Origin: a virus
Taxonomy: Duplodnaviria; Caudoviricetes
DNA length: 59,765 nucleotides
Virus record (IMG/VR): IMGVR_UViG_3300037311_000053
Span: 1-59,765 of that record
Strand: one strand, 5' to 3'
Shown here: positions 1 to 59,765 of the stretch, one piece after another
How the letters are laid out: the number at the start of each line of letters is the position of its first letter
How positions within the stretch are numbered: the stretch's first letter is position 1
The notes under the pieces: model-generated
What the model was told of the DNA's origin: nothing
Databases searched by the model: none
What the model saw: only the letters and a program-made list of their open reading frames with translations
Program-made: the position numbers and the translations under genes

Positions 1-175
1 ACCAACGGATAGATCCGACATCTTCGCCTAAATCCGGAACGAGGTCGAGTTCTCCGATGCGGTCGATCCAAGACCGGACAGCTGTTTGGCGCAAGGGTAT
101 GACCATAGCGTCCGCAAGTGCGACGCTGCATCCCACCCCAGCACTGGCAAAGCGCAAATCTTTGCCTTCAAACAT
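1..175 (-). CDS. Host gene, 5' part only; probable M23-family metallopeptidase
   Basis: Hand translation from ATG at 175: MFEGKDLRFASAG...GELDLVPDLGEDVGSIRW, open to the window edge, with a purine-rich RBS upstream. The DLVPDLGEDVGS..W segment resembles sphingomonad M23 N-termini (from recall); the catalytic domain is outside the window. Confidence 0.5.
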   Translation of the reverse strand, partial: MFEGKDLRFASAGVGCSVALADAMVIPLRQTAVRSWIDRIGELDLVPDLGEDVGSIRW

Positions 176-240
176 AAGCGACCCCTGTCCTAATCCAAAT
201 TGGACGGAATTTTATCCCCCATCTCCTGTGACGCGATATG

Positions 241-258
241 GTTAAAGTCAATTAAACG
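241..258. other. Left attachment site (core AAGTCAATT at 245-253)
   Basis: GTTAAAGTCAATTAAACG shares its core with 58804-58812; recombining the two gives attP CGTTTAA-GTCAA-TTAAACG, a perfect inverted repeat. Confidence 0.8.
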
Positions 259-297
259 CGCAACAAGAGATTTGCGGCAGAAAGTGCATTTTGTGCC

Positions 298-419
298 GGA
301 AAACCACCCCACGCAAACGCTTGCATTAGCCGGATCGGGGAAAACTTTATGACCGCTAATATATTATTACAGGCGACAGACGCTAAACAGCCAGTTTCAT
401 CCGATTGCGCGGGAAAATC
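298..419 (+). repeat. Candidate integrase arm-type sites GGAAAA(C/T)(C/T)
   Basis: Copies at 298, 339 and 412, with matching copies at 58748 and 58759, on the phage side of each att core. Confidence 0.45.
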
Positions 420-473
420 CTGCACGGATAATGGCGCTATTCATGCACCTGTGGGAAATGGGGGGATGGTGTG

Positions 474-737
474 ATGGAAGACGAATTCCAACATAAACTA
501 TCTGCTCTAGTCTCAAAGCAACTATGTGGTGACGCGGACGCGGTTGGAACTGCCATAGAGCGGCTGACAGATGCGCTTGGTTTGGCTGTCGCAGTTTCTT
601 GCGGCGGGGACATAACGCGGGCCGATGATATGCTTATGGGGGTTGATAACTACTTAGCTGAGTGCGTGGCCAATCATGCCAAGTTAGCGGCCTTTATGGC
701 TCAATGTCGCCCCACCCCCAAGCAACCCCTAACATGA
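474..737 (+). CDS. Hypothetical phage protein
   Basis: ORF with G-rich RBS; first gene inside the left att site. Confidence 0.6.
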   Translation: MEDEFQHKLSALVSKQLCGDADAVGTAIERLTDALGLAVAVSCGGDITRADDMLMGVDNYLAECVANHAKLAAFMAQCRPTPKQPLT

Positions 738-783
738 AAGGAATGGAAGATGGCTGACATCGCTAGTTTAAAGGCTGCGGGTT

Positions 784-999
784 ATGAGTGAAGCTTGCGG
801 CGCATACACGGGCGACACCATTTGCGCCAACGGCTTCTTGTCGGTGAACGCAATTTGTAGCGGGCGGTCAAAGATAGGTTGCCGAGTCTGCGGCACAATA
901 ACCAGGCTTCCGCCTTGCCTGAACGAGAATGAAATCAAGTATCATGCCGATGATGCTGGAATGCCGAAATTGGCGCACTACAGAAAGGCCAAGAAATGA
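784..999 (+). CDS. Small Cys-rich hypothetical protein
   Basis: CxxC motif; ATGA coupling to the next ORF. Confidence 0.45.
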   Translation: MSEACGAYTGDTICANGFLSVNAICSGRSKIGCRVCGTITRLPPCLNENEIKYHADDAGMPKLAHYRKAKK

Positions 1000-1220
1000 T
1001 CGACCCTGAACAGATAGCGGCTAGCCTGACAGCGGGTGAGATAAAGCATCTTAACCGCCTCGCCACATCCAGCGCCCCGCTTGCGCGCAGAACTGGGTGG
1101 AAAGCGCGGGCAATCATGATGAAAGGATTGAGCGAGTGGGCTGACTATAAGGCTGGCACCGAACGCCTCACCGACCTCGGCCTAGCAGTCCGCGCCATTA
1201 TCGAAAGGGATAGCAAATGA
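996..1220 (+). CDS. Hypothetical phage protein, possible winged-helix
   Basis: Coupled ORF; C-terminal LTDLGLAVRA motif is common in alphaproteobacterial phage proteins. Confidence 0.65.
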   Translation: MIDPEQIAASLTAGEIKHLNRLATSSAPLARRTGWKARAIMMKGLSEWADYKAGTERLTDLGLAVRAIIERDSK

Positions 1221-1355
1221 CCAGCAACAACGGACGCCCAATACAACCGCACCGCCCCGACTTTAAGAAGCCAGCGCCAAGCCCCTATCCAGTGCTACCC
1301 ATCTGCAAGCACGGCATCATGGTAGGCCCATGTTCTAAATGTGAGGAGCATAGCA

Positions 1356-1556
1356 ATGGGAAGTGAGAGAGAGAAGATCGTGGCCGATGCTGAAACATGG
1401 TGGGCGCTTAAAATGCGGGAAAGCAAGTTTGTTTCGGCGCGGGTTGATGGAACTGGTCGTGTGGACGTTTGGTGGAAAGACGCCGACGAGAGCGGGGAAT
1501 ACACCCTTCCTGAAAACTTCCGTGACCACCTAACCACAGAAAGGACTGACAAATGA
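1356..1556 (+). CDS. Hypothetical phage protein
   Basis: GAGGAG RBS before ATG at 1356. Confidence 0.55.
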   Translation: MGSEREKIVADAETWWALKMRESKFVSARVDGTGRVDVWWKDADESGEYTLPENFRDHLTTERTDK

Positions 1557-1653
1557 CCTGGCTTCAAGCGATATTAGATAAATGCGCTGCCGAACTTGAG
1601 CGCCGCAAGGGTCAACCAATGTGGCTGAAAATCGGCCTCGGAAAGGACTGACA

Positions 1654-2040
1654 ATGGTTGAGCAGGTAGATAGGGATGCTGCGGCGGAGCAATATTTGGA
1701 GATGCTCCCATTTTCTACAGAGGAAGGCGCCAAATTCATACGTAATGGGAAAAATGACGAACTACCATTAGTCCAAGCCTTTGCCGCCCACCGCATCGCA
1801 GCCGAGGCGCGTGGGAAGGAAGCCGCTGCGAGGATTGCCAGTGAACACGCGGCAACGTGGGGAAAGCGTTGGCGCGAAAAGGAAGATGAAGGCGACAAAC
1901 CGGACATCTATCAGCACGGCAGACTGGCAGGACTTTCAGATGGTGCAGCGACTGTCGCAACCGCCATCCGCGCATCCATAGGTCAAGAGCATAGCAGCGA
2001 AGTCGAGAGGTTGCACCATTTGTTGCGTGAGTATCTTTAA
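1654..2040 (+). CDS. Hypothetical phage protein
   Basis: AAGGA RBS before ATG at 1654; LVQAFAAHR motif. Confidence 0.65.
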   Translation: MVEQVDRDAAAEQYLEMLPFSTEEGAKFIRNGKNDELPLVQAFAAHRIAAEARGKEAAARIASEHAATWGKRWREKEDEGDKPDIYQHGRLAGLSDGAATVATAIRASIGQEHSSEVERLHHLLREYL

Positions 2041-2128
2041 GCAGAGGAAATAGACGACCCAGCCACACGAATGGCGGAGTTGGCAGCTTGCAGGCAACTC
2101 GCCCGCGCAGCACTGAATGGAGGACAGC

Positions 2129-2380
2129 ATGGAACTGATTAACGACATTATCGCCAGCATCGACAACGAACCTAATCGCTGGAAGTGGTCTGGCCACACA
2201 TTCGACAGGGATGACGGCTTGAAAATTTGGCGGGTTAATATGCCCATTTTGGATATTGAACTATACGCACCTTTTCAGATGTCTCTCCCGCTTTCCGCCA
2301 AGTTTCGTATTTGGCGCGCAATGTGTCGGCACAAGAATATGCTTTCATTGGACGCCTATATGCGCGGAAGGGCATGGTAA
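2129..2380 (+). CDS. Hypothetical phage protein
   Basis: GGAGG RBS before ATG at 2129. Confidence 0.6.
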   Translation: MELINDIIASIDNEPNRWKWSGHTFDRDDGLKIWRVNMPILDIELYAPFQMSLPLSAKFRIWRAMCRHKNMLSLDAYMRGRAW

Positions 2381-2488
2381 TGGAGGCCAGCATGACGATT
2401 GAAGAAATAGCCCAGCTTGTTCTAATTGTTTTCTTGGGTGTGATAATGATCGCAATCTACCGCTCTCCACTCATCTGAAAGGCAACCA

Positions 2489-2806
2489 ATGACCAAAGAC
2501 GACGCGATAAAAGCGATTGAGAATTATCCCGCTACCCTGGAATTTAACGGGATGACATTCATCAACAGGGAAAGCGCAATAGAAGTCCTTAACGCCCTGC
2601 CCGATGCAGGATGGAGGGATATCTCCGAAGCGCCGAAGGATGGCAGTCGTATTCTCCTAGCCATGAAAGATAGGACCGGCGAACAGATGGTTTACGAAGG
2701 CAGATGGAACGATAAGAAGAAGCACTTTACTTCAACCAACGGCTTCTTGTTATTTGATAACTGCACCCACTGGATGCCCCTACCACCCCCACCGGAGAAA
2801 GCGTGA
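2489..2806 (+). CDS. DUF551-like phage protein
   Basis: WRDISEAPKDG...THWMPLPPPP signature. Confidence 0.8.
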   Translation: MTKDDAIKAIENYPATLEFNGMTFINRESAIEVLNALPDAGWRDISEAPKDGSRILLAMKDRTGEQMVYEGRWNDKKKHFTSTNGFLLFDNCTHWMPLPPPPEKA

Positions 2807-3117
2807 TGAAATGGAACCCGCCAAGTGAACGAGTGATGTTGGTGTTACTGTCACCGCTCATAGTGCCAGCCACCGCATTTCTTTTTATTGGGTTGCTACC
2901 GATACTGGCGGTATCTTGGCTGCAAGACCGCTTTGATCATAATCGCGGCCAGTGGCGGCAATGGTTTGCGTGGCGTCCAGTCTATTGCGACGGATTTTGG
3001 TATGACCAAAGGAGCAAATGGGTCTGGCTCGAAACGATAGAGCGCAGGGGTTTTTGGCTCGATAACTCAGAATATCGGCTAAAAGGATGGTCCTCAATCT
3101 ACCAAGGGAAAGCGTGA
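2803..3117 (+). CDS. Hypothetical membrane protein
   Basis: N-terminal TM segment plus WFAWRPV...WVWLETIERR phage motif. Confidence 0.7.
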   Translation: MMKWNPPSERVMLVLLSPLIVPATAFLFIGLLPILAVSWLQDRFDHNRGQWRQWFAWRPVYCDGFWYDQRSKWVWLETIERRGFWLDNSEYRLKGWSSIYQGKA

Positions 3118-3368
3118 TGGATATTATTGAACGGGCAGCGAGGCAGGCTTGTAAAGAAGGTGGCTTTGACCCTGACGAAATGATGCCGAATGATGGGCCG
3201 CGATGGAAATACTACGTGCCGAATGTCCGCGCCGTCTTATCCGCCATTCGTGTGCCTGATGAGGGGATGATTGAGGCAGGTAGCGCAGCAATACAGTCAA
3301 GCGGCTTTGTAGATGATGCCACAAAGCTAGGCTGGCAAGCAATGATAGACGCAGCGTTGAAAGGGTGA
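3117..3368 (+). CDS. Hypothetical phage protein
   Basis: TGATG coupling; PDEGMIEAG...WQAMIDAAL motif typical of phage early genes. Confidence 0.75.
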   Translation: MDIIERAARQACKEGGFDPDEMMPNDGPRWKYYVPNVRAVLSAIRVPDEGMIEAGSAAIQSSGFVDDATKLGWQAMIDAALKG

Positions 3369-3372
3369 TGTG

Positions 3373-3558
3373 ATGGATATTGAGCAGATTCAGAAAGCCG
3401 GTGCAAATGCTCGTGCGCTTGGGCGTGATAGATACTCTAACCCATATTACAAGGTCGAGCATATGCCAGTTAACACGGGCCAGACCTACGAAAAATGGCA
3501 GGCTGATATTGATGCTTGGGATTTGGGCTGGCAGATGGAAGATGCCTTGAAGGGGTGA
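3373..3558 (+). CDS. CrpP-related / ribosome-modulation-factor-like small protein
   Basis: GANARALG...NPYYK...AWDLGW pattern. Confidence 0.65.
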   Translation: MDIEQIQKAGANARALGRDRYSNPYYKVEHMPVNTGQTYEKWQADIDAWDLGWQMEDALKG

Positions 3559-3562
3559 TGGG

Positions 3563-3748
3563 GTGAAGCCGCCAATTCCTCCTGCATTTTGCAGCCATCT
3601 GCAAAAGATTGTATACGACACAGGAAGCACTACAACAGGCCGTTGCCCTCTTTGCGGAACGCGCATTACAGTCGTGGCTATCCGCAAGGAAGTGAAATAT
3701 GGCGAAACTTGGTCGCCAAAGATGCCGCCTGTCGAAGTTGGTGGTTGA
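3563..3748 (+). CDS. Small putative Zn-ribbon protein
   Basis: CSH...CPLC; last gene of the left operon. Confidence 0.4.
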   Translation: MKPPIPPAFCSHLQKIVYDTGSTTTGRCPLCGTRITVVAIRKEVKYGETWSPKMPPVEVGG

Positions 3749-4009
3749 CCGTCTTTCCAGTCTGTCAGCCGCATAGCGAGTGGCGCGATTGCTCCGCCTA
3801 ATCGAGCATCATCTAAACCGATCTCACCAAATCCACAACATCTCGTCGACGCATGAAATCGGTGCGCCGGCAAATCGTGCGCCTCAATCGAGAACCGCGC
3901 CAAATCCACGTACCGAGCCTAGGCAGAGTGCAACTTCAAACTATGCCAATGCTCAAAAAATGGGGCAGATGCTAAAAAAGTGGTTCTCCACCGCTTATCA
4001 TTGACATCA

Positions 4010-4345
4010 TCAATGGGTAGGAACCGTGTTTTTCTTGCGCCTCTTTGGCTTTTCTTTGGGCACTTCGATTGCATCGCTTTCAGGATCGACGGCGATGACG
4101 TGCACAAGCTGGCCATCGAGTAAGGGCAGGGCCGCAAGGTTAAACCCCATTGCTTTATAAACTGCAGTCAATGCGTTCCAGGTTGAGGCGCTACACTTTC
4201 CGCTTTCAGCGCTCACTAATGTCCTAAGGCTTAGGCCAGCTTTCGCGGCCGCTTCCCTTTGATCGATGCCAGCAAGGGCGCGCATTGCTCTCATAATAGC
4301 GCTTTTATCTGCCATTTTGCGCTCTATGTGTAGCGTTTGTGTCAT
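4010..4345 (-). CDS. XRE-family HTH transcriptional regulator
   Basis: RAMRALAGIDQREAAAKAGLSLRTLVSAESG helix-turn-helix; GGAG RBS before ATG at 4345; divergent from the accessory operon. Confidence 0.85.
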   Translation of the reverse strand: MTQTLHIERKMADKSAIMRAMRALAGIDQREAAAKAGLSLRTLVSAESGKCSASTWNALTAVYKAMGFNLAALPLLDGQLVHVIAVDPESDAIEVPKEKPKRRKKNTVPTH

Positions 4346-4596
4346 TTGCTTGTCTCCATACGGTGGATAGGTAGCATTTATTTGCATTTTATGTGCAATT
4401 AATGCTTGCAATCGCCGTAAATATATTTCAGTAAGGCGTCAACGGCAAAGAAAGCTCGCCTTTGCATATACACAATAGGGCAGATCAGTGGATAAGGCGG
4501 GGCCTTGGCAACAATGCGCCCCGCCACTTATTCCCCAAAGCCTTCGCAGCTTGTCCGATTGCGAAGCGTTCACTTGGGACAAAAGGAATTGAGCAA

Positions 4597-4821
4597 ATGT
4601 CACATTATGCACGTAAATTCGACAATCGTTTAGGCTTTGGGCGCGAACGCCTCACTATTAAAGCCTTTCCTACTAACGACGCATTGCATCGCTTTCTCAA
4701 TACACAAGGCAATGAATGGGGCGTTAGTGGCTACGGGCTAAAGGCTGGCACTTATGCCATGGCAGGCGGCAAATGGCACAATGTCCGCAAGTTGGATGCC
4801 ATGACGTTGGCGCATGTATGA
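4597..4821 (+). CDS. Hypothetical protein
   Basis: AAGGA RBS before ATG at 4597 (MSHYARKF). Confidence 0.7.
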   Translation: MSHYARKFDNRLGFGRERLTIKAFPTNDALHRFLNTQGNEWGVSGYGLKAGTYAMAGGKWHNVRKLDAMTLAHV

Positions 4822-4928
4822 TGCCCCGTCTATCCCGCGAAACATTGGAACAATTCGCAATCTGTCTTTTGATTGTGATTGTGTCCGCTTCCCTAACCTT
4901 TGGTGCAATTGGAGTAAGCCAGCCATGA
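4818..4928 (+). CDS. 36-aa single-TM peptide (not in ORF track)
   Basis: MMPRLSRETLEQFAICLLIVIVSASLTFGAIGVSQP; ATGA overlaps on both sides. Confidence 0.55.
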   Translation: MMPRLSRETLEQFAICLLIVIVSASLTFGAIGVSQP

Positions 4929-5212
4929 ATGACCTATCCACCTATGCGGCCGCCCTATCGACTAAAGCCGATATTGAGGCAATTTACACTAGGGCAAGCG
5001 ACGAATTGCGCGCCCTAGCAGGGGGCGGCCCTATGGGATTGACGCCCGATAGCGTTAAACAATCGCCAGAATTTAAAGCTGCTCAATCCGTTTTTAATTA
5101 TTGGCACGCCCGATTGAGGCAATTCAATGCGGCATTTATTCGCCAATACGGCAAGCAATATCATGCTGAATTGAGGGCGCAACGTGCCAGCTTATCGAAA
5201 GGGGGAAACTAA
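4925..5212 (+). CDS. Hypothetical phage protein
   Basis: GGAG RBS; GPMGLTPDSVKQSPEF motif. Confidence 0.75.
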   Translation: MNDLSTYAAALSTKADIEAIYTRASDELRALAGGGPMGLTPDSVKQSPEFKAAQSVFNYWHARLRQFNAAFIRQYGKQYHAELRAQRASLSKGGN

Positions 5213-5217
5213 CCAAA

Positions 5218-5288
5218 GCCGAAACGCGCGGCCATAGCGTCGCGCGTCTGGACGGATTGCCTAACCGTTCACTGATGAGGCAAGGCAA
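5218..5288 (+). ncRNA. Hammerhead ribozyme, type II, with loop I pseudoknot
   Basis: Stem II GCC 5218-5220 / GGC 5279-5281; GAAA 5221-5224; stem III CGCGCG 5225-5230 / 5241-5246; GUC cleavage after 5248; stem I UGGACGG 5249-5255 / CCGUUCA 5265-5271; CUGAUGA 5272-5278; loop UUGCCU 5257-5262 pairs with AGGCAA 5283-5288. Confidence 0.93.
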
Positions 5289-5302
5289 AAGGATTTTTAT
5301 TT

Positions 5303-5872
5303 ATGACGATTTTAACAGAACAAGAAACATTGCAGCGCGCGGCCGCGCGTCTCAATTTGACGGTTAAGGCTCAATTTGTCCCCTTTAGCGTTTCACGTTC
5401 AAAGGATCAAAAGGACAAGAATCTAAACTGGAAAGTGACGCTGCAGCGCGACGGCCGCGACATTATCGAAACGGATTATAGCGCCGGTCAAGGGCATTGC
5501 CCTAGCTATAAATCCCCGCCTAAATTTTCATCCGGCGCCGTTGATAAATGGAAGCATCGCAAGCAAATAGACATGGAATGCGAGACGGGGAAGCGCTGCA
5601 AATTTCAATATGAAAGCGCGCAATCCCTTAGCCCTATTTCCAGCCAGCCAATTGTGCCCGATGAATGCAGCGTTATCTATGCCCTAGTCATGGATTCCGA
5701 TGTTCTCAATTATTCCAGTTTTGAGCAATGGGCGGGCGATTTTGGTTATGATACGGACTCGCGCCAAGCCGAAAAGATTTACCAGGATTGCTTGGCGATT
5801 GCCCTAAAATTGCGCGCCGGATTAGGTGAGCAAGCCCTAAGCGAATTGGCGGCCGCTTGCCAAGATTATTGA
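5303..5872 (+). CDS. Hypothetical phage protein
   Basis: AAGGA RBS; FEQWAGDFGYDTDSRQAEKIY motif seen in phage early regions. Confidence 0.85.
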   Translation: MTILTEQETLQRAAARLNLTVKAQFVPFSVSRSKDQKDKNLNWKVTLQRDGRDIIETDYSAGQGHCPSYKSPPKFSSGAVDKWKHRKQIDMECETGKRCKFQYESAQSLSPISSQPIVPDECSVIYALVMDSDVLNYSSFEQWAGDFGYDTDSRQAEKIYQDCLAIALKLRAGLGEQALSELAAACQDY

Positions 5873-5941
5873 TCGAAACAATCGGCGCGCCTTGCCCTAT
5901 CGGCGGAATATGTGGCGCGCCCTATCATGGGAATTGAGACA

Positions 5942-6166
5942 ATGGATATTGCAACACAAATGGAGCTTTGCAACCAATTTGGAATTGTATTAGGCCGCGA
6001 TTTTCACGCGCTTAATTCGGATCAAGTTGAGCGCATTATAGCGGCTGCGGATTCGGTTAAATATCGCAAACCCAAAAGCGCTAACGGATCGCGGGCGCGA
6101 TATTTTTATCAGGCATTGCAAAGGGCGCACAATCGCCGTTGTCGCGCGCTCGGAATGAAAATCTAA
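5942..6166 (+). CDS. Hypothetical protein
   Basis: ATG at 5942 (MDIATQMELC); KYRKPKSANGSRARYF motif. Confidence 0.7.
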   Translation: MDIATQMELCNQFGIVLGRDFHALNSDQVERIIAAADSVKYRKPKSANGSRARYFYQALQRAHNRRCRALGMKI

Positions 6167-6216
6167 ACCCTATCGTGAAAATTCGGGCCAATGGGGCCCT
6201 ATCAGGAGAATTTGAT

Positions 6217-6582
6217 ATGTCGAAGTTTTATGAAGTCCGTTGCACCGCAAGCGCGGAAATAACAGAATTGTGGCGCGTTCAAGCCGATAGTGAGGATCAA
6301 GCGATTGAATTAATCGGGGAAGGGCAAGGCGATTTTATCCGTCAATGCGATGACGATGAAGAGCGCGATAGGCGCGACTGGCAAGCCGATGAAATTTTGC
6401 CGTATGAATATGAAACGCTTGGCCAATGGGATCAGATGCAAGCGGCCGCGCCCGATATGCTGGCGGCGCTGGAAGATGCCTATTCGGAATTGCTGGCAGA
6501 TAGCCATAGAGACGGGCCGCGGTGCCTTTTGCTTACTCAAATGGAGCGCGCCATAGCCAAGGCAAAGGGGCAAGGGGCATGA
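6217..6582 (+). CDS. Hypothetical phage protein
   Basis: AGGAG RBS lies inside a motif copy; AAAPDMLAALE...AIAKAKG phage motif. Confidence 0.8.
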   Translation: MSKFYEVRCTASAEITELWRVQADSEDQAIELIGEGQGDFIRQCDDDEERDRRDWQADEILPYEYETLGQWDQMQAAAPDMLAALEDAYSELLADSHRDGPRCLLLTQMERAIAKAKGQGA

Positions 6583-6770
6583 ACGCGCGTTACAAAAGCC
6601 GAATTGCGGCGAGCAAAGGGCGGCAAGAATTAGAATTGCTGGCCGCGGCTAAGCGCTTTGGTGACAGAGGAGCGGCCGCGTTTGTGGAAATAGCAAGGGC
6701 GCGACATAATGCGCCGATAACTTTGGAATATGCCGCGGATCTGATTAGCCGCGCAAAGTCTGCACCCTAG
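6579..6770 (+). CDS. Hypothetical protein
   Basis: ATGA coupling to the upstream gene. Confidence 0.6.
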   Translation: MNARYKSRIAASKGRQELELLAAAKRFGDRGAAAFVEIARARHNAPITLEYAADLISRAKSAP

Positions 6771-6784
6771 CGGCGCAATAGAAA

Positions 6785-6861
6785 AGCGAAACGCCCGCCC
6801 CCTTTCGTGGGAATATCGGGCGTCACTGGAGCAAGGCCGATTCCAGTCTGATGAGCTGGCC
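6785..6861 (+). ncRNA. Hammerhead ribozyme, type II (second copy, different stem sequences)
   Basis: Stem II AGC 6785-6787 / GCU 6855-6857; GAAA 6788-6791; stem III CGCCCG 6792-6797 / CGGGCG 6817-6822; GUC cleavage after 6824; stem I ACUGGA 6825-6830 / UCCAGU 6842-6847; CUGAUGA 6848-6854; loop GGCC 6835-6838 can pair with GGCC 6858-6861. Confidence 0.92.
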
Positions 6862-6879
6862 AAAATGGAGACTAAGACA

Positions 6880-8376
6880 ATGGAAATCACGAAAATTGAA
6901 GCCGCGAGCGAATTTAACCTATTTGACCTATTCGCTAAATGCCAAGTGGTAGGCGACAAGCGCGTCGCTAATGATGATGAATGCCGCGCCTATGCGCGCT
7001 GGCTGGCCATGAAAGCGGGCGTTGTGGAAGCGGTAACGAATAGCCCCGTTCTCGAATGGAAATACAGCGGCCGCAAGCATAGCGATAAAATTTGCATCGG
7101 CGCATATTTTGGGAATGCCTTTGTCACGTTTCCCGGTGCGGATCAGAACGGCGCCGTAACTTTCGAGTTATTGGACGAAAGCGGCAATGTCGAAACAAGC
7201 GGCACCATATACGCCAAGCCGAACGGGGCGCTTAATGTGAGCCCGTCCGATGCTGCAGCGATTAAGGAAAGCGGCAAGGCATGGGCCAAGGCGAACAAGG
7301 GCAAGGCAAAGGCCGTTCCGGTTGCCGTTGCTGCCCCTATCGATGAACCGGCACCCGTTGCCGCCCTACCGGATGAATTGGACGCGCCCGAATGCGCCCC
7401 AGAGACGCCACAGGACGACGCGCCCGCTACTACCCTAGCCGAAACGCCTGAAATAGCGCCACAGGACGAAAAAAACGGCGTTGCCGATGATATTGAAGCG
7501 CAACCCGATCCCATTGCGGCATTGATTGCGCGAATTGAGGCGCTGGAAGCGGCCATAAATGGAGCAAAGGCAGGCAGCGCAACCAAAAGCGAAAATCAGG
7601 ACGATTTGTCAACCGGCACCCCTTCCGTGGGAATATCGGAACCTGCACCCCTTTCGGGGGAATTGAAGCCCAAGCGCTCCCCCGCTCATATTCGGGCGAT
7701 TATCGCCTATCTGGCTATGCGGAAAGAGCGCAATTCGGAACGCAAGCATAACGCCATAGGAATGGCGCAACTGGATGAGATGCGTAAAGAATGCGGCCAA
7801 TGGCGGGGATTGGCAGAGAGCAGCGCAGCCGAATGCCTGAAATTGCGTAAAGAGCGCGATGATTATGAGGGATTGCAGCAACGGACATGGGAGCAGGCGA
7901 TGGGCTATAAGATGCAGCGCCGCCGCGCTATCCTGAAAGCGCTGGCCCTTCGTGGGAATTTGAAACGCTCGCGCGATATTGCCACCGATAGGCTCAAGCA
8001 GATCGTTGACATGTCCGACCGCCTTATTTCCGAGAGCAGCAAAGCCACGACCGCCGAAACATGCGCCCGTTCGGCCGAAAGCAGGGAAGCCAAGGCTAAT
8101 GCCGAATTGGCGGACATCAAACGCAAGCTCGCAGATCCGGCTAACCCCTTCCGCCTGTCCGATATGGTGGCGATAAATGACAAGGCGGGGGAATATCAGG
8201 CACGCGCCGAAAGGGCAGAAGCGGAAAGCGAACGCTTGCGCCGCTTGGCCATCCAGAACGCGGGGCATATCGAGACGCTTGCCAGCCGGATAGCAAAGGC
8301 CGAAACCATGCTGCGAGATAGCGGGTTGATGCCGGCGCTTTCAATCGTCCCCCCTTCCGTAGAAATTGCGGCATAG
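6880..8376 (+). CDS. Large hypothetical protein: globular N-terminus, Pro/Ala/acidic linker, long coiled coil
   Basis: GGAG RBS before ATG at 6880; ~498 aa; heptad-rich C-terminal half. Confidence 0.85.
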   Translation: MEITKIEAASEFNLFDLFAKCQVVGDKRVANDDECRAYARWLAMKAGVVEAVTNSPVLEWKYSGRKHSDKICIGAYFGNAFVTFPGADQNGAVTFELLDESGNVETSGTIYAKPNGALNVSPSDAAAIKESGKAWAKANKGKAKAVPVAVAAPIDEPAPVAALPDELDAPECAPETPQDDAPATTLAETPEIAPQDEKNGVADDIEAQPDPIAALIARIEALEAAINGAKAGSATKSENQDDLSTGTPSVGISEPAPLSGELKPKRSPAHIRAIIAYLAMRKERNSERKHNAIGMAQLDEMRKECGQWRGLAESSAAECLKLRKERDDYEGLQQRTWEQAMGYKMQRRRAILKALALRGNLKRSRDIATDRLKQIVDMSDRLISESSKATTAETCARSAESREAKANAELADIKRKLADPANPFRLSDMVAINDKAGEYQARAERAEAESERLRRLAIQNAGHIETLASRIAKAETMLRDSGLMPALSIVPPSVEIAA

Positions 8377-8488
8377 GGTATTCGTGGGAATTATGGTGAC
8401 TTCTCTGCCCTATCATGGCATAGAAATCGGGCCGGTTAAGCTGCGTCAACAGCCACCGGCCCTGACCACTACGAAAGGATACTTCGCT

Positions 8489-9073
8489 ATGGCTAGTCGC
8501 CAATTGCCCGATATTGATGTGCTACACAAGTTAATGGAATACGATTCCTTAACCGGATTATTCACATGGAAGCGTCGCGCGCCTGAATTATTTGATAATT
8601 CCAAGGGGCAGGCGTTGTGGAGATCGAGAGTATGGAACTCGAAAAATGCTGGGAAACCGGCTTTAAATAGACCCCATGGCGTTGGGAGGACACACCTATC
8701 TGGCGGGATATTAGGCGAACTTTGGTTGGCTCATAGAATCGCGTGGGGGATGCACTACAATGTGCGTGATTTTGATGTGATCGACCATATCGACGGTGAT
8801 GGCACCAACAACAGAATCTCTAATCTGCGCACCGCAAACATGGCCATTAATGCTCGCAATGCGGCGATGCGTAGAGATTCTACAAGTGGTGTATCAGGGG
8901 TTCATTGGCATGTAGGAAGATATGGGAGGCCGGTTTGGGTCGCTAGAGTGCAAGTAAACGGAAAGCGCCACTTCCTTGGCTCTTTTGATGACATTGAGCA
9001 GGCAAAATCCGCTCGCCTTTCAGCGCTATCTAAATACGGATTTGGCCCATCCCACGGAAAGTTGAGAAAATGA
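8489..9073 (+). CDS. HNH homing endonuclease with AP2-like C-terminus
   Basis: AHRIAW...IDHIDGDGTNNRISNLR...SGVSGVHW...FLGSF. Confidence 0.9.
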   Translation: MASRQLPDIDVLHKLMEYDSLTGLFTWKRRAPELFDNSKGQALWRSRVWNSKNAGKPALNRPHGVGRTHLSGGILGELWLAHRIAWGMHYNVRDFDVIDHIDGDGTNNRISNLRTANMAINARNAAMRRDSTSGVSGVHWHVGRYGRPVWVARVQVNGKRHFLGSFDDIEQAKSARLSALSKYGFGPSHGKLRK

Positions 9074-9750
9074 GTGTAGATTATACCTACACAAAATCAC
9101 GGCCTAAGGAATTATGCCAATTAGCTGGCCGTTGGAATGGGCACATTCCTGCTTGTGGCATAATTAGCGAAGTCAAATATGATGGTTTCCGATGCTTGTA
9201 TTTTCGCGGATTGGAGGGCCGGCCAGCCCTGTGGACGCGCAATGGCTTTCGCATAGAGGGGACAGGCCATATTCTGCATAGGCTATCACTTATGGAACGC
9301 GCAGCCGGTTACCCCCTATTCATCGACGGCGAATTTCAGGTTGACGGAACACTGGCCGCAACAAAGGCGTGGTTTGAATCCGGTTGGAAGTCAGGCGATG
9401 AGGCTGGTCAGCTATTCGCTTTTGATTGTATGCCACTTTCCGATTGGGAAGCAGGGCGCAGCGATGTGCCTTGGTATGAGAGAAAGAAACTCTTGGCCGA
9501 TCTACTAGCCGCTTCCTATGTCCTACCGGACGATTGGGAATGGCGCGAGGGGCGTCGTGGGGATGAGCCGGCCACCCCTATCAGCGTGATACCAGATCAA
9601 TGGCTGGAAACGGCTACGGATGTGCGCGATGAAGCGGAAAGAGTGTGGGCGCGGAATGGAGAGGGTCTTATGCTAAAAAACCCAATGGCACCCTATGTCC
9701 GTGCTCGGTCGAACGAATGGCTAAAGGTGAAGCGCAATGGCGTCCGATAA
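9070..9750 (+). CDS. ATP-dependent ligase, adenylation domain only
   Basis: Motifs I EVKYDGFR, III IDGEF, IIIa FAFD, IV EGLMLK, V WLKVK; stop five residues after motif V, so no OB-fold. Confidence 0.85.
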   Translation: MSVDYTYTKSRPKELCQLAGRWNGHIPACGIISEVKYDGFRCLYFRGLEGRPALWTRNGFRIEGTGHILHRLSLMERAAGYPLFIDGEFQVDGTLAATKAWFESGWKSGDEAGQLFAFDCMPLSDWEAGRSDVPWYERKKLLADLLAASYVLPDDWEWREGRRGDEPATPISVIPDQWLETATDVRDEAERVWARNGEGLMLKNPMAPYVRARSNEWLKVKRNGVR

Positions 9751-9862
9751 GAAATGTCCGCGCTGCACCCCCGCCGATGAAGTTACATGGTCCGACCTGC
9801 AATCAGATCGGGTCGAGTTATGCAAAGAATGTCAGGAGAAAATAAGTGACACCGAAAGTTGA
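9737..9862 (+). CDS. 41-aa putative zinc-finger peptide (not in ORF track)
   Basis: MASDKKCPRC...LCKECQEKISDTES; two CxxC motifs. Confidence 0.4.
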   Translation: MASDKKCPRCTPADEVTWSDLQSDRVELCKECQEKISDTES

Positions 9863-10280
9863 AAAGAACGTCGAGAGGCTGATCGAGAAACTGCGCGATG
9901 CCTATGCGGTAAATCCCGCTGGTGTTGGCGCCATCGTGAACGATGCGACCGTACTTGCAAATAGGCTCATCAACCGAGCCCCTACCGAGGGGATGGAGCG
10001 GATCGAGTACGCGCCGTCAAAGGGTCCGGTCTATGAGTTTACCGGCCTTGTGCTGCACGAGGGCTCGTACAACGATACATCGATCGAGATCGCTCAATCC
10101 CTATCAGGGAAATTGGTGGTCTTTCAGGAATGGCGTGGTTCTCAGGGCGACATGCTCAGTCGTGTCGACGTTCTCGAAGCCGGTGATTACATCGGCGTCA
10201 TGGATGCTCTCAACTGGTCCGGTCTTGCTCGTAATGCAGCCAAGGCGCTCAAGTGGCGGTTGCGCGTGGAAGTCGATTGA
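9846..10280 (+). CDS. Hypothetical protein
   Basis: AGGAG RBS before GTG. Confidence 0.7.
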   Translation: MTPKVEKNVERLIEKLRDAYAVNPAGVGAIVNDATVLANRLINRAPTEGMERIEYAPSKGPVYEFTGLVLHEGSYNDTSIEIAQSLSGKLVVFQEWRGSQGDMLSRVDVLEAGDYIGVMDALNWSGLARNAAKALKWRLRVEVD

Positions 10281-10301
10281 CCCCCTATCAGGAGAATTGC
10301 G

Positions 10302-10547
10302 ATGAACAAATTTGACGAACAGGCTGAAGTCATGAAGACGAAGTTGAGGCACAGTTTCAGCAAAGTATCCTCTGATATATCTCGAAGTCTGGAAAGCGCA
10401 TTTAACAGCCCAGAGGCTAAACGTGCATTGAAAGAGTTGTCCGATGCCGTTGGTCAAATCCAGATCGATAACAAGGCATGGCAGGATTATCGCGCGGCCT
10501 TGAAGCGAGCAAGACTGCAAGCGACTGAAAGCAAAAAAGCGGGCTGA
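10302..10547 (+). CDS. Hypothetical helical protein
   Basis: AGGAG RBS inside the motif copy at 10283. Confidence 0.65.
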   Translation: MNKFDEQAEVMKTKLRHSFSKVSSDISRSLESAFNSPEAKRALKELSDAVGQIQIDNKAWQDYRAALKRARLQATESKKAG

Positions 10548-10572
10548 AGGTTTGACCCTCCAACCCGCTTTT
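10535..10572. terminator. Probable bidirectional intrinsic terminator
   Basis: AAAAGCGGG...CCCGCTTTT between the convergent accessory and lysis operons. Confidence 0.6.
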
Positions 10573-10670
10573 CGAGGTTCCCCCTCATTTCCCCACACCC
10601 TATCAGGGCAATTATGGGCCGGTCACGTTCCCCCGAACCATTGACCGGCCCTCCCGCGTGGACGGGAACC

Positions 10671-10943
10671 TTATCTCTTTGGCCATGCCTCGATCAGCAA
10701 TTGGCGCTTCTTTTCACAGTCCGCATTGGCCAGCGCTGAGTTGGTCATCATCCGGCGAACCTGAGCCCGCGTTGCGCTACCATCTGGCTGCGTTTCAATT
10801 TCCGGTGTCGGTTTGCACGGCCTCTGCGCTTCCAAGGGCGCTGAGGGGATAGGCGGTAGCGTTGATGGAGCGGATATTTTGATTTGCTTCTGACACCCCA
10901 TCAGCGTCAAGGCACACAGCGCTGCCAGAAGCAGTCTGCTCAT
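10671..10943 (-). CDS. o-spanin (Rz1-like lipoprotein)
   Basis: MSRLLLAALCALTLMGC lipobox, Pro-rich; overlaps the i-spanin in another frame. Confidence 0.8.
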   Translation of the reverse strand: MSRLLLAALCALTLMGCQKQIKISAPSTLPPIPSAPLEAQRPCKPTPEIETQPDGSATRAQVRRMMTNSALANADCEKKRQLLIEAWPKR

Positions 10944-11217
10944 ATTGGTCAAGGTCACGGTAAATCGTCTCCCTCACTGTGCGAAGTGGTCCCTCGCGCC
11001 ATTCGGTGAATGTCTGGGTGGCTTTCTGGCCCTGCTCGATACCGCGCTGGTATTCGGCTAGGGCGCGCTTCTCTGCTTCCGTGGCTGCTTTTGCCACGTC
11101 GACAGCAACGCTCAGTTGTCCAGCGGTGAATTGTGATGCTCCATATTTAGTGATACCCAGCCAGAGCGCAAACCCCAGCAATGCGACGCCCGCGGCTCCG
11201 GCTGCGTATTTCCACAT
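10795..11217 (-). CDS. i-spanin (Rz-like)
   Basis: N-terminal TM, coiled coil, C-terminal Cys; downstream of the endolysin. Confidence 0.8.
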   Translation of the reverse strand: MWKYAAGAAGVALLGFALWLGITKYGASQFTAGQLSVAVDVAKAATEAEKRALAEYQRGIEQGQKATQTFTEWREGPLRTVRETIYRDLDQYEQTASGSAVCLDADGVSEANQNIRSINATAYPLSALGSAEAVQTDTGN

Positions 11218-11390
11218 TATGCGATCTTTTCGGCTTCGGTGGTCACGCCGGAACGAATGAACGCACCGAGCAATGCAGTCACGACAAGCTGGGCAGCGGC
11301 AGCAAGCGTCAAATCGCCAGTTAGATAGCCGCCAACAGCGCCCAAAATGGTGAGCGCCGCAGTCACATAGGTTTTCTTTCCTTTAAGCAT
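11217..11390 (-). CDS. Small two-TM holin-like protein
   Basis: MLKGKKTYVTAALTILGAVGGYL...; within the lysis cassette. Confidence 0.65.
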   Translation of the reverse strand: MLKGKKTYVTAALTILGAVGGYLTGDLTLAAAAQLVVTALLGAFIRSGVTTEAEKIA

Positions 11391-11391
11391 T

Positions 11392-11868
11392 TCAGTCTTC
11401 CTTCTCAATTTGTCCGACGATTTCGGACGGTTTGTGATTCCAGCGATACCCGCTGCCCCGCTCGCTCTCGATCGGGTAGGGTATGCCTTCGGCACGAAAC
11501 TTCTTCTTGATGTTGTTTAGGTGGACAAGCAGCGTCTTTGCCGGCCATCCCTTTCTTGTCTCAATGCAGCGCTCGGTGATCACGTCCGTTGGGACGAAGC
11601 GACCGTTTTCCTTTGCGATGGTGTGCAAGATCGCCCGCTGCTTCTTGGTCAGCCTTATGGCCCGACCTTGGTATGTACACTGGCCGCGATGATCGATTTC
11701 AAAGTCGCCACGGATAAGGACCAAATCAGCCCGTTGGTTTGCACCGCAATTCCAGCATGTCGATGAAGGTCTGCGCTTATCGTCTTTGTTCGCAAGAGCC
11801 TGCCTGACTATCTCCCGCAACTCATCCGCATCAAGCGAAGATAGATAGTCAGACAGTTGACCCTTCAT
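11392..11868 (-). CDS. Winged-helix (OmpR/PhoB-type DNA-binding) protein without receiver domain
   Basis: IRLTKKQRAILHTI...LLVHLNNIKKKF...IESERGSGYRW; CxxC upstream. Confidence 0.8.
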   Translation of the reverse strand: MKGQLSDYLSSLDADELREIVRQALANKDDKRRPSSTCWNCGANQRADLVLIRGDFEIDHRGQCTYQGRAIRLTKKQRAILHTIAKENGRFVPTDVITERCIETRKGWPAKTLLVHLNNIKKKFRAEGIPYPIESERGSGYRWNHKPSEIVGQIEKED

Positions 11869-12200
11869 TCCTTATCCTTGGGGAATGTCTGGTAATTGAA
11901 ATCGGCCTCGGTCGGCGCGCTTGGCTCAACGCCTGGGACCGGCGCGCTGGCATGTAGAGCATCGGCCATCTTTTGCATGGCGCGAGACTGACCAATCTGG
12001 CCAATGCGGTTGAAGCCGATCTGGGCGAGCGCAATAAGGCCCGTCGCAACGGTTCCTATCAGCGTCCCCTTTTCTTCTTCGCCACCCGTGATGAAACTAA
12101 GCGCCAACCATACCAGCCCCACGACGCAAAGAGCGGTCAGTGACCATGCGGCAAATATCTCAAGCCGTTGGTTGGAAAGTGCGGTTGGAGACTTAATCAT
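11865..12200 (-). CDS. Two-TM membrane protein, holin candidate
   Basis: Two hydrophobic helices; coupled to the endolysin stop. Confidence 0.65.
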   Translation of the reverse strand: MIKSPTALSNQRLEIFAAWSLTALCVVGLVWLALSFITGGEEEKGTLIGTVATGLIALAQIGFNRIGQIGQSRAMQKMADALHASAPVPGVEPSAPTEADFNYQTFPKDKE

Positions 12201-12760
12201 GCTTCGTTCTTGGACAGCGCTGCGATTATGTCAGCGGTCACATCGACCCTTTTGGCACTCGACCATGAAGGCTGGTAAGATGGCTTGCGGACTTGGAATA
12301 CTGTTGCCTTGCCACTTCCTGACCATTTCCCATCAAAGAACAAATCCCTTTCTTTGGTCCGACGAGGGATGATCTCCGTGGGCTTGCGGTAATTCATAAA
12401 CTCCTGACGCGCCTTTTCACGGTTGCCAGAAATCCACGATTTTACCCAGCTTGCCGAGCGGATCGCGCCAGTATTGTAATGGAATGAAAGAGCGGCGGTG
12501 AATTGGGCCTCGGTAAGCGCCTTTCCCTTGAAAGCAGCAATTACATCGGGGGCATATTTCTCACGAAGCAGCCACTCATAAACGGCGATCACCTTGCTAA
12601 TCGGCTGTGGGTTGTCCTTATACCGCAGCACATTATGACCGGACGCGGATGTGACACCTACACCCCAAGTCCAGATGCCTTTGCTGTCCTTGTAAGCCTC
12701 GCAGATAATGGCTTCATGATCGATTATCTCTTTCATGCACAACACGGTGATCGGGTTCAT
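12197..12760 (-). CDS. Endolysin, GH24 lysozyme
   Basis: HEAIICEAYKDSKGIWTWGVG (E-x8-D-x5-T); ALSFHYNTG; RRTKERDLF. Confidence 0.92.
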   Translation of the reverse strand: MNPITVLCMKEIIDHEAIICEAYKDSKGIWTWGVGVTSASGHNVLRYKDNPQPISKVIAVYEWLLREKYAPDVIAAFKGKALTEAQFTAALSFHYNTGAIRSASWVKSWISGNREKARQEFMNYRKPTEIIPRRTKERDLFFDGKWSGSGKATVFQVRKPSYQPSWSSAKRVDVTADIIAALSKNEA

Positions 12761-12810
12761 GTAAAATCCTTTCGTTGGACAAATAATTTAATCCACGGTA
12801 AATTGTCGTC

Positions 12811-13401
12811 ATGACAAATAACAAATGGACGGTGCTTGAGCGCCGAGGGAAAATGGCTCTTTGCCGCTGCGAATGCGGGACCGAAAAAGTTACTTTTTAT
12901 TGGGACGTCATCAGAGGACGATCCAAATCTTGCGGATGCACCCGACTTGTTCACACCAGCGCACTTGGGCGCAGCAACAAGCGGCATGGATTAGCCGACA
13001 CTCCAACCCATAGATGTTGGATTGAAATGCGACGTCGCTGCAATGCCAAGCATAGAAAAGAATACGAAAACTATGGCGGTCGAGGAATTAAGGTTTGCGA
13101 CCGATGGGAAAACAGTTTTGATAATTTCCTTGCCGACATGGGTGAAAAGCCCGCTGGCCACACCATTGAGCGAATAAACAATAATGGTCCTTACTCCCCT
13201 GAAAACTGTCGCTGGATACCAAGAACAGATCAGGAGTTGAACAAGCGTAGCAATCGATTCATCACAGCCTTCGGATACACCTTGCCCGTCTCTGCAATGG
13301 CCAGAAAACATGGCATGGAACCCGCAAAACTTTTTAACCGGCTCAAAAAGTATGCGACCGCCGAAGAAGCTATTTTGTCGGTCAATAAGGAGAGTGGATA
13401 A
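12811..13401 (+). CDS. HNH-type homing endonuclease, antisense to the late operon
   Basis: CRCECG...SCGC...MRRRC...[12 protein letters not shown]...[18 protein letters not shown]. Confidence 0.88.
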
Positions 13402-14176
13402 CAAACTCTTTGGAGTAACTGTTGGGGAGCGCGCTGTTCACAACGGTCGGCTGCTTTGCGAGACGCCCGAAATAGGTCTTGGCCTGACGGTAGATCGTAG
13501 CATCTGGGTCGAAGCAGCAATGGATGAAGCCACGCATACCCATCTGCTCAATGAATGGCCGGAAGGTCGTTTCAAACTCGGCTTCACTCATCCACGACAA
13601 TTGGAAGCCAAGGCTTCGGATGATAACGCCATCTTCTTCCGAGATGACACCTTGGCCGCCAAATTCCAGCGACCCCAGATCCTCGACACCCATCTCAAAG
13701 CCTCGGTCGTAAAATCGGTTCATGATGGCCTTCTTGCCAATCACCAGTGCGGCCGCTTCAAAGTCTCCGGTGTGACCGGCGATGTCTATGCGTATCCAGC
13801 GCTTCGTTTGGAGCGCGGGAATATCGAGATGGGAGTTGTAATATCCATCGGTACGAGTGATCGACGGGGATATGAAGGGGAGAACGCCGCTGTCATAATC
13901 CGCCGTTCCGTCGACTTCCGCCTGAGTATCACCAACCCGAACGCGGATTGTCGTCCCAGCCAGCGCATTGGCGCCGAGCAAACTCACATAGTTAAATTCG
14001 CGGTTGACGCCAAAATCGCAGCGGACCCAGAGGTTCGTGTTTCCGGTCGACTGCCACACCATCCCTGCATCCTTGAACAGACCCAGATGCGATGCAGGCC
14101 GGTTCGACCGCTCATTACCTGTTGTGATCGTTCCGAGGGAAAGCGGTATCGTAAAGGCTGGTTTCTGAATTGGCAT
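13382..14176 (-). CDS. Tail tip / distal tail protein
   Basis: Beta-rich 264 aa at the end of the tail module. Confidence 0.65.
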
Positions 14177-14179
14177 TAT

Positions 14180-14554
14180 TTAGCCCCAAGACTGGATGAT
14201 GGTTTGCTGCTTTCCAAAGTCGATGGAAAACTCGGAGATGATTGCGGCGTGGCCAGCCTGTCGGAACGTATCTTTCACGGTCAATTGGGGCGCTGTGGTC
14301 GTATAGGCCAGAGCAATGCCGGTTGCTTCCCCAGATACAGCCTGATTGAATGCGCGGCGGTCTGCGCTCAATAACGTCCCGCGTTCGGCGCACATGGCCT
14401 GAGCATCCGCTTCAGCCTCAAAGAATGTGGGGACAGGCTCAAGTGTTTTGCGCGCTGCATCCGCATATTTTGTCACCACGGTCGACACAGGGCCATTCTT
14501 TACCGTGCGATACCCTGTCTTCACATATTCAGCGCGGGCGGCTGTTGCTGGCAT
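14180..14554 (-). CDS. Tail-associated protein
   Basis: Position in the tail module; ends with IQSWG. Confidence 0.65.
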   Translation of the reverse strand: MPATAARAEYVKTGYRTVKNGPVSTVVTKYADAARKTLEPVPTFFEAEADAQAMCAERGTLLSADRRAFNQAVSGEATGIALAYTTTAPQLTVKDTFRQAGHAAIISEFSIDFGKQQTIIQSWG

Positions 14555-14779
14555 TTACGCTTCCTTTTCCACGAACCAGTAATAGCCGATGCCCGTTTCA
14601 GGTTTTATCGGGAACGGAGCACCGGCCACGATGCGCCACGTGCCTTCGGGCAGGAAATACACCAGCCCCAGGGCGATGCTCTGGTTCGATGCGATGACGC
14701 CGGCCAAAATTCCCGCGATCGCGGCAATGCGGATGCTCCACATTTTCCACGCCTGGCGCACTTCTTCGATAAACTTCAT
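14555..14779 (-). CDS. Holin-like membrane protein, possibly chimeric
   Basis: MKFIEEVRQAWKMWSIRIAAIAG N-terminus is typical of small lysis membrane proteins; the C-terminus looks unrelated. Confidence 0.55.
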   Translation of the reverse strand: MKFIEEVRQAWKMWSIRIAAIAGILAGVIASNQSIALGLVYFLPEGTWRIVAGAPFPIKPETGIGYYWFVEKEA

Positions 14780-14792
14780 GGATAACCCCCAT

Positions 14793-14814
14793 AAAAAAAC
14801 CGCCCGAAGGCGGT
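14793..14814 (-). terminator. Intrinsic terminator
   Basis: Minus strand ACCGCC-TTCG-GGCGGT followed by a T-run. Confidence 0.8.
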
Positions 14815-14839
14815 GTTGCGTGTGTGTGTTGGCAGGGCG

Positions 14840-15136
14840 TCAGTGCCCGCGAAATAATTCCCATATGCCGTAGCAGGCGCTTCCCAGCACTCCGAAGACA
14901 CCGGTACCGACAATCCATTTGCCAAGCTTGATGGCGCCCATCTTTTCGTCGCGATCGGTGGTGAGATCAGCAACCCGCTCTGGTAGCTTTTCCAACTTGG
15001 CCAACGAAAGCATGACAGTGTCGAGCTTTTCGTTGGCCTCTTTCATTCCATTTTTCAGATCCCTGATTTCGCGATCGCGATGCTTGCTTGCTTCTTTGAT
15101 GGCTGCGACTTCGGCGCTCAAATTTACTGCGTTCAT
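14840..15136 (-). CDS. Coiled-coil protein with C-terminal TM (XhlA/holin-like)
   Basis: Heptad N-terminus; GKWIVGTGVFGVLGSACYGIWELF TM segment. Confidence 0.7.
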   Translation of the reverse strand: MNAVNLSAEVAAIKEASKHRDREIRDLKNGMKEANEKLDTVMLSLAKLEKLPERVADLTTDRDEKMGAIKLGKWIVGTGVFGVLGSACYGIWELFRGH

Positions 15137-16332
15137 TACGCAACTCGGATTTTCAAGGTTGATCCTGTTCGATACAAACCTTTGACTGGGACTCCTCCGC
15201 TTGCTGCTGCGGTATCATCCGCGTGATCTGGAATGGTGCCGCTGGGGCCAATACTGAAAATAACAACCGGAGATCCCGCTGCATCTATAACCAGTTCTAT
15301 TCGGTTGCCATTTGCGGCAGAGGAACCCATACGCCATGCGAAGCTGTTACCAGAGGCGTTTGCACCGATCGCTGCGTATGCGCTTGCGCTCGTACTGGCG
15401 TTGCGAACTCTACTGAAAACTTGGACGGCGGCGTCATACTCGAACAATGGCGCGCCGAATGCCTTAAACTCCACAGTTCCCGTGTTGCCGATGACGGTCT
15501 GGTTATTGGCTGTCGTGAATGAATTTTGGCCGATCGCAATACTGTTTGTAGCGTCGGTTTTTTGCGAACCAGAATTACCTGACCCATCGCCGATAAATAT
15601 GTTTGAATCACCGGTTAAATGCGCTCTACCGGCGTTGTGTCCGACGCCAACATTTCCGTTCCCAACCGATAGCTCCAAAGCCGAAAAGCCAAACGCGGCC
15701 CGACGCGAGACGTTGGTACCTGTAAACGCTGCAGCTTGACCAAAAGCAGCATTTTGGTTCCCTGTCGTATTCCGGCGTAACGCTTGATATCCAAAAGCTG
15801 AATTTTCTATCCCCGTCAGATTATCGCCCATGGAGGAATCACCAAATGACGAATTGGACGTAGCCACCTGCGTAAATTCTTGGCTGTTTTTCCCAAAGGC
15901 ACATGCTCCAACACCGGAAACGCAGTTTGTCAGAGCCTTGTGCCCCACTGCTGTGCAATCAATAACAGATACGCCATATTGCAGCGCACCCTCGCCGAAT
16001 GCAGTGTTCCCTCCCCCAGTGGTTATGCCCGAAAGTGCGCTACGCCCTACGGCTGTGTTATTACCACCTGAGGTTATATTTGACCCCGCATTATGTCCGA
16101 TAAACAGATTTGCAGTGCCGGTCAGTGTTGTTGATACCCGATCAGGGGCGAGCGCTCCGGCACGGCCGATGAAGAAGTTAAAGTTTGCATAATCGGTTAA
16201 ACCTATAATCACATTGTTGATGGAAATGCGGCGATCGACGGCAGGCCCACTACCCTTGTGCCCCCAGAGATAAAACGAGCTATCGTAAAGATCCGCGGGC
16301 GGTGCAATTGTCCGATCAGTCATGTTTGCCAT
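15136..16332 (-). CDS. Tail fibre / receptor-binding protein
   Basis: ~14-aa NTAVG..AL solenoid repeats; C-terminal GGVPVKGLYRTG motif. Confidence 0.8.
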   Translation of the reverse strand: MANMTDRTIAPPADLYDSSFYLWGHKGSGPAVDRRISINNVIIGLTDYANFNFFIGRAGALAPDRVSTTLTGTANLFIGHNAGSNITSGGNNTAVGRSALSGITTGGGNTAFGEGALQYGVSVIDCTAVGHKALTNCVSGVGACAFGKNSQEFTQVATSNSSFGDSSMGDNLTGIENSAFGYQALRRNTTGNQNAAFGQAAAFTGTNVSRRAAFGFSALELSVGNGNVGVGHNAGRAHLTGDSNIFIGDGSGNSGSQKTDATNSIAIGQNSFTTANNQTVIGNTGTVEFKAFGAPLFEYDAAVQVFSRVRNASTSASAYAAIGANASGNSFAWRMGSSAANGNRIELVIDAAGSPVVIFSIGPSGTIPDHADDTAAASGGVPVKGLYRTGSTLKIRVA

Positions 16333-16345
16333 GTCGTTTCCTCAA

Positions 16346-16768
16346 TTATAAGTTCAGTAAAATTTCGCGAATTGCGGCGATATCGGAAGGGCTTTGGGCG
16401 GAGGACAACGACGCCTCCAATTCATTCGACCATGATCTTATGGCGTTGACTTGCGCACGGCGCTCCACCGCGCCCGGCTCGTCAGGATTGGCTAGGTCAT
16501 TCAGTTGTCGCCATGTCGGCGCGACTTCGGCAATTTTAGCGGCAGCTGCGGCTTTTATTTCAGCGATCAACGTCGATTCAACGCCGGATAGTCGAAATGC
16601 AATTTTGCCAGTGTCGAATGAGACAGCTTCGCCAAGGTGGGGCAGGGGTTCCCTTTCCAGCTGGTAAACACGCTTTCCGACAAGAGCGTCTTTCCCGTCA
16701 AGATCGGGGTTGTCATACCTGACCATAAACTCTCCGGATTTGCTGACAATCGCCCATATTTGCGTCAT
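16346..16768 (-). CDS. Putative tail fibre assembly protein
   Basis: IKAAAAAKIAEVAPTWRQLN...IRSWSNELEA; adjacent to the fibre gene. Confidence 0.6.
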   Translation of the reverse strand: MTQIWAIVSKSGEFMVRYDNPDLDGKDALVGKRVYQLEREPLPHLGEAVSFDTGKIAFRLSGVESTLIAEIKAAAAAKIAEVAPTWRQLNDLANPDEPGAVERRAQVNAIRSWSNELEASLSSAQSPSDIAAIREILLNL

Positions 16769-19296
16769 GGTTTTGCTTCCATTAGTGCGGTGCCGGTGGG
16801 GTTTACATTGCGGCCCGTGGCATTGAGTAAACCGACCAACCGAACATCGTAGCTGCCTGCCGGCAAGCCTGATTTTGTTTGCGTCACAGCCACCGAGCCA
16901 GGTTCCGCGTCATAAACTTCGTAATCGGGCGGGCCTGTGTAAATCGCCGAGATGCCAGACGATCCGACAATGCCAGCTGCGAAGTCGTTCCAGCTTCCCG
17001 AACCGGCGACGGCATATTGCCATTTTGCGGTCATTGTGCGGATGACCCCGCCGTTGCCAGTGACATAATAATCAAGTGGAGCCGTCCCATAGAGGCTTTG
17101 GCCGCTGGCAAGAGCAAGAGTCTTGACGCTGGAAATTTCGACATAGCTTGTGCTGTTGAGCGTGATAAACTCGCCGGCAGCCCAGCTTTTTGAATCGGTG
17201 CCCGATGGCGCCGAAGGCGCTGGCGCAAGCGCTTTGCTGACTTTGAACGGAAGAGCCGCAACGGCAATGCCGGCAACGGTAATGTTGAGCACACCGCCTG
17301 CATCAAGGGCGGTGATGGCCGTAATGGACACCGTGCCTTTGTCAGATGCCCCGTCTGTGTCCACACGTGTGAACGTTCCGCCATAATCACCAGTAATCGT
17401 GTAATGAACGTCATCCGCGCCCCGAATGCTAACGCCGCCCCGAACAACGGTGGGCGTCCATGTCACCAACGCCAGATTGGTGCTTGTCACTACGCCAAGA
17501 TAATCGGCAGGCACCGTTTTGTCTGGTGACATCGAAGCTGTGACTTGAGTCGCCGCAGTCATGGCCTCGATCGCTAGGCGCTGCACGCTCTTTAATTCGG
17601 TGTCATACTCACTGCGAGCCGTGTCAAGTGATCCGCGAACGACCGGACTTGCAACCGAAATATTATTCCATGCGGGCGAAATGGCGGCGAGAAAATCCAG
17701 CCACGCCGTGCGTTTCGTATTGAGTGTTGAGACCGATACGCCGGCAGCAGTCGCATTTGCACTTATGGCGCTGTAAGCGGCCGCGAAGGCCGCTGCTGCA
17801 GGTATTAAAACCTCCACTTTTTCGCTGATGGTTATGATATCGTCGTCATCGATAGCGTTTACACGCGCTTCGAGAGTCGTCACTTCAAGCAAAGCCGCAT
17901 CAGCCGTGGCTTGTGCTGTCGATATCGCAAGATCCTGAATATCCTCGTACCCAGAGGAAGTGACCGCGCCTTCATCGGAAGTGATGTCACCTTCATCGCT
18001 GAATACATTGGTTCCGACAAAGCGGTATTGCTCATTGTTCTGGCCAATGTAGATGCCCCCAATAAGCATGGTGGCTGGAGGTGGGTCGGGGTAACGGACG
18101 CTTATCAGTTGGTCGAAGCCCGATATTTCCTCGGTCGAATGAACCTTCCATGCTCTGTCATACGCAAACTCGATGTAGCTGAAAGGCGGCGAAAGTCCGG
18201 TTTCCTCAGATGACACCACCCGCGGCAACTGCTTTTGCTGCGCGTCCAGAACGAGTGAACCGGCTCCGACCGATATTCGGCAAGCGAACAGTTTGCCCAT
18301 GAAGCTGACACCGGCCTGAGCATTGCAGGGAGCGGCCAATTCAGCGGCAACTTCCAAAACCGTCTTTTGGGCATTGAGGAAATAGCCGATGCGGCCCTGA
18401 TTAGATAGGCCAGCCAATGCAGTATCGAGCGCGTTCCATGAAGTCGTATCAATCAGCGACCCAGAGACACCGGCATTACTTGCAATGCGCTGCACGATCT
18501 CGCCCGTTTTTCGGGTCCATGTGCCGCCAAAGGCGTCACCATCTACATCGCCCGTGATGACGCCCGCCGCTGGGGCTCCGAGTTTAATCAGGCCGGACGC
18601 AAGGCATGTCGCCCATTCGCCATTGGGGACTAATGCCGCAACAAGGGCGGTGTAGTTGGCAAAATTCCCGACAGACGCTCCAAACTGACTTGCCTTCTCG
18701 TACAGCGCGTTGACCGCCTGTATCGGGCCATAGGCGCTAAACTGGTAGATATTGTTCACGCTGTCGATCAAGACCGGCTCGACGTTGGAGCATCGGCCAA
18801 GGAGAAACGGCTTTGGTTGGTTCGCAAGGGCCGTCCCGCCCTCTATCCCGCCTGTCCCTGCATATTTAAGGGTGAGAGCGTCCTTTTCAAAAGGCGTGCT
18901 GTCCGAGCGGATATTGAGCCGGACCTGGTTGCCGGACGCCGAATAACTATCCCCGTCGACAATACCCTCATAAATCTGGGTCCAAGGCCATACCTGTCCT
19001 TTGTCACCGGCCCACAGTTTAATCTTTGCACCTTGCCATACGAAACGGCGCGCATTTGGCAGGGCGGTCAGAAACTTGTCGATCTGCAGCACCATCGCGC
19101 CACCGTTTGGAGAAATGGTCCCGTCAAAGTCTCCCTTGAACAACCGAATGGCAATCGTGGGAGGTGATGAGATGGCCGGATACCATGTCAGGCTGTTCAG
19201 GCCCGTCACTCGCCTGTCATTGGCATTGGTGCATCGCAATGTCTGCCGTGTGCCAAGAACAGGATCGAGAGGCGTTAATTCAGCGAGGACGATCAT
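16765..19296 (-). CDS. Tail tip / host-specificity protein
   Basis: 843 aa directly after the tape measure; YAGTGGIEG...KPFLLGRCSNVEPV motif. Confidence 0.8.
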   Translation of the reverse strand: MIVLAELTPLDPVLGTRQTLRCTNANDRRVTGLNSLTWYPAISSPPTIAIRLFKGDFDGTISPNGGAMVLQIDKFLTALPNARRFVWQGAKIKLWAGDKGQVWPWTQIYEGIVDGDSYSASGNQVRLNIRSDSTPFEKDALTLKYAGTGGIEGGTALANQPKPFLLGRCSNVEPVLIDSVNNIYQFSAYGPIQAVNALYEKASQFGASVGNFANYTALVAALVPNGEWATCLASGLIKLGAPAAGVITGDVDGDAFGGTWTRKTGEIVQRIASNAGVSGSLIDTTSWNALDTALAGLSNQGRIGYFLNAQKTVLEVAAELAAPCNAQAGVSFMGKLFACRISVGAGSLVLDAQQKQLPRVVSSEETGLSPPFSYIEFAYDRAWKVHSTEEISGFDQLISVRYPDPPPATMLIGGIYIGQNNEQYRFVGTNVFSDEGDITSDEGAVTSSGYEDIQDLAISTAQATADAALLEVTTLEARVNAIDDDDIITISEKVEVLIPAAAAFAAAYSAISANATAAGVSVSTLNTKRTAWLDFLAAISPAWNNISVASPVVRGSLDTARSEYDTELKSVQRLAIEAMTAATQVTASMSPDKTVPADYLGVVTSTNLALVTWTPTVVRGGVSIRGADDVHYTITGDYGGTFTRVDTDGASDKGTVSITAITALDAGGVLNITVAGIAVAALPFKVSKALAPAPSAPSGTDSKSWAAGEFITLNSTSYVEISSVKTLALASGQSLYGTAPLDYYVTGNGGVIRTMTAKWQYAVAGSGSWNDFAAGIVGSSGISAIYTGPPDYEVYDAEPGSVAVTQTKSGLPAGSYDVRLVGLLNATGRNVNPTGTALMEAKP

Positions 19297-22200
19297 CAGA
19301 AGAAGGTGCTTCCAGCAAGGCGGAAGTTGACCGGAATATTGCTAGTTCCCGTCTGGACGGCGATCTGTTGCAGCAAGAGATTGCTTTGGTTTATTGCTGC
19401 CACAAGCGAGTTTGTCTGGCCTGTAATGGCGCCTACCACCGCGCCACTATCATTCGCAGTCGAACCAAAGATGCCCGCATTGTTCTGAGCCAGCAAAGCG
19501 ACGTTGCTTTCGGCATCAATGCGCGATTTTGTCAGGCCAGTGATCTCATCGAGACGAGAGAAGTATCCCGACTGGCTTCCGAATATCTGGCGTTCGATGT
19601 CGAGCAAGGTACGTGCGACGTCCGCAAACTCATCATAGGCCGTTTTGTCCCCAGCGGCCACACGGGCCTTGAGCGGGTCATATTGGGCCAATGCGAACGC
19701 TTGGCGCTCTTTCAGGCTGCGATTGTCATTGGCCGCGGTCAAATCGTCATACAGGCCCTTCAGCGATGACGTAACGCGCTCGTTCGCCTCCTTGATGGCA
19801 TCGGCACGCTCTAAGCCATAGAGACGTTCCAACTCAGCATATTCGGCCGCAGATGCACCCGCTTCCGCAAAGATATTCCGCAACCGGCTAAATTCACGGT
19901 CGAGACGGTCTATTGCTGCGCCGGTGGGGTCATCGCGCTCTTTCAGGCGGTCGAACACCGATTGGAAGTCGAGAGCCTTTTCCAGACCTTCTTCGAGCGA
20001 TTTTGCATTGGTGAGAAGTTTCTTCGTACCTTCACGAAGCCCGACAAGAACGCCGTCATTGATCAGATCGAGGGCTAAGGCGCGCGCGGCCTCAATTGCC
20101 GCTTCTTCACCCTTGCCAAACTTGATGACGCCAGCGCCCTTCGTCCGGCCTTGTCCGGTGGGATCGAGGACATACGACTTCTTGCGGATACCGATAGAAG
20201 CCGAACCAGCACTCGCATTGACCGATACGCCCAACTGCTCCGCAATTGAGTTGATCTGTTCAATGACGGAATTGGCCGAATTTGAAGCGCTCGCAATACG
20301 AGACTTGCTGTTACCGCGCGTGCCGGTGATGCCGAGCGAGCCGTTTACGCCACCAATTGTTGCCGAGCCGCGCAAAGCGCTTCCAAATAGTGCGGTCAGT
20401 GGGCCGCCGATTAGAGCCGTCAGCAATCCGCCGTTCTTAATCTGGTCAGTGCCAAACAGTTTCCCGAACGACTGGTTCAACTGCAGCGCTGCTCCGACTT
20501 GGGGCAGGGATGACATGATGGAGTTGAGAGGACTGTTCGGCCCCAAGAAGCTATTGACGCTTCCCAAGATAGAGCCTGCCGCCTGTCCTATTTGGCCACC
20601 CTTGCGACCGAACGCGGAACCGATGGCCTGTCCATAAGCTGCACCTTGGAACGCGCCCTCGATCGCCCTGCCAATGGATGATGCAGCAAGCCCGTTAATT
20701 CCAAACAATTTCTCCAGAGACTTGCCGAACGTCTTGGCGAGAACAGAGTTGGCGTCTTTGATGCCATTGACGACAATTTCAGCCTCAGTCTGCCCCTCGG
20801 TGGCAGGAATCGGGTTATCGTTCGCAGCGGGGACACCATTTATCTTATTTGCGGCATTGGAAAGCGCGGACGAAAGTTTGTCCAAATCCTGAATAATCTC
20901 GCCGATGCTACCCGCCATCTGCTTTCCAGCTTCGTCGACCTTATCCAGACCCAAGATTTTCAAGCGCTGGTTGTCGAATAAGTCACCGAACAGGTCGCGG
21001 AAAATGGTATCCGTGATACCCTGCTTCACAATATCGAATTGGCGCTTGATGAGGTTCGAGAAGCCTTTGCCGTCGAGAACGTCGCGGATGGTCTGGCGGA
21101 AGTTTTCGCCGGTCTGGTCGAGAAGGCGAAGTTGCTCTTGGCGGATTTCGCTCTGTTTTTCCAGTTCGAGCGAACGGCGCTGCTCGCCGGCAACCAAATC
21201 GGCTTGGGTTTTGATGGCTTCTTCATCAATTTTCCCACCGCGATTTTTCAGGTCGAGAACGCGGCGAAGTATCTCCGCCTCAGTGTCGCGGCCTTCAATC
21301 AGCAATTGGTCGATTGCCGCCTGCTCTTGGCTCAGTTTTACAATATCGCGCAATGGTCGGTTTACCGAATCCGCTGCCGCAGCCTGAGCTTTCAATGCAG
21401 CGACCCGCGCCTCCTCCAACTGCTTGCGCTGATCTTCACCGAGATCCTTGTCGGCCAGTTTGACGTCGATGTCCTCAATGGTCTGACGCAACTTCTCACC
21501 GGCAATTGTGGCACGGTCGATCAGGCGAGGCTGCTCATCAAACTCTGCGCCGATGCGGGTTACACTCAGGATGATCTGGTCAATGCTGTTCTGGTAAGCC
21601 TGAGCCTCTTTCTGGGCGCGCTCCAATGCGTTCTGGGCCTGTTGCGCGCTTCCGATCTTACGGTATGCGAGAACGTCTTTTTCGGAAAACTCAGCGGTAG
21701 AGACGCGATTGTTCTGATTTCCGCCCGTGACGCGGATTTTGCCCTTGGAGCCTTCACCAGCATAGAAGCCCACATGCCCCTGCGCTTCATTGTCACCACG
21801 GCGCAGAACAACAATGTCGCCCTTTTGGGGCCGGTCGGTCGCGCTGCCGTAATTGAGGAAACTTCGAGCGTTCAACTGGCCGTTGCTGGGGAGCCCATTG
21901 GTCGCCAGAACAGCATTAACGAATGCGGCGCACCATGCGGTGATCTTGGGGTCGATGTTGATGTTGGCTTCGTTGAACAGGTCTTGAAGGCTGCTCCGGC
22001 CCGAACGGGTATTCTCAGACAGGCCGTTATAGCTTTGAGCAGAGGTTAGAAGTTGATTGCCAATGCTCGCACGAAGCGAAGGCCCTGCAGCGCTTGTGCG
22101 GCGCTTTGAATCCTTCTCGGCCTCCAACTCGGCGTTTCGGTTCTTCTCGATGCCGGTCAGCGTCTTTTGCAGGCTCGCAGTCAGTTTATCGTTCCCGCGC

Positions 22201-23429
22201 GCCGCCTTGATTGCAGCATCAGCCATACGGTCATACTGGTCGTTGATTTTGGCAATAGGGTCGGTTGCAAGTTCAGCGCCGATCTTGGCGCGTTCAATCC
22301 GCAGATTGTTTAGCGCGGTCTGCGCGTCCTTCACATCCTGTTGCGCCGCCTTCAGTGCGCCGGAAAGGTCACTAGCCCCTTCTCCAAATCCGAATGTGCC
22401 GCGGTCGCCCGTCTTCCCAAGTTCACGGTCAGCAAGTTGCAATGCAGCGATACGTGCGACAATGTTCTCGCGGATACGAATTGTCGTTTCAGCATAAGCC
22501 TTTGCCTTGGCAATCAGCTCCTCTTTTTCCAAAGCACTGGATTTTGTCGCTGCTTTCTGAGCGTCATTGTAATCTTGGATTGCCTTGCGCGCGGCCTGAG
22601 TGCTGGCGTTAACAACGTCGAATGCCTCGCTCAGTGTAAGCGATTTATCTTTAAGTTTTTCGGACTCCTTGCCCGCCGTGAACAGATTATCAATGAATGG
22701 GCCAAGGGCAAATGCACCCAGCGCCACAGCCACACCCCAAGGGCCGGAAAGGAAGCGAGCAACTGCACCGACCTTCCCACCAACGTCCGAGAACGCGAAC
22801 GCAAGTTGGGGAAGCTGTTGGGCAAGCACGGTCGATGCACGCTGGCCTGAGCCCATGCTGATCACGATGTCTTGGAGTTGCTGACCGGCCTGAGTGGTCG
22901 CTTGGCGCATTGCGCGGACGGATTGGGTATTGGCCTGATATGCCGTGGTCCCGCGGCCGCTGGCCTGAATTACCTGATCGGTTGCTGCCTTGGTCTTGTT
23001 TATCTCAGCCTGCAAACGCTCATGTGTGGTGGCCAGCGCACGTAATTCCGCGGCTTCCTGCTCGGCTTCGCGCGCCGCCGCAGATGCAGCTTGCACATAG
23101 GTCTGAGTCGCCTTGGATGTGTCATTGGTATCGCGCTGCAATTGACGCGCTGCGTCAGCCAATTGGCGAGTGGATGCTGCAAATGCGTCCGCACGCTGCG
23201 ATGCAGTACGCAGTTCATCAAGCCCAAGATCAAGACTGCCTCCGATATTACGGGGAATACTGAGGGCGCGTTCGATGGTCGACTGGACCTGGCCCATATT
23301 GCGTTCAAAATCACGACGCAGATTTTCGCTGGCGGCCTTCCCCTGTTGCTCAAACTTCGAGAACGCAGAAAGTGTCTGAGCATCCGTCTCCGCACGGATA
23401 TATATGGGGAATACGCTGGACTGTGGCAT
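19296..23429 (-). CDS. Tape measure protein with embedded NlpC/P60 (TIGR02594-like) peptidoglycan hydrolase
   Basis: 1377 aa, helical; QLQDIVISM...AQQLPQL lambda-type motif; WCAAFV...GDIVV...GHVGFY. Confidence 0.92.
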   Translation of the reverse strand: MPQSSVFPIYIRAETDAQTLSAFSKFEQQGKAASENLRRDFERNMGQVQSTIERALSIPRNIGGSLDLGLDELRTASQRADAFAASTRQLADAARQLQRDTNDTSKATQTYVQAASAAAREAEQEAAELRALATTHERLQAEINKTKAATDQVIQASGRGTTAYQANTQSVRAMRQATTQAGQQLQDIVISMGSGQRASTVLAQQLPQLAFAFSDVGGKVGAVARFLSGPWGVAVALGAFALGPFIDNLFTAGKESEKLKDKSLTLSEAFDVVNASTQAARKAIQDYNDAQKAATKSSALEKEELIAKAKAYAETTIRIRENIVARIAALQLADRELGKTGDRGTFGFGEGASDLSGALKAAQQDVKDAQTALNNLRIERAKIGAELATDPIAKINDQYDRMADAAIKAARGNDKLTASLQKTLTGIEKNRNAELEAEKDSKRRTSAAGPSLRASIGNQLLTSAQSYNGLSENTRSGRSSLQDLFNEANINIDPKITAWCAAFVNAVLATNGLPSNGQLNARSFLNYGSATDRPQKGDIVVLRRGDNEAQGHVGFYAGEGSKGKIRVTGGNQNNRVSTAEFSEKDVLAYRKIGSAQQAQNALERAQKEAQAYQNSIDQIILSVTRIGAEFDEQPRLIDRATIAGEKLRQTIEDIDVKLADKDLGEDQRKQLEEARVAALKAQAAAADSVNRPLRDIVKLSQEQAAIDQLLIEGRDTEAEILRRVLDLKNRGGKIDEEAIKTQADLVAGEQRRSLELEKQSEIRQEQLRLLDQTGENFRQTIRDVLDGKGFSNLIKRQFDIVKQGITDTIFRDLFGDLFDNQRLKILGLDKVDEAGKQMAGSIGEIIQDLDKLSSALSNAANKINGVPAANDNPIPATEGQTEAEIVVNGIKDANSVLAKTFGKSLEKLFGINGLAASSIGRAIEGAFQGAAYGQAIGSAFGRKGGQIGQAAGSILGSVNSFLGPNSPLNSIMSSLPQVGAALQLNQSFGKLFGTDQIKNGGLLTALIGGPLTALFGSALRGSATIGGVNGSLGITGTRGNSKSRIASASNSANSVIEQINSIAEQLGVSVNASAGSASIGIRKKSYVLDPTGQGRTKGAGVIKFGKGEEAAIEAARALALDLINDGVLVGLREGTKKLLTNAKSLEEGLEKALDFQSVFDRLKERDDPTGAAIDRLDREFSRLRNIFAEAGASAAEYAELERLYGLERADAIKEANERVTSSLKGLYDDLTAANDNRSLKERQAFALAQYDPLKARVAAGDKTAYDEFADVARTLLDIERQIFGSQSGYFSRLDEITGLTKSRIDAESNVALLAQNNAGIFGSTANDSGAVVGAITGQTNSLVAAINQSNLLLQQIAVQTGTSNIPVNFRLAGSTFF

Positions 23430-24148
23430 CAGCTAACACTCACATTGAACATGTTGCCTAATTCCCCTTTGAGATCATTTGCGACGCGCTGCGCGATGGC
23501 GAGCGGGTCAGTGCGTTTCGAGCGAACGGTTTGGCGAATGCCGATGAAGGCGACGATGAAATCACGCCCGACCTGCCCCTTGCGAGGCTTGCCGGATTTT
23601 GTGAGCGAGCGGGCAGATCGAGACTTTCCGGCCGCACTGACCCCCACGTTTTTGACGATGAGCAAAGGTGTCCCATCCTTGGCGGAAATGCGCTCAAGGG
23701 GGCCAATCTTGCTCTCAAGGCCATACTGGCGCCAATAGCGCGGCTCCAACCGTTTCCGGTCGCTTCCCTTGCCGACAAGGCGCTGGATGTCATCCGAGGG
23801 GAACCATAGGAAACCAGATGGGTTCTTGGCCTTAATGGTCGCTCCCTCGGTGTAGGAGATGATGGCACCAACCGCTCTTTCACTCTTTGACCGGATATGG
23901 ATGTTGCCGGATGCCGAAAATTGACCGCCACCCTTCTCATAGGCCCGCTTATTCTTTTTCAGGTCCGAACCAGACCCAAGGGCGTTACCCAATCGGCCCA
24001 AGCCGCTCGACTGCATATCAGAGCGAATTTCCTCCAGTGCGCGTCGAGCAGCCTTATCGGTGGCAACCAAAGCGGCTTCCTTCGCCTTTTCCAGAAAAGC
24101 AGACTTCGCCTGCATTAAAGAGCCGGTAGATACGGAAGCCCTGATCAC
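23429..24148 (-). CDS. Minor tail / tail completion protein
   Basis: Basic 239 aa; GTG start overlaps the stop of the frameshifted chaperone. Confidence 0.65.
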   Translation of the reverse strand: MIRASVSTGSLMQAKSAFLEKAKEAALVATDKAARRALEEIRSDMQSSGLGRLGNALGSGSDLKKNKRAYEKGGGQFSASGNIHIRSKSERAVGAIISYTEGATIKAKNPSGFLWFPSDDIQRLVGKGSDRKRLEPRYWRQYGLESKIGPLERISAKDGTPLLIVKNVGVSAAGKSRSARSLTKSGKPRKGQVGRDFIVAFIGIRQTVRSKRTDPLAIAQRVANDLKGELGNMFNVSVS

Positions 24149-24444
24149 GCGGCCTTTTCCTTATACTTCTCTGCCATCTCAAAGACGATGTTGAAGGCGC
24201 GGATAAGCTGCATGGGCTGATCTAGGAGACTTCTTCCGTCAGGCCAGCGGATGCTTCCGAATCCGTCTCGGCAACTGAGGGCGAGTTCGATGATTCCGGT
24301 GTCGGCTTCTGTGATGATTTCGCGGGGATGGGGGCCGATGCCGACGCCTTCGATGCCAATGTTTCCGTAGTCGAAACTGTCTTGGCCGACTCCATCGAAC
24401 CATTGTCCTCTGAAGTAATAGGCGACGGCGATGCGGAGTTTTTT
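24145..24444 (-). CDS. gpT-like extension reached by programmed -1 frameshift
   Basis: Slippery A-AAA-AAC at 24444-24438; the -1 frame reads LRIAVAYYFRGQW...WPDGRSLLDQPMQLIRAF...KAA and stops at 24145. Confidence 0.85.
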   Translation of the reverse strand, partial: KKLRIAVAYYFRGQWFDGVGQDSFDYGNIGIEGVGIGPHPREIITEADTGIIELALSCRDGFGSIRWPDGRSLLDQPMQLIRAFNIVFEMAEKYKEKAA

Positions 24445-25163
24445 TCCTGTTCCTTGGTCATATAGAAGGAAAGGAGGCAGCGCAGACCGAGCTGGGCGAA
24501 TGCGGTATTCAGACCTTCAGCATCCGGCACCATGTCAGTGTACGCCTTTTCCAAGGCGTCTTCGATCGCATCAACCGATTCCTCAGTGAGTATCTTGTCG
24601 CGGGTACGGACCAGTTTGACGTCGAGGCTGGTTTCCTCGACCAGCAAAGCGATGGAGATGCGGCGCAATTCCCGCTCGCGCTTCATGTTGTCGCGCTTCA
24701 TCTTGCCGATGCGCTGGGAATTACCCTCGACTTCATCAATAAGATTTTCGACGCGACGCTTTTCATGCGGGTCAAATTCAAGTTCGGGCTGGGGAGGGAG
24801 GACGTCTTTGAGGTCTTCAAGCGTCTTGTCGGGATTGTCGGTGAGATGGGCTCGTGCAACCGCCTTCCATTCTTCCTGAGCGGAAACGAGCGACGCACAT
24901 GCGGCATAATAGCTCTCAACTGACGCCACGATCACTTCCATGTCCATGCCATCAGCGCCATAATCGAGACGAAGCTCGTCAATCACGGCGCGCTGGAAAT
25001 CATCTGTGTCGTAGGAGCGCAGATTACGCAGGGCGATTTGGTCCTGATAGGCGTGCCGGTCGCGGCGCGTTCCATATCGGATCACGAATGAGGGAGCGCC
25101 TTCAATATCTTTGAAGCACTCAGGAGTATAGTCGAAGCTCTTGGCTTCCGCTGGGACTGTCAT
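24222..25163 (-). CDS. Tail assembly chaperone (gpG-like)
   Basis: Between tail tube and tape measure; EKN followed by a Ser/Thr-rich tail. Confidence 0.8.
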   Translation of the reverse strand: MTVPAEAKSFDYTPECFKDIEGAPSFVIRYGTRRDRHAYQDQIALRNLRSYDTDDFQRAVIDELRLDYGADGMDMEVIVASVESYYAACASLVSAQEEWKAVARAHLTDNPDKTLEDLKDVLPPQPELEFDPHEKRRVENLIDEVEGNSQRIGKMKRDNMKRERELRRISIALLVEETSLDVKLVRTRDKILTEESVDAIEDALEKAYTDMVPDAEGLNTAFAQLGLRCLLSFYMTKEQEKNSASPSPITSEDNGSMESAKTVSTTETLASKASASAPIPAKSSQKPTPESSNSPSVAETDSEASAGLTEEVS

Positions 25164-25228
25164 TGGGTTTCCTTTCGGGGCTAGGAAGGGTGCCGGTCGC
25201 CACCGAAGCAGCGACCGGATTATTCAGA

Positions 25229-26422
25229 TCAATAGTAGGGGAACATCAACGAGAGCGTCTTCTCGGCGGCATCCACATACATTTCCAGATTGCGGGTCAC
25301 GAAGTCACCGCTGGGGTCCGCCTCAGAGAAGCCAAGGCGGCCATCGGTGATGCCGAAACTGATTGTTCGACCCGTAACGCTGCCAAACTGAGCCCACGCG
25401 CCATGATAGCCCTGAGCGGTCGCCAGCGCGTTGTAATCTTGCACCGAGAGCAAGACTTCGTTGATGTTGAACGATGCCGTTCGCCGCGTTTCAAGGATCT
25501 GGGTTGCCTCGCCACCCGAAAGGTTATTCGGGCAAGGGGCGTTACCAGACCGGATGCCCATGTCGACGGTCATGGAGCTACCGCAGACCTTCTTGTTGGA
25601 AATCCAGAAGTCGCCATCGCGGAAAGGTACGGCGCCACCGCTGATTGCGACAACAGGAGCCGTTTCGTCCAATTCCGGTGTGGTCGGATGTACGTCACCA
25701 GTGATCGTAACCGAGATGAAGCAGTTGGCCGTATCGCCGCGGTTGGTAGCAGGGAAGTTAAAGGTCAGCGAGCTAATGGTGCCATTGACCATCTTGTAAC
25801 GCTTCTTGTCCAGCCACCAATCGACCGACAGGTACAGTTCGGGTGCGCTCGCATTGTAGCGATAGCCCAAGAAGGCAGGGATCGAGAAGTTGCCGGTAGG
25901 AGCCGATGCGAATGTTTCCATCAGCAGCGCATTCTTCGACGAACCTACATAATCGCGGATCATGGTGATACCCTTCACGCCTGCACCCGTGCTCGACAAG
26001 ATAAGCGGAAAACCGTTGTAGAAGTCATCGACAGCCGATGCGCCGGCATTGAGAACGGCCATCGAAGTTGTGCTACCGACGCCCAAGGCGGTCGATGCGA
26101 TCAATGGGGTAGCCTGCACAACTTCCGCAAAGCGAGCGGCGCGCAAGATGCGGCCAAGGATGTAGGCATCCGCAGCGGGGGGAGAAGCGCCACCTGGCCC
26201 CTTCAACAGAACATTGAAAGATACCGAGCGGTCACGACCGACCACAGAGTCACCAGCGCGATCAACGGTGCCAGTATATTCGGGGTTGGCGAGCGTGAAA
26301 TTCTGACCGCCAGGGCGAATATCGTAGCAGGTCAGAGCGTCCGAAGTGTTTACGGTTGCGGGAACATCAACCGCAGACTGGACAACGACCGCCAATGCAG
26401 CCGCGTTCGTAATAAAAGCCAT
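25229..26422 (-). CDS. Major tail tube protein
   Basis: 397 aa, beta-rich, after the tail terminator; likely carries an inserted domain. Confidence 0.8.
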   Translation of the reverse strand: MAFITNAAALAVVVQSAVDVPATVNTSDALTCYDIRPGGQNFTLANPEYTGTVDRAGDSVVGRDRSVSFNVLLKGPGGASPPAADAYILGRILRAARFAEVVQATPLIASTALGVGSTTSMAVLNAGASAVDDFYNGFPLILSSTGAGVKGITMIRDYVGSSKNALLMETFASAPTGNFSIPAFLGYRYNASAPELYLSVDWWLDKKRYKMVNGTISSLTFNFPATNRGDTANCFISVTITGDVHPTTPELDETAPVVAISGGAVPFRDGDFWISNKKVCGSSMTVDMGIRSGNAPCPNNLSGGEATQILETRRTASFNINEVLLSVQDYNALATAQGYHGAWAQFGSVTGRTISFGITDGRLGFSEADPSGDFVTRNLEMYVDAAEKTLSLMFPYY

Positions 26423-26427
26423 ATCAA

Positions 26428-26592
26428 TTACTCCGTTTCAGAGACGTTTTTGTCAGGCTCGGCGGACTTGGCAGGAGCCTTTTTGCTTTCACCAGAGGTT
26501 GCGGCTTGCTGTTCGGACAGGTCCGTAATGCAGCCATATTCGGGGGTATTCACGGGCACGTCTTCAGCGCCCGACGAGTTCTCGTCAGCCAT
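26428..26592 (-). CDS. 54-aa acidic hypothetical protein (not in ORF track)
   Basis: AAGGAAG RBS; MADENSSGAEDVPVNTPEYGC...ETE. Confidence 0.55.
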   Translation of the reverse strand: MADENSSGAEDVPVNTPEYGCITDLSEQQAATSGESKKAPAKSAEPDKNVSETE

Positions 26593-26613
26593 CGTTCTTC
26601 CTTTTCGATGAAG

Positions 26614-27051
26614 TTAATAAACCAAAGTGTTCCAGTCGCCCTTGGACGTCACATATTGGACGCGAAGGTCGAGGGTCATGCACCCGATGTCATTCCCCAT
26701 GTCCTCGACATTGGAAACAGCAAGCGGAGTTACCTGAGTGAATTTAGCGCCAAAGGTATAATCGGCATGAATAACCGCAGCGATCTCAGATGCTTGTCGG
26801 GTTGCGGCCGCGAAGGCAGTTTCGCCGGTCTTCAATTTGCCCCAGCAAGAACAGCGCACCGTGGCATCCCACAGATATTCGTCACAGATGGTCGGTGTCG
26901 ACAGTTCTGCGCCACCCCAATTCAGATCCACACAATCGACATCGGCTTCCTGCAATATCTCATCGGTATCGCGCATTATGGTGACGGTCATACCATCTGC
27001 CACGAGAGCGGACTGGATGACGGTGAGAACCTGCTCGATTGCGCTGGGCAT
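26614..27051 (-). CDS. Tail terminator-like protein
   Basis: Acidic ~145 aa upstream of the tail tube; TAATG coupling. Confidence 0.7.
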   Translation of the reverse strand: MPSAIEQVLTVIQSALVADGMTVTIMRDTDEILQEADVDCVDLNWGGAELSTPTICDEYLWDATVRCSCWGKLKTGETAFAAATRQASEIAAVIHADYTFGAKFTQVTPLAVSNVEDMGNDIGCMTLDLRVQYVTSKGDWNTLVY

Positions 27052-27389
27052 TATGCGGCCACCTGCTTGACGTTGAACAACCAATGGTCGCCCGTATCAT
27101 CGGACTGGACATTGACCGGAGCGAATAGCTTTCCGGCAATGCGGGGAAGACGAATGCGATCACCCGATGCTGGCCGTGTGGCCAAGTCGGTCTTTACAAT
27201 CATCAATTCAATTTGCTGCTCAATCGCAGCACTAAAGCCGGTCGATATGTTCCCGTCCTCATAGTTGCCCTGCACATAGACGATGCGCCATGCGCGCCCC
27301 GCTGGCTGGTATTCGATCGCATGGGCGAGCCGGTCCCTGCATTGAGCGTTCATAATCGGCTCCATGTCGGACAAGCGGGGGGGGCTCAT
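27051..27389 (-). CDS. Head-tail joining protein (gpFII-like)
   Basis: RPASGDRI...VQSDDTGDHWL pattern and position. Confidence 0.7.
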   Translation of the reverse strand: MSPPRLSDMEPIMNAQCRDRLAHAIEYQPAGRAWRIVYVQGNYEDGNISTGFSAAIEQQIELMIVKTDLATRPASGDRIRLPRIAGKLFAPVNVQSDDTGDHWLFNVKQVAA

Positions 27390-27694
27390 TGGGGCTTTGT
27401 GTTTGCTTTGGCCTTGAGCCAGTCATAAGCATCGGTGATGATCTTTGGCCCAATGAAGCCGATTGCACCGAGGGCGGACCCCAAGAGCGGTCCAGAAATG
27501 CCGTAGTGCTTCAAAACGCCATAGGATATGCCGCCCAATAATGAGGACGACAAAACTCCGAACAGCGTTTCCATAGACCAAAACTTTCCTTGCCCTTGTG
27601 AAGCACGGTGAAATGCACCCATAAGTCCTCCAATCGCAGCCATCGCGGGCACCCATGCCCATTCGACAACCCAATCCGGCAACCATTCCGTCAT
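27386..27694 (-). CDS. Holin-like three-TM protein inside the head module
   Basis: AAIGGL...SSLLGGI...ALGAIGFIG (LydA-like pattern). Confidence 0.7.
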   Translation of the reverse strand: MTEWLPDWVVEWAWVPAMAAIGGLMGAFHRASQGQGKFWSMETLFGVLSSSLLGGISYGVLKHYGISGPLLGSALGAIGFIGPKIITDAYDWLKAKANTKPQ

Positions 27695-27802
27695 ATTAAA
27701 CCCTCATTATTGGAAAGTGGCTGTCGCGTAAGCAACCCTACCGGACACTGGACTGCTCCAATGTCGGGTAGGGTAGGGGCCGAAGCCCCTAGCCCTTTTT
27801 GA

Positions 27803-28012
27803 TTATGGTGCGACTGTCTCGCCGGTTTCTTCGGCCTCAGGGGCTTCGGCAACTTCCGATGCCTTGCCCTTGCCTTTTACGGCAACAGCCTTGCCGGAAG
27901 CGATTTCAGTTTCAGCAAGAGCATCGCTCAATTCGCCCGTCTCACCTGCGTTGATTACAACCATTTGGCCGCCGTCAAATGCAATGATCGTGGAAGTAGC
28001 TTTGACTTTCAT
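27803..28012 (-). CDS. Small capsid-associated protein
   Basis: Directly after the major capsid gene; GGAAGG RBS. Confidence 0.65.
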   Translation of the reverse strand: MKVKATSTIIAFDGGQMVVINAGETGELSDALAETEIASGKAVAVKGKGKASEVAEAPEAEETGETVAP

Positions 28013-28030
28013 CTTCAATTCCTTCCAGAA

Positions 28031-29050
28031 TTAGGTGTTACGGCCGCGAAGCAATACTTCGGGGCGGGTGCAGATATGCAGCGGATAAGCATACACTTCA
28101 GGCTGAACCCACATATTCCGATCATTGTCACGAACGAGCATCGAGTAGATGTCACGACCGATGGTGTTGACCGTTTCAAAGGTTTCGCCAGGTCCATTGA
28201 TACGGCGGAACAGACCAGGGACACCCTGAACGATGAATTTCACCTGACCGACACCGATTGCAACAGTGCTGTTGTCGTCGGTCCCCTGATAGTTCACCCA
28301 ATCAATTTCACCCCAACGGAAAGTCGAGAACACTTCGCCAGCACGAAGCGAAGCTGCTTCCGACCAGTTAAGGTAGGATTTTTCAACTTCGGAGTGAGAT
28401 GTGAATTGATCGAAGAACGTATCACCGCAAAGCGCGATGATGCGAATGCCAGGAGCAGCCTCGCCAAGAGCGCGGATAATGGTCCGCTTCACGCTCTTAA
28501 CCAAAGCCATCAACGCGCCGCGATCAGGAGCGGCATTGTCGAGGTCGAAGTCGATTTCCGCAGGCTGCGAAATACCAAATTCGGTGAAATAGTTGTAAAG
28601 GACAGAGCTATCCGAATCCAGCAAGATGCCCTGAATTGCGCCAAGGCGGTGATATTCGAGGGTCAATGCAACCTTGCGGAGCATCTTGGCTTGCTTCTGA
28701 GCTACCTTCTGCACCACCGTTTCCAGTTCGCTTTCGGTGCCAAAGGCGCGGATGCCCTGAATTTCAGAAGCGAACAATTGATCGCTGTCTGCGATGCGGG
28801 GAATATTGAAGTTCCGCATGGTGCGCTTGTCAGTGGTTCCCATGCCCGGAGCGGTACCGCGAGCGCTGGTTTTGATAAGCTGCAGGGTTTGACCAACTTG
28901 CTCAATGCTGGCGATGTTGGTTTCGATGCCCTCGCTCTCAAAAATACCAAGGCTCCCCAAAAACGAGGGAACGGTCGGCATTTTTTCAACGGCGCGCGTC
29001 ATAGAAACGAGGCTGAAAGCGTCGTTATTGAAAATGTCCATGTGTGCCAT
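28031..29050 (-). CDS. Major capsid protein (lambda gpE-like family)
   Basis: MDIFNNDAFSLVSMT...IRAFG...TLEYHRLGAIQG...PLHICTRPEVL. Confidence 0.93.
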   Translation of the reverse strand: MAHMDIFNNDAFSLVSMTRAVEKMPTVPSFLGSLGIFESEGIETNIASIEQVGQTLQLIKTSARGTAPGMGTTDKRTMRNFNIPRIADSDQLFASEIQGIRAFGTESELETVVQKVAQKQAKMLRKVALTLEYHRLGAIQGILLDSDSSVLYNYFTEFGISQPAEIDFDLDNAAPDRGALMALVKSVKRTIIRALGEAAPGIRIIALCGDTFFDQFTSHSEVEKSYLNWSEAASLRAGEVFSTFRWGEIDWVNYQGTDDNSTVAIGVGQVKFIVQGVPGLFRRINGPGETFETVNTIGRDIYSMLVRDNDRNMWVQPEVYAYPLHICTRPEVLLRGRNT

Positions 29051-29074
29051 GTAATTAATCCTTATTCTAAAGCT

Positions 29075-29446
29075 TTAGAGAACCTTGATGCCAAGGGCCA
29101 AAAGCTGGGCGATTGCAGTTGCTTTCTGAGGGCCGGTGATGCCACCAGGCCATACGAGATCATTGCCGTTGACCATCATTGGGCCGCGCCGAGCCACGAC
29201 GCAGGCTTTGTCGCCAGAGGTCGCATTAACCGCATCATACATGATGCCAGCGGCGTTCTGCGAGCCATCGGCTGCAGCCGGAGCAAGGATGGTGAATTTC
29301 GATGATGCAGTAATCAGGCCCACAACCGTTGCGGCCGCAAGGTTCTGGCCAGAGATAAGGGTGCCGGCGTCATTGTGGTAGCCATCGCCAAGGGCGCGTT
29401 CACCAATAAACTCCCCAGCGTGCTTGCCTTCGGTAAGAGTTGCCAT
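29075..29446 (-). CDS. Head decoration protein
   Basis: TLTEGKHAGEFI...ADGSQNAAGI...LLALGIKV. Confidence 0.88.
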   Translation of the reverse strand: MATLTEGKHAGEFIGERALGDGYHNDAGTLISGQNLAAATVVGLITASSKFTILAPAAADGSQNAAGIMYDAVNATSGDKACVVARRGPMMVNGNDLVWPGGITGPQKATAIAQLLALGIKVL

Positions 29447-29464
29447 GTCAAATTCCTTTCAAAG

Positions 29465-29977
29465 TTACTTGGAGTTCGGGAAAACGCGGGCGATCGCTTG
29501 ATCCCAGACTTGAGCAGACGTTTGGCTTGCGTCCTTTTTGCTTTCGTCGCCATCTTCCAATTTCGAGTTGCCGCTATCCTGAGCCGCAAGCATTGCTTTG
29601 CGAGCGCCTTCTTCTTCGGCTTCCTTCTTTTCCTCATCCGTAAGGCCGGTTTTTTCTACCTTCGGAGTGTCCGCCAAGACATCAATGATGTCGGCAGAGG
29701 TCATGTCTTTGCCGAGCAGTTTATGCGCGGTTGCTTCACGGCCTTCATAATGCTCACTTGCCAAGACTGCTTGGAAGCGGTCGTTAGCAGCGGCGAAACC
29801 AGCTTTGTATTCGGCGGTCTGTTCGACCGGAGTTTCATCAGCCATTGGCTTGTCCTTTTTCTTTGTGCCTTCCTCGCGGTCGGCGTTGCAATCATCTTCC
29901 TCGTCCTGATCTGGACGGGTCGGATCTTTGGGGAGGTCGGCGCTCAAGCGCTCCGACAGGTTGGCGAAACGGCTCAT
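29465..29977 (-). CDS. Scaffold-like protein (Nu3-like)
   Basis: Acidic and helical; between protease and decoration genes. Confidence 0.7.
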   Translation of the reverse strand: MSRFANLSERLSADLPKDPTRPDQDEEDDCNADREEGTKKKDKPMADETPVEQTAEYKAGFAAANDRFQAVLASEHYEGREATAHKLLGKDMTSADIIDVLADTPKVEKTGLTDEEKKEAEEEGARKAMLAAQDSGNSKLEDGDESKKDASQTSAQVWDQAIARVFPNSK

Positions 29978-30912
29978 GGCCGCAGTCTCCTTTCTCTTTT
30001 GATGCGGTCGGTTTCTTCTTCGAGACGGGACCATGCCTCGCGCTCGGAGATCACAGCGTCCATCAGGCCAAGGCTGACAGCCTCCTTGCCCTCGAACCAA
30101 TCGGCTTCGGTTTCCAGAACAGCATCAACCGGCATGTTGCGGCCGATACTGACAAGGTTGGCGAAGCGTTTGCGGACATCATCGACACTGGCCTGCAATT
30201 TGGCCGCTGTCGTTTCGTCCAAACCTTCGTATGGGTTGCCGCGCATCTTGCGCTCGCCGGAGCGGATTACGGTCACATCAATACCGTCTTCTTCCAGCGC
30301 ACGATTGATGCTGGTGTGAACCACGACGCAGCCAATTGAGCCGACCATCGCGTCCTCTGGCCCGTAAATCTTATCGCAAACCGAGGCGATCGCATAAGCC
30401 GCGCTGCAAGCCTGCTCATTGACCCAAGCATAGATGGGCTTGCCGCCCTCTCCTTGGGTCATCTGGGCAAGTTCTTCCACAAATGAAAAGAGGCCCGAAA
30501 CGGCCCCTCCTGGACTATCGATGTCCAACCAGATGCCTAAGACATCTGGGTCGCGGTATGCGTCCGTCAATTGCCGCAAGAGCATGTTGTAGCCACAAAA
30601 TCCGCTCATTGCATCGAGATAACCTGCTTTATGTACGAGCGTGCCTTCAACGCGGATGACAGCGATGTCTCCATCCATCGAATAAGCCTTGCTGCTCTCG
30701 CGGTCATACTTTGCATCACGGGCCAGCGCAGACCGTTCCAGCATGGCATTGGCATCCAATGTCACAGCATCAATCGTCTTCATTGAAACGATGCCTAGTT
30801 TTGCCTGTAGCGCGCAAAGCAAGACTTCCATCTTGTGAGGATGGATTGCGACCGGCCTGTTTAAAAGTTGCTGGGCGATATTGGGAAAGCCTTGTGGGCG
30901 AAAATTGCTCAT
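29974..30912 (-). CDS. S49-family head maturation protease
   Basis: LDIDSPGG, ACSAAYAIAS, VGSIG. Confidence 0.93.
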   Translation of the reverse strand: MSNFRPQGFPNIAQQLLNRPVAIHPHKMEVLLCALQAKLGIVSMKTIDAVTLDANAMLERSALARDAKYDRESSKAYSMDGDIAVIRVEGTLVHKAGYLDAMSGFCGYNMLLRQLTDAYRDPDVLGIWLDIDSPGGAVSGLFSFVEELAQMTQGEGGKPIYAWVNEQACSAAYAIASVCDKIYGPEDAMVGSIGCVVVHTSINRALEEDGIDVTVIRSGERKMRGNPYEGLDETTAAKLQASVDDVRKRFANLVSIGRNMPVDAVLETEADWFEGKEAVSLGLMDAVISEREAWSRLEEETDRIKRERRLRP

Positions 30913-31484
30913 GCCGCTTTTCTTCCGTGATTAGGATGGAAGCCATATTGGCGCTCGGCTGCTTTTCTTGCCGAAATAGCTCCGTCTTTTGTAGGAAAGA
31001 GGCCCAAGTGCTTTTTGCGCCGATTAATTTTGATGAACGCACACCATTTTGAGCGCGATCCATGCCAGTAAACACCCATGTGTCCGCTAGTATTTTTTGC
31101 GTTCAACTTTTGATTTCGCATATTTTCGGTATCAGAGACTAGTCTAAGATTTCCGATGCGGTTGTTTTGCGGGTCGCCATCAATGTGATCGATGTCTTGG
31201 TTTGGCCATGCCCCATAATGGAGCGCCCATGCCACGCGGTGCGCTTTGTAGCGCAGACCAAGAATATCGCCGTGGCCATAACCGTTAGCTTCGACGCTCG
31301 CCAAAGCAGGGGTTCCCGCATATCGGGCATTCCACTTCCTGCTTGACCAAATCGCGCCCCGTCCATCGTCCGAAAAGTAATGTAATGGTCTTGCGCGCCA
31401 CGTTAGTTTCCCAGTTACAGCATCGTAGCTAATAAGGTCGCGCAGTTGATCAACGGTGATCAAAGGATCACGTATCTTCGCCAT
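30909..31484 (-). CDS. HNH homing endonuclease with AP2-like C-terminus
   Basis: AHRVAW...IDHIDGDPQNNRIGNLR...SGHMGVYW...HLGLF; similar to 8489-9073. Confidence 0.9.
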   Translation of the reverse strand: MAKIRDPLITVDQLRDLISYDAVTGKLTWRARPLHYFSDDGRGAIWSSRKWNARYAGTPALASVEANGYGHGDILGLRYKAHRVAWALHYGAWPNQDIDHIDGDPQNNRIGNLRLVSDTENMRNQKLNAKNTSGHMGVYWHGSRSKWCAFIKINRRKKHLGLFPTKDGAISARKAAERQYGFHPNHGRKAA

Positions 31485-33138
31485 CGCTTGGGCCCCTTTT
31501 CGCTTTACCCTCATTAATTTTCCCGTCGCCGTCACGGTCAGCCTCAGTGCCGCTCCCCTCAGAACCATCTGCTCCGCCTTCTTGGTCTGGCTTGACGTTC
31601 AGATTGGCAGGAGGGAGGCCCTTATCTTGACGAGCACTAATCCAATACATTTCTTCCTGCATCACATCGTCGGGGTCTCGGCCTCTTTCATTAATCAACT
31701 CGACTGTGGAAACACGCCCCGCAGCCGTATCAAGATTGTTGGCATCCGCTTCCTTTTTGGGATCTACAGAACCGCGCGATGGCCCGCACCATTCGCAATT
31801 TGTGATTTCTGTCTTGCGGCGATAGAAATTTGAAGCACCACCTGGCATTTTAATTTCGCCAAGGGCAATCGCTTCCTCAAGCCAAGATGCGTAAACCGGA
31901 CGGCAAAACGCCTGCGTGAACCACTCACGGTCCTGAAGGAACGACCGCCACATTTCGTTAAGCAGCGCACGGGCCGATGAGTAGTTAATGTCAGCCCAAT
32001 TCTGGGAAAGCTGGGGATAGCTAACGCCAATTACACCGGCAATTTTACGGAGAAAGGTTGCCTGAAATACATCGTAGTTCGATCTGGCGCGCGATGCGTT
32101 GCTCGGGACAACTTTCTCACCTGGGAATAGATGGCCTACATCAGAGTTATTCCAGCGAAGCGGGTTTTTGTTACGGTAGTCGACAAGCTCATCATAATAT
32201 CCGTCTGAGATTGCGCTTGCCGAATTTGGTGCGACAGCATCTTGTACTTCTGATGTTGGGGCTGGGCTCTCAATAAAAATTGAAAGCATGGCGTCCTTTA
32301 CCTGAGCCTTGATTTCCTCACGATCTGAGCGATCCAGCATCTTTGCTGGAACCATTGCTTCCACAAGGCGGCTGATACCGCGGCCTTGCTCAATCCGACG
32401 AGGATTGAATACATGAACCACCTTGCTTTTTCCGGTTTTTGTCTGAGCAGAGATGTATTCAAATTCTTCCGCGTCAAAAGAGCGGTGCATGTCGCCGCTG
32501 TGCCGCTTTCGGAAATAATATCCGACCGGAGCATTGTTGCTGTCATATCGGATGCCGTTGCGGACCTGCTTGTCCATTTTGAGCAATGGGGGAGTTTCGA
32601 GGCGTTCGCAGTCGATCAAAAGAAGATTGGTTTGGAAACGGGCTCCACGTTCCGACATGCGGATTTCAGCAGCAACCTCGCCATCACGCACGTAATGCAG
32701 ATAGGCGAGATTGACCAACTTCCCAAAATTCATGCGCTTACGGGCATCGCAGCGGAAGTGAATATCGTTCGCCCAAACCTTAAAGAGAGACTGGGTGGTT
32801 CCCGCCCATCCCATGCGCCACTTATAGTCCTTGCCCAAAAGCGAATACATTGGCTGGGCGCTAAGACGGATGTTATTGCCGATTACAGCTTCGACGCGGC
32901 GATCTAGGCCACCATTTACCCAGCCATTGTTGGCATCCATGTCTTGAGCGCGGGCAGTTATCTTTCTGCCATAACTCTCAATTTCAGTATCGGTATGAGT
33001 GGCACGCGGGTTCCATCCGCGCATCTCAGAGGATTCGTTGCGTCCGCCTTCATATCCCGATTGGCCATAGGCAAAATATGCTTGGTTCCGAGGTATGCTG
33101 CCATCCGTGCGGACGCGAATACGCGGCTTTGTAATCAT
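31468..33138 (-). CDS. Portal protein, lambda family
   Basis: ARAQDMDANNG...RDGE...QGRGIS...NYSSARA...VDPKKE. Confidence 0.93.
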   Translation of the reverse strand: MITKPRIRVRTDGSIPRNQAYFAYGQSGYEGGRNESSEMRGWNPRATHTDTEIESYGRKITARAQDMDANNGWVNGGLDRRVEAVIGNNIRLSAQPMYSLLGKDYKWRMGWAGTTQSLFKVWANDIHFRCDARKRMNFGKLVNLAYLHYVRDGEVAAEIRMSERGARFQTNLLLIDCERLETPPLLKMDKQVRNGIRYDSNNAPVGYYFRKRHSGDMHRSFDAEEFEYISAQTKTGKSKVVHVFNPRRIEQGRGISRLVEAMVPAKMLDRSDREEIKAQVKDAMLSIFIESPAPTSEVQDAVAPNSASAISDGYYDELVDYRNKNPLRWNNSDVGHLFPGEKVVPSNASRARSNYDVFQATFLRKIAGVIGVSYPQLSQNWADINYSSARALLNEMWRSFLQDREWFTQAFCRPVYASWLEEAIALGEIKMPGGASNFYRRKTEITNCEWCGPSRGSVDPKKEADANNLDTAAGRVSTVELINERGRDPDDVMQEEMYWISARQDKGLPPANLNVKPDQEGGADGSEGSGTEADRDGDGKINEGKAKRGPSDGEDT

Positions 33139-33740
33139 GACGCCCATTGCATCCCAATGCGACCGCGAGCCGGCAAACCGCACTCAGCGTTCTTTGCAGC
33201 CTCCAATTCGCGCTGAAGCATATAAATCATGTCATTATAGTCCTTCAGCGAGGGGTTATCGTAGGTCATCCGGTTGCCGTAGCGACCGGACCATGCTTGT
33301 TTGACAGCGCCGCCCGACATGAATGCCAAGCGCGCCGCGCGCACCGCTGCCAGTTCGGCTTGAATATCGGCAATAGCGTCGGGAAGTGTAGGTACGAATG
33401 CTGAACCAACAATATGCTCCTTGACAGTCAAGATTATGTGCGTCTCAATCCGCAGGGGCGGGGTCAGGGACGTGTTCTCAATCTCGATAGCGACGACATA
33501 CTGACCGGCTTCAAGGGTCAGGGTTTCGGTTGGTGTCAGCGCGGCAAGGAAGCGCTTGTTCGCCGTCCCATCATCATCAGGGCCAATGTCCGTTACGGCT
33601 CGGTCGATCAATGTGCCAGCCACCTTTATCTTGCACGTATAGGATGCTGGCAATGTCGGTAGAGTGCCATCGTCCAAAGGCGCAGCTACGCGCCAAGGAC
33701 CAGCAGTATCTCCCTTAAAGATCGATGCTGTTTCGGTCAT
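33135..33740 (-). CDS. gpW-like head-tail adaptor fused to an N-terminal beta-sandwich domain
   Basis: C-terminal ~75 aa (LAAVRAARLAFMSG...MTYD...LQREL...RGRI) in the gpW position before the portal; extra ~115-aa N-terminus starting IFKGDT. Confidence 0.65.
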   Translation of the reverse strand: MTETASIFKGDTAGPWRVAAPLDDGTLPTLPASYTCKIKVAGTLIDRAVTDIGPDDDGTANKRFLAALTPTETLTLEAGQYVVAIEIENTSLTPPLRIETHIILTVKEHIVGSAFVPTLPDAIADIQAELAAVRAARLAFMSGGAVKQAWSGRYGNRMTYDNPSLKDYNDMIYMLQRELEAAKNAECGLPARGRIGMQWAS

Positions 33741-33930
33741 TGATGAGGTCTATCGCCTTCCCTTTAGATTTCACGTTGATGCCCCGTTGGCCGCTCTTGA
33801 CGTCCATCCGAGATGATTTCTTCATGTCGATGCTCTTTGATGCCGGTTGGAGGTCAATCGTCGCTCCCCCTGCAAGGTACGTCACCGTCCCGCTCCCGTT
33901 GCCCTGATAGGCGAATGCGAACCGGAACAT
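33715..33930 (-). CDS. Small hypothetical virion-associated protein
   Basis: TAATG coupling; repeated IDL/IDM units. Confidence 0.55.
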   Translation of the reverse strand: MFRFAFAYQGNGSGTVTYLAGGATIDLQPASKSIDMKKSSRMDVKSGQRGINVKSKGKAIDLINDRNSIDL

Positions 33931-34511
33931 TATTCGGTCAGCGTGACCGGCGTTATCGTCCCGCCTGCCACGTTCTTTTCAAGCAAGACATCGCTTGTGC
34001 CACGCCGTTTCAGGCGGGCGGTCGTTGCTGTCAGTTCTTCATCGGCCTCAGCCAGATCCACAAGGCGAGCAAGGCGCGTTCCCGCTGCCGTGCCGCTCAC
34101 CAGATAGGCCCAGACATCCGCCGCGCTCGCGCCGCTTCCGCCCGATGTTGATATGCCCTGCGTAAGCGAGGACACATTCTGCTTTATGAGAACCTGAAAG
34201 TCGCCAACAGCCGGCAGGAAAACTGGTAGGGCCGCATTCTCACCGTATAAATTGCCGTTGACGACTAACTCGTGATCAAAACTCTCTGGCCTTATTCTCC
34301 AGCCATCGACGTTATTCAAAAAGAAGTATGCGCCAGCGAATACGCCCCCGCCTAAAGGGTCGCCGCCGACCACGCGAAAGGCAGGGGCGTACTGAGCATT
34401 GCCAAGCAATACCCAATCCTTCCAACGCGAATAAATGTCCTGAGCATCAACCTCAGTTTGCCCGCCTCCCATTTGGATGGTCAGCGTGGGGCCATCGAAC
34501 GATATGCTCAA
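33930..34511 (-). CDS. Virion structural protein
   Basis: QDIYSRWKDW...GGDP...FFLNN..GWRIRP. Confidence 0.7.
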   Translation of the reverse strand: MSISFDGPTLTIQMGGGQTEVDAQDIYSRWKDWVLLGNAQYAPAFRVVGGDPLGGGVFAGAYFFLNNVDGWRIRPESFDHELVVNGNLYGENAALPVFLPAVGDFQVLIKQNVSSLTQGISTSGGSGASAADVWAYLVSGTAAGTRLARLVDLAEADEELTATTARLKRRGTSDVLLEKNVAGGTITPVTLTE

Positions 34512-34520
34512 TTACCCCTC

Positions 34521-37094
34521 CTATGTGTTCTGATATTGACGATCAATTTGCTGCGAGACGAATAAATCCAGTCCCCCAGCGGTGCTTTGAGCCAGATAGC
34601 GAATGTTCTGATACCCAAGCGAAAGGACCGAAATATCAATGCTCGGATATGTCGAAGCGTCGATCAGGGTTGAGAACACGCCGGTCGTGGCGTTCTCAAT
34701 CCCGTCGATCTGGTTTGTCGTTCCTGCTTCAAATATCCGAACCTCGGATGGGTTCTGAAGGTTTGTCACAGAAACTTGGACGGTTTCAATCGGGTATAGG
34801 TTTGTGCTTTGCGCCGTGCTCGTCGTGACCATCGCCGCCCTGATGTTGGTCAACAGGTTGGTGGCGTTGGCGACCGCGCATGTCGCAATCACTCGCAATT
34901 TGAAGCCCACAGATGGGCTGATGACTTCGGCAAATAGGTTGGTTTGGTTCAACGTCTTGACCGCCCCGAAGCCTGAGCCGGTGTCGATCTGGTATTCCAT
35001 TGTCAGGTTCGCGGTCAGCGTCCCCGTCAAAGTCGGGCCTGTGTTGGCGAAACTGGTGAAGCCCTTGATGTAGTGGTCGGTTTCCCAGATGACCTGATCT
35101 CCAACGGTGGTCATCAAAACCGACCCCGATGAATTAAACCGTGGCGTTCCAGAGACGATGTAGCACTGGCTTGCACTATCCGCAGTGGGTTCGTTGCAAG
35201 TTACTTCGACAAAACCAGCGGTATCGCTCGTGAATCGGGATGCCCAATGCGTCCCGTAAACCGATACCTGCCCCGTTGTGGCCGATGTGTACCGGCACCC
35301 CTTAATTGTCGCGTTCAATCCAGCCATCACCGAAGCATCGGCGTCATCTGCAAAGACATTCTCAGCCACAATGTCATTGTCCGAGTTCAAGAAGGTCCAA
35401 AGGCCCGTTCTCGTATTCGACACATAAATTTGCTTCATACGGATATTGTCATTGTTGCCCGCACCATTGACGATCACCGCGCATTGGTTTGCGCTGCCAA
35501 AAGAGAAGCGAGAGGCAAATGTCCCGATATTCTTAACCAGCGTTTCATAGCATGAGGTCAAGTTCACCAGACCGTTATATGGCTGCATATTTGTCAGTGA
35601 CAAAAAGTTCATTCCGTCGACAACAAGGCCCAAAGTTGCAGCCGAAGCGTCCACTGCATACTGCCCGAATGCAGTTGTTGTTGCGCCCGAAAACTGGTCG
35701 GCATATCCCAAATTTGTTATGATCGGCCGAATGTTGCCAATCAGCGCCATTCTCGCCCCGATGCACTCGCAGTTCAACCAAGTACAATCGACGTTCTGGG
35801 TCGCCGTCCATGTCCCAACTGTAGCGTTGCCACGGTTGAGCAAGGTCTGAGACTTCACATTGTTGAACGTGACGTCCTTATTGAAGTTCGCCGTGTTCAC
35901 ATAGGCGCCACCCGCAGCAAGGCTAAACCGAGCGGCCAATACATCCGTCACATTGCCACCGCCGAAGCATGAAACAATATTCAGCGCAAAGTTCAATTGG
36001 GCCTGCGTTGGCGAGACGATTACATTATTGATGTCCAGCGGCGCTGAAATTTCACTCTGTACAAGAGTGTCGTTTATCGCGCTATCATATACTTTCGCCC
36101 TGAAAGCCTGAGCGAAGTTGCAATACCACTGGACCACCGCGCCATCGATGTCGATGTCACCAGCGTTAGTCGTCACAAACTCTTGCCGAGTAGCCAATGT
36201 GGCGTTCGGCAAAACTCTCGCGCCAGATCCGCTGACCGTTCGGGTGCAAGTGGTCAAAATCACATTCGGTATGCGAACCTTGCATCCGGTCGGAGGCAAG
36301 AAGCCCACGTTATTCGTTCCATCCGAGCCGATACGAATACCGCTCGTGGTCTGCCATACCATCTTGCCGCGCTCGTCGGTCGGGGCAGTGGACAAAGCCA
36401 CCATCGAACCAACGCCAGTAAACCGCTCATAGACGCCCGAACCCGCTGCCGTCTCAATCCAGACGCCGGGGAATGTCCCTGCAACCGTTCCGGTGCAAGG
36501 GCAGGGCAAAATCTGGCCTCTCGTGCCGTTTGTCGTGCCCAACTCGAACCAATCGCCGGTCACTTGAAACTTTCCAACGCGGGGAACGGTTATCGTCGCT
36601 GTGTCAGCGCCGCGAACCTCAATCCATCCGACAACATCCGCGCCCGATGCGGTCGCGCCAATGCCTGTCAAAGCCCCAGCCGCGAAGTTTCCGCCCGTCT
36701 TGTTCTTTACCTTTATGAAGCCCGTAGCAGGCATTGCCGCGCCTGATGCCGTGTTCTCTACCTGCCAACCGGACCAGACCCCTAGAAAGATAGCCGAAAC
36801 GCCGCCTTGGCTTATTGTCGCGCCAATGGCAGGGACGTTGCCCGTACCGCCTGTGTAGGCAATGACGCGGACATTCGTTCCATCAATCTTGAGTGTTCCG
36901 CCCGTCCCCGAAAATGATACTGTATCAAGCGAGCCAAATGCCGTGCTGTGGTTTGCGCATACATGGCCGTCCGTGTCGATCAGCAGTGTCGTGTTGTTCG
37001 AGATGGTATATGTGTCCAAAGTGGCATTGGTAGAGCCGCCAGAAAGCGTGTCCCAATTCGTCGTGGCCCCGCCATTCACGGTAAAGGCGGTCAT
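34521..37094 (-). CDS. Large beta-rich virion structural / fibre protein
   Basis: 857 aa, Gly/Thr/Asn-rich, beta-helix-like centre; ends with DRQYQNT. Confidence 0.75.
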   Translation of the reverse strand: MTAFTVNGGATTNWDTLSGGSTNATLDTYTISNNTTLLIDTDGHVCANHSTAFGSLDTVSFSGTGGTLKIDGTNVRVIAYTGGTGNVPAIGATISQGGVSAIFLGVWSGWQVENTASGAAMPATGFIKVKNKTGGNFAAGALTGIGATASGADVVGWIEVRGADTATITVPRVGKFQVTGDWFELGTTNGTRGQILPCPCTGTVAGTFPGVWIETAAGSGVYERFTGVGSMVALSTAPTDERGKMVWQTTSGIRIGSDGTNNVGFLPPTGCKVRIPNVILTTCTRTVSGSGARVLPNATLATRQEFVTTNAGDIDIDGAVVQWYCNFAQAFRAKVYDSAINDTLVQSEISAPLDINNVIVSPTQAQLNFALNIVSCFGGGNVTDVLAARFSLAAGGAYVNTANFNKDVTFNNVKSQTLLNRGNATVGTWTATQNVDCTWLNCECIGARMALIGNIRPIITNLGYADQFSGATTTAFGQYAVDASAATLGLVVDGMNFLSLTNMQPYNGLVNLTSCYETLVKNIGTFASRFSFGSANQCAVIVNGAGNNDNIRMKQIYVSNTRTGLWTFLNSDNDIVAENVFADDADASVMAGLNATIKGCRYTSATTGQVSVYGTHWASRFTSDTAGFVEVTCNEPTADSASQCYIVSGTPRFNSSGSVLMTTVGDQVIWETDHYIKGFTSFANTGPTLTGTLTANLTMEYQIDTGSGFGAVKTLNQTNLFAEVISPSVGFKLRVIATCAVANATNLLTNIRAAMVTTSTAQSTNLYPIETVQVSVTNLQNPSEVRIFEAGTTNQIDGIENATTGVFSTLIDASTYPSIDISVLSLGYQNIRYLAQSTAGGLDLFVSQQIDRQYQNT

Positions 37095-37103
37095 ATTCTA
37101 TCC

Positions 37104-38543
37104 TTACGGGTTCGCGTATTGGCGTTCGAGGCTGGCAACCAGCGAGATCGAGTTGCTGACAGAACGCCCAATCACGCCCGTCGCCTTAACGTGCTGTCCT
37201 GTCGCTAAACCGATTCCGATGACTGTGATCGCGGCATCCGTACCCGCAGTGCGTCCACCCTGCACGTTGCCATCATAGTTGAATGACTTTGTGATGGACG
37301 AAGCGCCGCCCACCGTTCCGGTCATGTCCGCGCCGGCGTCGTCATCGACAAGAAGCGCGCCAGATTCACCGAAGTCATTGTTGGCGCCAGGGAGCGTGCT
37401 GAAATACACGAAATATTTAGCGCTTGCGTCGTTCTTCAGATTGTCTCCGAAGTTGATTGTCAGCGCAGCAACGAATGGGAACGTGCGCTCAGTTGCGGTA
37501 TTGTCACGGAAGACAAGGCGGTTGATGTCGACAGTCTGATAATCGTCGATAAATACGCCGGTTCCCCCACCATCGGGGTTGGTCGCGTTTTTCGTCTTCA
37601 GGGTGTCGCCAACAAACTCAAGAAGTTCATCAGCAAGTTTGCCGGTCAGCGAGCTCGCATCGGCATCAATGTCGCCCGACTTGCGGAGCGACCATTGCAC
37701 AAATTCGTAAATCTGTTCTGCCGTGCCGCCATTGCCGTCGATGATAATACCGAAGTTGCGGTTCGTGCCACCGATGCTGCGAACCTGTGGGGTCGCATAG
37801 TATGTGATCGACATGCCATTATACGGCGCGACATCGGCGGTCCCGTCCGAGTTGGCGTCGATCTGGACATCTGTATGTGTGATTTTAAGGTCGGTCGCGG
37901 TCGAAGCGTCGAGGGCGAATACCTTTGGTGCAGCAAGCGAGCTTTCGCCGTTGGCAATGGTCGAGGAGAGCGAATACCGCTGCCCCTGTTGACGGTTGAA
38001 AACCTTGATGTTTGACGTGCGAGAAAAGCCATCAACGTAGTTTCCGTCACCATTTGGATCGGAGATAATCTGGACAGCGTGATTGACTGGACCAACCTGT
38101 TGGAAGTTGGTCGCCGTTCCAACGCCGCTCGTGCCGTCAAGTTGGAAATAAAGCTGGTCGTTCGATTCCGTTGAGCCGGTAGTTTTGATACCTGCCCAAT
38201 GCTGGGTTACGGCGCCGGATACATTGCGAACAAGCCAGCCACCATTGCGCTGCAGATACCGTCCGGCGTCATTGAAGAAGTCCCAGCCAGCGACAAACTC
38301 GAAAAATTCGTCCGTGATAGGAACCATCGGAAAATCGAAGGCCGCAAGGTTCTTCGTGTTCGGGTCGTTCCGCCATTCTTCTTTCAGGAACGAATAGAGG
38401 GCTTTAATGGTTACGCCGTCCGCAGACAGGTTGCCCGTCGAGTTCAGCTTGATCGTTTTGGTGGTCGTGTTGATGAATACTTCGGTCGAGCCATTGTCGA
38501 GCGCACCATCATTCAACAGATCAGGATCAGTGATTAAAGCCAT
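37104..38543 (-). CDS. Virion structural protein
   Basis: 479 aa, MALITDPDLL...ALYSFLKEEW; ends with ERQYANP. Confidence 0.75.
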   Translation of the reverse strand: MALITDPDLLNDGALDNGSTEVFINTTTKTIKLNSTGNLSADGVTIKALYSFLKEEWRNDPNTKNLAAFDFPMVPITDEFFEFVAGWDFFNDAGRYLQRNGGWLVRNVSGAVTQHWAGIKTTGSTESNDQLYFQLDGTSGVGTATNFQQVGPVNHAVQIISDPNGDGNYVDGFSRTSNIKVFNRQQGQRYSLSSTIANGESSLAAPKVFALDASTATDLKITHTDVQIDANSDGTADVAPYNGMSITYYATPQVRSIGGTNRNFGIIIDGNGGTAEQIYEFVQWSLRKSGDIDADASSLTGKLADELLEFVGDTLKTKNATNPDGGGTGVFIDDYQTVDINRLVFRDNTATERTFPFVAALTINFGDNLKNDASAKYFVYFSTLPGANNDFGESGALLVDDDAGADMTGTVGGASSITKSFNYDGNVQGGRTAGTDAAITVIGIGLATGQHVKATGVIGRSVSNSISLVASLERQYANP

Positions 38544-38582
38544 CGGTTAAAATTCTCCAAAGCGCATAGCGCTGTTGTCTGT

Positions 38583-40643
38583 CTATCGGTTCAAGTTGTC
38601 GAACCGCTGAAAAATGGTTTGCTTTTCCGCTTCTGGTTTGGCCTCAGCCGCAACCGCAGGATCACCCCCTTCCTCTGGTTCGGTGAGCGATACTGGCTGA
38701 GCCCAAACAGGTTCATGGCCTTTGCGCCAATCCCTGCCTTTGCGATCGGGTTCCAGCATTTGCCGCCCAGCTTCGGTGTAAGCCAAAAGGTCGAGGGTTT
38801 CGTTCGGGCCATTGCGGACCCATTTTCCCTCGACCTTAACCTCGTTGAATATTTCCTCGAACGCCGTGACCGGCATATCGCTTGGGAAATACACTTGCCC
38901 CGCGCTGCCATCCTCGACAGCGAGAGCATCAATCTGATCATCCTTGAGCGCGTCGACGCCCAGAGTGTGCATTGTCACCTTGGGCTCGACCTTCTGGCCC
39001 TCGCTATCCTTGCTGATAAAAGCAGGGGTAGGACTGAGGGACGGCCTGTTTCCGCCAACGCCCTTGATGCACCGTACCTTGCGCCACGTTGCCCAGCGCT
39101 TGACATCCATACGTCGCGCAAATTCATAAGCGCGCCACATCGTATTGCCGTCTCCGGTGTCGATCACCGTGACCGCAACCGGCAATGCCTTCTCTGGGTC
39201 GGACGCCAAAGGAATAAGCCGGTCGATCACCTGCTTTTCCAATACCATCCAGTCGTCTTGGACCGACTTCGCGCTAATATCGCGCATGATGCCGTCCTTG
39301 TGCTTGCGCTGCCGGATGGTGAAGCGGTCGATCACGCATGACCGGCTCTGCAAATCCCAGCCACGTAGCATGACGTCAAACTTGCTATGGCCAACGTCGA
39401 CCGCGGCAAGTTCTTTAGTCCGGCGCCGGAGTGAAGCCGCGTCCAGACCACTTGCATCGCCAGCACCTTCGTATGCCTCGCCAAAGGTGCGGACCAAGAC
39501 CTGTTTGAGCTTTTCGGTTTTACCCGTCCGCTCGTGATGCTCGACCGCCGCTTCCATTTCCTTGGCCAGTGAGGGCAAGGTGACTTGCGGAACCATCAGG
39601 ACATGGACCCAAAAGCCCATTGTTTCTCCGGTATCGGCATCTCCGATCACGCCCGATTTTACATCTAGGCTTTGACCCTCGTGCATAAAGCACCCCTTGC
39701 CGATCATTGCGACCCGCTGGGCATCATCAATCACGCACCCGTTATTCGGGCATAACATGACCGCTGTTTGCTCGGCGCGTTTCAGGCGTTCGCCAATTGG
39801 CGTGCGCTCTGGCGATTTTTCATAATTCAGCCGGAAGCGGGGGACATCCTGCCAATGCTTTGTCGGATATGGGCTGGCCCATTCCTCACAGTGCGGGCAG
39901 GGCATCACATAGATACCGCGGCTCGATTGCAACCATGCCTGCGCTATGCCACCGGACCATCCGATGTCAGCGTGCGCGCAAGCGTAAATCTTTCTCTGGT
40001 TGCCCACCATGCGTTGACGCTGGCGGCCCTGCTCCAAGAAGTTGGAGGCGAATTTCTTATTGTAACTGTCCGGCTCGTCAAAGACGATCAGTTTCGCTTG
40101 CCGGTTGGTCGTGGTCTTTGCCGACATGGCCATCAGCTCGATACTGTGACCACCAATCCGTTTCAGCGTCAGTTTGTTGTCGCTGGGTCCGCTGCCTACC
40201 TTCTCGGCAACTCCAGCGTGGTCCTCAAAGATGTACCGAAATTCGCGGTCAGCGTAACTCGACACTTCGCCTGGACCAGCGAGATACCACATGACATCGC
40301 CTGCAGGTCCAAACTCAAACATCTTGAGCGCGTAATTTTCAGCAATGACCGTTCCACCGCATCGCGCTGGCTTCGGAACAATAACCTCTCGGACATTGTT
40401 ATCGTCCATAGCTGCCATGACAGCCGGAGCCCAAGGAGCCTTTTCAATGGACCATTTGACCTTCGTTCCATCATCCTTGCGGAATTTCCGAAACTCGATC
40501 GAATATTGGAGCGTTGATATTTCGCGCGGCGGGAGAAGGCGAACCAACTCACCGCGAGCAATCTCAGTCAGGCTTGCACAATATGCGTCAGATGCCAGTA
40601 ACCGCGCCGTCTCCGCGATTTCCGCTCTCGACAAGACGCGCAT
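38583..40643 (-). CDS. Terminase large subunit, lambda GpA family
   Basis: Deviant Walker A KPARCGGT, Walker B IVFDEPD, CPHC...CPNNGC, AAVDVG and IDTGDG nuclease motifs. Confidence 0.93.
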   Translation of the reverse strand: MRVLSRAEIAETARLLASDAYCASLTEIARGELVRLLPPREISTLQYSIEFRKFRKDDGTKVKWSIEKAPWAPAVMAAMDDNNVREVIVPKPARCGGTVIAENYALKMFEFGPAGDVMWYLAGPGEVSSYADREFRYIFEDHAGVAEKVGSGPSDNKLTLKRIGGHSIELMAMSAKTTTNRQAKLIVFDEPDSYNKKFASNFLEQGRQRQRMVGNQRKIYACAHADIGWSGGIAQAWLQSSRGIYVMPCPHCEEWASPYPTKHWQDVPRFRLNYEKSPERTPIGERLKRAEQTAVMLCPNNGCVIDDAQRVAMIGKGCFMHEGQSLDVKSGVIGDADTGETMGFWVHVLMVPQVTLPSLAKEMEAAVEHHERTGKTEKLKQVLVRTFGEAYEGAGDASGLDAASLRRRTKELAAVDVGHSKFDVMLRGWDLQSRSCVIDRFTIRQRKHKDGIMRDISAKSVQDDWMVLEKQVIDRLIPLASDPEKALPVAVTVIDTGDGNTMWRAYEFARRMDVKRWATWRKVRCIKGVGGNRPSLSPTPAFISKDSEGQKVEPKVTMHTLGVDALKDDQIDALAVEDGSAGQVYFPSDMPVTAFEEIFNEVKVEGKWVRNGPNETLDLLAYTEAGRQMLEPDRKGRDWRKGHEPVWAQPVSLTEPEEGGDPAVAAEAKPEAEKQTIFQRFDNLNR

Positions 40644-41253
40644 CAAATTCCTTTATGCAATCTTCACAGGCTCGGTGCATCGCAGCGGCAACACCGCGCA
40701 AATGCTCGTCAATCAGCCTTGAAATCTCTGGGGGAAGCGCGCCGGTCGGATCTGTCTGGACTTTCACGCCCAAGACGCCCTGCACGGCGGCCGTGTTATA
40801 TCTCACCATGAAATCAGCGAATAGAGATGCTGGGATGTATCCCCGTTGCTTCTCTTTCGCGTCAGTCAGTTTGAGCGTCAAATCGACCTGCTTGGTCAAT
40901 TCGCTAAATTCTATTGGTCCTTCGTCACTCGTTTCCGCGCCGACCTGCTTCATGACCGTCTTTGCACGGTTTGAACGCCGGTCGCGTTCCGAGCGATAAT
41001 GCTCAAGCAATATCTCGGTCGTTTTGACCGGATCAAAACTCCAAGCAATTCCTTGGCCGCCACGCACGAATGCGTCCGAACCATCAAAGGCTGGCACGCT
41101 GTCCAGCCATTCCTTCAGAGCAACCCATGACACATCAAGCAATTCGCTCATCTGCGATGCTTCAAGGTTCTCACCAGCCGGTAGGGCCTTGGCTCTTTCC
41201 AGAGCGGCCTCAAGCCGTGAAATGCGAGCCTTAATGTCTATGGAACGCGCCAT
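40588..41253 (-). CDS. Terminase small subunit
   Basis: HTH-like SQMSELLDVSWVALKEW, GGQGIAWSFD; overlaps the TerL start. Confidence 0.8.
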   Translation of the reverse strand: MARSIDIKARISRLEAALERAKALPAGENLEASQMSELLDVSWVALKEWLDSVPAFDGSDAFVRGGQGIAWSFDPVKTTEILLEHYRSERDRRSNRAKTVMKQVGAETSDEGPIEFSELTKQVDLTLKLTDAKEKQRGYIPASLFADFMVRYNTAAVQGVLGVKVQTDPTGALPPEISRLIDEHLRGVAAAMHRACEDCIKEFDARLVESGNRGDGAVTGI

Positions 41254-41383
41254 TACAAAACCTCGATCGGCGCTAAAATGCAGGCACCGCGAAAGGGTCG
41301 CGTCCGAAAGCGATGCCTGCAAAGTCTGCTAGGGAGGAAAGCTATTCCGGTTGCGGGAGGCGCAACTGTAATAACGGAACAAT

Positions 41384-41412
41384 CAAATATGAAATTTGTC
41401 CCCATGCGTCAA
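41384..41412 (-). promoter_or_regulatory. Candidate late promoter (pR'-like)
   Basis: TTGACG-N17-TATTTG just after the Q-like gene, upstream of a structured leader and terS. Confidence 0.5.
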
Positions 41413-41413
41413 A

Positions 41414-42151
41414 CTACTTTTTCAACATGTCGTATGCGGCGACCAGTTCAGCCACAATATCGCGGAAAACCGCCTTTTCGGTCCCGTTTCTTTTCTTCGC
41501 CAACCGGATGGCTTGCCGCGGTGAAGCGTCATGGAGAACAACCGCATCGAAGAATGGGAGATACCTCGGCGTCATCTGTGACCGAGCCATGCGCCACATA
41601 TCTTGCATGTCGATCTGCCAGTCTGAAAACATGGACCGAGATTGCGGGGCTGAGAATATCTCCTTGGTGTAATCGGTCGAAGGGATGTTGCCGGTCAATC
41701 CGGTCGCCTCATAGACGTCACGATACCACCGGCAAGCGGTGAGCCCGTTCATCTCGATCACGCCGGACAAGAAGAAGTCATCGACATGGCTCATCAACTT
41801 ACGCCGCACGGTCGCTACGCTACGCACTGTTCCCTTAATGGTATCGGCAACGAATGGCTCAAAGCGTCCACTGGCCAGTAACTCAGGCGTAGGGGGGATA
41901 ACCGTCTCGTCAAGGCAAGCTGTGTTGCCGTTCTTGAAAGCGTCTTGCGCGTCGAAAAGCGCGATCTCGGCCTTCTCGTACTCCCCCATGCGGCGAACGA
42001 GATCCGCGACGCGAGACTGCTCCGCCTCCTTATGCTTGCGGCCCCGCTCTATTGCCCGCTCGGTTGCATCCGTCTTATGGGGCTGGAACCGCACCATCTC
42101 TATGAATGCGGCGGTGAAGCCAATCACCAAGTCCGACTTCTCAGTTACCAT
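41414..42151 (-). CDS. Putative late regulator / antiterminator (Q position)
   Basis: Last early gene before the terminase; sigma-region-4-like helical C-terminus. Confidence 0.6.
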   Translation of the reverse strand: MVTEKSDLVIGFTAAFIEMVRFQPHKTDATERAIERGRKHKEAEQSRVADLVRRMGEYEKAEIALFDAQDAFKNGNTACLDETVIPPTPELLASGRFEPFVADTIKGTVRSVATVRRKLMSHVDDFFLSGVIEMNGLTACRWYRDVYEATGLTGNIPSTDYTKEIFSAPQSRSMFSDWQIDMQDMWRMARSQMTPRYLPFFDAVVLHDASPRQAIRLAKKRNGTEKAVFRDIVAELVAAYDMLKK

Positions 42152-42365
42152 CTTGCGCCCCCTTGTTCCTCTTGCCGTAAAGCCGTTCAGCGCATTGCTC
42201 GACGTAAACCTGATCAATGCTGGAATTGAGTTGGTTCGGCCCGATGATGACCAAGCCCATTTCGTGCCACGCCTTCGCCGCAAAGTGTTTCCACCCCTCT
42301 GGGTTAAGGTCGCGCATCATCGGCGCGAATGCGGTCAAACTGGTGCGGCTGCGCTCATCAGTCAT
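42141..42365 (-). CDS. Hypothetical protein
   Basis: AAGGAAG RBS before MTDERSRTSL. Confidence 0.6.
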   Translation of the reverse strand: MTDERSRTSLTAFAPMMRDLNPEGWKHFAAKAWHEMGLVIIGPNQLNSSIDQVYVEQCAERLYGKRNKGAQDGN

Positions 42366-42662
42366 GACCGCGACTTCCTTTCGCAATCCAAATAGAAACG
42401 GACCCAATCAAGACGAAGGCCCCGACTAACAGCAACCTTTTCGGGGTTGATGCGAGCCAACTCGGAGGCGCTGGCGTTTGCAAGGTCGACGAGCAATAGA
42501 CTAAGGTTTTTCCATTGTGGGTTACGCTGTTCATCCTTCATTCCTCACCCTTGAGGAAATAAAGCAAAGCCGCTCCAACTATGTAGATTGCTGACTCCAC
42601 TGCATGATCGTGAAGACCGAGAATTACGCCCAAGGCACAAAATACCATCGCTGTTAAATGCT

Positions 42663-43118
42663 TCATGATTTATCTCCCTCATTCCCCTCAGCGCCAATCT
42701 TCAATTCCGAAACCAGTGCAGCCAGTTCCTCAGGCTTCACCCGTTCTTCATCAGGTATCGGGCGCCTCCATTCCCGCTCGTGCTTTAATATGAGCATCTT
42801 GGCCTGACCCTTTTTGAATTTCCGCATCTTGCGGGGGTACTCAGCCAGTTCGATGATCTCTGAGACATCGGGGAACCACTTGTTCTCCCGCATCAACCGG
42901 CCAAAAGCGTAACCCAGATCGACCCGTGAATAGTCCTTCAGGACCGTTACAAACGTCGCCAAGATCATCTTGCTATCGGTTGCCGTGGCCTTCCGAGACG
43001 GCTTGATGCTCAGGGCAATGATCTGCTTCTCGATCCACTCAGGCTCGGCCAAGGGCGGCTCAGGATGGTCAACAAACTCCCGAAGGATTGCTGTCGTCTC
43101 AGGGCCAATCACCGGCAT
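42663..43118 (-). CDS. Replication accessory protein (helicase-loader-like position)
   Basis: KWFPDVSEI motif directly after the initiator; start uncertain (ORF is open to 43259). Confidence 0.6.
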   Translation of the reverse strand: MPVIGPETTAILREFVDHPEPPLAEPEWIEKQIIALSIKPSRKATATDSKMILATFVTVLKDYSRVDLGYAFGRLMRENKWFPDVSEIIELAEYPRKMRKFKKGQAKMLILKHEREWRRPIPDEERVKPEELAALVSELKIGAEGNEGDKS

Positions 43119-43941
43119 CTGGTTCAAAGACTGTGGCCTTTCCACCAACTCGTTCAGCTTGGAGTTCAAGGTGGGCTTGGAACATTGGGTTGTGAGTGAT
43201 TGGCTCTGGCCCGCCAAATCCGTTCTGACTAAATCCTGTCCCATTGTTCGATTTCCCAAATTCTACCGTGTTCAAAACCCAAGTTCCCCAAGCTGCTTGC
43301 CAGTCAGAGAATTTACTGCCCCGCGATCGATGGTTTGCTCGAAAGCGGTCAGCCTGAAACTCCAACCGACCAGGTGGCCAGCCGTCGACGATGCCACGAG
43401 ACTTTGTTCCCAGACCGAACGGTTGAGGCTCCCAATCGTCCGGCAATGGAATTGGTGATGTCTTTTCAGTTTTTGGTTTCCGCGCACTCGTGCGCTGAGA
43501 TGAAGAACCGTTAGGTTCTTTATCTCTTGTTCCCTTGTTTCCTTGTTCTTTTGTGTCCCGCTCCTGTCCCGCTCCTGTCCCAACTTGCGTCCCACTGGCT
43601 GTCCCATTGATGTCAGAAACGTCCTGATATTTGTCGTAATTACATATAGTTATGAGTAATCGGCCTGTCCCACTATGCGTCTCAATCATCGTCTCGGTTT
43701 TTAATCGGGTCAGAAACCGCTCGGTGGTCGATTTTGGCCATCCCCATGCTTCCCCAAGGTGTCGGATAGACACCGATAATTGGCCGCGCTCGACGGTCAC
43801 GACCTTGCCATTGACGTCAAACTTCGTTGGCTTCCATGCGGCCTTCATAAGCAGCCACAGCCACGCACCGAGACGGTCTGCATGACCCTTGAACAAGGGA
43901 TGCTCTGCCGCATCTCTATATGCGACGATGAAGCCACTCAT
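43099..43941 (-). CDS. Phage replication initiator (O-like)
   Basis: AWLWLLMKA...RGQLSVSIRHLGEAWGW...ITICNYDKYQ; C-terminal LPDDW...DWQAAWGTW. Confidence 0.88.
   Translation of the reverse strand: MSGFIVAYRDAAEHPLFKGHADRLGAWLWLLMKAAWKPTKFDVNGKVVTVERGQLSVSIRHLGEAWGWPKSTTERFLTRLKTETMIETHSGTGRLLITICNYDKYQDVSDINGTASGTQVGTGAGQERDTKEQGNKGTRDKEPNGSSSQRTSARKPKTEKTSPIPLPDDWEPQPFGLGTKSRGIVDGWPPGRLEFQADRFRANHRSRGSKFSDWQAAWGTWVLNTVEFGKSNNGTGFSQNGFGGPEPITHNPMFQAHLELQAERVGGKATVFEPDAGDWP
43525..43605 (-). repeat. Replication-origin iterons inside the initiator gene
   Basis: Five GGGAC(A/G) units at 11-12 bp spacing (+ strand 43554, 43565, 43576, 43588, 43600), followed on the coding strand by purine-rich AACAAG repeats. 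Confidence 0.7.
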
Positions 43942-44627
43942 GCGGCTTCTCCTTCCGCAAAGAGATTGCCTTGACGCATTTCCATCTCAATGCGCTTGCA
44001 GGCACGTTCAAAGTAAACAGGGTCGCTCTCAATGCCGATTGATGGACGCCCAAGACGATGAGCGGCAACTATTGTGGAGCCACTTCCCATGAACGGGTCG
44101 ATGACCACGCCGTCCGGTAACTTCTCCATCAGTTTACAAAGAAGCGCGACAGGCTTCTCATTCGGATGGAGGCGACCATTCTTCGCCATGCTTTGAACGG
44201 GTGGGCAGTAAATGACCGAACCGCTGTCTCGACGCCCTACAAAGCGCTCAGGCTCTCCCAGAACATAGATTTCTTCGTGATCTGGCTTCCACGGTATTCG
44301 CAGGTCGCCCATGCCCAAAGCGCCGCCCTTGTCCCAGACAAGCACCATGCGCGTTCCAATAGGTTGTTCCTTCGACCATTTACCGAAACAGAGGGTAGGT
44401 ACGTCGCCGATCAGCGATAGAACCTCATCCCGCACCGAATTGTCTTTATCGTTACGGATGTTGCTTTCCGACCATAGGGCGTCGGTCGCATAACCGCTGG
44501 TATAGTCATCGCCATAAGGACTGTCAGTGAGGCAACACGAATACGCACCATCGGGCAGGGAGCGAAGAACGTCCCTGCAATCGCCTAAATACAGCGTTGA
44601 ATTGCCGATGATGACCTTCTCACTCAC
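43938..44627 (-). CDS. DNA methyltransferase (N4-C/N6-A, beta class)
   Basis: GDC, TDSPY (motif IV), HPNEKP, DPFMGSGS (motif I). Confidence 0.9.
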   Translation of the reverse strand: MSEKVIIGNSTLYLGDCRDVLRSLPDGAYSCCLTDSPYGDDYTSGYATDALWSESNIRNDKDNSVRDEVLSLIGDVPTLCFGKWSKEQPIGTRMVLVWDKGGALGMGDLRIPWKPDHEEIYVLGEPERFVGRRDSGSVIYCPPVQSMAKNGRLHPNEKPVALLCKLMEKLPDGVVIDPFMGSGSTIVAAHRLGRPSIGIESDPVYFERACKRIEMEMRQGNLFAEGEAA

Positions 44628-44977
44628 CCGACCGCCTCCAACTTGAGGACGAGTTCGGCAAACTCAGGTGACTTTGCGATCTTCTGCTCCGCTTGCCGAT
44701 AAGCGTGCATTGCGGTGCTGTGATCTTTCCTGCCCACGAGACGGGCGATCTGGGGCCAAGAGAGGTCAGTCCGGCGACGGTGCAGGGCATATACAAGTGC
44801 TTGTCGAATTTCCGTGTTTCCAGCCGCTTTGCATGGGCTCATGAAATCGGTGTACGAAATGCCGCGCAATTCACAGGCTTCCCGAACAATCTTTGGCGCC
44901 GGAGCGCGCTTTGCTTTTGATGTTGGGGCAGGCGGCGCTGGCGGTACATACCACGATGGCCAAGGGAAACGTCTCAT
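44624..44977 (-). CDS. DnaA C-terminal-like HTH protein
   Basis: RQALVY...LSWPQIARLVGRKDHSTAMHA. Confidence 0.85.
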   Translation of the reverse strand: MRRFPWPSWYVPPAPPAPTSKAKRAPAPKIVREACELRGISYTDFMSPCKAAGNTEIRQALVYALHRRRTDLSWPQIARLVGRKDHSTAMHAYRQAEQKIAKSPEFAELVLKLEAVG

Positions 44978-45339
44978 ATCAATCTCTCCGGTGTTGATTT
45001 TGGTTGATGGTGACATCCGACATCTGCCCGAACGCCACAGTTGAAGCAGGGTGTCCGGTCGATCACGATCAGGTTCGCGTCTTTCTCGGTCTTTATGACC
45101 CTATACTGATTGGGATTGGGCGAGTTGCGTGGCCGGCCCTTCTTCTTTGGTTTCGGCTTCCAGTCTGGATTAGCCGCCATGAAATCACGGACGCGCTTGG
45201 AAACAAGTTCCCCGCATTTCCGGCCCTCCTCCAAATTCCAGACAAAGTTTTGGTTATTGGAAACGAGGTTTCCGAACGTGGTCTTCGGCATTCCGGTGTC
45301 GAATAGGTATTGCTGTATCTCGGTCAGGAGGTCGGTCAT
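44974..45339 (-). CDS. Small DNA-binding protein (HTH plus C-terminal Cys/His motif)
   Basis: GMPKTTFG...FVWNLEEGR; PCFNCGVRADVGCHH. Confidence 0.7.
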   Translation of the reverse strand: MTDLLTEIQQYLFDTGMPKTTFGNLVSNNQNFVWNLEEGRKCGELVSKRVRDFMAANPDWKPKPKKKGRPRNSPNPNQYRVIKTEKDANLIVIDRTPCFNCGVRADVGCHHQPKSTPERLI

Positions 45340-46439
45340 GACGCCGCGCCCTTTTCGCCAAGATATTCATGAGAGTAGCAAACTCTATTTATGTGGCGCC
45401 AAGAGTGTCCACTTTCCTTGGTGTTGCGGCCACTGGCATAGTCCTTTCTATCTCGATTATTCTTACTTGTGGCCCGCCATTTTGCGGAACGATTGCGGTA
45501 GTCGCCCATGCGATGATTGCTGGTCTTTGAAAAATACCTTCCACCTTCGGATAAGATAATTTCTCCGACTGCATCGCTTATGCGAGTACCAATTCCAAGA
45601 CCTTGAAAATCAGGGAGAACAACGGTTCGATGCTCTCGCCAACCGTTCTTCCAATTCCCGCTGGGGAATGCGAGGCATGAAGCAAAGCCGACCACTACAC
45701 CATCCCAGACGGCAAGCCAGCACCGCGCACTTGGATTGATGTTTGCGTCGAGATAATGATGGTTGCGGAAGACCGACCATGCAGATGCTTTGCAGGGCAA
45801 AAGTTCGATATGAATTGTTGGTCGCCTAAGCCCCCTCCCACCGGCCATTTGGCCGGATGCTGTGTCGAAAAACCAATCAGGCTGGAGCCATTCAACAATG
45901 TCATAGTGGCAAGTTGCCAATATCAATTTTGAAACACTGCCATTGGTAACATATCGGCGCAGTGCATTGGCGCACGATCGCGCGACATTCCTATCTACAA
46001 CGCTTGTAAACTCATCAATTATCGCACCATCATTCAGCCGTCGAGCTAGGTCGGCACGAAACTTCTCGCCGGTCGAAAGAACGTGGTAAGGACGAAGCAT
46101 GGCGGGGATACTGTTAAGCCCTACGGCTCCCAACTTGTCCCTAGCCTCATCCGCTGAATTGAAATGCGATGCGACTGACTTATTTTGGTTCCACTGAACC
46201 TCAGACTCCCCTCCGAAGGTTTGAAGAATTGTAGATTTACCGCTTCCAGATGGACCGACAATTAAGCCAATGCCAAATTGATCGGGTATGTGAGGTAGAG
46301 TTGGCGGCACAAATTCTTGGCGGCCATCAAACTCATAATCAAATGCGTTTGATAATTCAGACGCGATTAAATCAAGTTCGACTTGGCACGACAAAACAGT
46401 CTGTACGTCAGGAGCAAAAAGGTCAGTTGCTAACTTCAT
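45336..46439 (-). CDS. ABC-type ATPase fused to GNAT acetyltransferase (Mom-like)
   Basis: GPSGSGKS, LSTGE, IIDEFTSVVD, ATCHYD; then HHYL and RTVVLPDFQGLGIG; ATG at 46439 coupled to the upstream stop. Confidence 0.85.
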   Translation of the reverse strand: MKLATDLFAPDVQTVLSCQVELDLIASELSNAFDYEFDGRQEFVPPTLPHIPDQFGIGLIVGPSGSGKSTILQTFGGESEVQWNQNKSVASHFNSADEARDKLGAVGLNSIPAMLRPYHVLSTGEKFRADLARRLNDGAIIDEFTSVVDRNVARSCANALRRYVTNGSVSKLILATCHYDIVEWLQPDWFFDTASGQMAGGRGLRRPTIHIELLPCKASAWSVFRNHHYLDANINPSARCWLAVWDGVVVGFASCLAFPSGNWKNGWREHRTVVLPDFQGLGIGTRISDAVGEIILSEGGRYFSKTSNHRMGDYRNRSAKWRATSKNNRDRKDYASGRNTKESGHSWRHINRVCYSHEYLGEKGAAS

Positions 46440-46986
46440 CGCGCTACTCCCAAAGGAGGCCGCAAGACTTCGTTGGCCCGATAATATGGAACGACACCGA
46501 GGGCCGAACAGGCGTAATCGAGAACGCCAATGGCCTCTGCTTGGTCGTGACGCTCTGGACGGAAGCCATATTGCTGGCACCGCTCCATTGCATAATCTTT
46601 GAGGTCTTTTGATTTCGTCCCGCGCTTCATGCTCCCAATGAAGTGCTTGCGCCAAGACGATTGATTGACTGCCCGAACGACGCGACATCCGGCCGCTTCG
46701 CCCCAGCTTTCGCAGTGCATTGCGAGGCCAACCAGAGTATTGACCGTTTCTTTATTGGTCATTCCCGAACCTAGCCCAAGGTTGAGCGGCTCCTCGTAAA
46801 AGACGGCATCTATCTTTCCGAGCGAGTGCAACTCATTCAGTTTCGATAGAGCGCTCGGAACGTGCCGCCCTTGCTTGTGAAAGCCGTTCCCAAAACCCAA
46901 TAACCAGATGCGACGTGCTGGTCGCCTTCACGCCAGCACGCCCATCCAGCCGAAGCCTTTGACAAATCGAGGCCAAGGATTCGCAT
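46436..46986 (-). pseudogene. RuvC-like Holliday junction resolvase split by a one-base frameshift
   Basis: Frame 1 MRILGLDLSK...ALYRN stops at 46837; frame 2 continues KLNELH...FYEEP...HDQAEAIGV to 46436. Confidence 0.75.
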
Positions 46987-47423
46987 TATTCAGCCGCCGC
47001 CAATGCTGGGTCTGCAGCATCAAATTCGTCGACTTCATCTTCGCCGCCCGATGGGACGTCCAGATCGGACATCTTGCTCGCGGCTTTTTCAATCGGGAAT
47101 ACGTTGCTGGTATTGCCTTCTGCATTGTCGACCAGATCCGCATGGAGAGAGACATTACGAGCGTTGAGGCCGGCATAAAGCGAACGCAGGAACGCTTGCT
47201 GTTCTGCCTGTTCCATTTCTGCAATCTTCATTGCAGCGCGGAAACCGCCTGTGTGGACGCGATGGTCCTTCTTGACGATCTTCCATGCGTCAGAGGCTTC
47301 CTTCATGGCCTGCTTCTGGGCTTTGTTGGCGGGCTTTATGTCGCTGTTGAAAATAGCCATTGCCGCTTCAAAATCGGGTGGCGGCAGTTCACCGTTCACA
47401 GGTTTACTTTTTGCCATACTCAT
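46986..47423 (-). CDS. Putative GapR/DUF2312-like nucleoid-binding protein
   Basis: Helical N-terminus with a KEASDAWKIVKK...FRAAMKIAEM pattern, acidic tail; resemblance is weak. Confidence 0.45.
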   Translation of the reverse strand: MSMAKSKPVNGELPPPDFEAAMAIFNSDIKPANKAQKQAMKEASDAWKIVKKDHRVHTGGFRAAMKIAEMEQAEQQAFLRSLYAGLNARNVSLHADLVDNAEGNTSNVFPIEKAASKMSDLDVPSGGEDEVDEFDAADPALAAAE

Positions 47424-47438
47424 ATCCTTTCAGGTTGG

Positions 47439-47684
47439 TTATGCGGTTACGTGCTTGACCGCCCACATGACGGCTTCTTCCATTTTGGTTTTTGCGATGC
47501 TGAGTTCGCGCGACGGCCCGCATTCGTCGCAAAATTTTATGAAAGCGGCTCCGGTGTCTTTGAACCAAGTCATCGCTGCTTTTTCTTCTTCGGACAGAAC
47601 ACGATATTTGTGCCTAACAGCGTTGTTCGCAGTTCGGTCATCCGAGGCGCTATCAACCATTTCAGGGTCTTCACTCATTCTCAT
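47439..47684 (-). CDS. Acb2/Tad1-like cyclic-nucleotide sponge (anti-defence)
   Basis: YRVLSEEEKAAM...K..G..F (Acb2-like) and SRELSIAKTKMEEAVMWA (Tad1-like hairpin). Confidence 0.7.
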   Translation of the reverse strand: MRMSEDPEMVDSASDDRTANNAVRHKYRVLSEEEKAAMTWFKDTGAAFIKFCDECGPSRELSIAKTKMEEAVMWAVKHVTA

Positions 47685-47697
47685 TTCCTTTCGGGGT

Positions 47698-48066
47698 TTA
47701 CATCGGGGACGTGATTACTTGGGCGCAGCCAGGAGAGGCCCTACGCTTTCCGGTCCAAGCTGGAGGGTGTTGATGTCCCATCTCGCCCTCTGACGCAGCC
47801 GATGTGCCTGCGCCGGAATTACAAAGTCCGGTGCCAGCGGGACGGGGGCTTGCTGGCACCGGAGAGGCTGGGGATTGGCCGGTAAGAGCCGCACCCCTGC
47901 GTTGAAGTGATTGGGGGATGCCATAGGCGGCATCGAGATAGCGCTGCTTGCGTTCGCGCGACCATTGGGCCAAGCGCTTCTCCCGCGCTTCGGGATCAGG
48001 ACGAAGCGTAGCGGCAAGGCGCTCGGCGGGGCTTGGTTCAGCCTTCTTTTTGAACAGGCCGAACAT
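47698..48066 (-). CDS. Hypothetical protein
   Basis: MFGLFKKKAEP start coupled to an upstream small ORF; C-terminal half doubtful. Confidence 0.45.
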   Translation of the reverse strand: MFGLFKKKAEPSPAERLAATLRPDPEAREKRLAQWSRERKQRYLDAAYGIPQSLQRRGAALTGQSPASPVPASPRPAGTGLCNSGAGTSAASEGEMGHQHPPAWTGKRRASPGCAQVITSPM

Positions 48067-48162
48067 CACTTTGAATACCATCCGAGAATGAGGATCAGGA
48101 CAAAGCAGATCACTACGGCGAAAATGCACCAAAGCATGATGGCGCCAACTGACAGTAAAGCC

Positions 48163-48336
48163 TCACTCACCGACGATCTCCTCGACGATGGCGTCACGGT
48201 CCATTTCGTATGCGATGTTGGCGAGGCGCTTTTGAGCAATCTGGATTGTTCTCAGATCGCACGTTCCAGCATCAAGCGCGGTTTTGAGCGCGGCGAATAT
48301 CCCGTCGATACGGGAAGCAATCTCTCCCTGTGTCAT
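48163..48336 (-). CDS. Hypothetical protein
   Basis: GGAGG RBS before MTQGEIASR. Confidence 0.55.
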   Translation of the reverse strand: MTQGEIASRIDGIFAALKTALDAGTCDLRTIQIAQKRLANIAYEMDRDAIVEEIVGE

Positions 48337-48415
48337 TTGACCCTCCATTGCAGCAATGCACCCGCCACCTTGGAAGCGGGTAAATGATGATAGGTGTGCG
48401 CGGATGTCGGGCGGG

Positions 48416-49051
48416 TCATGCGGCATCCTCGTAGTCCGATGCTTTTTCGAGACGGGAGCGGCATGGGGCTATCCAGCGCAGGCGGGTGTCAGCCTTTTCA
48501 ATCTCATCAGTCAGCCAAACGAGCCAGCTATATGAAGTTGCCGAAGACACTTTGGGGTCAACCTTGCCCTTACACATCGGAGCGCGCTCGACAAATTGCA
48601 GGACATAATGAGGGGGGGTATTGGAAAACAGGTTCTCAAACCGCGCCTTGCCTTCAAGGAAGGCGCTGCGAACAATCATGGCAACGCCACGGTCGCTCGT
48701 TTCAAGAGCGCGTTGGATAAACTGCTCTGCCAACCGGAAGGGAGGGTTTGTTATGGTCCAGTTTGTTTGTTCGGGCAAAAATCCAAAAAGATAATCTTGG
48801 ACAGGATAACCAGCGCCATAATCATGGACGTCGCTTGCTTCTACATTGGCAAAGTATTCCGAGAGAGGCCGGACCATATAACCACGGTTTGCCGCTGGCT
48901 CTCTCACGCAAAGGCCGGACAGGTCGCCAACATTGGCTTCCAGCCACTCGCATAAAGCGCGGGTCGACCAGGGAGGCGTGGGAAAATCATCCAAGCTGTC
49001 ATGCGGCTCAGAGCGTTGCTGCATCACTGCGCTTGAACGATTTGCGACCAT
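48416..49051 (-). CDS. Phage DNA adenine methyltransferase
   Basis: DDFPTPPW, EPAANRG (motif I variant), ITNPPF (motif IV). Confidence 0.88.
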   Translation of the reverse strand: MVANRSSAVMQQRSEPHDSLDDFPTPPWSTRALCEWLEANVGDLSGLCVREPAANRGYMVRPLSEYFANVEASDVHDYGAGYPVQDYLFGFLPEQTNWTITNPPFRLAEQFIQRALETSDRGVAMIVRSAFLEGKARFENLFSNTPPHYVLQFVERAPMCKGKVDPKVSSATSYSWLVWLTDEIEKADTRLRWIAPCRSRLEKASDYEDAA

Positions 49052-49536
49052 CAGACAGCCTCCGCCGCACTGGATAGAGGCATGACCGCTGCGATGATCT
49101 GATCAGCAGCATCACGGCAAGCGGCGCGTTCGGTATGGTCAAAGCGACCATCGGAGGCCGCTTGAACGAGAGTATTCAGAGGCGCAACCACCGCAGCAAT
49201 GATTTCCATCGGCGGCAATTCGTCTTCATCGGCCATCGGCTTCGCACCGCCATATCCGATGATCGAAAGTATGGCGTTGACCGTGCGAGGGCCAAGCACG
49301 AGCGCCAGCGACAAAGCAGCCGATAGCGATGGTTCCCGCACTTCGGTTTCGTCCTGAGACATATAGCTACGGATTGCCCGAACCTTGACGCCAGACTGAG
49401 CAGCCAACTCCAAAACGGTAAATCGGCGCTCGACATTGATGGCGATATGAAGGGCCATGCGGACAGCATCAGTTACGCGATTGCGTGAAACGACCGCAAA
49501 ATCTTCCACTGTTTCAATGGCTTTCATTGGGTACAC
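49051..49536 (-). CDS. CII-like regulator
   Basis: HTH N-terminus, ASDGRFDHTER C-terminus; downstream of cro. Confidence 0.6.
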   Translation of the reverse strand: MYPMKAIETVEDFAVVSRNRVTDAVRMALHIAINVERRFTVLELAAQSGVKVRAIRSYMSQDETEVREPSLSAALSLALVLGPRTVNAILSIIGYGGAKPMADEDELPPMEIIAAVVAPLNTLVQAASDGRFDHTERAACRDAADQIIAAVMPLSSAAEAV

Positions 49537-49811
49537 CCCAAGCCATGAACAGGAATAAACCTCAGTGGAACGCCGTTGATGCTCGGAGCAAGAGACGGCT
49601 TAACAACTTCAATCGCGCGGGCTCGGTTACGCATCCGGCGAATGCGGCCACGTTCTTCAAGGGAAATCAGGATACTTTGGGCAGAGCTTTTGGACCCACG
49701 GCCCAGAAACGTGATTATCTCGTCCATGCTTGGGGACACGCCACCGCGCTTCATTATGTAGGCTTCAATGAAACGAAGAACGCTCAGTTGCGTTTGAGTG
49801 AGGCCGATCAT
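49524..49811 (-). CDS. LexA-type DNA-binding-domain protein
   Basis: LTQTQLSVLRFI...SPSMDEI...LEERGRIRR...ARAIEV; no peptidase domain. Confidence 0.85.
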   Translation of the reverse strand: MIGLTQTQLSVLRFIEAYIMKRGGVSPSMDEIITFLGRGSKSSAQSILISLEERGRIRRMRNRARAIEVVKPSLAPSINGVPLRFIPVHGLGCTQ

Positions 49812-50008
49812 GCGGCTTCGCTTTCGGGAAGCGCATTGAGGTCGACACCCTTCTCTGCAGCGAGATCGGCAACAGCCTTCATGTGCCAGCGTGGGATTTT
49901 GTTGGACTTGTGTATCCAGCTCGAAACCGTGGACGGCGTAAGCTCTAAAGCCTTCGCTACTGCGCTGACGCCACCAAGGGCTTTTAGGGTTTGTTCGATT
50001 TTGCTCAT
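49808..50008 (-). CDS. Cro-like repressor
   Basis: LGGVSAVAKALELTPSTVSSW...IPRWH; divergent from CI. Confidence 0.85.
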   Translation of the reverse strand: MSKIEQTLKALGGVSAVAKALELTPSTVSSWIHKSNKIPRWHMKAVADLAAEKGVDLNALPESEAA

Positions 50009-50016
50009 AATCGGCA

Positions 50017-50069
50017 CTGTTACGGTTATCGTAAGGTAAAAGTCAAATGCAAAATTACGAAATCCGTTA
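50017..50069. promoter_or_regulatory. OR-like operators and cro promoter
   Basis: TTACGGTTATCGTAA 50020-50034 and TTACGAAATCCGTTA 50055-50069; minus-strand TTGACT-N18-TAACAG. Confidence 0.75.
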
Positions 50070-50103
50070 CAGACCCCAGCCGCCGCGCGGTTTACGCTGG
50101 GAT

Positions 50104-50775
50104 ATGCTTAGTCATGACGAAATATTGGCCGAGATGATTCGGCAATTTGAGGCGGGGAAAATCACGTTGGCGCAAGTTGCGCGGCATCTCACCATTGCCC
50201 CAGCCCGCGTTACCGAAATGAAGAAGGGTGATCGCAAGATACAGCCGACCGAAATGCACAAGCTGGCTGAGTTTCTTGGCATGACATCTGTTCCCACGCC
50301 TACTCAGGCGATCGAATCCATAAGGAAAATCCCTATTCTGGGGAAAGTTGCGGCAGGAGTTTGGATGGAGCAAACCTACGTAGATGAAGATTTTATCGAA
50401 ACCATCGAATATGACCGCCTACCGGGTGACGGCAATCCAGAGGACATGTTTGCGGTAATCCCAGAAGGGGCCAGCATGAACCAGACAATACCGGCAAATA
50501 TGATCTTGATATGCAGGAGAGTGCCGTTCGGCTTTAGTGGCTTCAAGGAGAACCAGTTGGTTATCGTTGAACGTGAGAACCACAACTTGAGAGAGATGAC
50601 GTGCAAACGGCTGAAATACTCGGAGAGCGGCGATTTTCTCTTATGTAGCGAAAGCGACCGGCCTGAGTTTGCCGAGCCATTCTTTGTGAAGCGGTCGACA
50701 GATCACGAATTTGTTGACATGGAAATCAGCATAATTGGCGTAGTGATCCGAGGCGTGGTCGATTTCCAAAACTGA
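50104..50775 (+). CDS. CI-like repressor (HTH plus S24 peptidase)
   Basis: HTH, VAAG cleavage site, EGASM (Ser), TCKR (Lys); probable start ATG at 50104. Confidence 0.92.
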   Translation: MLSHDEILAEMIRQFEAGKITLAQVARHLTIAPARVTEMKKGDRKIQPTEMHKLAEFLGMTSVPTPTQAIESIRKIPILGKVAAGVWMEQTYVDEDFIETIEYDRLPGDGNPEDMFAVIPEGASMNQTIPANMILICRRVPFGFSGFKENQLVIVERENHNLREMTCKRLKYSESGDFLLCSESDRPEFAEPFFVKRSTDHEFVDMEISIIGVVIRGVVDFQN

Positions 50776-50785
50776 GGAGTGAACA

Positions 50786-51067
50786 ATGACCGATGCAAAA
50801 CCAGAAACAAGCCGTTGGACAAAGGTGATTGCCTTGGGCGTCGTTTTTATTGCCGGCGTTCTCGGATACAATCAGATGTCGAGCTATTTTGGCCAGAGAT
50901 GCTACGCCAAAGCGCTTGAGGCGGATCAATTTACGACCGTGATCGAAACGAAATGGACCCTTTCTGGGTGCCAGTATCGCTATAAAATCTCATATAGCGA
51001 AGCCGAACCAGAGTGGATCGACGACAGCTATTTTGAAACCTTCCACATGAAGAAGCCAAAAAGCTAA
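50786..51067 (+). CDS. Membrane-anchored protein co-transcribed with CI (superinfection-exclusion candidate)
   Basis: GAGGAG RBS, N-terminal TM, two Cys. Confidence 0.65.
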   Translation: MTDAKPETSRWTKVIALGVVFIAGVLGYNQMSSYFGQRCYAKALEADQFTTVIETKWTLSGCQYRYKISYSEAEPEWIDDSYFETFHMKKPKS

Positions 51068-51077
51068 CCGCATATTA

Positions 51078-51120
51078 TTACGAAAAGCGTATTGACTTCG
51101 CGTTACGCTTTCCGTAACTC
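51078..51120 (+). promoter_or_regulatory. OL-like operators and early promoter
   Basis: TTACGAAAAGCGTAT 51078-51092, TTACGCTTTCCGTAA 51103-51117; TTGACT-N17-TAACTC. Confidence 0.8.
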
Positions 51121-51150
51121 TGTCTCCATCACCACCGATGGGGACAAACT

Positions 51151-51438
51151 GTGCATACAGGAAAGATTGAATTTAGAGGGGCTTTAGCGGATTGCGCTGT
51201 ATGCCCTGAGGGTCGGACATGGGCTTGGGAAATCCGGCCTGAGGATGACAGCGACGGCTTTGTAGGGAATGACCACGTTGCGATTGACTTGGCGACCGGC
51301 GAGGAACGTCCTCTGCGCTGGAGCCGGTTCCAGCGTTATACCAACCGACATTTTGCAGCATTTGTTTCTGGCGGCTTTGCTGATGCTGGCCGGTCGAACA
51401 TTTGGCCGGATGATATTCTGCCGAGTATTGCAGCATGA
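51151..51438 (+). CDS. Hypothetical early protein
   Basis: First ORF after the early promoter; coupled downstream. Confidence 0.6.
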   Translation: MHTGKIEFRGALADCAVCPEGRTWAWEIRPEDDSDGFVGNDHVAIDLATGEERPLRWSRFQRYTNRHFAAFVSGGFADAGRSNIWPDDILPSIAA

Positions 51439-51677
51439 GCATCACCGCACATAAGCCACATCCCAGCAAGAGGCCGCGCCGCGAATTGTGGCATCGCAAA
51501 TACATCATTTGCGCGACGCTTCAACTTGAGGGTCGCTCCGGTCATTACAAGGTCCGGTTTGAAACCGTATTGCGTCGCTGGTCGGTCAGCAAAAGGCGCT
51601 GGCTATATCTGCGCCTTACGCCTTCGCGTAGTTGGTCCATGATCGGAACCGACCGGCGCGTTGAGGTGGCATCATGA
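51435..51677 (+). CDS. Basic hypothetical protein
   Basis: ATGA coupling on both sides. Confidence 0.6.
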   Translation: MSITAHKPHPSKRPRRELWHRKYIICATLQLEGRSGHYKVRFETVLRRWSVSKRRWLYLRLTPSRSWSMIGTDRRVEVAS

Positions 51678-51904
51678 GCGGCCATGCTGATCTCGCCCGC
51701 CGCCTTCGTGAATGCGAGCGCGCCTTCATCAAACTCCAGAAAATCAGGGGCAAGAATTACTCGACCTATATCCGGCAAGTGCGGGGATGGATCGAAGACT
51801 TGCTGGATAAGCGCGTCCCTTTGGAAACCTATCGTGACTGGACCGAGCAAACCGAAGCCCGTGTTGCGCGGTTGGCGTTCCCTAAAGCTGTGTTGGAGAA
51901 TTGA
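51674..51904 (+). CDS. Hypothetical protein
   Basis: GAGG RBS, ATGA coupling. Confidence 0.6.
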   Translation: MSGHADLARRLRECERAFIKLQKIRGKNYSTYIRQVRGWIEDLLDKRVPLETYRDWTEQTEARVARLAFPKAVLEN

Positions 51905-51905
51905 T

Positions 51906-52283
51906 ATGAGTAATATCGAAAACGGCGAGATCGAAAGTGCCGATATTGTGTTTTCGCGCGGCTTCATTTTGGATTGCTGGCTGTTCCTGAAATTCGATGG
52001 AACTGGCCAAGGATTTGGCGGCTACGTGCTTGGTGGTAGCCCATTCGATACGAACGCGAAGTGTGCAGAACACCATAACCAAAAGAACCTTGCCGCGGAC
52101 TTCATCGGTGGATGTCTTGCTGTCGCTGGCGTCGAGAAATTCAGTCAGCTTAAAGGCAAGGTTATCCGTGTTGAGCGCGAAGATGATTTCGGCCCAATCG
52201 TGGCTATCGGCCATGCCTACAAAGACATTTGGTATCGACCGAAAGAGCGGCTTGAGCGTCTCACAAAAGGAGATGCAGCATGA
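51906..52283 (+). CDS. Conserved phage hypothetical protein
   Basis: GQGFGGYVL...GVEKFSQLKGKVIRV...AIGH. Confidence 0.75.
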   Translation: MSNIENGEIESADIVFSRGFILDCWLFLKFDGTGQGFGGYVLGGSPFDTNAKCAEHHNQKNLAADFIGGCLAVAGVEKFSQLKGKVIRVEREDDFGPIVAIGHAYKDIWYRPKERLERLTKGDAA

Positions 52284-52675
52284 CTTCGCTGGTAGAAAGA
52301 TTGCGGGACATCCTGCCTTTGCTGGAAGAACTGGAAACAGGTCAGGACTGCGAAGAATATGCCTACGCCAAGGGCAAGGCTTTTCAGGCCATGACATATG
52401 AGCCGGAAGCGTTTGAAGCGTTGCGGTCAATCCCAGAAGCAGCCGACACTATAGAGGCTATGCAGGCCGCTCTCAAAACGGCTCGGACCTACATGACCGA
52501 CTTTGAGGGCTTGCCGCATTGGGACCATGACAACCCTTTGAGGCAGATCGACGCCGCCCTTGCAATGATCGAGCCGCAGCCAACCCCGATGTCCGCCTAT
52601 GGCGCAAACGACATGGGATGCGCCCAGCCAATCGAAGACGCGACTTATGAGCCTGCAGATGGGGTTCAGATATGA
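52280..52675 (+). CDS. Hypothetical protein
   Basis: LVERLR...EAADTIE phage motif. Confidence 0.7.
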   Translation: MTSLVERLRDILPLLEELETGQDCEEYAYAKGKAFQAMTYEPEAFEALRSIPEAADTIEAMQAALKTARTYMTDFEGLPHWDHDNPLRQIDAALAMIEPQPTPMSAYGANDMGCAQPIEDATYEPADGVQI

Positions 52676-53220
52676 GCCGGAGCATACCCATCCGCCGCGC
52701 TCAATTCGACGTGCAGCAATTTGCCGCATGGCTGGTGAAGGAAGGCGCAGAAATCGGCGTCCAGACAAACCCGTATGAGGTTATCCGATACAGGGCTTAC
52801 TGGCGCGGCACGTCCAAGGCAGCGACGCATATTGTGTATGCGAAAGAAAGCGGATTGCTGACTTGGACCGGAGCCAGCCTTGGACATTACCGAGCATTCC
52901 TTGATGGCGCTCCGATCGCAGAACTCAAAACCGGAAAGACGTCAAAGGCAAGGCCCGCACCGAAGCATTCTAAGACAGAGAACAAGCGCATCGCATTGGC
53001 AGAACGCGACGGCAATGATTGCTGGTTTTGCGGTCGGACTATGGAAAGCAATGATCGGACGCTCGAGCATCTGGTTCCGAAATCCAAGGGCGGGCCAAAC
53101 AATCTCGACAATTACGTTTTAGCCCATCGCTCTTGCAACAATCTCGCCGCCGATATGCCTTTGGTGGAGAAGATTGAACTTCGCGCAAAGTTGCGTGCCA
53201 AGGTGGAGGCATCGGCATGA
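52672..53220 (+). CDS. HNH endonuclease
   Basis: RDGNDCWFCG...TLEHLVPKSKGG...LAHRSCN. Confidence 0.88.
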   Translation: MSRSIPIRRAQFDVQQFAAWLVKEGAEIGVQTNPYEVIRYRAYWRGTSKAATHIVYAKESGLLTWTGASLGHYRAFLDGAPIAELKTGKTSKARPAPKHSKTENKRIALAERDGNDCWFCGRTMESNDRTLEHLVPKSKGGPNNLDNYVLAHRSCNNLAADMPLVEKIELRAKLRAKVEASA

Positions 53221-53478
53221 CCCCAACCCGCGCTGCCCAATTCGCTGACTGGCTCACCAAATTCACCCTCGGCTTTGCCTTTGTCATCGCCGCCGTGATG
53301 CTTTTCTTTATTATGATCGGAGTAATGTCGTGAGTGACCGCGATAAGAAATTCAATTCGGTTCTCGACCAGATCGAGCGTCCAACTGACAATATGGCGTG
53401 GCTTGAAAATGCCACTCGCTCAATCGCTGCGAATAAAGATCGCTGGGCGGCTGAGGATGCTGAATGCGAGGCAGTGGC

Positions 53479-54174
53479 ATGAGCGGCCACGTCAAATACT
53501 TCCCCGAAATGCAGCAAGGCAGCATGGAATGGTACGAAGCGCGCTTGGGTCTGATGACTGCCAGCGAGATGAAGCATGTCCTAACCCCGAAACTCAAGCT
53601 CGCGGATAACGAGAAGACTCGGACCCATGTTTACGAATTACTAGCCCAGCGGATCAGTGGCTACGTTGAGCCCATATTTGAGAGTTTCGACATGCTCCGC
53701 GGGTGCGAAGATGAAATCGAAGCACGCATTTTGTACGCCAAGAATTATGCACCCGTCGAGGAATGCGGATTCATCACAAACAATAAGTGGGGTTTTAGCA
53801 TCGGTTATTCGCCGGACGGCCTAGTTGGGGATGACGGGCTGATCGAATGTAAATCGCGCAAGCAGAAATATCAGGTCCAGACCATCGTGGAATGCTCGGC
53901 CGCCAATAAGGCGCCAGAGGATTACATGCTTCAACTCCAAACGGGGCTTCTGGTTTCAGAGCGTCAATGGATTGATTTCATTAGTTACAGCGGGGGGCTC
54001 CCAATGACCGTTATTCGGGTTTTCCCAGATCCGGTTGTTCAAACCGCAATCCTTCAAGCGGCATCCGATTTTGAAGAACGCATTGCCCACGCCAAGGCGA
54101 TTTATGACGCGATGATGGCGTCCAATGCTCGTCTGGTCCCAACGAAGCGCACCAACCAGGAGATGTTCGTATGA
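53479..54174 (+). CDS. Lambda-exonuclease / YqaJ-family recombination nuclease
   Basis: QGSMEWYEARLG.MTASE, SPDGLV, IECK, QLQ. Confidence 0.92.
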   Translation: MSGHVKYFPEMQQGSMEWYEARLGLMTASEMKHVLTPKLKLADNEKTRTHVYELLAQRISGYVEPIFESFDMLRGCEDEIEARILYAKNYAPVEECGFITNNKWGFSIGYSPDGLVGDDGLIECKSRKQKYQVQTIVECSAANKAPEDYMLQLQTGLLVSERQWIDFISYSGGLPMTVIRVFPDPVVQTAILQAASDFEERIAHAKAIYDAMMASNARLVPTKRTNQEMFV

Positions 54175-54866
54175 CCGTCATTAGAGTCATTGATTTTGAA
54201 ACGACCGGCGCCGAGCCTCCCGCTGCACAAGTATGTGAAGTTGGCCTGTGTGATCTGAATGTCGAGGAAAGGTCTGTCGCCACCCCTCGTTCATGGCTTT
54301 GCGGCGTGGATGCAATGCCAGCCGATGTACGCGCCGTTCATCATATCACTCTGGCTGAGTGTGCAGAGTTTTGCATGTTTGACCCAGACCTAATCTTTGA
54401 AGACGAGATCGATGCCATCGCAGCGCACAATGCGAAGTTTGAAACTCAGTTTTTCACGTCTCCGGTTCCGATCATCTGCACATACAAAGCGGCATTGCGC
54501 GCTTGGCCAGATGCGCCAAGCCACAGCAATAGCGTTCTGCGCTACTGGCTTGAGGATGAGGGCCTTATCACCCCTGACGCCGCATTAACACAGCCAGCGC
54601 ACCGCGCCGGCCCCGATGCTTATGTAACCGCTCACATCCTTTGCGCGCTATTCAATGCTGGTCACACCGGCCGCGAAATGATCGCATGGACAAAGCAGCC
54701 AGCCTTGTTGCCAGTCTGCCCACTTGGAAAATTCAGGGGAAAGCCTTGGAGCGATGTCGAGGCAGGCTTTTTGGGCTGGATGCTGCGCCAACCAGACATG
54801 GATGAAGAACTGAAATGGAACGCCCAGCGCGAAATTGCGCGGCGCAATGGAGAACCAATGCAATGA
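54171..54866 (+). CDS. DEDDh 3'-5' exonuclease (exonuclease X-like)
   Basis: VIDFETTG, AHNAKFE, AHRAGPDAYVT, GKFRG. Confidence 0.9.
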   Translation: MTVIRVIDFETTGAEPPAAQVCEVGLCDLNVEERSVATPRSWLCGVDAMPADVRAVHHITLAECAEFCMFDPDLIFEDEIDAIAAHNAKFETQFFTSPVPIICTYKAALRAWPDAPSHSNSVLRYWLEDEGLITPDAALTQPAHRAGPDAYVTAHILCALFNAGHTGREMIAWTKQPALLPVCPLGKFRGKPWSDVEAGFLGWMLRQPDMDEELKWNAQREIARRNGEPMQ

Positions 54867-55654
54867 ACGACATGACCGCCGTGATTATCCCCAAGAGCGA
54901 TCAGTTGAATGCTGACTCCCTCATTGGTGGGCCAATGACCATCAAAATTCGTGATGTCGCTATTCGACCTGGCACGGAACAGCCGGTGTCAATCTTCTTT
55001 GAAGGCGACGACGATAAGCCTTGGAAGCCATGCAAGTCGATGTCGCGCGTAATGGTGTCGGTATGGGGCCCAGACGCCAAGGTCTATATTGGCCGTAGCT
55101 TGACGCTTTACCGTGACCCAACCGTCAAATGGGGCGGGATGGAAGTCGGGGGCATTCGGATAAGCCACATGTCGCACATGGAAGGAACCATGATGATGGC
55201 GCTTACCGCCACAAAGGGAAGCCGAAAGCCCTACACCGTCCACCCGCTTACAAATAAGCAGACCGGCCAACTCACTCTGGAAACCGCCAAGGATGCTCTC
55301 AACGGGGCAAAGGACATGGACGAGTTGAAGGCCATTTGGAGCAACAAACAGATGGCTCCTTTCCGCGATGATCTCACCGATTTCCTTGCTGAACGGAAAG
55401 CAGCCATGTCGACGCCGGCTGATCGCGAAGAAACGCAAGCCGAAGTCGAGCAGGAAGCCGACGACACCCCAGCATGGGCAGGCATGGTCGCTGACTGGAA
55501 AGAACGGATCGCCAATGCCGATGTTGTCGGGACGATCATCGCTATCCGCGGTGAACTGAAACCGCATGTCGACGTCTTGCCCAGCGATGTCGCTCACGAA
55601 CTGTACGGGTTGCTTGATGAAGCGGCCGCCAAATTTACCACGAAAGGGGAATAA
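54863..55654 (+). CDS. Putative ssDNA-binding/annealing partner of the exonuclease
   Basis: PKSDQLNAD...KPCKSM.RV...VGGIRISHMS conserved N-domain in the recombinase position. Confidence 0.65.
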   Translation: MNDMTAVIIPKSDQLNADSLIGGPMTIKIRDVAIRPGTEQPVSIFFEGDDDKPWKPCKSMSRVMVSVWGPDAKVYIGRSLTLYRDPTVKWGGMEVGGIRISHMSHMEGTMMMALTATKGSRKPYTVHPLTNKQTGQLTLETAKDALNGAKDMDELKAIWSNKQMAPFRDDLTDFLAERKAAMSTPADREETQAEVEQEADDTPAWAGMVADWKERIANADVVGTIIAIRGELKPHVDVLPSDVAHELYGLLDEAAAKFTTKGE

Positions 55655-55656
55655 CC

Positions 55657-55884
55657 ATGTCGAGTTTTATCCGCCGCATTGAGCGGACACAGCATCCATC
55701 TCAGGCAGTCCACTACGCCAAGGATGATGATGGCAAGAATGTTGGAGATGCGTTCTCCAATCCAGCGCGCAAGGTCTTCTTCAAAGGCCGTGGTTCAAAA
55801 CTTGGGGTCCACAATCCCAAGGCGAAAGACCTGATCGCCCGTCAAAAGCGGGAAGCAAAGCGCGCAGTAATGAAGGGAGAATAA
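55657..55884 (+). CDS. Basic hypothetical protein
   Basis: AAGGGG RBS. Confidence 0.6.
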   Translation: MSSFIRRIERTQHPSQAVHYAKDDDGKNVGDAFSNPARKVFFKGRGSKLGVHNPKAKDLIARQKREAKRAVMKGE

Positions 55885-55886
55885 CC

Positions 55887-56141
55887 ATGTTAATGTTTAA
55901 ATCCACGCACCAACGCCTTTTGAAGCAGGCAGTCGAAAACGCTGAAGCCAATGATCGCCAGATTGCAGATGCACTCGCCAGCGTTCGGGAAGACACCATC
56001 AAGCGCCTTCGCCAAACCGTCGCTGATCGGGAAGCGCGCATTACGGCGATGACACCGGACTTTGAATTGGGCCGGAAGCGTCGGTTGAATTACGAAGCCG
56101 ACAATGCGCGTCGCAAAGCAGCTCGGAAGGCAGCGAAGTAA
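55887..56141 (+). CDS. Coiled-coil hypothetical protein
   Basis: GGGAG RBS; its leader nearly duplicates the previous one (GAATAACCATGT). Confidence 0.6.
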   Translation: MLMFKSTHQRLLKQAVENAEANDRQIADALASVREDTIKRLRQTVADREARITAMTPDFELGRKRRLNYEADNARRKAARKAAK

Positions 56142-56319
56142 TGCGCGGACACCGTTCATTCGTGGGCGGGACCGGATGCTTCCGGCGCGGTCGGGGCGAG
56201 GGGGTATTATTGCCCTCTCCCTCGTCGCCCATCTTCCATACCCGCGATAGGCAGGCCGAATTGGTCCCTCAGGTTATCAGGGAGCGCCACAGGGCTAAAC
56301 TGGCCCGTAATGGAGAGGA

Positions 56320-56667
56320 TTGCTGGTGACGCTTCCCCCACGCATTGCCAAGCGCAAGAATAGAACCGCTCGGTTCCGTTCTCAGGCGCATTGTTCATTT
56401 GTGAGAAGTCACGCTTGCTGCGCTTGCGGATCTACAACGGCGATCGAGGTCGCTCATATTCGTACCGGAACCGATTGCGGTATGGGAACGAAGCCATCTG
56501 ATTTCTGGACCATATCTCTCTGCAAGACATGCCACCAATGGCAACATCGCAACAGCGAGCAGGCGCTCGAAAAGAAATACACCTTCGACATGAAGGAAAT
56601 GGCCCGCGCATTTGTGAAGGCCAGCCCAAAGAGACGAGAACTTGAAGCAGCAAGGGATGGAATATGA
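56320..56667 (+). CDS. DUF968 / HNHc-like nuclease
   Basis: CCACG...EVAHIR...GMGTKPSD...LCKTCH. Confidence 0.8.
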   Translation: MLVTLPPRIAKRKNRTARFRSQAHCSFVRSHACCACGSTTAIEVAHIRTGTDCGMGTKPSDFWTISLCKTCHQWQHRNSEQALEKKYTFDMKEMARAFVKASPKRRELEAARDGI

Positions 56668-56999
56668 CCGAAAGACGAACAACATTGTCCGATCGCACTC
56701 AGGTTTACCCAGAGCATCGGAAAATAATCGAAGAAGGCCCGCGCAAAGGCCAGCAAGAAGGCTATGTTGTGCTGGCAGAGGAGGAAATCGCCAAGGGCTA
56801 TGTTCGACCTCTCCGCCAGTCATACAAGCATCTGAAATGCGGCGTTGTGACGACAATGGGTATCACCCTTGCTCAAACTTATGCGCGCGATCCTTACTTT
56901 TACTCCGGCACATTCTGTTGCGGATGCGGGACACATTTCCCCGTTGGCGATGACGGAGAATTTGTCTGGGATGGCACTGATGAGAAGGTTGGAACATGA
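56664..56999 (+). CDS. Conserved phage Zn-binding protein
   Basis: YVVL..EE..KGYVRP...HLKCG...TFCCGC. Confidence 0.75.
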   Translation: MTERRTTLSDRTQVYPEHRKIIEEGPRKGQQEGYVVLAEEEIAKGYVRPLRQSYKHLKCGVVTTMGITLAQTYARDPYFYSGTFCCGCGTHFPVGDDGEFVWDGTDEKVGT

Positions 57000-57256
57000 A
57001 AACTAAATCGCAACAACCCACAGTCAATCACATTGCATTCCGTGATGAACTTCTCACGCTTTTAAATAAGCACAGCGGTCACTTGGACGCAGCCGAGTTA
57101 TTGGCTCTTTCCGCTTATACCACTGGTCAAATCTTAGCCATGATGGACGCTCGCAAATGGACATCCGAATTGGCGATGGAAGTGGTTATCAAGAACATTG
57201 AGGCCGGTAACACTCAAGCCATAGCCGATGCCGCAAAATGGATGGGCAGCGCATGA
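56996..57256 (+). CDS. Hypothetical protein
   Basis: ATGA coupling. Confidence 0.7.
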   Translation: MKTKSQQPTVNHIAFRDELLTLLNKHSGHLDAAELLALSAYTTGQILAMMDARKWTSELAMEVVIKNIEAGNTQAIADAAKWMGSA

Positions 57257-57525
57257 ACAAAACCGTCGCAACACCATTTACGCCGCATCCCGCGCATAGG
57301 CCAATGTCCCCAGCCGATGCCGAGGTCTTCGATCTGGCCGCCGAAATGCTCGCCATGCCCCATCTATCCCAAGCAATCCGAGATGCTGGGGGAGATACGG
57401 CCAATTTTGCCCATTTCAGCCGTCAGGAGTGCCGTGGCAGGCCGATTGACCCTTGGGCCGCTGAAAATGAGCATGAAACGGTCGCCGCCGCCCTCAAGCG
57501 CGTTGCTGAGGGGCTTCGGGGATGA
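57253..57525 (+). CDS. Hypothetical protein
   Basis: ATGA coupling. Confidence 0.6.
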   Translation: MNKTVATPFTPHPAHRPMSPADAEVFDLAAEMLAMPHLSQAIRDAGGDTANFAHFSRQECRGRPIDPWAAENEHETVAAALKRVAEGLRG

Positions 57526-57740
57526 ACAAGCCTTCCCGTATCACTGTGGCAGCATGGCCTGGGTTGATGTCGCTTGACATCGCCGCTGCCTATTGTTGCT
57601 TTAGCGAGCGGGATTTTAAAAAGGCGGTCGCGTCCGGTGAGTTGCCTCAGCCCGTTTTGATCGATGGGAAGGAAAGGTGGCGTCTCGCCGACCTTCAAGC
57701 AAACGGAGAGGAGCGCGAAGAATGGCGCATGTCAGATTAG
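57522..57740 (+). CDS. Excisionase (AlpA/Xis-like)
   Basis: WPGLM...AAAYC...GELPQP...RWRLADL; overlaps the integrase start. Confidence 0.8.
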   Translation: MNKPSRITVAAWPGLMSLDIAAAYCCFSERDFKKAVASGELPQPVLIDGKERWRLADLQANGEEREEWRMSD

Positions 57741-58744
57741 AACACGTCAAAACCGTGAGGTCTAAGGGCCATACCTATCTTTATTTCGATACCGGAGAGA
57801 CGGTGAACGGCAAGCCCGTCTATAAACGGCTTCCCGAACCATCATCACCTGACTTTGGGACCAAATACGCCACGATGAAGGCCATCAGGACGCGCCGGTC
57901 CAGCCGTGCTGCGCTGATTACGGTCGAGCAGTTATGTTATGCTTACGAAAAAGGGCCTCGGTTCCAAAACCGTAGCCGCCGCACGCAAGACGCGTATTCG
58001 ATATATCTTGCCAACATCGTTCGCCGCTTCCGAGATCCAAAGAAGGGCAGTTGGCCAGTTACGCAGATCGAGCGTCCGCACATTCGCGCATTGCTGGCGC
58101 CGCTCGGACCTGGCGCGCAGATCATGCAGCTCGCGGTTTTGAGGAATGTTTTTTCCTACGGCCGTAAGGCGGACAAAATTCCATCATCATTTGCGCCGGA
58201 TAAAGACATAGAGATCGACCATAAATCATCTCCGCATAAGCCTTGGCCGGCAAGTTTAGTGAAGAAAGCCCTTCAAGACCCATCAGTAAGGCTCGCGGTC
58301 GGGCTTTTATACTTCACTGGACAGCGGATCGAGCGCGTTTGCGGTATGAAATGGTCCGACATTGAGGATAATGTCATCCATGTCCCGCCTCACAAGAAGC
58401 AGGGCGACTTGTATATTCCGATTCACTCGGAATTGGCCAAAATACTGGCCAACTATCCAAAAAGCCTGACAACGATCATCTGTAACCCAGATGGAACGCC
58501 TTTAACGCCTGCAGCGCTTCGCCCTCGCCTCCAAAAGTGGACGATGAAGCACGGTGGCAAGTTTAACCCTCATGGCTTGCGGAAAAACGCGGTCGACGCC
58601 CTGTTTGAAGCCGGATGCAGCGCAGCAATGGTGTCCGCGATCACCGGCCAGTCTTTGCAGATGCTCGAACACTACGCTCAGGGCAGAAATAACCGAATTT
58701 TGGGCCAAACCGGCATGAAATTGTGGGACAGGAACGCAAAATGA
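57722..58744 (+). CDS. Tyrosine recombinase / phage integrase
   Basis: TGQR, HGLRK, TGQ...HY catalytic motifs; ends 60 bp from the right att core. Confidence 0.95.
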   Translation: MAHVRLEHVKTVRSKGHTYLYFDTGETVNGKPVYKRLPEPSSPDFGTKYATMKAIRTRRSSRAALITVEQLCYAYEKGPRFQNRSRRTQDAYSIYLANIVRRFRDPKKGSWPVTQIERPHIRALLAPLGPGAQIMQLAVLRNVFSYGRKADKIPSSFAPDKDIEIDHKSSPHKPWPASLVKKALQDPSVRLAVGLLYFTGQRIERVCGMKWSDIEDNVIHVPPHKKQGDLYIPIHSELAKILANYPKSLTTIICNPDGTPLTPAALRPRLQKWTMKHGGKFNPHGLRKNAVDALFEAGCSAAMVSAITGQSLQMLEHYAQGRNNRILGQTGMKLWDRNAK

Positions 58745-58798
58745 ACAGGAAAACCGAAGGAAAAACCATGAAAAAAATGGCCCAGAACCTCACTTGCT

Positions 58799-58816
58799 CG
58801 TTTAAGTCAATTTAAG
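58799..58816. other. Right attachment site (core AAGTCAATT at 58804-58812)
   Basis: CGTTTAAGTCAATTTAAG, direct repeat of the left core just downstream of the integrase. Confidence 0.8.
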
Positions 58817-58959
58817 ACGCGGGCTGCATATCGTCACATGCGGCCAAATGTGTAAATTCGCCGACAAGCGTTGGAACATTCCAATTTTTGTTCTTCGATA
58901 ACTAATTGCTTCATTAAAGAGCTACGGATGGTATGAACCGATGCAAAGGAGAGGCCCAA

Positions 58960-59580
58960 ATGCCAGGCGATCGGGTTGAATTTTTTTATGATCTTTCCAG
59001 TCCTTGGACCTATTTAGCCTTTACCAATTTGCAAAATGTTTTGGCAAGAACGGGTGCAACAGCGCGTCTGCGACCGATATTGGTTGGCGGGGTCTTCAAC
59101 GCCGTAAACCAGTCGGTCTATGCTGCGCGCGAAGATACGGATAATCGCAAACTGGTACACAGTTGGCGTGTGCTTAAAGATTGGGCTGCATTCACCGGCG
59201 TTCCATTGCGATTTCCCTCGCAATTTCATCCAGCGAAAAGCGTCCATGCAATGCGCATGGCATGCACTTTGGCAGACGACATGTCGGCTCTAAGCACTTT
59301 TACAAAGGCAGCATTTGAAAGCTACTTTGGTCGCGAAGAAAATCTTGACGATCCGGACATTCTAGTTGCGGTAGCAAGCGCAGCAGGATTGGACGGAGAA
59401 GCCATGAAGGCTGCTGCGCAGACTGATGAGGTGAAGTCGCTGCTTCGCGCAAACACCGAGGAAGTAATCGCGCGCGGCGGTTATGGTTCGCCAACGATCT
59501 TCGTCGACACAACTAAAATGTATTTCGGCAACGACCAGTTGCCACTTGTGGAATTTGCTTTGAAGGAAAAGTCTGCATGA
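58960..59580 (+). CDS. Host 2-hydroxychromene-2-carboxylate isomerase / DsbA-like (GST kappa) protein
   Basis: EFFYDLSSPWTYLA...GGYGSPTIFV...FGNDQL; AGGAG RBS. Confidence 0.92.
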   Translation: MPGDRVEFFYDLSSPWTYLAFTNLQNVLARTGATARLRPILVGGVFNAVNQSVYAAREDTDNRKLVHSWRVLKDWAAFTGVPLRFPSQFHPAKSVHAMRMACTLADDMSALSTFTKAAFESYFGREENLDDPDILVAVASAAGLDGEAMKAAAQTDEVKSLLRANTEEVIARGGYGSPTIFVDTTKMYFGNDQLPLVEFALKEKSA

Positions 59581-59765
59581 ATGAACGTGTAAGCATCACT
59601 GTCGAAAACCATGTTGCAGATGTGCGACTGACCCGGGCGGATAAGATGAATGCTCTGGACCCTGCTATGTTCGAAGGAATTATTGCGGCCGGTGAACGGA
59701 TCGCATCTATGCAGGGAATTCGTGTCGTTGTTTTATCGGGTGAGGGACGTAGTTTTTGTGCCGGG
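59577..59765 (+). CDS. Host enoyl-CoA hydratase / crotonase, 5' part only
   Basis: MNERVSITVENHVADVRLTRADKMNALD...VVVLSGEGRSFCAG; runs off the window. Confidence 0.9.
   Translation, partial: MNERVSITVENHVADVRLTRADKMNALDPAMFEGIIAAGERIASMQGIRVVVLSGEGRSFCAG

What the first reader, a model, noticed from the sequence alone, without database searches (positions are those of the whole stretch)
3900..10651. Self-contained accessory block combining ribozymes, an oriented repeat array, a dedicated regulator, a nuclease and a minimal ligase
Seen: a ~6.7 kb segment transcribed opposite to the late genes. It has a divergent XRE regulator at the left end, a terminator at the right, two hammerhead ribozymes, at least 13 co-oriented 16-bp motifs, shifted codon usage, about ten unknown ORFs, an HNH gene and an OB-less ligase. 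I saw none of these nucleic-acid signals in the other 52 kb. Inference: they work as one unit, for example a first-injected, pre-early anti-defence region whose mRNA is self-processed and whose DNA is marked by a polar binding motif. I do not recognise this combination as a described system, but I could not search the literature.
Basis: partly seen in the sequence, partly recalled or inferred. Interest (0 to 1): 0.85.

Follow-up and report, generated by a model that had tools for sequence, protein, structure and literature searches.

The report
Ribozyme- and motif-punctuated phage accessory operon
One operon of a temperate phage of sphingomonad-type bacteria carries two genuine self-cutting hammerhead RNAs (a known phage habit) and a strand-locked 16-letter repeat of unknown role that its relatives share, but the parts do not form one dedicated machine.

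Summary
Window 4349-10651 is one rightward transcription unit, convergent with the lysis and tail genes.

- **Ribozymes:** two type II hammerheads at 5217-5289 and 6784-6864. They score 33.5 and 33.9 bits, under Rfam's cut-off of 37. Cores, three stems and a covarying pseudoknot are intact, and syntenic copies in relatives score 39.6-40.9.
- **Motif:** CCCTWTC-RK-GGGAATW matches 11 times on the + strand, all within 5895-10613. It matches twice on the - strand elsewhere; the reversed-pattern control gives 0.
- **Other parts:** a weak HTH gene, an HNH gene, an OB-less ligase, a codon shift and two terminal hairpins.

Ligase, motif and usually hammerheads recur together in a clade of (pro)phages linked to Sphingomonadales. 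Other parts assort freely. The HTH gene was found only here. The HNH gene moves and has a paralogue at 30909-31568. Two relatives keep the motif without a hammerhead hit, and one locus has the ligase alone. I found no support for a first-injected or anti-defence role.

Hammerhead arrays in prophage operons have been in print since 2011, and this scan has found them on other DNA before. The motif is the new element. It marks gene and module junctions and resembles mycobacteriophage start-associated sequences, but fewer than a quarter of copies precede a start codon. Its mechanism remains inferred.

The parts
4010..4348 (-). Small HTH (XRE-like) gene, 112 aa, divergent from the operon
   Evidence: HTH_3 scores 21.1 bits (cut-off 23) and HTH_31 scores 20.7. 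Weak PHROG regulator hits. No homologue in G001, G003, G004 or G005.
4349..4596 (.). Divergent intergenic region, the presumed promoter and operator zone
   Evidence: Read: AT-rich, with TTGCA/TGCAA inverted repeats. No motif copy lies here. The promoter scan was uninformative.
4597..5212 (+). Two small genes (4597-4821, 74 aa; 4925-5212, 95 aa)
   Evidence: ORFs. phrog_7560 (unknown function) for the second. No Pfam family.
5217..5289 (+). Type II hammerhead ribozyme 1; predicted cut after C5248
   Evidence: RF02276 at 33.5 bits. Intact core, 3 stems and a 5-bp pseudoknot UGCCU/AGGCA. The syntenic copy at L021 3075-3142 scores 39.6 bits.
5303..5872 (+). Conserved phage gene of unknown function (phrog_4273)
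   Evidence: phrog_4273 with E 7.6e-25. 226 phage records match by tblastn. Homologues in L021 and L022.
5895..5935 (+). Tandem motif pair (5895-5910, 5920-5935) between the stop at 5872 and the ATG at 5942
5942..6166 (+). Small gene, 74 aa
   Evidence: The window's 5938-6219 is 88.7% identical in DNA to L022 2769-3048. The ORF 5912-6166, which includes this gene, is 85% identical in protein to L022 over 82 residues.
6168..6212 (+). Tandem motif pair (6168-6183 one base after the stop; 6197-6212 holds the AGGAG in front of ATG 6217)
   Evidence: The same layout occurs in L022 at 2999-3041.
6217..6770 (+). Two small genes (6217-6582, acidic, 121 aa; 6579-6770, 63 aa)
   Evidence: ORFs. phrog_1273 is a weak hit. 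No Pfam family over its cut-off.
6784..6864 (+). Type II hammerhead ribozyme 2; predicted cut after C6824; motif copy 6800-6815 fills the stem III loop
   Evidence: RF02276 at 33.9 bits. Core, stems and GGCC/GGCC pseudoknot. Syntenic copies: L021 3912-3981 at 40.0 bits and L022 3541-3618 at 25.1 bits.
6880..8376 (+). 498-aa protein: N-terminal domain, disordered linker, long C-terminal helices. Motif copies at 7620-7635, 7649-7664 and 7945-7960, and a weaker one at about 8352.
   Evidence: Homologues at 61-68% identity. AF2 model with mean pLDDT 58.9, helices 268-417 and 427-480. Relatives fuse the C-terminal part to DnaN domains. Motif copies.
8489..9073 (+). HNH homing-type endonuclease (frame open from 8366)
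   Evidence: HNH_3 at 35.1 bits. phrog_99 with E 8.7e-51. Position varies among relatives. Paralogue at 30909-31568, 42% identical.
9070..9750 (+). ATP-dependent ligase made of the nucleotidyltransferase domain only
   Evidence: PF01068 with E 1.4e-12. Aligns to residues 161-338 of the 432-aa chain 6rar and then ends. The L021 orthologue ends at the same point. 204 clusters of related proteins, of which the 120 listed are 152-279 aa and all carry PF01068.
9737..9862 (+). 41-codon ORF with two CxxC pairs, overlapping the ligase stop (uncertain gene)
   Evidence: ORF, translation read. No family hit.
9846..10547 (+). Two genes (9846-10280, 144 aa, holds motif 10099-10114; 10302-10547, 81 aa), with motif 10283-10298 between the stop and the start
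   Evidence: Homologues lie next to the ligase in L021 and L033; in L032 the homologue follows the HNH gene downstream of the ligase. AF2 model pLDDT 78.3. No PDB fold match at E<=1e-3.
10535..10651 (+). End of the unit: hairpin 10535-10572 with flanking A- and U-tracts, motif 10598-10613, hairpin 10616-10651
   Evidence: -18.1 kcal/mol (z -2.1) and -28.8 kcal/mol (z -4.25). Motif copy.

Best explanation
Window 4349-10651 is the accessory operon of a temperate tailed phage whose relatives lie in Sphingomonadales genomes. It runs rightward from a divergent control region and ends in two hairpins facing the lysis and tail genes. By position it resembles the b region of phage lambda. That analogy is recalled and inferred from gene order.

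Its long transcript carries two active-looking type II hammerheads. They should cut it after C5248 and C6824 into three pieces. Each piece would begin just ahead of a conserved gene: the phrog_4273 gene and the 498-aa coiled-coil protein. This is the known prophage hammerhead arrangement.

A 16-nt asymmetric motif, CCC(T/C)(A/T)TC-NN-G(G/A)(G/A)AAT(T/A), is locked to the coding strand and confined to this operon, here and in relatives. It sits mostly where sequence is free to vary: right after stop codons, right before start codons (where its purine run serves as the Shine-Dalgarno), in a hammerhead stem III loop and in linker-coding DNA.

My preferred reading, which is inferred, is a linear sequence signal read on the transcript by a phage-specific factor, akin to mycobacteriophage start-associated sequences. 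As a side effect it would give related phages short identical joints for swapping gene cassettes. The HNH gene is a mobile homing endonuclease. The OB-less ligase belongs to a large family of such proteins. The HTH gene is a local regulator found only in this phage. The parts share an operon, not a mechanism.
For: **Layout.** Integrase, CI-like repressor, replication, head, tail and lysis genes lie on the other strand or arm.

**Hammerheads.** In 8 of 8 the cores and stems are intact, and 7 of 8 have a pseudoknot. The pseudoknot pairs covary: UGCCU/AGGCA, GGCC/GGCC, UGCC/GGCA, UGGC/GCCA, UAGC/GCUA and UCGCC/GGCGA. Perreault 2011 (PMC3088659, passages read) describes hammerheads flanking genes or short gene blocks in prophages, including Agrobacterium and Azorhizobium.

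**Motif strand and place.**
- Window: 11 forward, 2 reverse.
- G003, a complete 61-kb relative: 0 forward, 9 reverse, all within 58110-60045.
- G004: 3 forward, 0 reverse.
- G005: 0 forward, 2 reverse.
- Controls are 0 throughout.

In four 3-3.6 Mb genomes the counts sit near control, apart from the phage contigs.

**Motif at junctions.** Of 60 copies in 8 loci, 20 lie from 8 nt before to 30 nt after the stop of a long ORF, against a background of 11% (p 4.8e-6). 13 of 60 lie 0-12 nt before a start.

**Sequence signal, not a fold.** Motif regions fold no better than shuffles, with z of +1.2, -0.4, +0.9 and +0.5. Only 5 of 60 copies have an enclosing stem of 5 bp or more, which matches the control. 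The C-run stays even where the G-run is lost.

**Cassette joint.** An 88.7%-identical patch between the window (5938-6219) and L022 starts just after one motif copy and ends just after another.

**Closest analogue.** Start-associated sequences (PMC3203893, passages read).

**HNH and ligase.**
Against: - No RNA data exist, so transcription, cutting and any reading of the motif on RNA are untested.
- With a looser regex set, only 10 of 36 copies precede a start, against 18% background (p 0.11). The motif is therefore not chiefly a ribosome-binding site.
- 32 of 60 copies are at neither kind of junction; reading the coordinates, most of these lie inside ORFs, many as 29-nt-spaced pairs in the coiled-coil gene. 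That suits a DNA-level site at least as well.
- Strand polarity alone cannot separate RNA from polar DNA signals.
- The window's two hammerheads fall below Rfam's cut-off.
- I could not confirm the prophage ends: the longest repeat shared by the two ends is 11 bp, which is chance level. The lambda b-region analogy therefore rests on gene order only.
- The stop-proximity background includes spurious overlapping ORFs.
Confidence: 0.58

Rival explanations
1. The motif is a DNA-level site: a polar array bound by a protein of the same module. The binder could be the coiled-coil protein, which in relatives carries beta-clamp domains. It would act with the ligase in replication, nick repair or silencing, in the manner of iterons inside an initiator gene or of mycobacteriophage stoperators.
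For: - 32 of 60 copies are at neither a stop nor a start junction.
- 29-nt-spaced pairs recur at the linker of the coiled-coil gene in the window (7620/7649), L033 and L022.
- L022's 950-aa homologue and P0010 carry the DnaN N-terminal and central domains.
- The ligase is the neighbour in 6 loci.
- The motif regions show no significant RNA fold.
- Stoperators are asymmetric, oriented sites bound by a monomeric repressor (PMC9283540, abstract seen in the listing).
Against: - No copy lies in the divergent control region 4349-4596 or near the repressor gene at about 50 kb, unlike stoperators, which share their sequence with the promoter operator (recalled).
- The local HTH gene is not conserved.
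- Copies are spread over 4.7 kb rather than clustered like an origin.
- A DnaD-like replication gene lies on the other arm.
- Three hammerhead stem III loops hold a copy, which this reading treats as chance.
- The coiled-coil model shows no DNA-binding fold, but its confidence is low.
Confidence: 0.2
2. One reading: the block is one integrated, first-injected, pre-early anti-defence unit. Its mRNA would be self-processed and its DNA marked by a polar binding motif.
For: - One co-oriented unit with its own control region.
- Hammerheads flank the anti-restriction gene ardA in an Agrobacterium prophage (PMC3088659).
- One block protein (6217-6582) is strongly acidic.
- The codon usage is shifted.
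Against: - The components assort independently.
- There is no ArdA or other anti-restriction Pfam hit and no PADLOC hit.
- The block lies about 28 kb from the terminase gene.
- The phage has an integrase and a CI-like repressor, so it is temperate, not like T5 or N4.
- No giant virion RNA polymerase gene was seen among the ORFs of 150 aa or more.
Confidence: 0.07
3. The motif has no function of its own. It would be a short repeat spread and kept by recombination or gene conversion between related phages (boundary or linker sequence). Its purine run is used as a ribosome-binding site only where it happens to lie before a gene.
For: - A high-identity patch is bounded by motif copies.
- Copies lie at module boundaries, including the junction between the variable N-terminal and conserved C-terminal parts of the coiled-coil gene.
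- Copy number is highly variable, from 0 to 14 per locus.
Against: - Twelve core positions carry at least 0.9 bit each in phages whose proteins are only 30-45% identical.
- The strand bias is near-total in four full genome records (25 on the block strand, 2 on the other) and 6 to 0 on the L021 block.
- Restriction to one operon points to selection.
Confidence: 0.12

Closest known systems
Clustered hammerhead ribozymes in prophage operons (Perreault et al. 2011, PMC3088659; Rfam RF02276 type II)
   Same: Type II hammerheads with the loop I/3' tail pseudoknot lie between genes of one prophage operon and flank a short gene block. They occur in alphaproteobacterial prophages, and the genes they flank vary.
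   Different: The window has only two copies, both below the Rfam cut-off. One carries the operon's repeat motif in its stem III loop, as do hammerheads in L032 and L031. Activity was not tested here.
Start-associated sequences (SAS and ESAS) of Cluster K mycobacteriophages (Pope et al. 2011, PMC3203893; survey PMC12699233)
   Same: A short asymmetric repeat with 11-19 copies per genome, one orientation, confined to non-structural genes. It contains an AGGAG-type core, is absent from the host genome, and is conserved across diverged phages in front of unrelated genes. Its function is still unknown.
   Different: Nearly all SAS copies lie 3-7 bp before a start codon. Here 13 of 60 copies do, 20 of 60 follow stops, and many lie inside ORFs or in ribozyme loops. 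The sequence, the host phylum and the restriction to one operon all differ.
Stoperators of Cluster A mycobacteriophages (PMC9283540, abstract only; other details recalled)
   Same: Many copies of an asymmetric site, oriented with transcription, in short intergenic gaps of a temperate phage.
   Different: Stoperators occur genome-wide and match the repressor's promoter operator. Here no copy lies at either candidate control region, and the nearby HTH gene is not conserved.
Minimal ATP-dependent DNA ligases (PDB 6rar as the nearest solved relative)
   Same: Nucleotidyltransferase motifs I, III, IIIa, IV and V are aligned and conserved.
   Different: There is no OB domain or motif VI. The protein ends 5 residues after motif V, as does the L021 orthologue; the 120 related clusters listed are of similar length (152-279 aa).
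Solitary CRISPR-repeat units (RNA anti-CRISPRs; PMC10651486) and cyanobacterial DR5 repeats (PMC4916379)
   Same: The copy at 10099 shares 14 consecutive letters with the 3' hairpin part of DR5 repeats. Some copies continue with AATTGAAG, which resembles the repeat's ATTGAAAC end.
   Different: The motif is 16 nt, not a full 28-37 nt repeat. It is multi-copy and tandem, not solitary. The tail is not conserved (0.1-0.4 bit). No matching array was found in 4 related genomes. The resemblance came from a text search for that very string.

Membership tests
Hammerhead ribozyme, type II (RF02276) | Conserved catalytic core (CUGANGA, GAAA, cleavage triplet GUH) | tested here: met
   CGAAA, GUC and CUGAUGA (or CUGACGA) in 8 of 8, including both window copies.
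Hammerhead ribozyme, type II (RF02276) | Three stems around the core, stem II open; loop I/3' tail pseudoknot | tested here: met
   Stems of 3-4, 4-8 and 7-10 pairs in 8 of 8. Pseudoknot of 4-5 bp in 7 of 8, with covarying pairs.
Hammerhead ribozyme, type II (RF02276) | Score at or above Rfam's gathering cut-off (37 bits) | tested here: not met
   Window copies score 33.9 and 33.5. Syntenic copies score 40.0 and 39.6 in L021 and 40.9 in L032.
Hammerhead ribozyme, type II (RF02276) | Self-cleavage | not testable with these tools
   Needs in vitro transcription or 5'-end mapping. No RNA run is listed.
Start-associated sequences (SAS) | Short asymmetric repeat, one orientation, confined to the non-structural part, absent from the host | tested here: met
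Start-associated sequences (SAS) | Virtually every copy lies 3-7 bp upstream of a start codon | tested here: not met
   13 of 60 copies lie 0-12 nt before a start. With the regex set, 10 of 36 against 18% background, p 0.11.
Stoperator system | The same site serves as operator at the repressed early promoter, and sites are spread genome-wide | tested here: not met
   No copy in 4349-4596 or near 49.5-50.1 kb. All forward copies lie within 5895-10613.
Stoperator system | A conserved repressor binds the site | tested here: inconclusive
   The local HTH gene has no homologue in 4 related genomes or records. Binding cannot be tested here.
ATP-dependent DNA ligase | Nucleotidyltransferase domain with the motif I lysine (KxDG) and motifs III-V | tested here: met
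   PF01068 with E 1.4e-12. K36, D38 and G39, DGEF 86-89, EG 198-199, K203 and K219 are invariant between the window and L021.
ATP-dependent DNA ligase | C-terminal OB domain with motif VI | tested here: not met
   The query ends at residue 226, opposite residue 338 of the 432-aa chain 6rar. The neighbouring 144-aa protein has no OB or ligase fold match at E<=1e-3.
HNH homing endonuclease | HNH domain; free-standing gene whose position varies between related genomes | tested here: met
   HNH_3 at 35.1 bits. Absent, upstream or downstream of the ligase in relatives.
XRE-family regulator | HTH_3 domain over the Pfam cut-off | tested here: inconclusive
   21.1 bits against a cut-off of 23.
RNA anti-CRISPR (solitary repeat unit) | Near full-length match to a CRISPR repeat of the host's subtype; solitary | tested here: not met
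   No CRISPR-DR family appeared in the Rfam E-value scan of the block. Copies are tandem and numerous. There is no array of the motif in G001, G002, G148 or G312. The SRUFinder repeat library was not available.
T5/N4-type pre-early (first-injected) region | Lies at the virion DNA end that enters first and is expressed first | not testable with these tools
   No termini or RNA data. Gene order argues against it (inference).

The most novel reading that the evidence does not exclude
The 16-nt motif and the hammerheads form one RNA punctuation code specific to this phage clade. The ribozymes would cut the operon transcript into segments. The motif would sit after stops, before starts and inside a ribozyme loop, and be read by a dedicated phage factor that sets the translation or lifetime of each segment. 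That factor might also gate ribozyme folding. A bolder variant is that the copies are degenerate CRISPR-repeat-like decoys.
Probability: 0.12. Interest if true: 0.7.

Novelty: new variant of a known kind. Interest (0 to 1): 0.42.

Why it matters
Hammerhead arrays in phage operons are established, so the ribozymes add only a clean alphaproteobacterial example with good covariation.

The useful part is the motif. It is a strand-locked, operon-restricted 16-mer kept across phages whose proteins have drifted to 30-45% identity, and it lies outside the actinobacteriophages where such elements (SAS, stoperators) are known. If it is read on RNA, it offers a second, independent system in which to learn what SAS-like elements do. 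That question has been open since 2011.

The large family of OB-less ligases, often next to a coiled-coil or beta-clamp fusion protein, is also a testable biochemical puzzle.

Tried and rejected
- **Close DNA relatives.** Megablast of the block against 50,697 phage records found none. The exact 16-mer in IMG/VR gave 14 single-copy loci with no further copies, which I take as chance. The phrog_4273 protein alone found no viral relative.
- **Split OB domain in the 144-aa neighbour.** The AF2 model has pLDDT 78.3. Foldseek against the PDB gave no match at E<=1e-3. Not supported.
- **Fold of the 498-aa protein.** Mean pLDDT is 58.9 and pTM 0.21, too poor to search. It has no PDB sequence match.
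- **phrog_4273.** The Atlas returned only viral hypothetical clusters. The dsRBD rows have TM 0.28-0.29 and are not usable.
- **CsrA as reader of the GGA-rich motif.** There is no CsrA gene over the cut-off in the phage or in G001 and G002, which are incomplete genomes.
- **Motif as a hairpin or loop-displayed element.** Folds are no better than shuffles. Enclosing stems match the control, p 0.52.
- **Motif as a plain ribosome-binding site.** 10 of 36 copies against 18% background, p 0.11.
- **Motif as a host-wide signal or CRISPR repeat.** Counts are near control in four genomes.
- **Defence genes.** No PADLOC hit for 10 block proteins.
- **Promoter scan.** 4 sites against 8.2 expected, which is uninformative.
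- **RNA evidence.** No RNA holder is listed, and read laying was not used.
- **Other limits.** Supplements of PMC3088659 (Figures S1-S3) and of the SAS papers were not seen. My literature search for the motif used only the four strings. The only notable hits among the 10 of 151 papers listed were CRISPR DR5 repeats; the other 141 were not inspected.

Full report
**Setting.**

The window is a complete IMG/VR virus record of 59,765 bp. PHROG matches place the following genes:
- an integrase at 57677-58744 (+)
- a CI-like repressor at 50047-50775 (+)
- a DnaD-like replication gene and two methyltransferases at 43-49 kb (-)
- the large terminase at 38583-40646 (-)
- portal, protease, major head protein and tape measure further down the minus strand
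- small ORFs (95-158 aa) at about 10.7-11.9 kb (-) that I read as lysis genes by position; no family search was run on them

The finding covers plus-strand genes from about 4.6 to 10.5 kb, which run head-on into that late operon. The position recalls the b region of phage lambda. That analogy rests on gene order and on recall. I could not confirm the prophage ends, because the longest repeat shared by the two ends is 11 bp.

**Hammerheads.**

Nothing reaches Rfam's gathering score. The permissive scan gives two full-length type II hammerhead matches, at 5217-5289 (33.5 bits) and 6784-6864 (33.9 bits), against a cut-off of 37.

Relatives carry copies in the same places:
- L021 at 3075-3142 (39.6 bits) and 3912-3981 (40.0 bits), each directly in front of the homologue of the same gene as in the window
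- L022 at 3541-3618 (25.1 bits) in front of the large gene
- L032, two copies (40.9 and 29.6 bits), and L031, one copy (29.7 bits)

A script that parsed the 8 sequences found intact cores and three stems in 8 of 8. It found a loop I/3' tail pseudoknot in 7 of 8, and the paired letters change together between copies. The predicted cuts fall after C5248 and C6824 (read).

Perreault et al. 2011 (PMC3088659, passages read) already describe several hammerheads flanking genes or short gene blocks in prophages, including two alphaproteobacteria. They also describe this pseudoknot. Earlier reports of this scan list several such arrays on other DNA. The ribozymes are real but of a known kind.

**Motif.**

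The 16-mer is far beyond chance: 7 matches against 0.40 expected. With a degenerate pattern and up to 2 mismatches, the window has 11 forward matches, all within 5895-10613. It has 2 reverse matches elsewhere, and the reversed-pattern control gives none.

The same call shows the same pattern in relatives:
- 9 matches, all on the block's strand and all within 2 kb, in a complete 61-kb relative (G003)
- 3 of 3 on one strand in G004
- 2 of 2 on one strand in G005

In the 3.6-Mb genome that holds L021, 6 of the 7 matches with at most 1 mismatch lie on the phage contig. Four genomes as a whole sit near control.

A matrix built from 28 copies gives the consensus CCCC-T(A/T)TC-RG-GGGAAT-T, with little information outside 16 positions.

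**What the motif is not.**
- It is not chiefly a ribosome-binding site. 13 of 60 copies lie 0-12 nt before a start. With a regex set the count is 10 of 36 against 18% background, p 0.11.
- It is not a stable fold. Four motif regions fold no better than shuffles. Enclosing stems of 5 bp or more occur in 5 of 60, as in controls, and three of those five are hammerhead stem III.
- It is not a host signal or a CRISPR repeat of the genomes available.
- CsrA was not found.
- The nearby HTH gene is not its conserved partner.

**What the motif is associated with.**

The clearest association is with junctions. 20 of 60 copies lie from 8 nt before to 30 nt after the stop of a long ORF, against 11% background (p 4.8e-6). 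A typical junction reads stop, copy, short spacer, copy holding the Shine-Dalgarno, then ATG (window 6164-6219; L022 2995-3048).

Copies also fill the stem III loop of the window's second hammerhead and of hammerheads in L032 and L031. Others form 29-nt-spaced pairs in the part of the 498-aa gene that encodes a disordered linker.

In L019 a stand-alone gene for the C-terminal module starts just upstream of a motif-like stretch. That pair therefore marks a module boundary.

An 88.7%-identical patch between the window and L022 runs from just after one copy to just after another.

**Other parts.**
- **HTH gene.** The call is weak, at 21.1 bits against a cut-off of 23.
- **HNH gene.** The match is solid, but the gene is mobile. 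It is absent in L021, L020 and L033, upstream of the ligase in the window and L031, and downstream in L032. It has a 42%-identical paralogue at 30909-31568.
- **Ligase.** It has all nucleotidyltransferase motifs and stops where the OB domain of 6rar begins. It belongs to at least 204 clusters; the 120 listed are 152-279 aa and all carry PF01068, one with PF09414 as well. Named members come from Sphingopyxis, Novosphingobium, Caenibius and Altererythrobacter. It was found in 3 of 401 sampled genomes of the order.
- **Codon usage.** The shift is real.
- **Remaining proteins.** The rest have no informative family, structure or defence match.
- **Clamp fusions.** Relatives fuse the coiled-coil module to beta-clamp domains.

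**Co-occurrence.**

| Locus | Hammerheads | Motif copies | HNH | Ligase | Other |
|---|---|---|---|---|---|
| Window | 2 | 11-13 | yes | yes | HTH gene |
| L021 | 2 | 4-6 | no | yes | |
| L022 | 1, plus a decayed remnant read | 14 | not seen | contig ends before it | |
| L033 | none at E<=0.5 | 9-11 | no | yes | |
| L032 | 2 | 3 | yes | yes | |
| L031 | 1 | 2-3 | yes | yes | |
| L030 | only a 70%-identical stretch | 6 | no match | fragment | |
| L034 | none | 2 | no match | yes | |
| L035 | none | none | no match | yes | |

In addition, six phrog_4273 loci (L023, L025-L029) have no Rfam match at gathering score, and those six plus L024 show no motif cluster.

The block is thus a conserved module with cis-elements that come and go. 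It is not an indivisible system.

**Verdict.**

The best explanation is an accessory operon cut by known-type ribozymes and punctuated by a clade-specific linear motif. I put about 0.35 on that motif being read on RNA. The main rival is a polar DNA site for a module protein.

The closest published analogue is the start-associated sequence of Cluster K mycobacteriophages (PMC3203893). Its function was still untested in 2025 (PMC12699233). The motif fails the SAS rule that nearly every copy precedes a start, so I call it a new variant, not a member.

A 14-letter identity of one copy with cyanobacterial DR5 CRISPR repeats (PMC4916379) is noted as a low-odds lead only.

Noticed in passing
window 9737-9862 (+): A 41-codon ORF with two CxxC pairs (zinc-ribbon-like). 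Its ATG overlaps the ligase stop codon. It has no family hit, and L021 has no room for a counterpart.
   Followed up: partly
L022 3605-6457; protein P0010: Homologues of the 498-aa protein carry the N-terminal and central domains of the DNA polymerase III beta clamp, fused to the conserved C-terminal coiled-coil module. This hints at a DNA-metabolism role beside the OB-less ligase.
   Followed up: partly
L022 about 1365-1450; L021 about 7215-7270: Stretches that read like decayed hammerheads, with the GAAA or CUGAUGA cores mutated. One lies in front of the phrog_4273 homologue, the other in the 3' tail of the block. This suggests ribozyme loss in place.
   Followed up: no
window 30909-31568 (-): A second HNH endonuclease between the portal and protease genes, 42% identical to the block's HNH.
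   Followed up: partly
window 5880-5919 (+): Two copies of an 8-bp GC palindrome flank the motif copy at 5895-5910. They could enclose it in an 8-bp stem, much as hammerhead stem III encloses the copy at 6800.
   Followed up: partly
window 10099-10114 and 7649-7670: The copy at 10099 shares 14 consecutive letters with the hairpin part of cyanobacterial DR5 CRISPR repeats. The copy at 7649 continues with AATTGAAG, like a repeat's 3' handle. This is probably chance.
   Followed up: partly
L022 893-1303 (+): A weak match to ribosome modulation factor, 20.1 bits against a cut-off of 27.9, in a gene of the related operon.
   Followed up: no
window 3369-4009; L021 2007-2072: About 640 bp without a convincing gene lie left of the HTH gene. 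Window 3960-4026 is 78% identical to a stretch of L021, although L021 lacks the HTH gene.
   Followed up: no
L033 13940-14100 and 13690-13745 (- strand): Dense arrays of the heptamer CCCTATC alone, at least 7 in about 170 nt, lie upstream of the first genes of the related block. The 5' half of the motif may therefore be an element in its own right.
   Followed up: no
G001:C624:15865-15880: One motif copy with a single mismatch lies outside the block, among the late genes of the L021 phage contig.
   Followed up: no

Follow-up and report, generated by a model that had tools for sequence, protein, structure and literature searches.

A one-directional 16-bp word repeated through one accessory gene block of a temperate phage lineage, a possible stoperator-like control site at mosaic joints

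An accessory gene block in a complete temperate siphovirus-like phage genome (the window, a stretch of 59,765 bp analyzed at its full length) carries a 16-letter polar word, CCCTWYC-N3-RRAATW, which occurs 10 times in its strict form (CCCTWYCNNNRRAATW) and about 14 times in all, points with transcription in every instance, and is shared, together with the block, by five distant relatives, among which is a prophage of an Alphaproteobacteria MAG. We suggest that the word is a stoperator-like docking site for a putative phage protein that gates transcription of the block and that it serves secondarily as a joint for the exchange of gene cassettes; this reading has in our estimation a probability of about 0.4. 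The whole case is built from the sequence of metagenomic contigs.

All 10 strict copies lie on the plus strand between positions 5895 and 10298, compared with a mean of 0.05 and a maximum of 1 in 100 dinucleotide-preserving shuffles; the entire record gave 10 forward and 0 reverse matches, and the pattern read backwards as a control gave none in either direction. Near-copies at 7945, 8377, and 10598 were confirmed in the sequence and complete the set of 13 that a sequence-only reading of this DNA had listed, every one of which is present, with its four pair spacings of 25, 29, 29, and 25 bp correctly given. A matrix built from these 13 copies and applied to the whole 59.8 kb returned 13 matches on the plus strand and 0 on the minus strand at a score of ≥14, and 14 and 2, respectively, at a score of ≥12, while one trained on the other genomes alone returned 12 and 1. 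Beyond the listed copies we recovered a weak copy at 7364, decayed copies at 6765, 7337, and 9576, and, at 8408, one that carries a 3-nt insertion (Table 1); every copy in the window lies between 5895 and 10613 of 59,765 bp. Alignment of 39 copies from four genomes confined the information to the 16 positions of the word, with AAT invariant (39/39), GGA and GGAG not so, and the N3 spacer constrained, being mostly GTG, AGG, or GGG. The A/T degeneracy at positions 5 and 16 would be compatible with a minor-groove reading of duplex DNA. Pairs are spaced by 21 to 31 bp across genomes, out of helical phase, and cooperative binding is therefore not indicated.

Table 1. Copies of the word and genes of the accessory block (window positions)
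Feature	Position	Strand	Context	Basis
Copy	5895..5910	+	Pair 1, first (25-bp spacing); intergenic, after gene A	Exact match
Copy	5920..5935	+	Pair 1, second; 6 nt ahead of gene B ATG 5942	Exact match
Copy	6168..6183	+	Pair 2, first (29 bp); 1 nt past gene B stop	Exact match
Copy	6197..6212	+	Pair 2, second; AGGAG at Shine-Dalgarno distance to gene C ATG 6217	Exact match
Copy	6800..6815	+	Single, between genes D and E; weak copy at 6765-6780	Exact match
Weak copy	7364..7379	+	1 mismatch; E linker; partner is decayed copy 7337	
In-gene copy	7620..7635	+	Pair 3, first (29 bp); E linker, codon frame 2 (TPSVGI)	Exact match
In-gene copy	7649..7664	+	Pair 3, second; E linker, codon frame 1 (PLSGEL)	Exact match
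In-gene near-copy	7945..7960	+	E coiled-coil part; 5' half one base short	
Copy	8352..8367	+	Pair 4, first (25 bp); final codons of E (PPSVEI)	Exact match
Near-copy	8377..8392	+	Immediately past E stop	
Degenerate copy	8408..8426	+	3-nt insertion; then hairpin 8429-8462 (fold z -4.6)	Alignment
In-gene copy	10099..10114	+	Gene I (SLSGKL, frame 1)	Exact match
Copy	10283..10298	+	2 nt past gene I stop, 3 nt before gene J ATG 10302; AGGAG inside	Exact match
Last copy	10598..10613	+	Near-copy at junction with convergent late operon; no clear gene after	
Gene A	5303..5872	+	189 aa, phrog_4273, function unknown; upstream border of block; homologs in L042, L043	
Gene B	5942..6166	+	Small swappable gene	
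Gene C	6217..6582	+	Small swappable gene	
Gene D	6579..6770	+	Small swappable gene	
Gene E	6880..8376	+	Coiled-coil protein, 498-503 aa	
HNH endonuclease gene	8393..9073	+	HNH_3; true start possibly ATG 8489	
ATP-dependent DNA ligase	9070..9750	+	Adenylation domain only, 226 aa	
Gene I	9846..10280	+	144 aa, no family; adjoins ligase in relatives too (conserved)	
Gene J	10302..10547	+	81 aa, no family; diverged version instead in one relative	

The word is restricted to a single co-directional block of about 5 kb containing small swappable genes, the gene for the coiled-coil protein E, an HNH endonuclease gene, and an ATP-dependent DNA ligase gene. In the structural model of E, a low-confidence N-terminal part precedes a disordered linker (approximately residues 140 to 265), which holds most of the in-gene copies, and a long coiled coil (residues 268 to 480); in one homolog a DnaN sliding clamp takes the place of the N-terminal part. 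Lambda O-type origin iterons are direct repeats in the linker-coding part of the binder's own gene, near an AT-rich stretch. Copies of the word do cluster in the linker-coding part of E, but roughly half of the total are outside this gene, and the model of its product shows no DNA-binding fold by eye. The only proteins that accompany the word in all relatives are E, the ligase, and the product of gene I, and the HNH gene is absent from G001, G002, L042, and L085. The E gene of G002 is split in two, and a word pair precedes the C-terminal gene.

Exact copies in the sense and reverse orientations numbered 10 and 0 in the window, 6 and 0 in G001, 2 and 0 in G002, 3 and 0 in L042, and 6 and 0 in L043 (27/27 in gene orientation), and a sixth genome, L085, gave 3 and 0. 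When each of the first five was scanned with matrices trained on the other genomes, 47 of 48 matches were in gene orientation and one was reversed. In G001, which is complete, the copies are confined to one block as in the window, and the span of this confinement across genomes is 2 to 5 kb; convergent junctions carry the word in L042 and G005 as well. The host MAG contains three exact copies, all within the prophage, and at ≤2 mismatches it yielded 64 matches against 65 for controls; by our own count, 401 genomes of the host class yielded 26 matches against 24 for controls and no other cluster. The word is thus not a host regulon. The earlier proposal of a directional signal under selection is supported: the word is polar, restricted to one gene block, and kept in homologous regions of five distant relatives, and matches are neither equal on the two strands nor enriched elsewhere in the phage genome or in the host. 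The word is also found in unrelated phages, as arrays of two to four copies at the head of an early operon (as in the G008 group) and at gene junctions. The phages that share the word range in G+C content from 47 to 65% and have no detectable common protein; our search found no protein family common to the lineage of the window and three unrelated array-bearing lineages.

Selection acts on the nucleotides of the word. Of 54 copies placed on our own gene models, 24 are intergenic, 28 are within genes, and 2 overlap stop codons; about half fill stop-to-start spacers, and sites occur at a density of one per 200 to 400 bp irrespective of gene borders. The pair inside E is retained in G001, at 30% amino acid identity, and in L043, and its two copies occupy different reading frames; in our own reading of the codon alignment, synonymous positions within the word are identical in three genomes and third codon positions vary in the adjacent conserved KPKRSPAH. 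Two reading frames together with conserved synonymous sites therefore indicate selection on nucleotides, and DNA similarity to G001 and L043 starts at 7619. The E gene of G001 has a further intact pair, which precedes the conserved one by about 285 bp, and the layout of the window is alike (7337/7364). At the end of the block, copy 10598 is flanked by a terminator-like hairpin (10536-10571) followed by UUUU upstream and by a second hairpin (10616-10651) downstream; the latter and the copy constitute the same unit as the 8408 copy and its hairpin.

The word marks points of gene swapping between relatives. Homology breakpoints of two relatives fell within 3 nt of a copy in 7 of 28 cases (1.8 expected; P of about 0.0015) and within 12 nt in 11 of 28 (3.0 expected), a coincidence that would also arise if unrelated cassettes simply had nothing but the word conserved between them. 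Genes B, D, and J have been exchanged exactly between copies, and homology to relatives begins or resumes exactly at copy 6168. In one relative homology stops at 8376 and is followed by that genome's own copy of the word; the block in common with L043 (5938-6219) comprises gene B and the B-C junction, with both copies included.

In our proposal, the word controls one accessory block of this temperate phage lineage in cis and in an orientation-dependent way, and its reader would be a sequence-specific phage protein acting on double-stranded DNA. This protein would probably be monomeric and have two reading heads, the first recognizing CCCTWYC and the second RRAATW, roughly one helical turn away. 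Sites repeated every few hundred base pairs and aligned with transcription, in stop-to-start spacers, in tolerant coding stretches, and at the end of the block by the convergent late operon, may when occupied block or gate RNA polymerase within the block, in the manner of cluster A mycobacteriophage stoperators; where a copy adjoins a start codon, the ribosome-binding site would be covered too, and as a by-product the conserved words would give relatives stretches of identity for swapping gene cassettes. We favor action on DNA rather than on RNA because copy 10598 lies behind a terminator-like hairpin and U run with no gene after it. A precedent is described in the cited part of PMC9283540, in which a monomeric two-domain repressor bound to an asymmetric site stops elongation in an orientation-dependent manner. 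The stoperators covered there (L5 gp71 and the TipsytheTRex repressor) are likewise short, asymmetric, present in many copies, tied in orientation to transcription, and located at gene junctions, and the two-part word would suit a monomer with two DNA-reading domains of the cluster A kind. In that account, however, stoperators are 13 bp long, distributed genome-wide, and placed in short intergenic spaces, whereas the word is 16 bp long, confined to its block, and often within genes and in tandem pairs; cluster A sites are bound by the phage immunity repressor, a monomer with a helix-turn-helix domain and a second domain, whereas the CI/S24-type immunity repressor here is not conserved with the word, and the word extends to unrelated phages. 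The differences in placement and the spacing of pairs out of helical phase stand against our preferred reading, as do further observations. Unrelated lineages with the same word share no protein family, which is odd for a private phage repressor because repressor specificity should drift, and the block offers almost no sigma-70-like promoter for a repressor to control.

Two proteins had been put forward from sequence as binders. The XRE/CI repressor is unsupported: the repressor of the window (50047-50775) is of the helix-turn-helix (HTH) plus S24 peptidase type, and tblastn at an E value of <1 gave no match to it in the complete G001 genome, which uses the same word. Protein E is not supported either: it does accompany the word in all relatives, but we saw no DNA-binding fold in its model on inspection by eye, and it is absent from the unrelated array-bearing phages. 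No other candidate was found. The further suggestion of an RNA element is weakened as regards a hairpin, since none is conserved, the word has no match in Rfam, and, in our own reading of the copy lists, there are no compensatory changes and copies that lose CCC keep GGG; an RNA-level function in other forms survives.

Such a function would be an unlikely, if the best supported, alternative to the docking site: a start-associated element resembling the SAS of cluster K mycobacteriophages, with a purine-rich 3' half that is or extends the ribosome-binding site and a 5' half bound by a factor or rRNA, tuning translation or processing of the next cistron and of internal starts in E. Five copies in the window end 0 to 6 nt ahead of a start codon (the starts include those of genes B, C, and J and the 8393 open reading frame), similar placements recur in G001, L043, and G002, the AGGAG of copies 6197 and 10283 is at Shine-Dalgarno distance, all copies are in the sense orientation, and the word pair of G002 stands ahead of the C-terminal gene of its split E. 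As described in the cited portions of PMC3203893 and PMC12699233, SAS and ESAS are also asymmetric, in one orientation, restricted to nonstructural genes, and absent from the host, and SAS lie a few nucleotides before starts with a Shine-Dalgarno-like core and additional conserved flanks; a universal reader such as the ribosome would, moreover, account for the word in unrelated phages. These same sources place nearly all SAS 3 to 7 bp before a start codon and only 6 of 125 in open reading frames (PMC12699233), whereas start-proximal copies of the word are a minority and more than half are in genes or overlap stops; ESAS have an inverted-repeat extension that the word does not, and the sequences differ. 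The first copy of each pair is 25 to 33 nt from the start codon, no gene follows 10598 (itself behind a terminator-like hairpin) or L042 copies 7194, 7301, and 7327, the invariant element is AAT rather than GGA or GGAG, a fixed RNA partner could not stay paired through the A-to-T and T-to-A changes at position 5, and compensatory hairpin changes are, as above, lacking.

It is rather unlikely that the word is instead a site of DNA transactions, whether a strand-specific nick of the kind found in the virion DNA of T5, phiKMV, and tf, a polar barrier to replication, or a dedicated recombination site for cassettes, with the neighboring ligase and the clamp-linked E taking part in the same process. 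Copies on one strand at positions conserved among relatives recall the T5, phiKMV-like, and tf interruption sites as presented in the cited part of PMC3517423, and the constant company of the ligase and E (with its DnaN fusion), the density of sites regardless of gene borders, and the exact swaps and breakpoints at copies fit as well. Against this, no nickase or recombinase accompanies the word, the HNH gene being missing from four genomes, and tandem copies 21 to 31 bp apart make little sense as nicks; the sites treated in that part of PMC3517423 are scattered genome-wide and defined by physical nicks, whereas ours are clustered, often tandem, and known from sequence. The breakpoints carry the qualification given above, and replication genes lie elsewhere in the window (DnaD-like, 43099-43941).

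We regard as quite unlikely a compact promoter read by host RNA polymerase with a phage specificity factor, with copies in tandem serving as tandem promoters and those within genes as internal promoters for the genes downstream. T4 late promoters are read with gp55. Copies follow terminator-like hairpins past gene A, between the two E genes of G002, and past gene J; transcription of the genes beyond such hairpins would have to start afresh, and nothing but the word is conserved at these places. A consensus scan found no sigma-70-like promoter in 5.8 to 10.6 kb except one inside the ligase gene at 9155 (6 sites in 12 kb against 11.2 in shuffles), orientation is universally sense, and the arrays of the G008 group are at the head of an early operon. 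Regulatory cassettes that double as recombination joints are known: PeSL of T4-type phages, in the cited part of PMC2839356, are likewise short repeated units between small nonessential genes at which shuffling occurs, but they consist of a sigma-70 promoter and a terminator stem-loop, whereas the block has no such promoter and hairpins follow only some copies. The conserved part is only 16 bp with nothing at the -35 distance, and where a -10 element would have its key -11 A, about half of the copies, and every G001 copy, have T. Because the Shine-Dalgarno sequences of the genes behind 6197 and 10283 lie inside the word as its 3' half, they would be lost to any transcript that began at the word or beyond it. 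No sigma-like or RNA polymerase gene was found, and promoters at convergent junctions would direct transcription into the late operon from its 3' end.

More doubtful still is a new kind of DNA-level system, an integron-like phage cassette platform, in which the word would be a recombination or nick site, small genes including the hopping HNH gene would be excised and reinserted at any copy, and the ligase and a clamp-tethering E would process the joints, or in which the clamp link would couple expression to nicks or to the clamp. In T4 late transcription, expression is coupled to DNA nicks. Coupling to the clamp has been reported for MuC in the cited part of a preprint (bioRxiv 10.1101/2025.01.04.631326). 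Highly improbable is a homing target beside which a free-standing HNH endonuclease inserts: HNH genes of one family directly follow the word on its 3' side, both in the window (8377/8408) and in L010, an unrelated contig (an array and then HNH), and one relative seems, on a tentative 45-nt match, to have the HNH leader unit behind copy 10283, but the gene is absent from most word-bearing genomes, HNH copies at 30909-31568 of the window and in G008 have no adjacent word, and homing would explain where HNH genes land and not why about 50 copies are conserved. We give hardly any credence to antisense targets, for although late-operon read-through over 10598 would yield RNA complementary to all copies, in a minus-strand order of hairpin, anti-word, and terminator hairpin with U run (fold z -4.7) that is similar in G005, the arrangement was not found in L042 (z -1.3) or G001, a small hairpin takes up part of the anti-word, any long seed would be broken by variable positions, and Rfam gave no match.

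A few actinobacteriophage clusters are known to have dispersed words that run in one direction, and the function of SAS is still untested 14 years after their description. The word described here belongs to uncultured phages, at least one of them an alphaproteobacterial prophage, and includes copies inside the coding sequence of a disordered linker under synonymous-site constraint. Its presence in phages with no detectable common protein is hard to square with a private repressor and suggests instead that the reader is widely shared or that the regulatory cassettes are mobile. It also shows cleanly how genes can be exchanged precisely at a conserved, probably regulatory word, which bears on the origin of phage mosaicism.

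The strict pattern CCCTWYCNNNRRAATW matched the 59,765-bp window 10 times, always on the + strand and within 5895-10298 (shuffled sequences averaged 0.05 matches), and a control pattern read backwards gave 0 matches in the window. The near-copies at 7945, 8377, and 10598 claimed in the sequence-only reading are all present, and the one-strand bias that it described was upheld when both strands were scanned: a matrix made from its 13 copies gave 13 + versus 0 - hits in the whole window at a score of at least 14, and a matrix trained on other genomes only gave 12 + versus 1 -. Alignment of 39 copies from four genomes yields the consensus CCCTWTCGKGGGAATW, in which AAT is invariant (39/39) and information ends sharply at the 16 positions. 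Copies of this polar 16-bp word (CCCTWYC-N3-RRAATW) recur every 200 to 400 bp, with a pair spacing of 21 to 31 bp. The window, a whole virus record rated complete by CheckV, carries a CII-like gene among its lysogeny genes and a long - strand operon that begins with replication genes, continues with those for terminase, portal, capsid, and tape measure, and ends with endolysin. Small + strand genes extend from position 1 to 10547, and the word is limited to the final 4.7 kb of this run, where the order is A, B, C-D, E, HNH, ligase, H, I, and J; the late operon converges after J. A DsbA-like thioredoxin gene (58933-59580), at the right end of the record just past the integrase gene, represents a moron or else flanking host DNA.

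Features of the phage genome, additional copies of the word, and joints in alignments with relatives
Feature	Position	Strand	Remark
Integrase gene	57677-58744		Lysogeny gene
HTH + S24 repressor (XRE/CI) gene	50047-50775		Lysogeny gene
HNH endonuclease genes	8393-9073, 30909-31568, 52672-53220		Three in a 60-kb phage
Weak word copy	7364	+	Decayed partner at 7337
Decayed word copies	6765 and 9576		Additional to the 13 first listed
Word copy with 3-nt insertion	8408	+	From alignment
Gene B replaced	Between 5946 and 6168
Homology start of one contig	6168
Gene D replaced	Between 6582 and 6784 (one relative), 6570 and 6765 (other)
Homology end	8376		Followed by the relative's own word copy
Gene J replaced	From 10280

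Scans for two word copies 23 to 31 bp apart found 10 loci in viral contigs and 9 in 596 Gb of prokaryote genomes, the latter being 8 chance tandem repeats with other spacers and 1 prophage in an Alphaproteobacteria MAG. A looser pair pattern returned 48 loci, mostly unrelated low-G+C tandem repeats. Of the others, L085 is a new relative, and L066 and L078 are doubtful arrays; L066 (1409-1770) is a long 15-bp tandem array in a 33% G+C viral contig, with a unit resembling the spelling in the unrelated G008 phages, and is probably microsatellite-like and unrelated to the word, while L014/G004 is probably a chance tandem repeat. Searches for relatives in genome contigs and in metagenome contigs gave one locus each; none emerged from the E sequence alone or from an E alignment among viral contigs, and blastn of cultured phage records gave no match to the window. 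Homologs of the coiled-coil protein E (27 to 39% identity) and the ligase (40 to 53%) occur in G001 (complete, 61 kb), G002 (a provirus), L042 (the MAG prophage), L043 (a 7.9-kb metagenome contig ending shortly after the E gene), and L085; of these, all except L043 encode gene I as well. Exact copies in gene orientation and in reverse number 10/0 in the window, 6/0 in G001, 2/0 in G002, 3/0 in L042, and 6/0 in L043, and cross-validated matrix hits number 12/1, 8/0, 7/0, 6/0, and 14/0, respectively; L085 has 3/0 copies. Unrelated phages carry tandem arrays of 2 to 4 near-identical copies with even the GTG/GTA spacer in common, located at the head of an early operon (G008 group, 47% G+C), at a gene junction (G003, 65% G+C), and at a convergent junction (G005). 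The G008 contig also begins (L023) and ends (L025) in a 16-bp tandem repeat of another word, about 100 to 160 bp from the array, so that two kinds of direct repeat lie within one control region.

Tabulated against our own gene models, 54 copies comprise 24 that are intergenic, 2 over stop codons, and 28 in genes. Of the 13 copies first listed in the window, 8 fall within the 331 intergenic bases that make up 7% of 5873-10613, and much of those spacers consists of the word. Most of the copies within genes fall in the disordered linker of E and others in a loop of the ligase, and their reading frames are distributed 18:9:1; we read the frames used as those whose peptides (xLSxE[LFY] and P[SI]xG[IM]) disordered or loop regions tolerate. 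The E-linker pair is retained in the window, G001, and L043 despite 30 to 39% protein identity, its two copies lie in different frames (TPSVGI and PLSGEL), and blastn similarity to G001 and L043 begins one base ahead of the pair, at 7619. In our reading of the codon alignment, synonymous positions within the word are identical and third positions of the adjacent conserved KPKRSPAH vary. To judge from these alignments, selection acts on the nucleotides of the word. In G002, two genes stand in place of the E gene (5108-7024 in reverse strand coordinates), separated by a GC-rich hairpin and a word pair. A stretch of about 35 bases in gene C (6438-6476, ...APDMLAALEDA...) has matches in contigs of three runs with no other similarity, and in L043 at 94%, and looks like a widely shared short phage coding motif.

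We suggest, with a probability of roughly 0.4, that a putative protein binds the word as DNA and gates transcription there. This fits a compact two-part site, its W degeneracies, and its strict co-orientation with transcription, as well as the copies located past a terminator, those at convergent junctions, and the arrays heading an operon; counted against it are the failure to find the binder and the occurrence of the word in unrelated phages. The closest precedent is provided by the stoperators of cluster A mycobacteriophages, which are spread genome-wide (PMC9283540), a defining feature that the word fails although it resembles them in other respects. The XRE/CI repressor, proposed as the binder from sequence, is not supported, word-bearing G001 having no homolog, and E, the other protein proposed, fared no better: it co-occurs with the word in relatives, but its model shows a coiled coil and a disordered linker, and unrelated carriers lack it, an HMM of its conserved part having found no relative among them. 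An atlas search returned nothing above chance level for E and nothing for gene I. Most relatives lack the HNH gene; in the unrelated contig L010, relatives of HNH 8393-9073 lie directly after word arrays. When six-frame ORFs were compared all against all, with several contigs incomplete, no family turned up in every one of the four lineages; the only ones shared, by two of the four, were HNH genes and a DUF551-like small protein. Among some 70 window ORFs scanned against Pfam and PHROG, no second DNA-binding regulator emerged. Enrichment in the host, raised in the sequence-only reading, did not emerge: neither the host MAG nor 400 other genomes from that class showed enrichment or a second cluster, which disposes of a host regulon factor. 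In a comparison by eye, none of the DnaA box, the ParB/Noc half site, the sigma-32 -10 element, IHF, ops, and boxA/boxB matched all copies.

A role in RNA or translation like that of the SAS of cluster K mycobacteriophages is unlikely. Start-proximal copies end 0 to 6 nt upstream of ATG, with AGGAG at Shine-Dalgarno distance in two, and a GGGCCGG hairpin lies 3' of some copies (8408 and 10598). SAS are characteristically placed before start codons, a feature that the word fails although it resembles them otherwise; no RNA hairpin is conserved at the word and no compensatory changes were seen in our copy lists, and Rfam gave no match. Two related GGGCCGGT...ACCGGCCC hairpins at 8429-8462 and 10616-10651 each follow a word copy. 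The copy at 10598 comes after a terminator-like hairpin, with no gene following the copy; the whole junction at 10540-10675, whose - strand is predicted to fold strongly (z -4.7), looks like a two-way terminator. An antisense small RNA at 10547-10655 was rejected, since the structure is present but the arrangement is not conserved in L042.

Quite unlikely is a DNA-transaction site linked to the ligase and the clamp. In the E homolog P0010 (773 aa), the N-terminal and central domains of the DnaN sliding clamp replace E's own N-terminal part, and E and most homologs begin with a conserved (E/D)F(N/D)LF, resembling the clamp-binding motif QL[SD]LF; together these hint that E may tether the host clamp. 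The ATP ligase (9070-9750, 226 aa) matches an adenylation domain only, with no OB domain detected, and gene I (9846-10280, 144 aa), directly downstream of it in G002, L042, and L085 and weakly matched in G001, might supply the missing part.

A compact phage-specific promoter we rate only marginally lower. The word shares features with PeSL of T4-type phages, which have a sigma-70 promoter as a defining feature; none was found in this case.

When contigs of two relatives in public runs were aligned to the block, the alignments fell into pieces that break at the word. Among the matches listed, 7 of 28 breakpoints lie at most 3 nt from a copy, where 1.8 would be expected (p about 0.0015), and 11 of 28 at most 12 nt, where 3.0 would be expected, in alignments that naturally extend as far as the only conserved sequence, i.e., the word. 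L043 shares, at 89% identity, the stretch 5938-6219, comprising gene B and the B-C junction with both copies. The reading of a back-joint as a "hop" of the HNH gene is weakened, as the 45 matching bases are a word-plus-hairpin leader unit and not the gene. A full-text literature search for spellings of the word returned nothing relevant; we regard it as a variant among the dispersed polar junction words of phages, a known kind, and the exchange of cassettes at its copies, apparent as a pattern in these alignments, may be either its function or a by-product.
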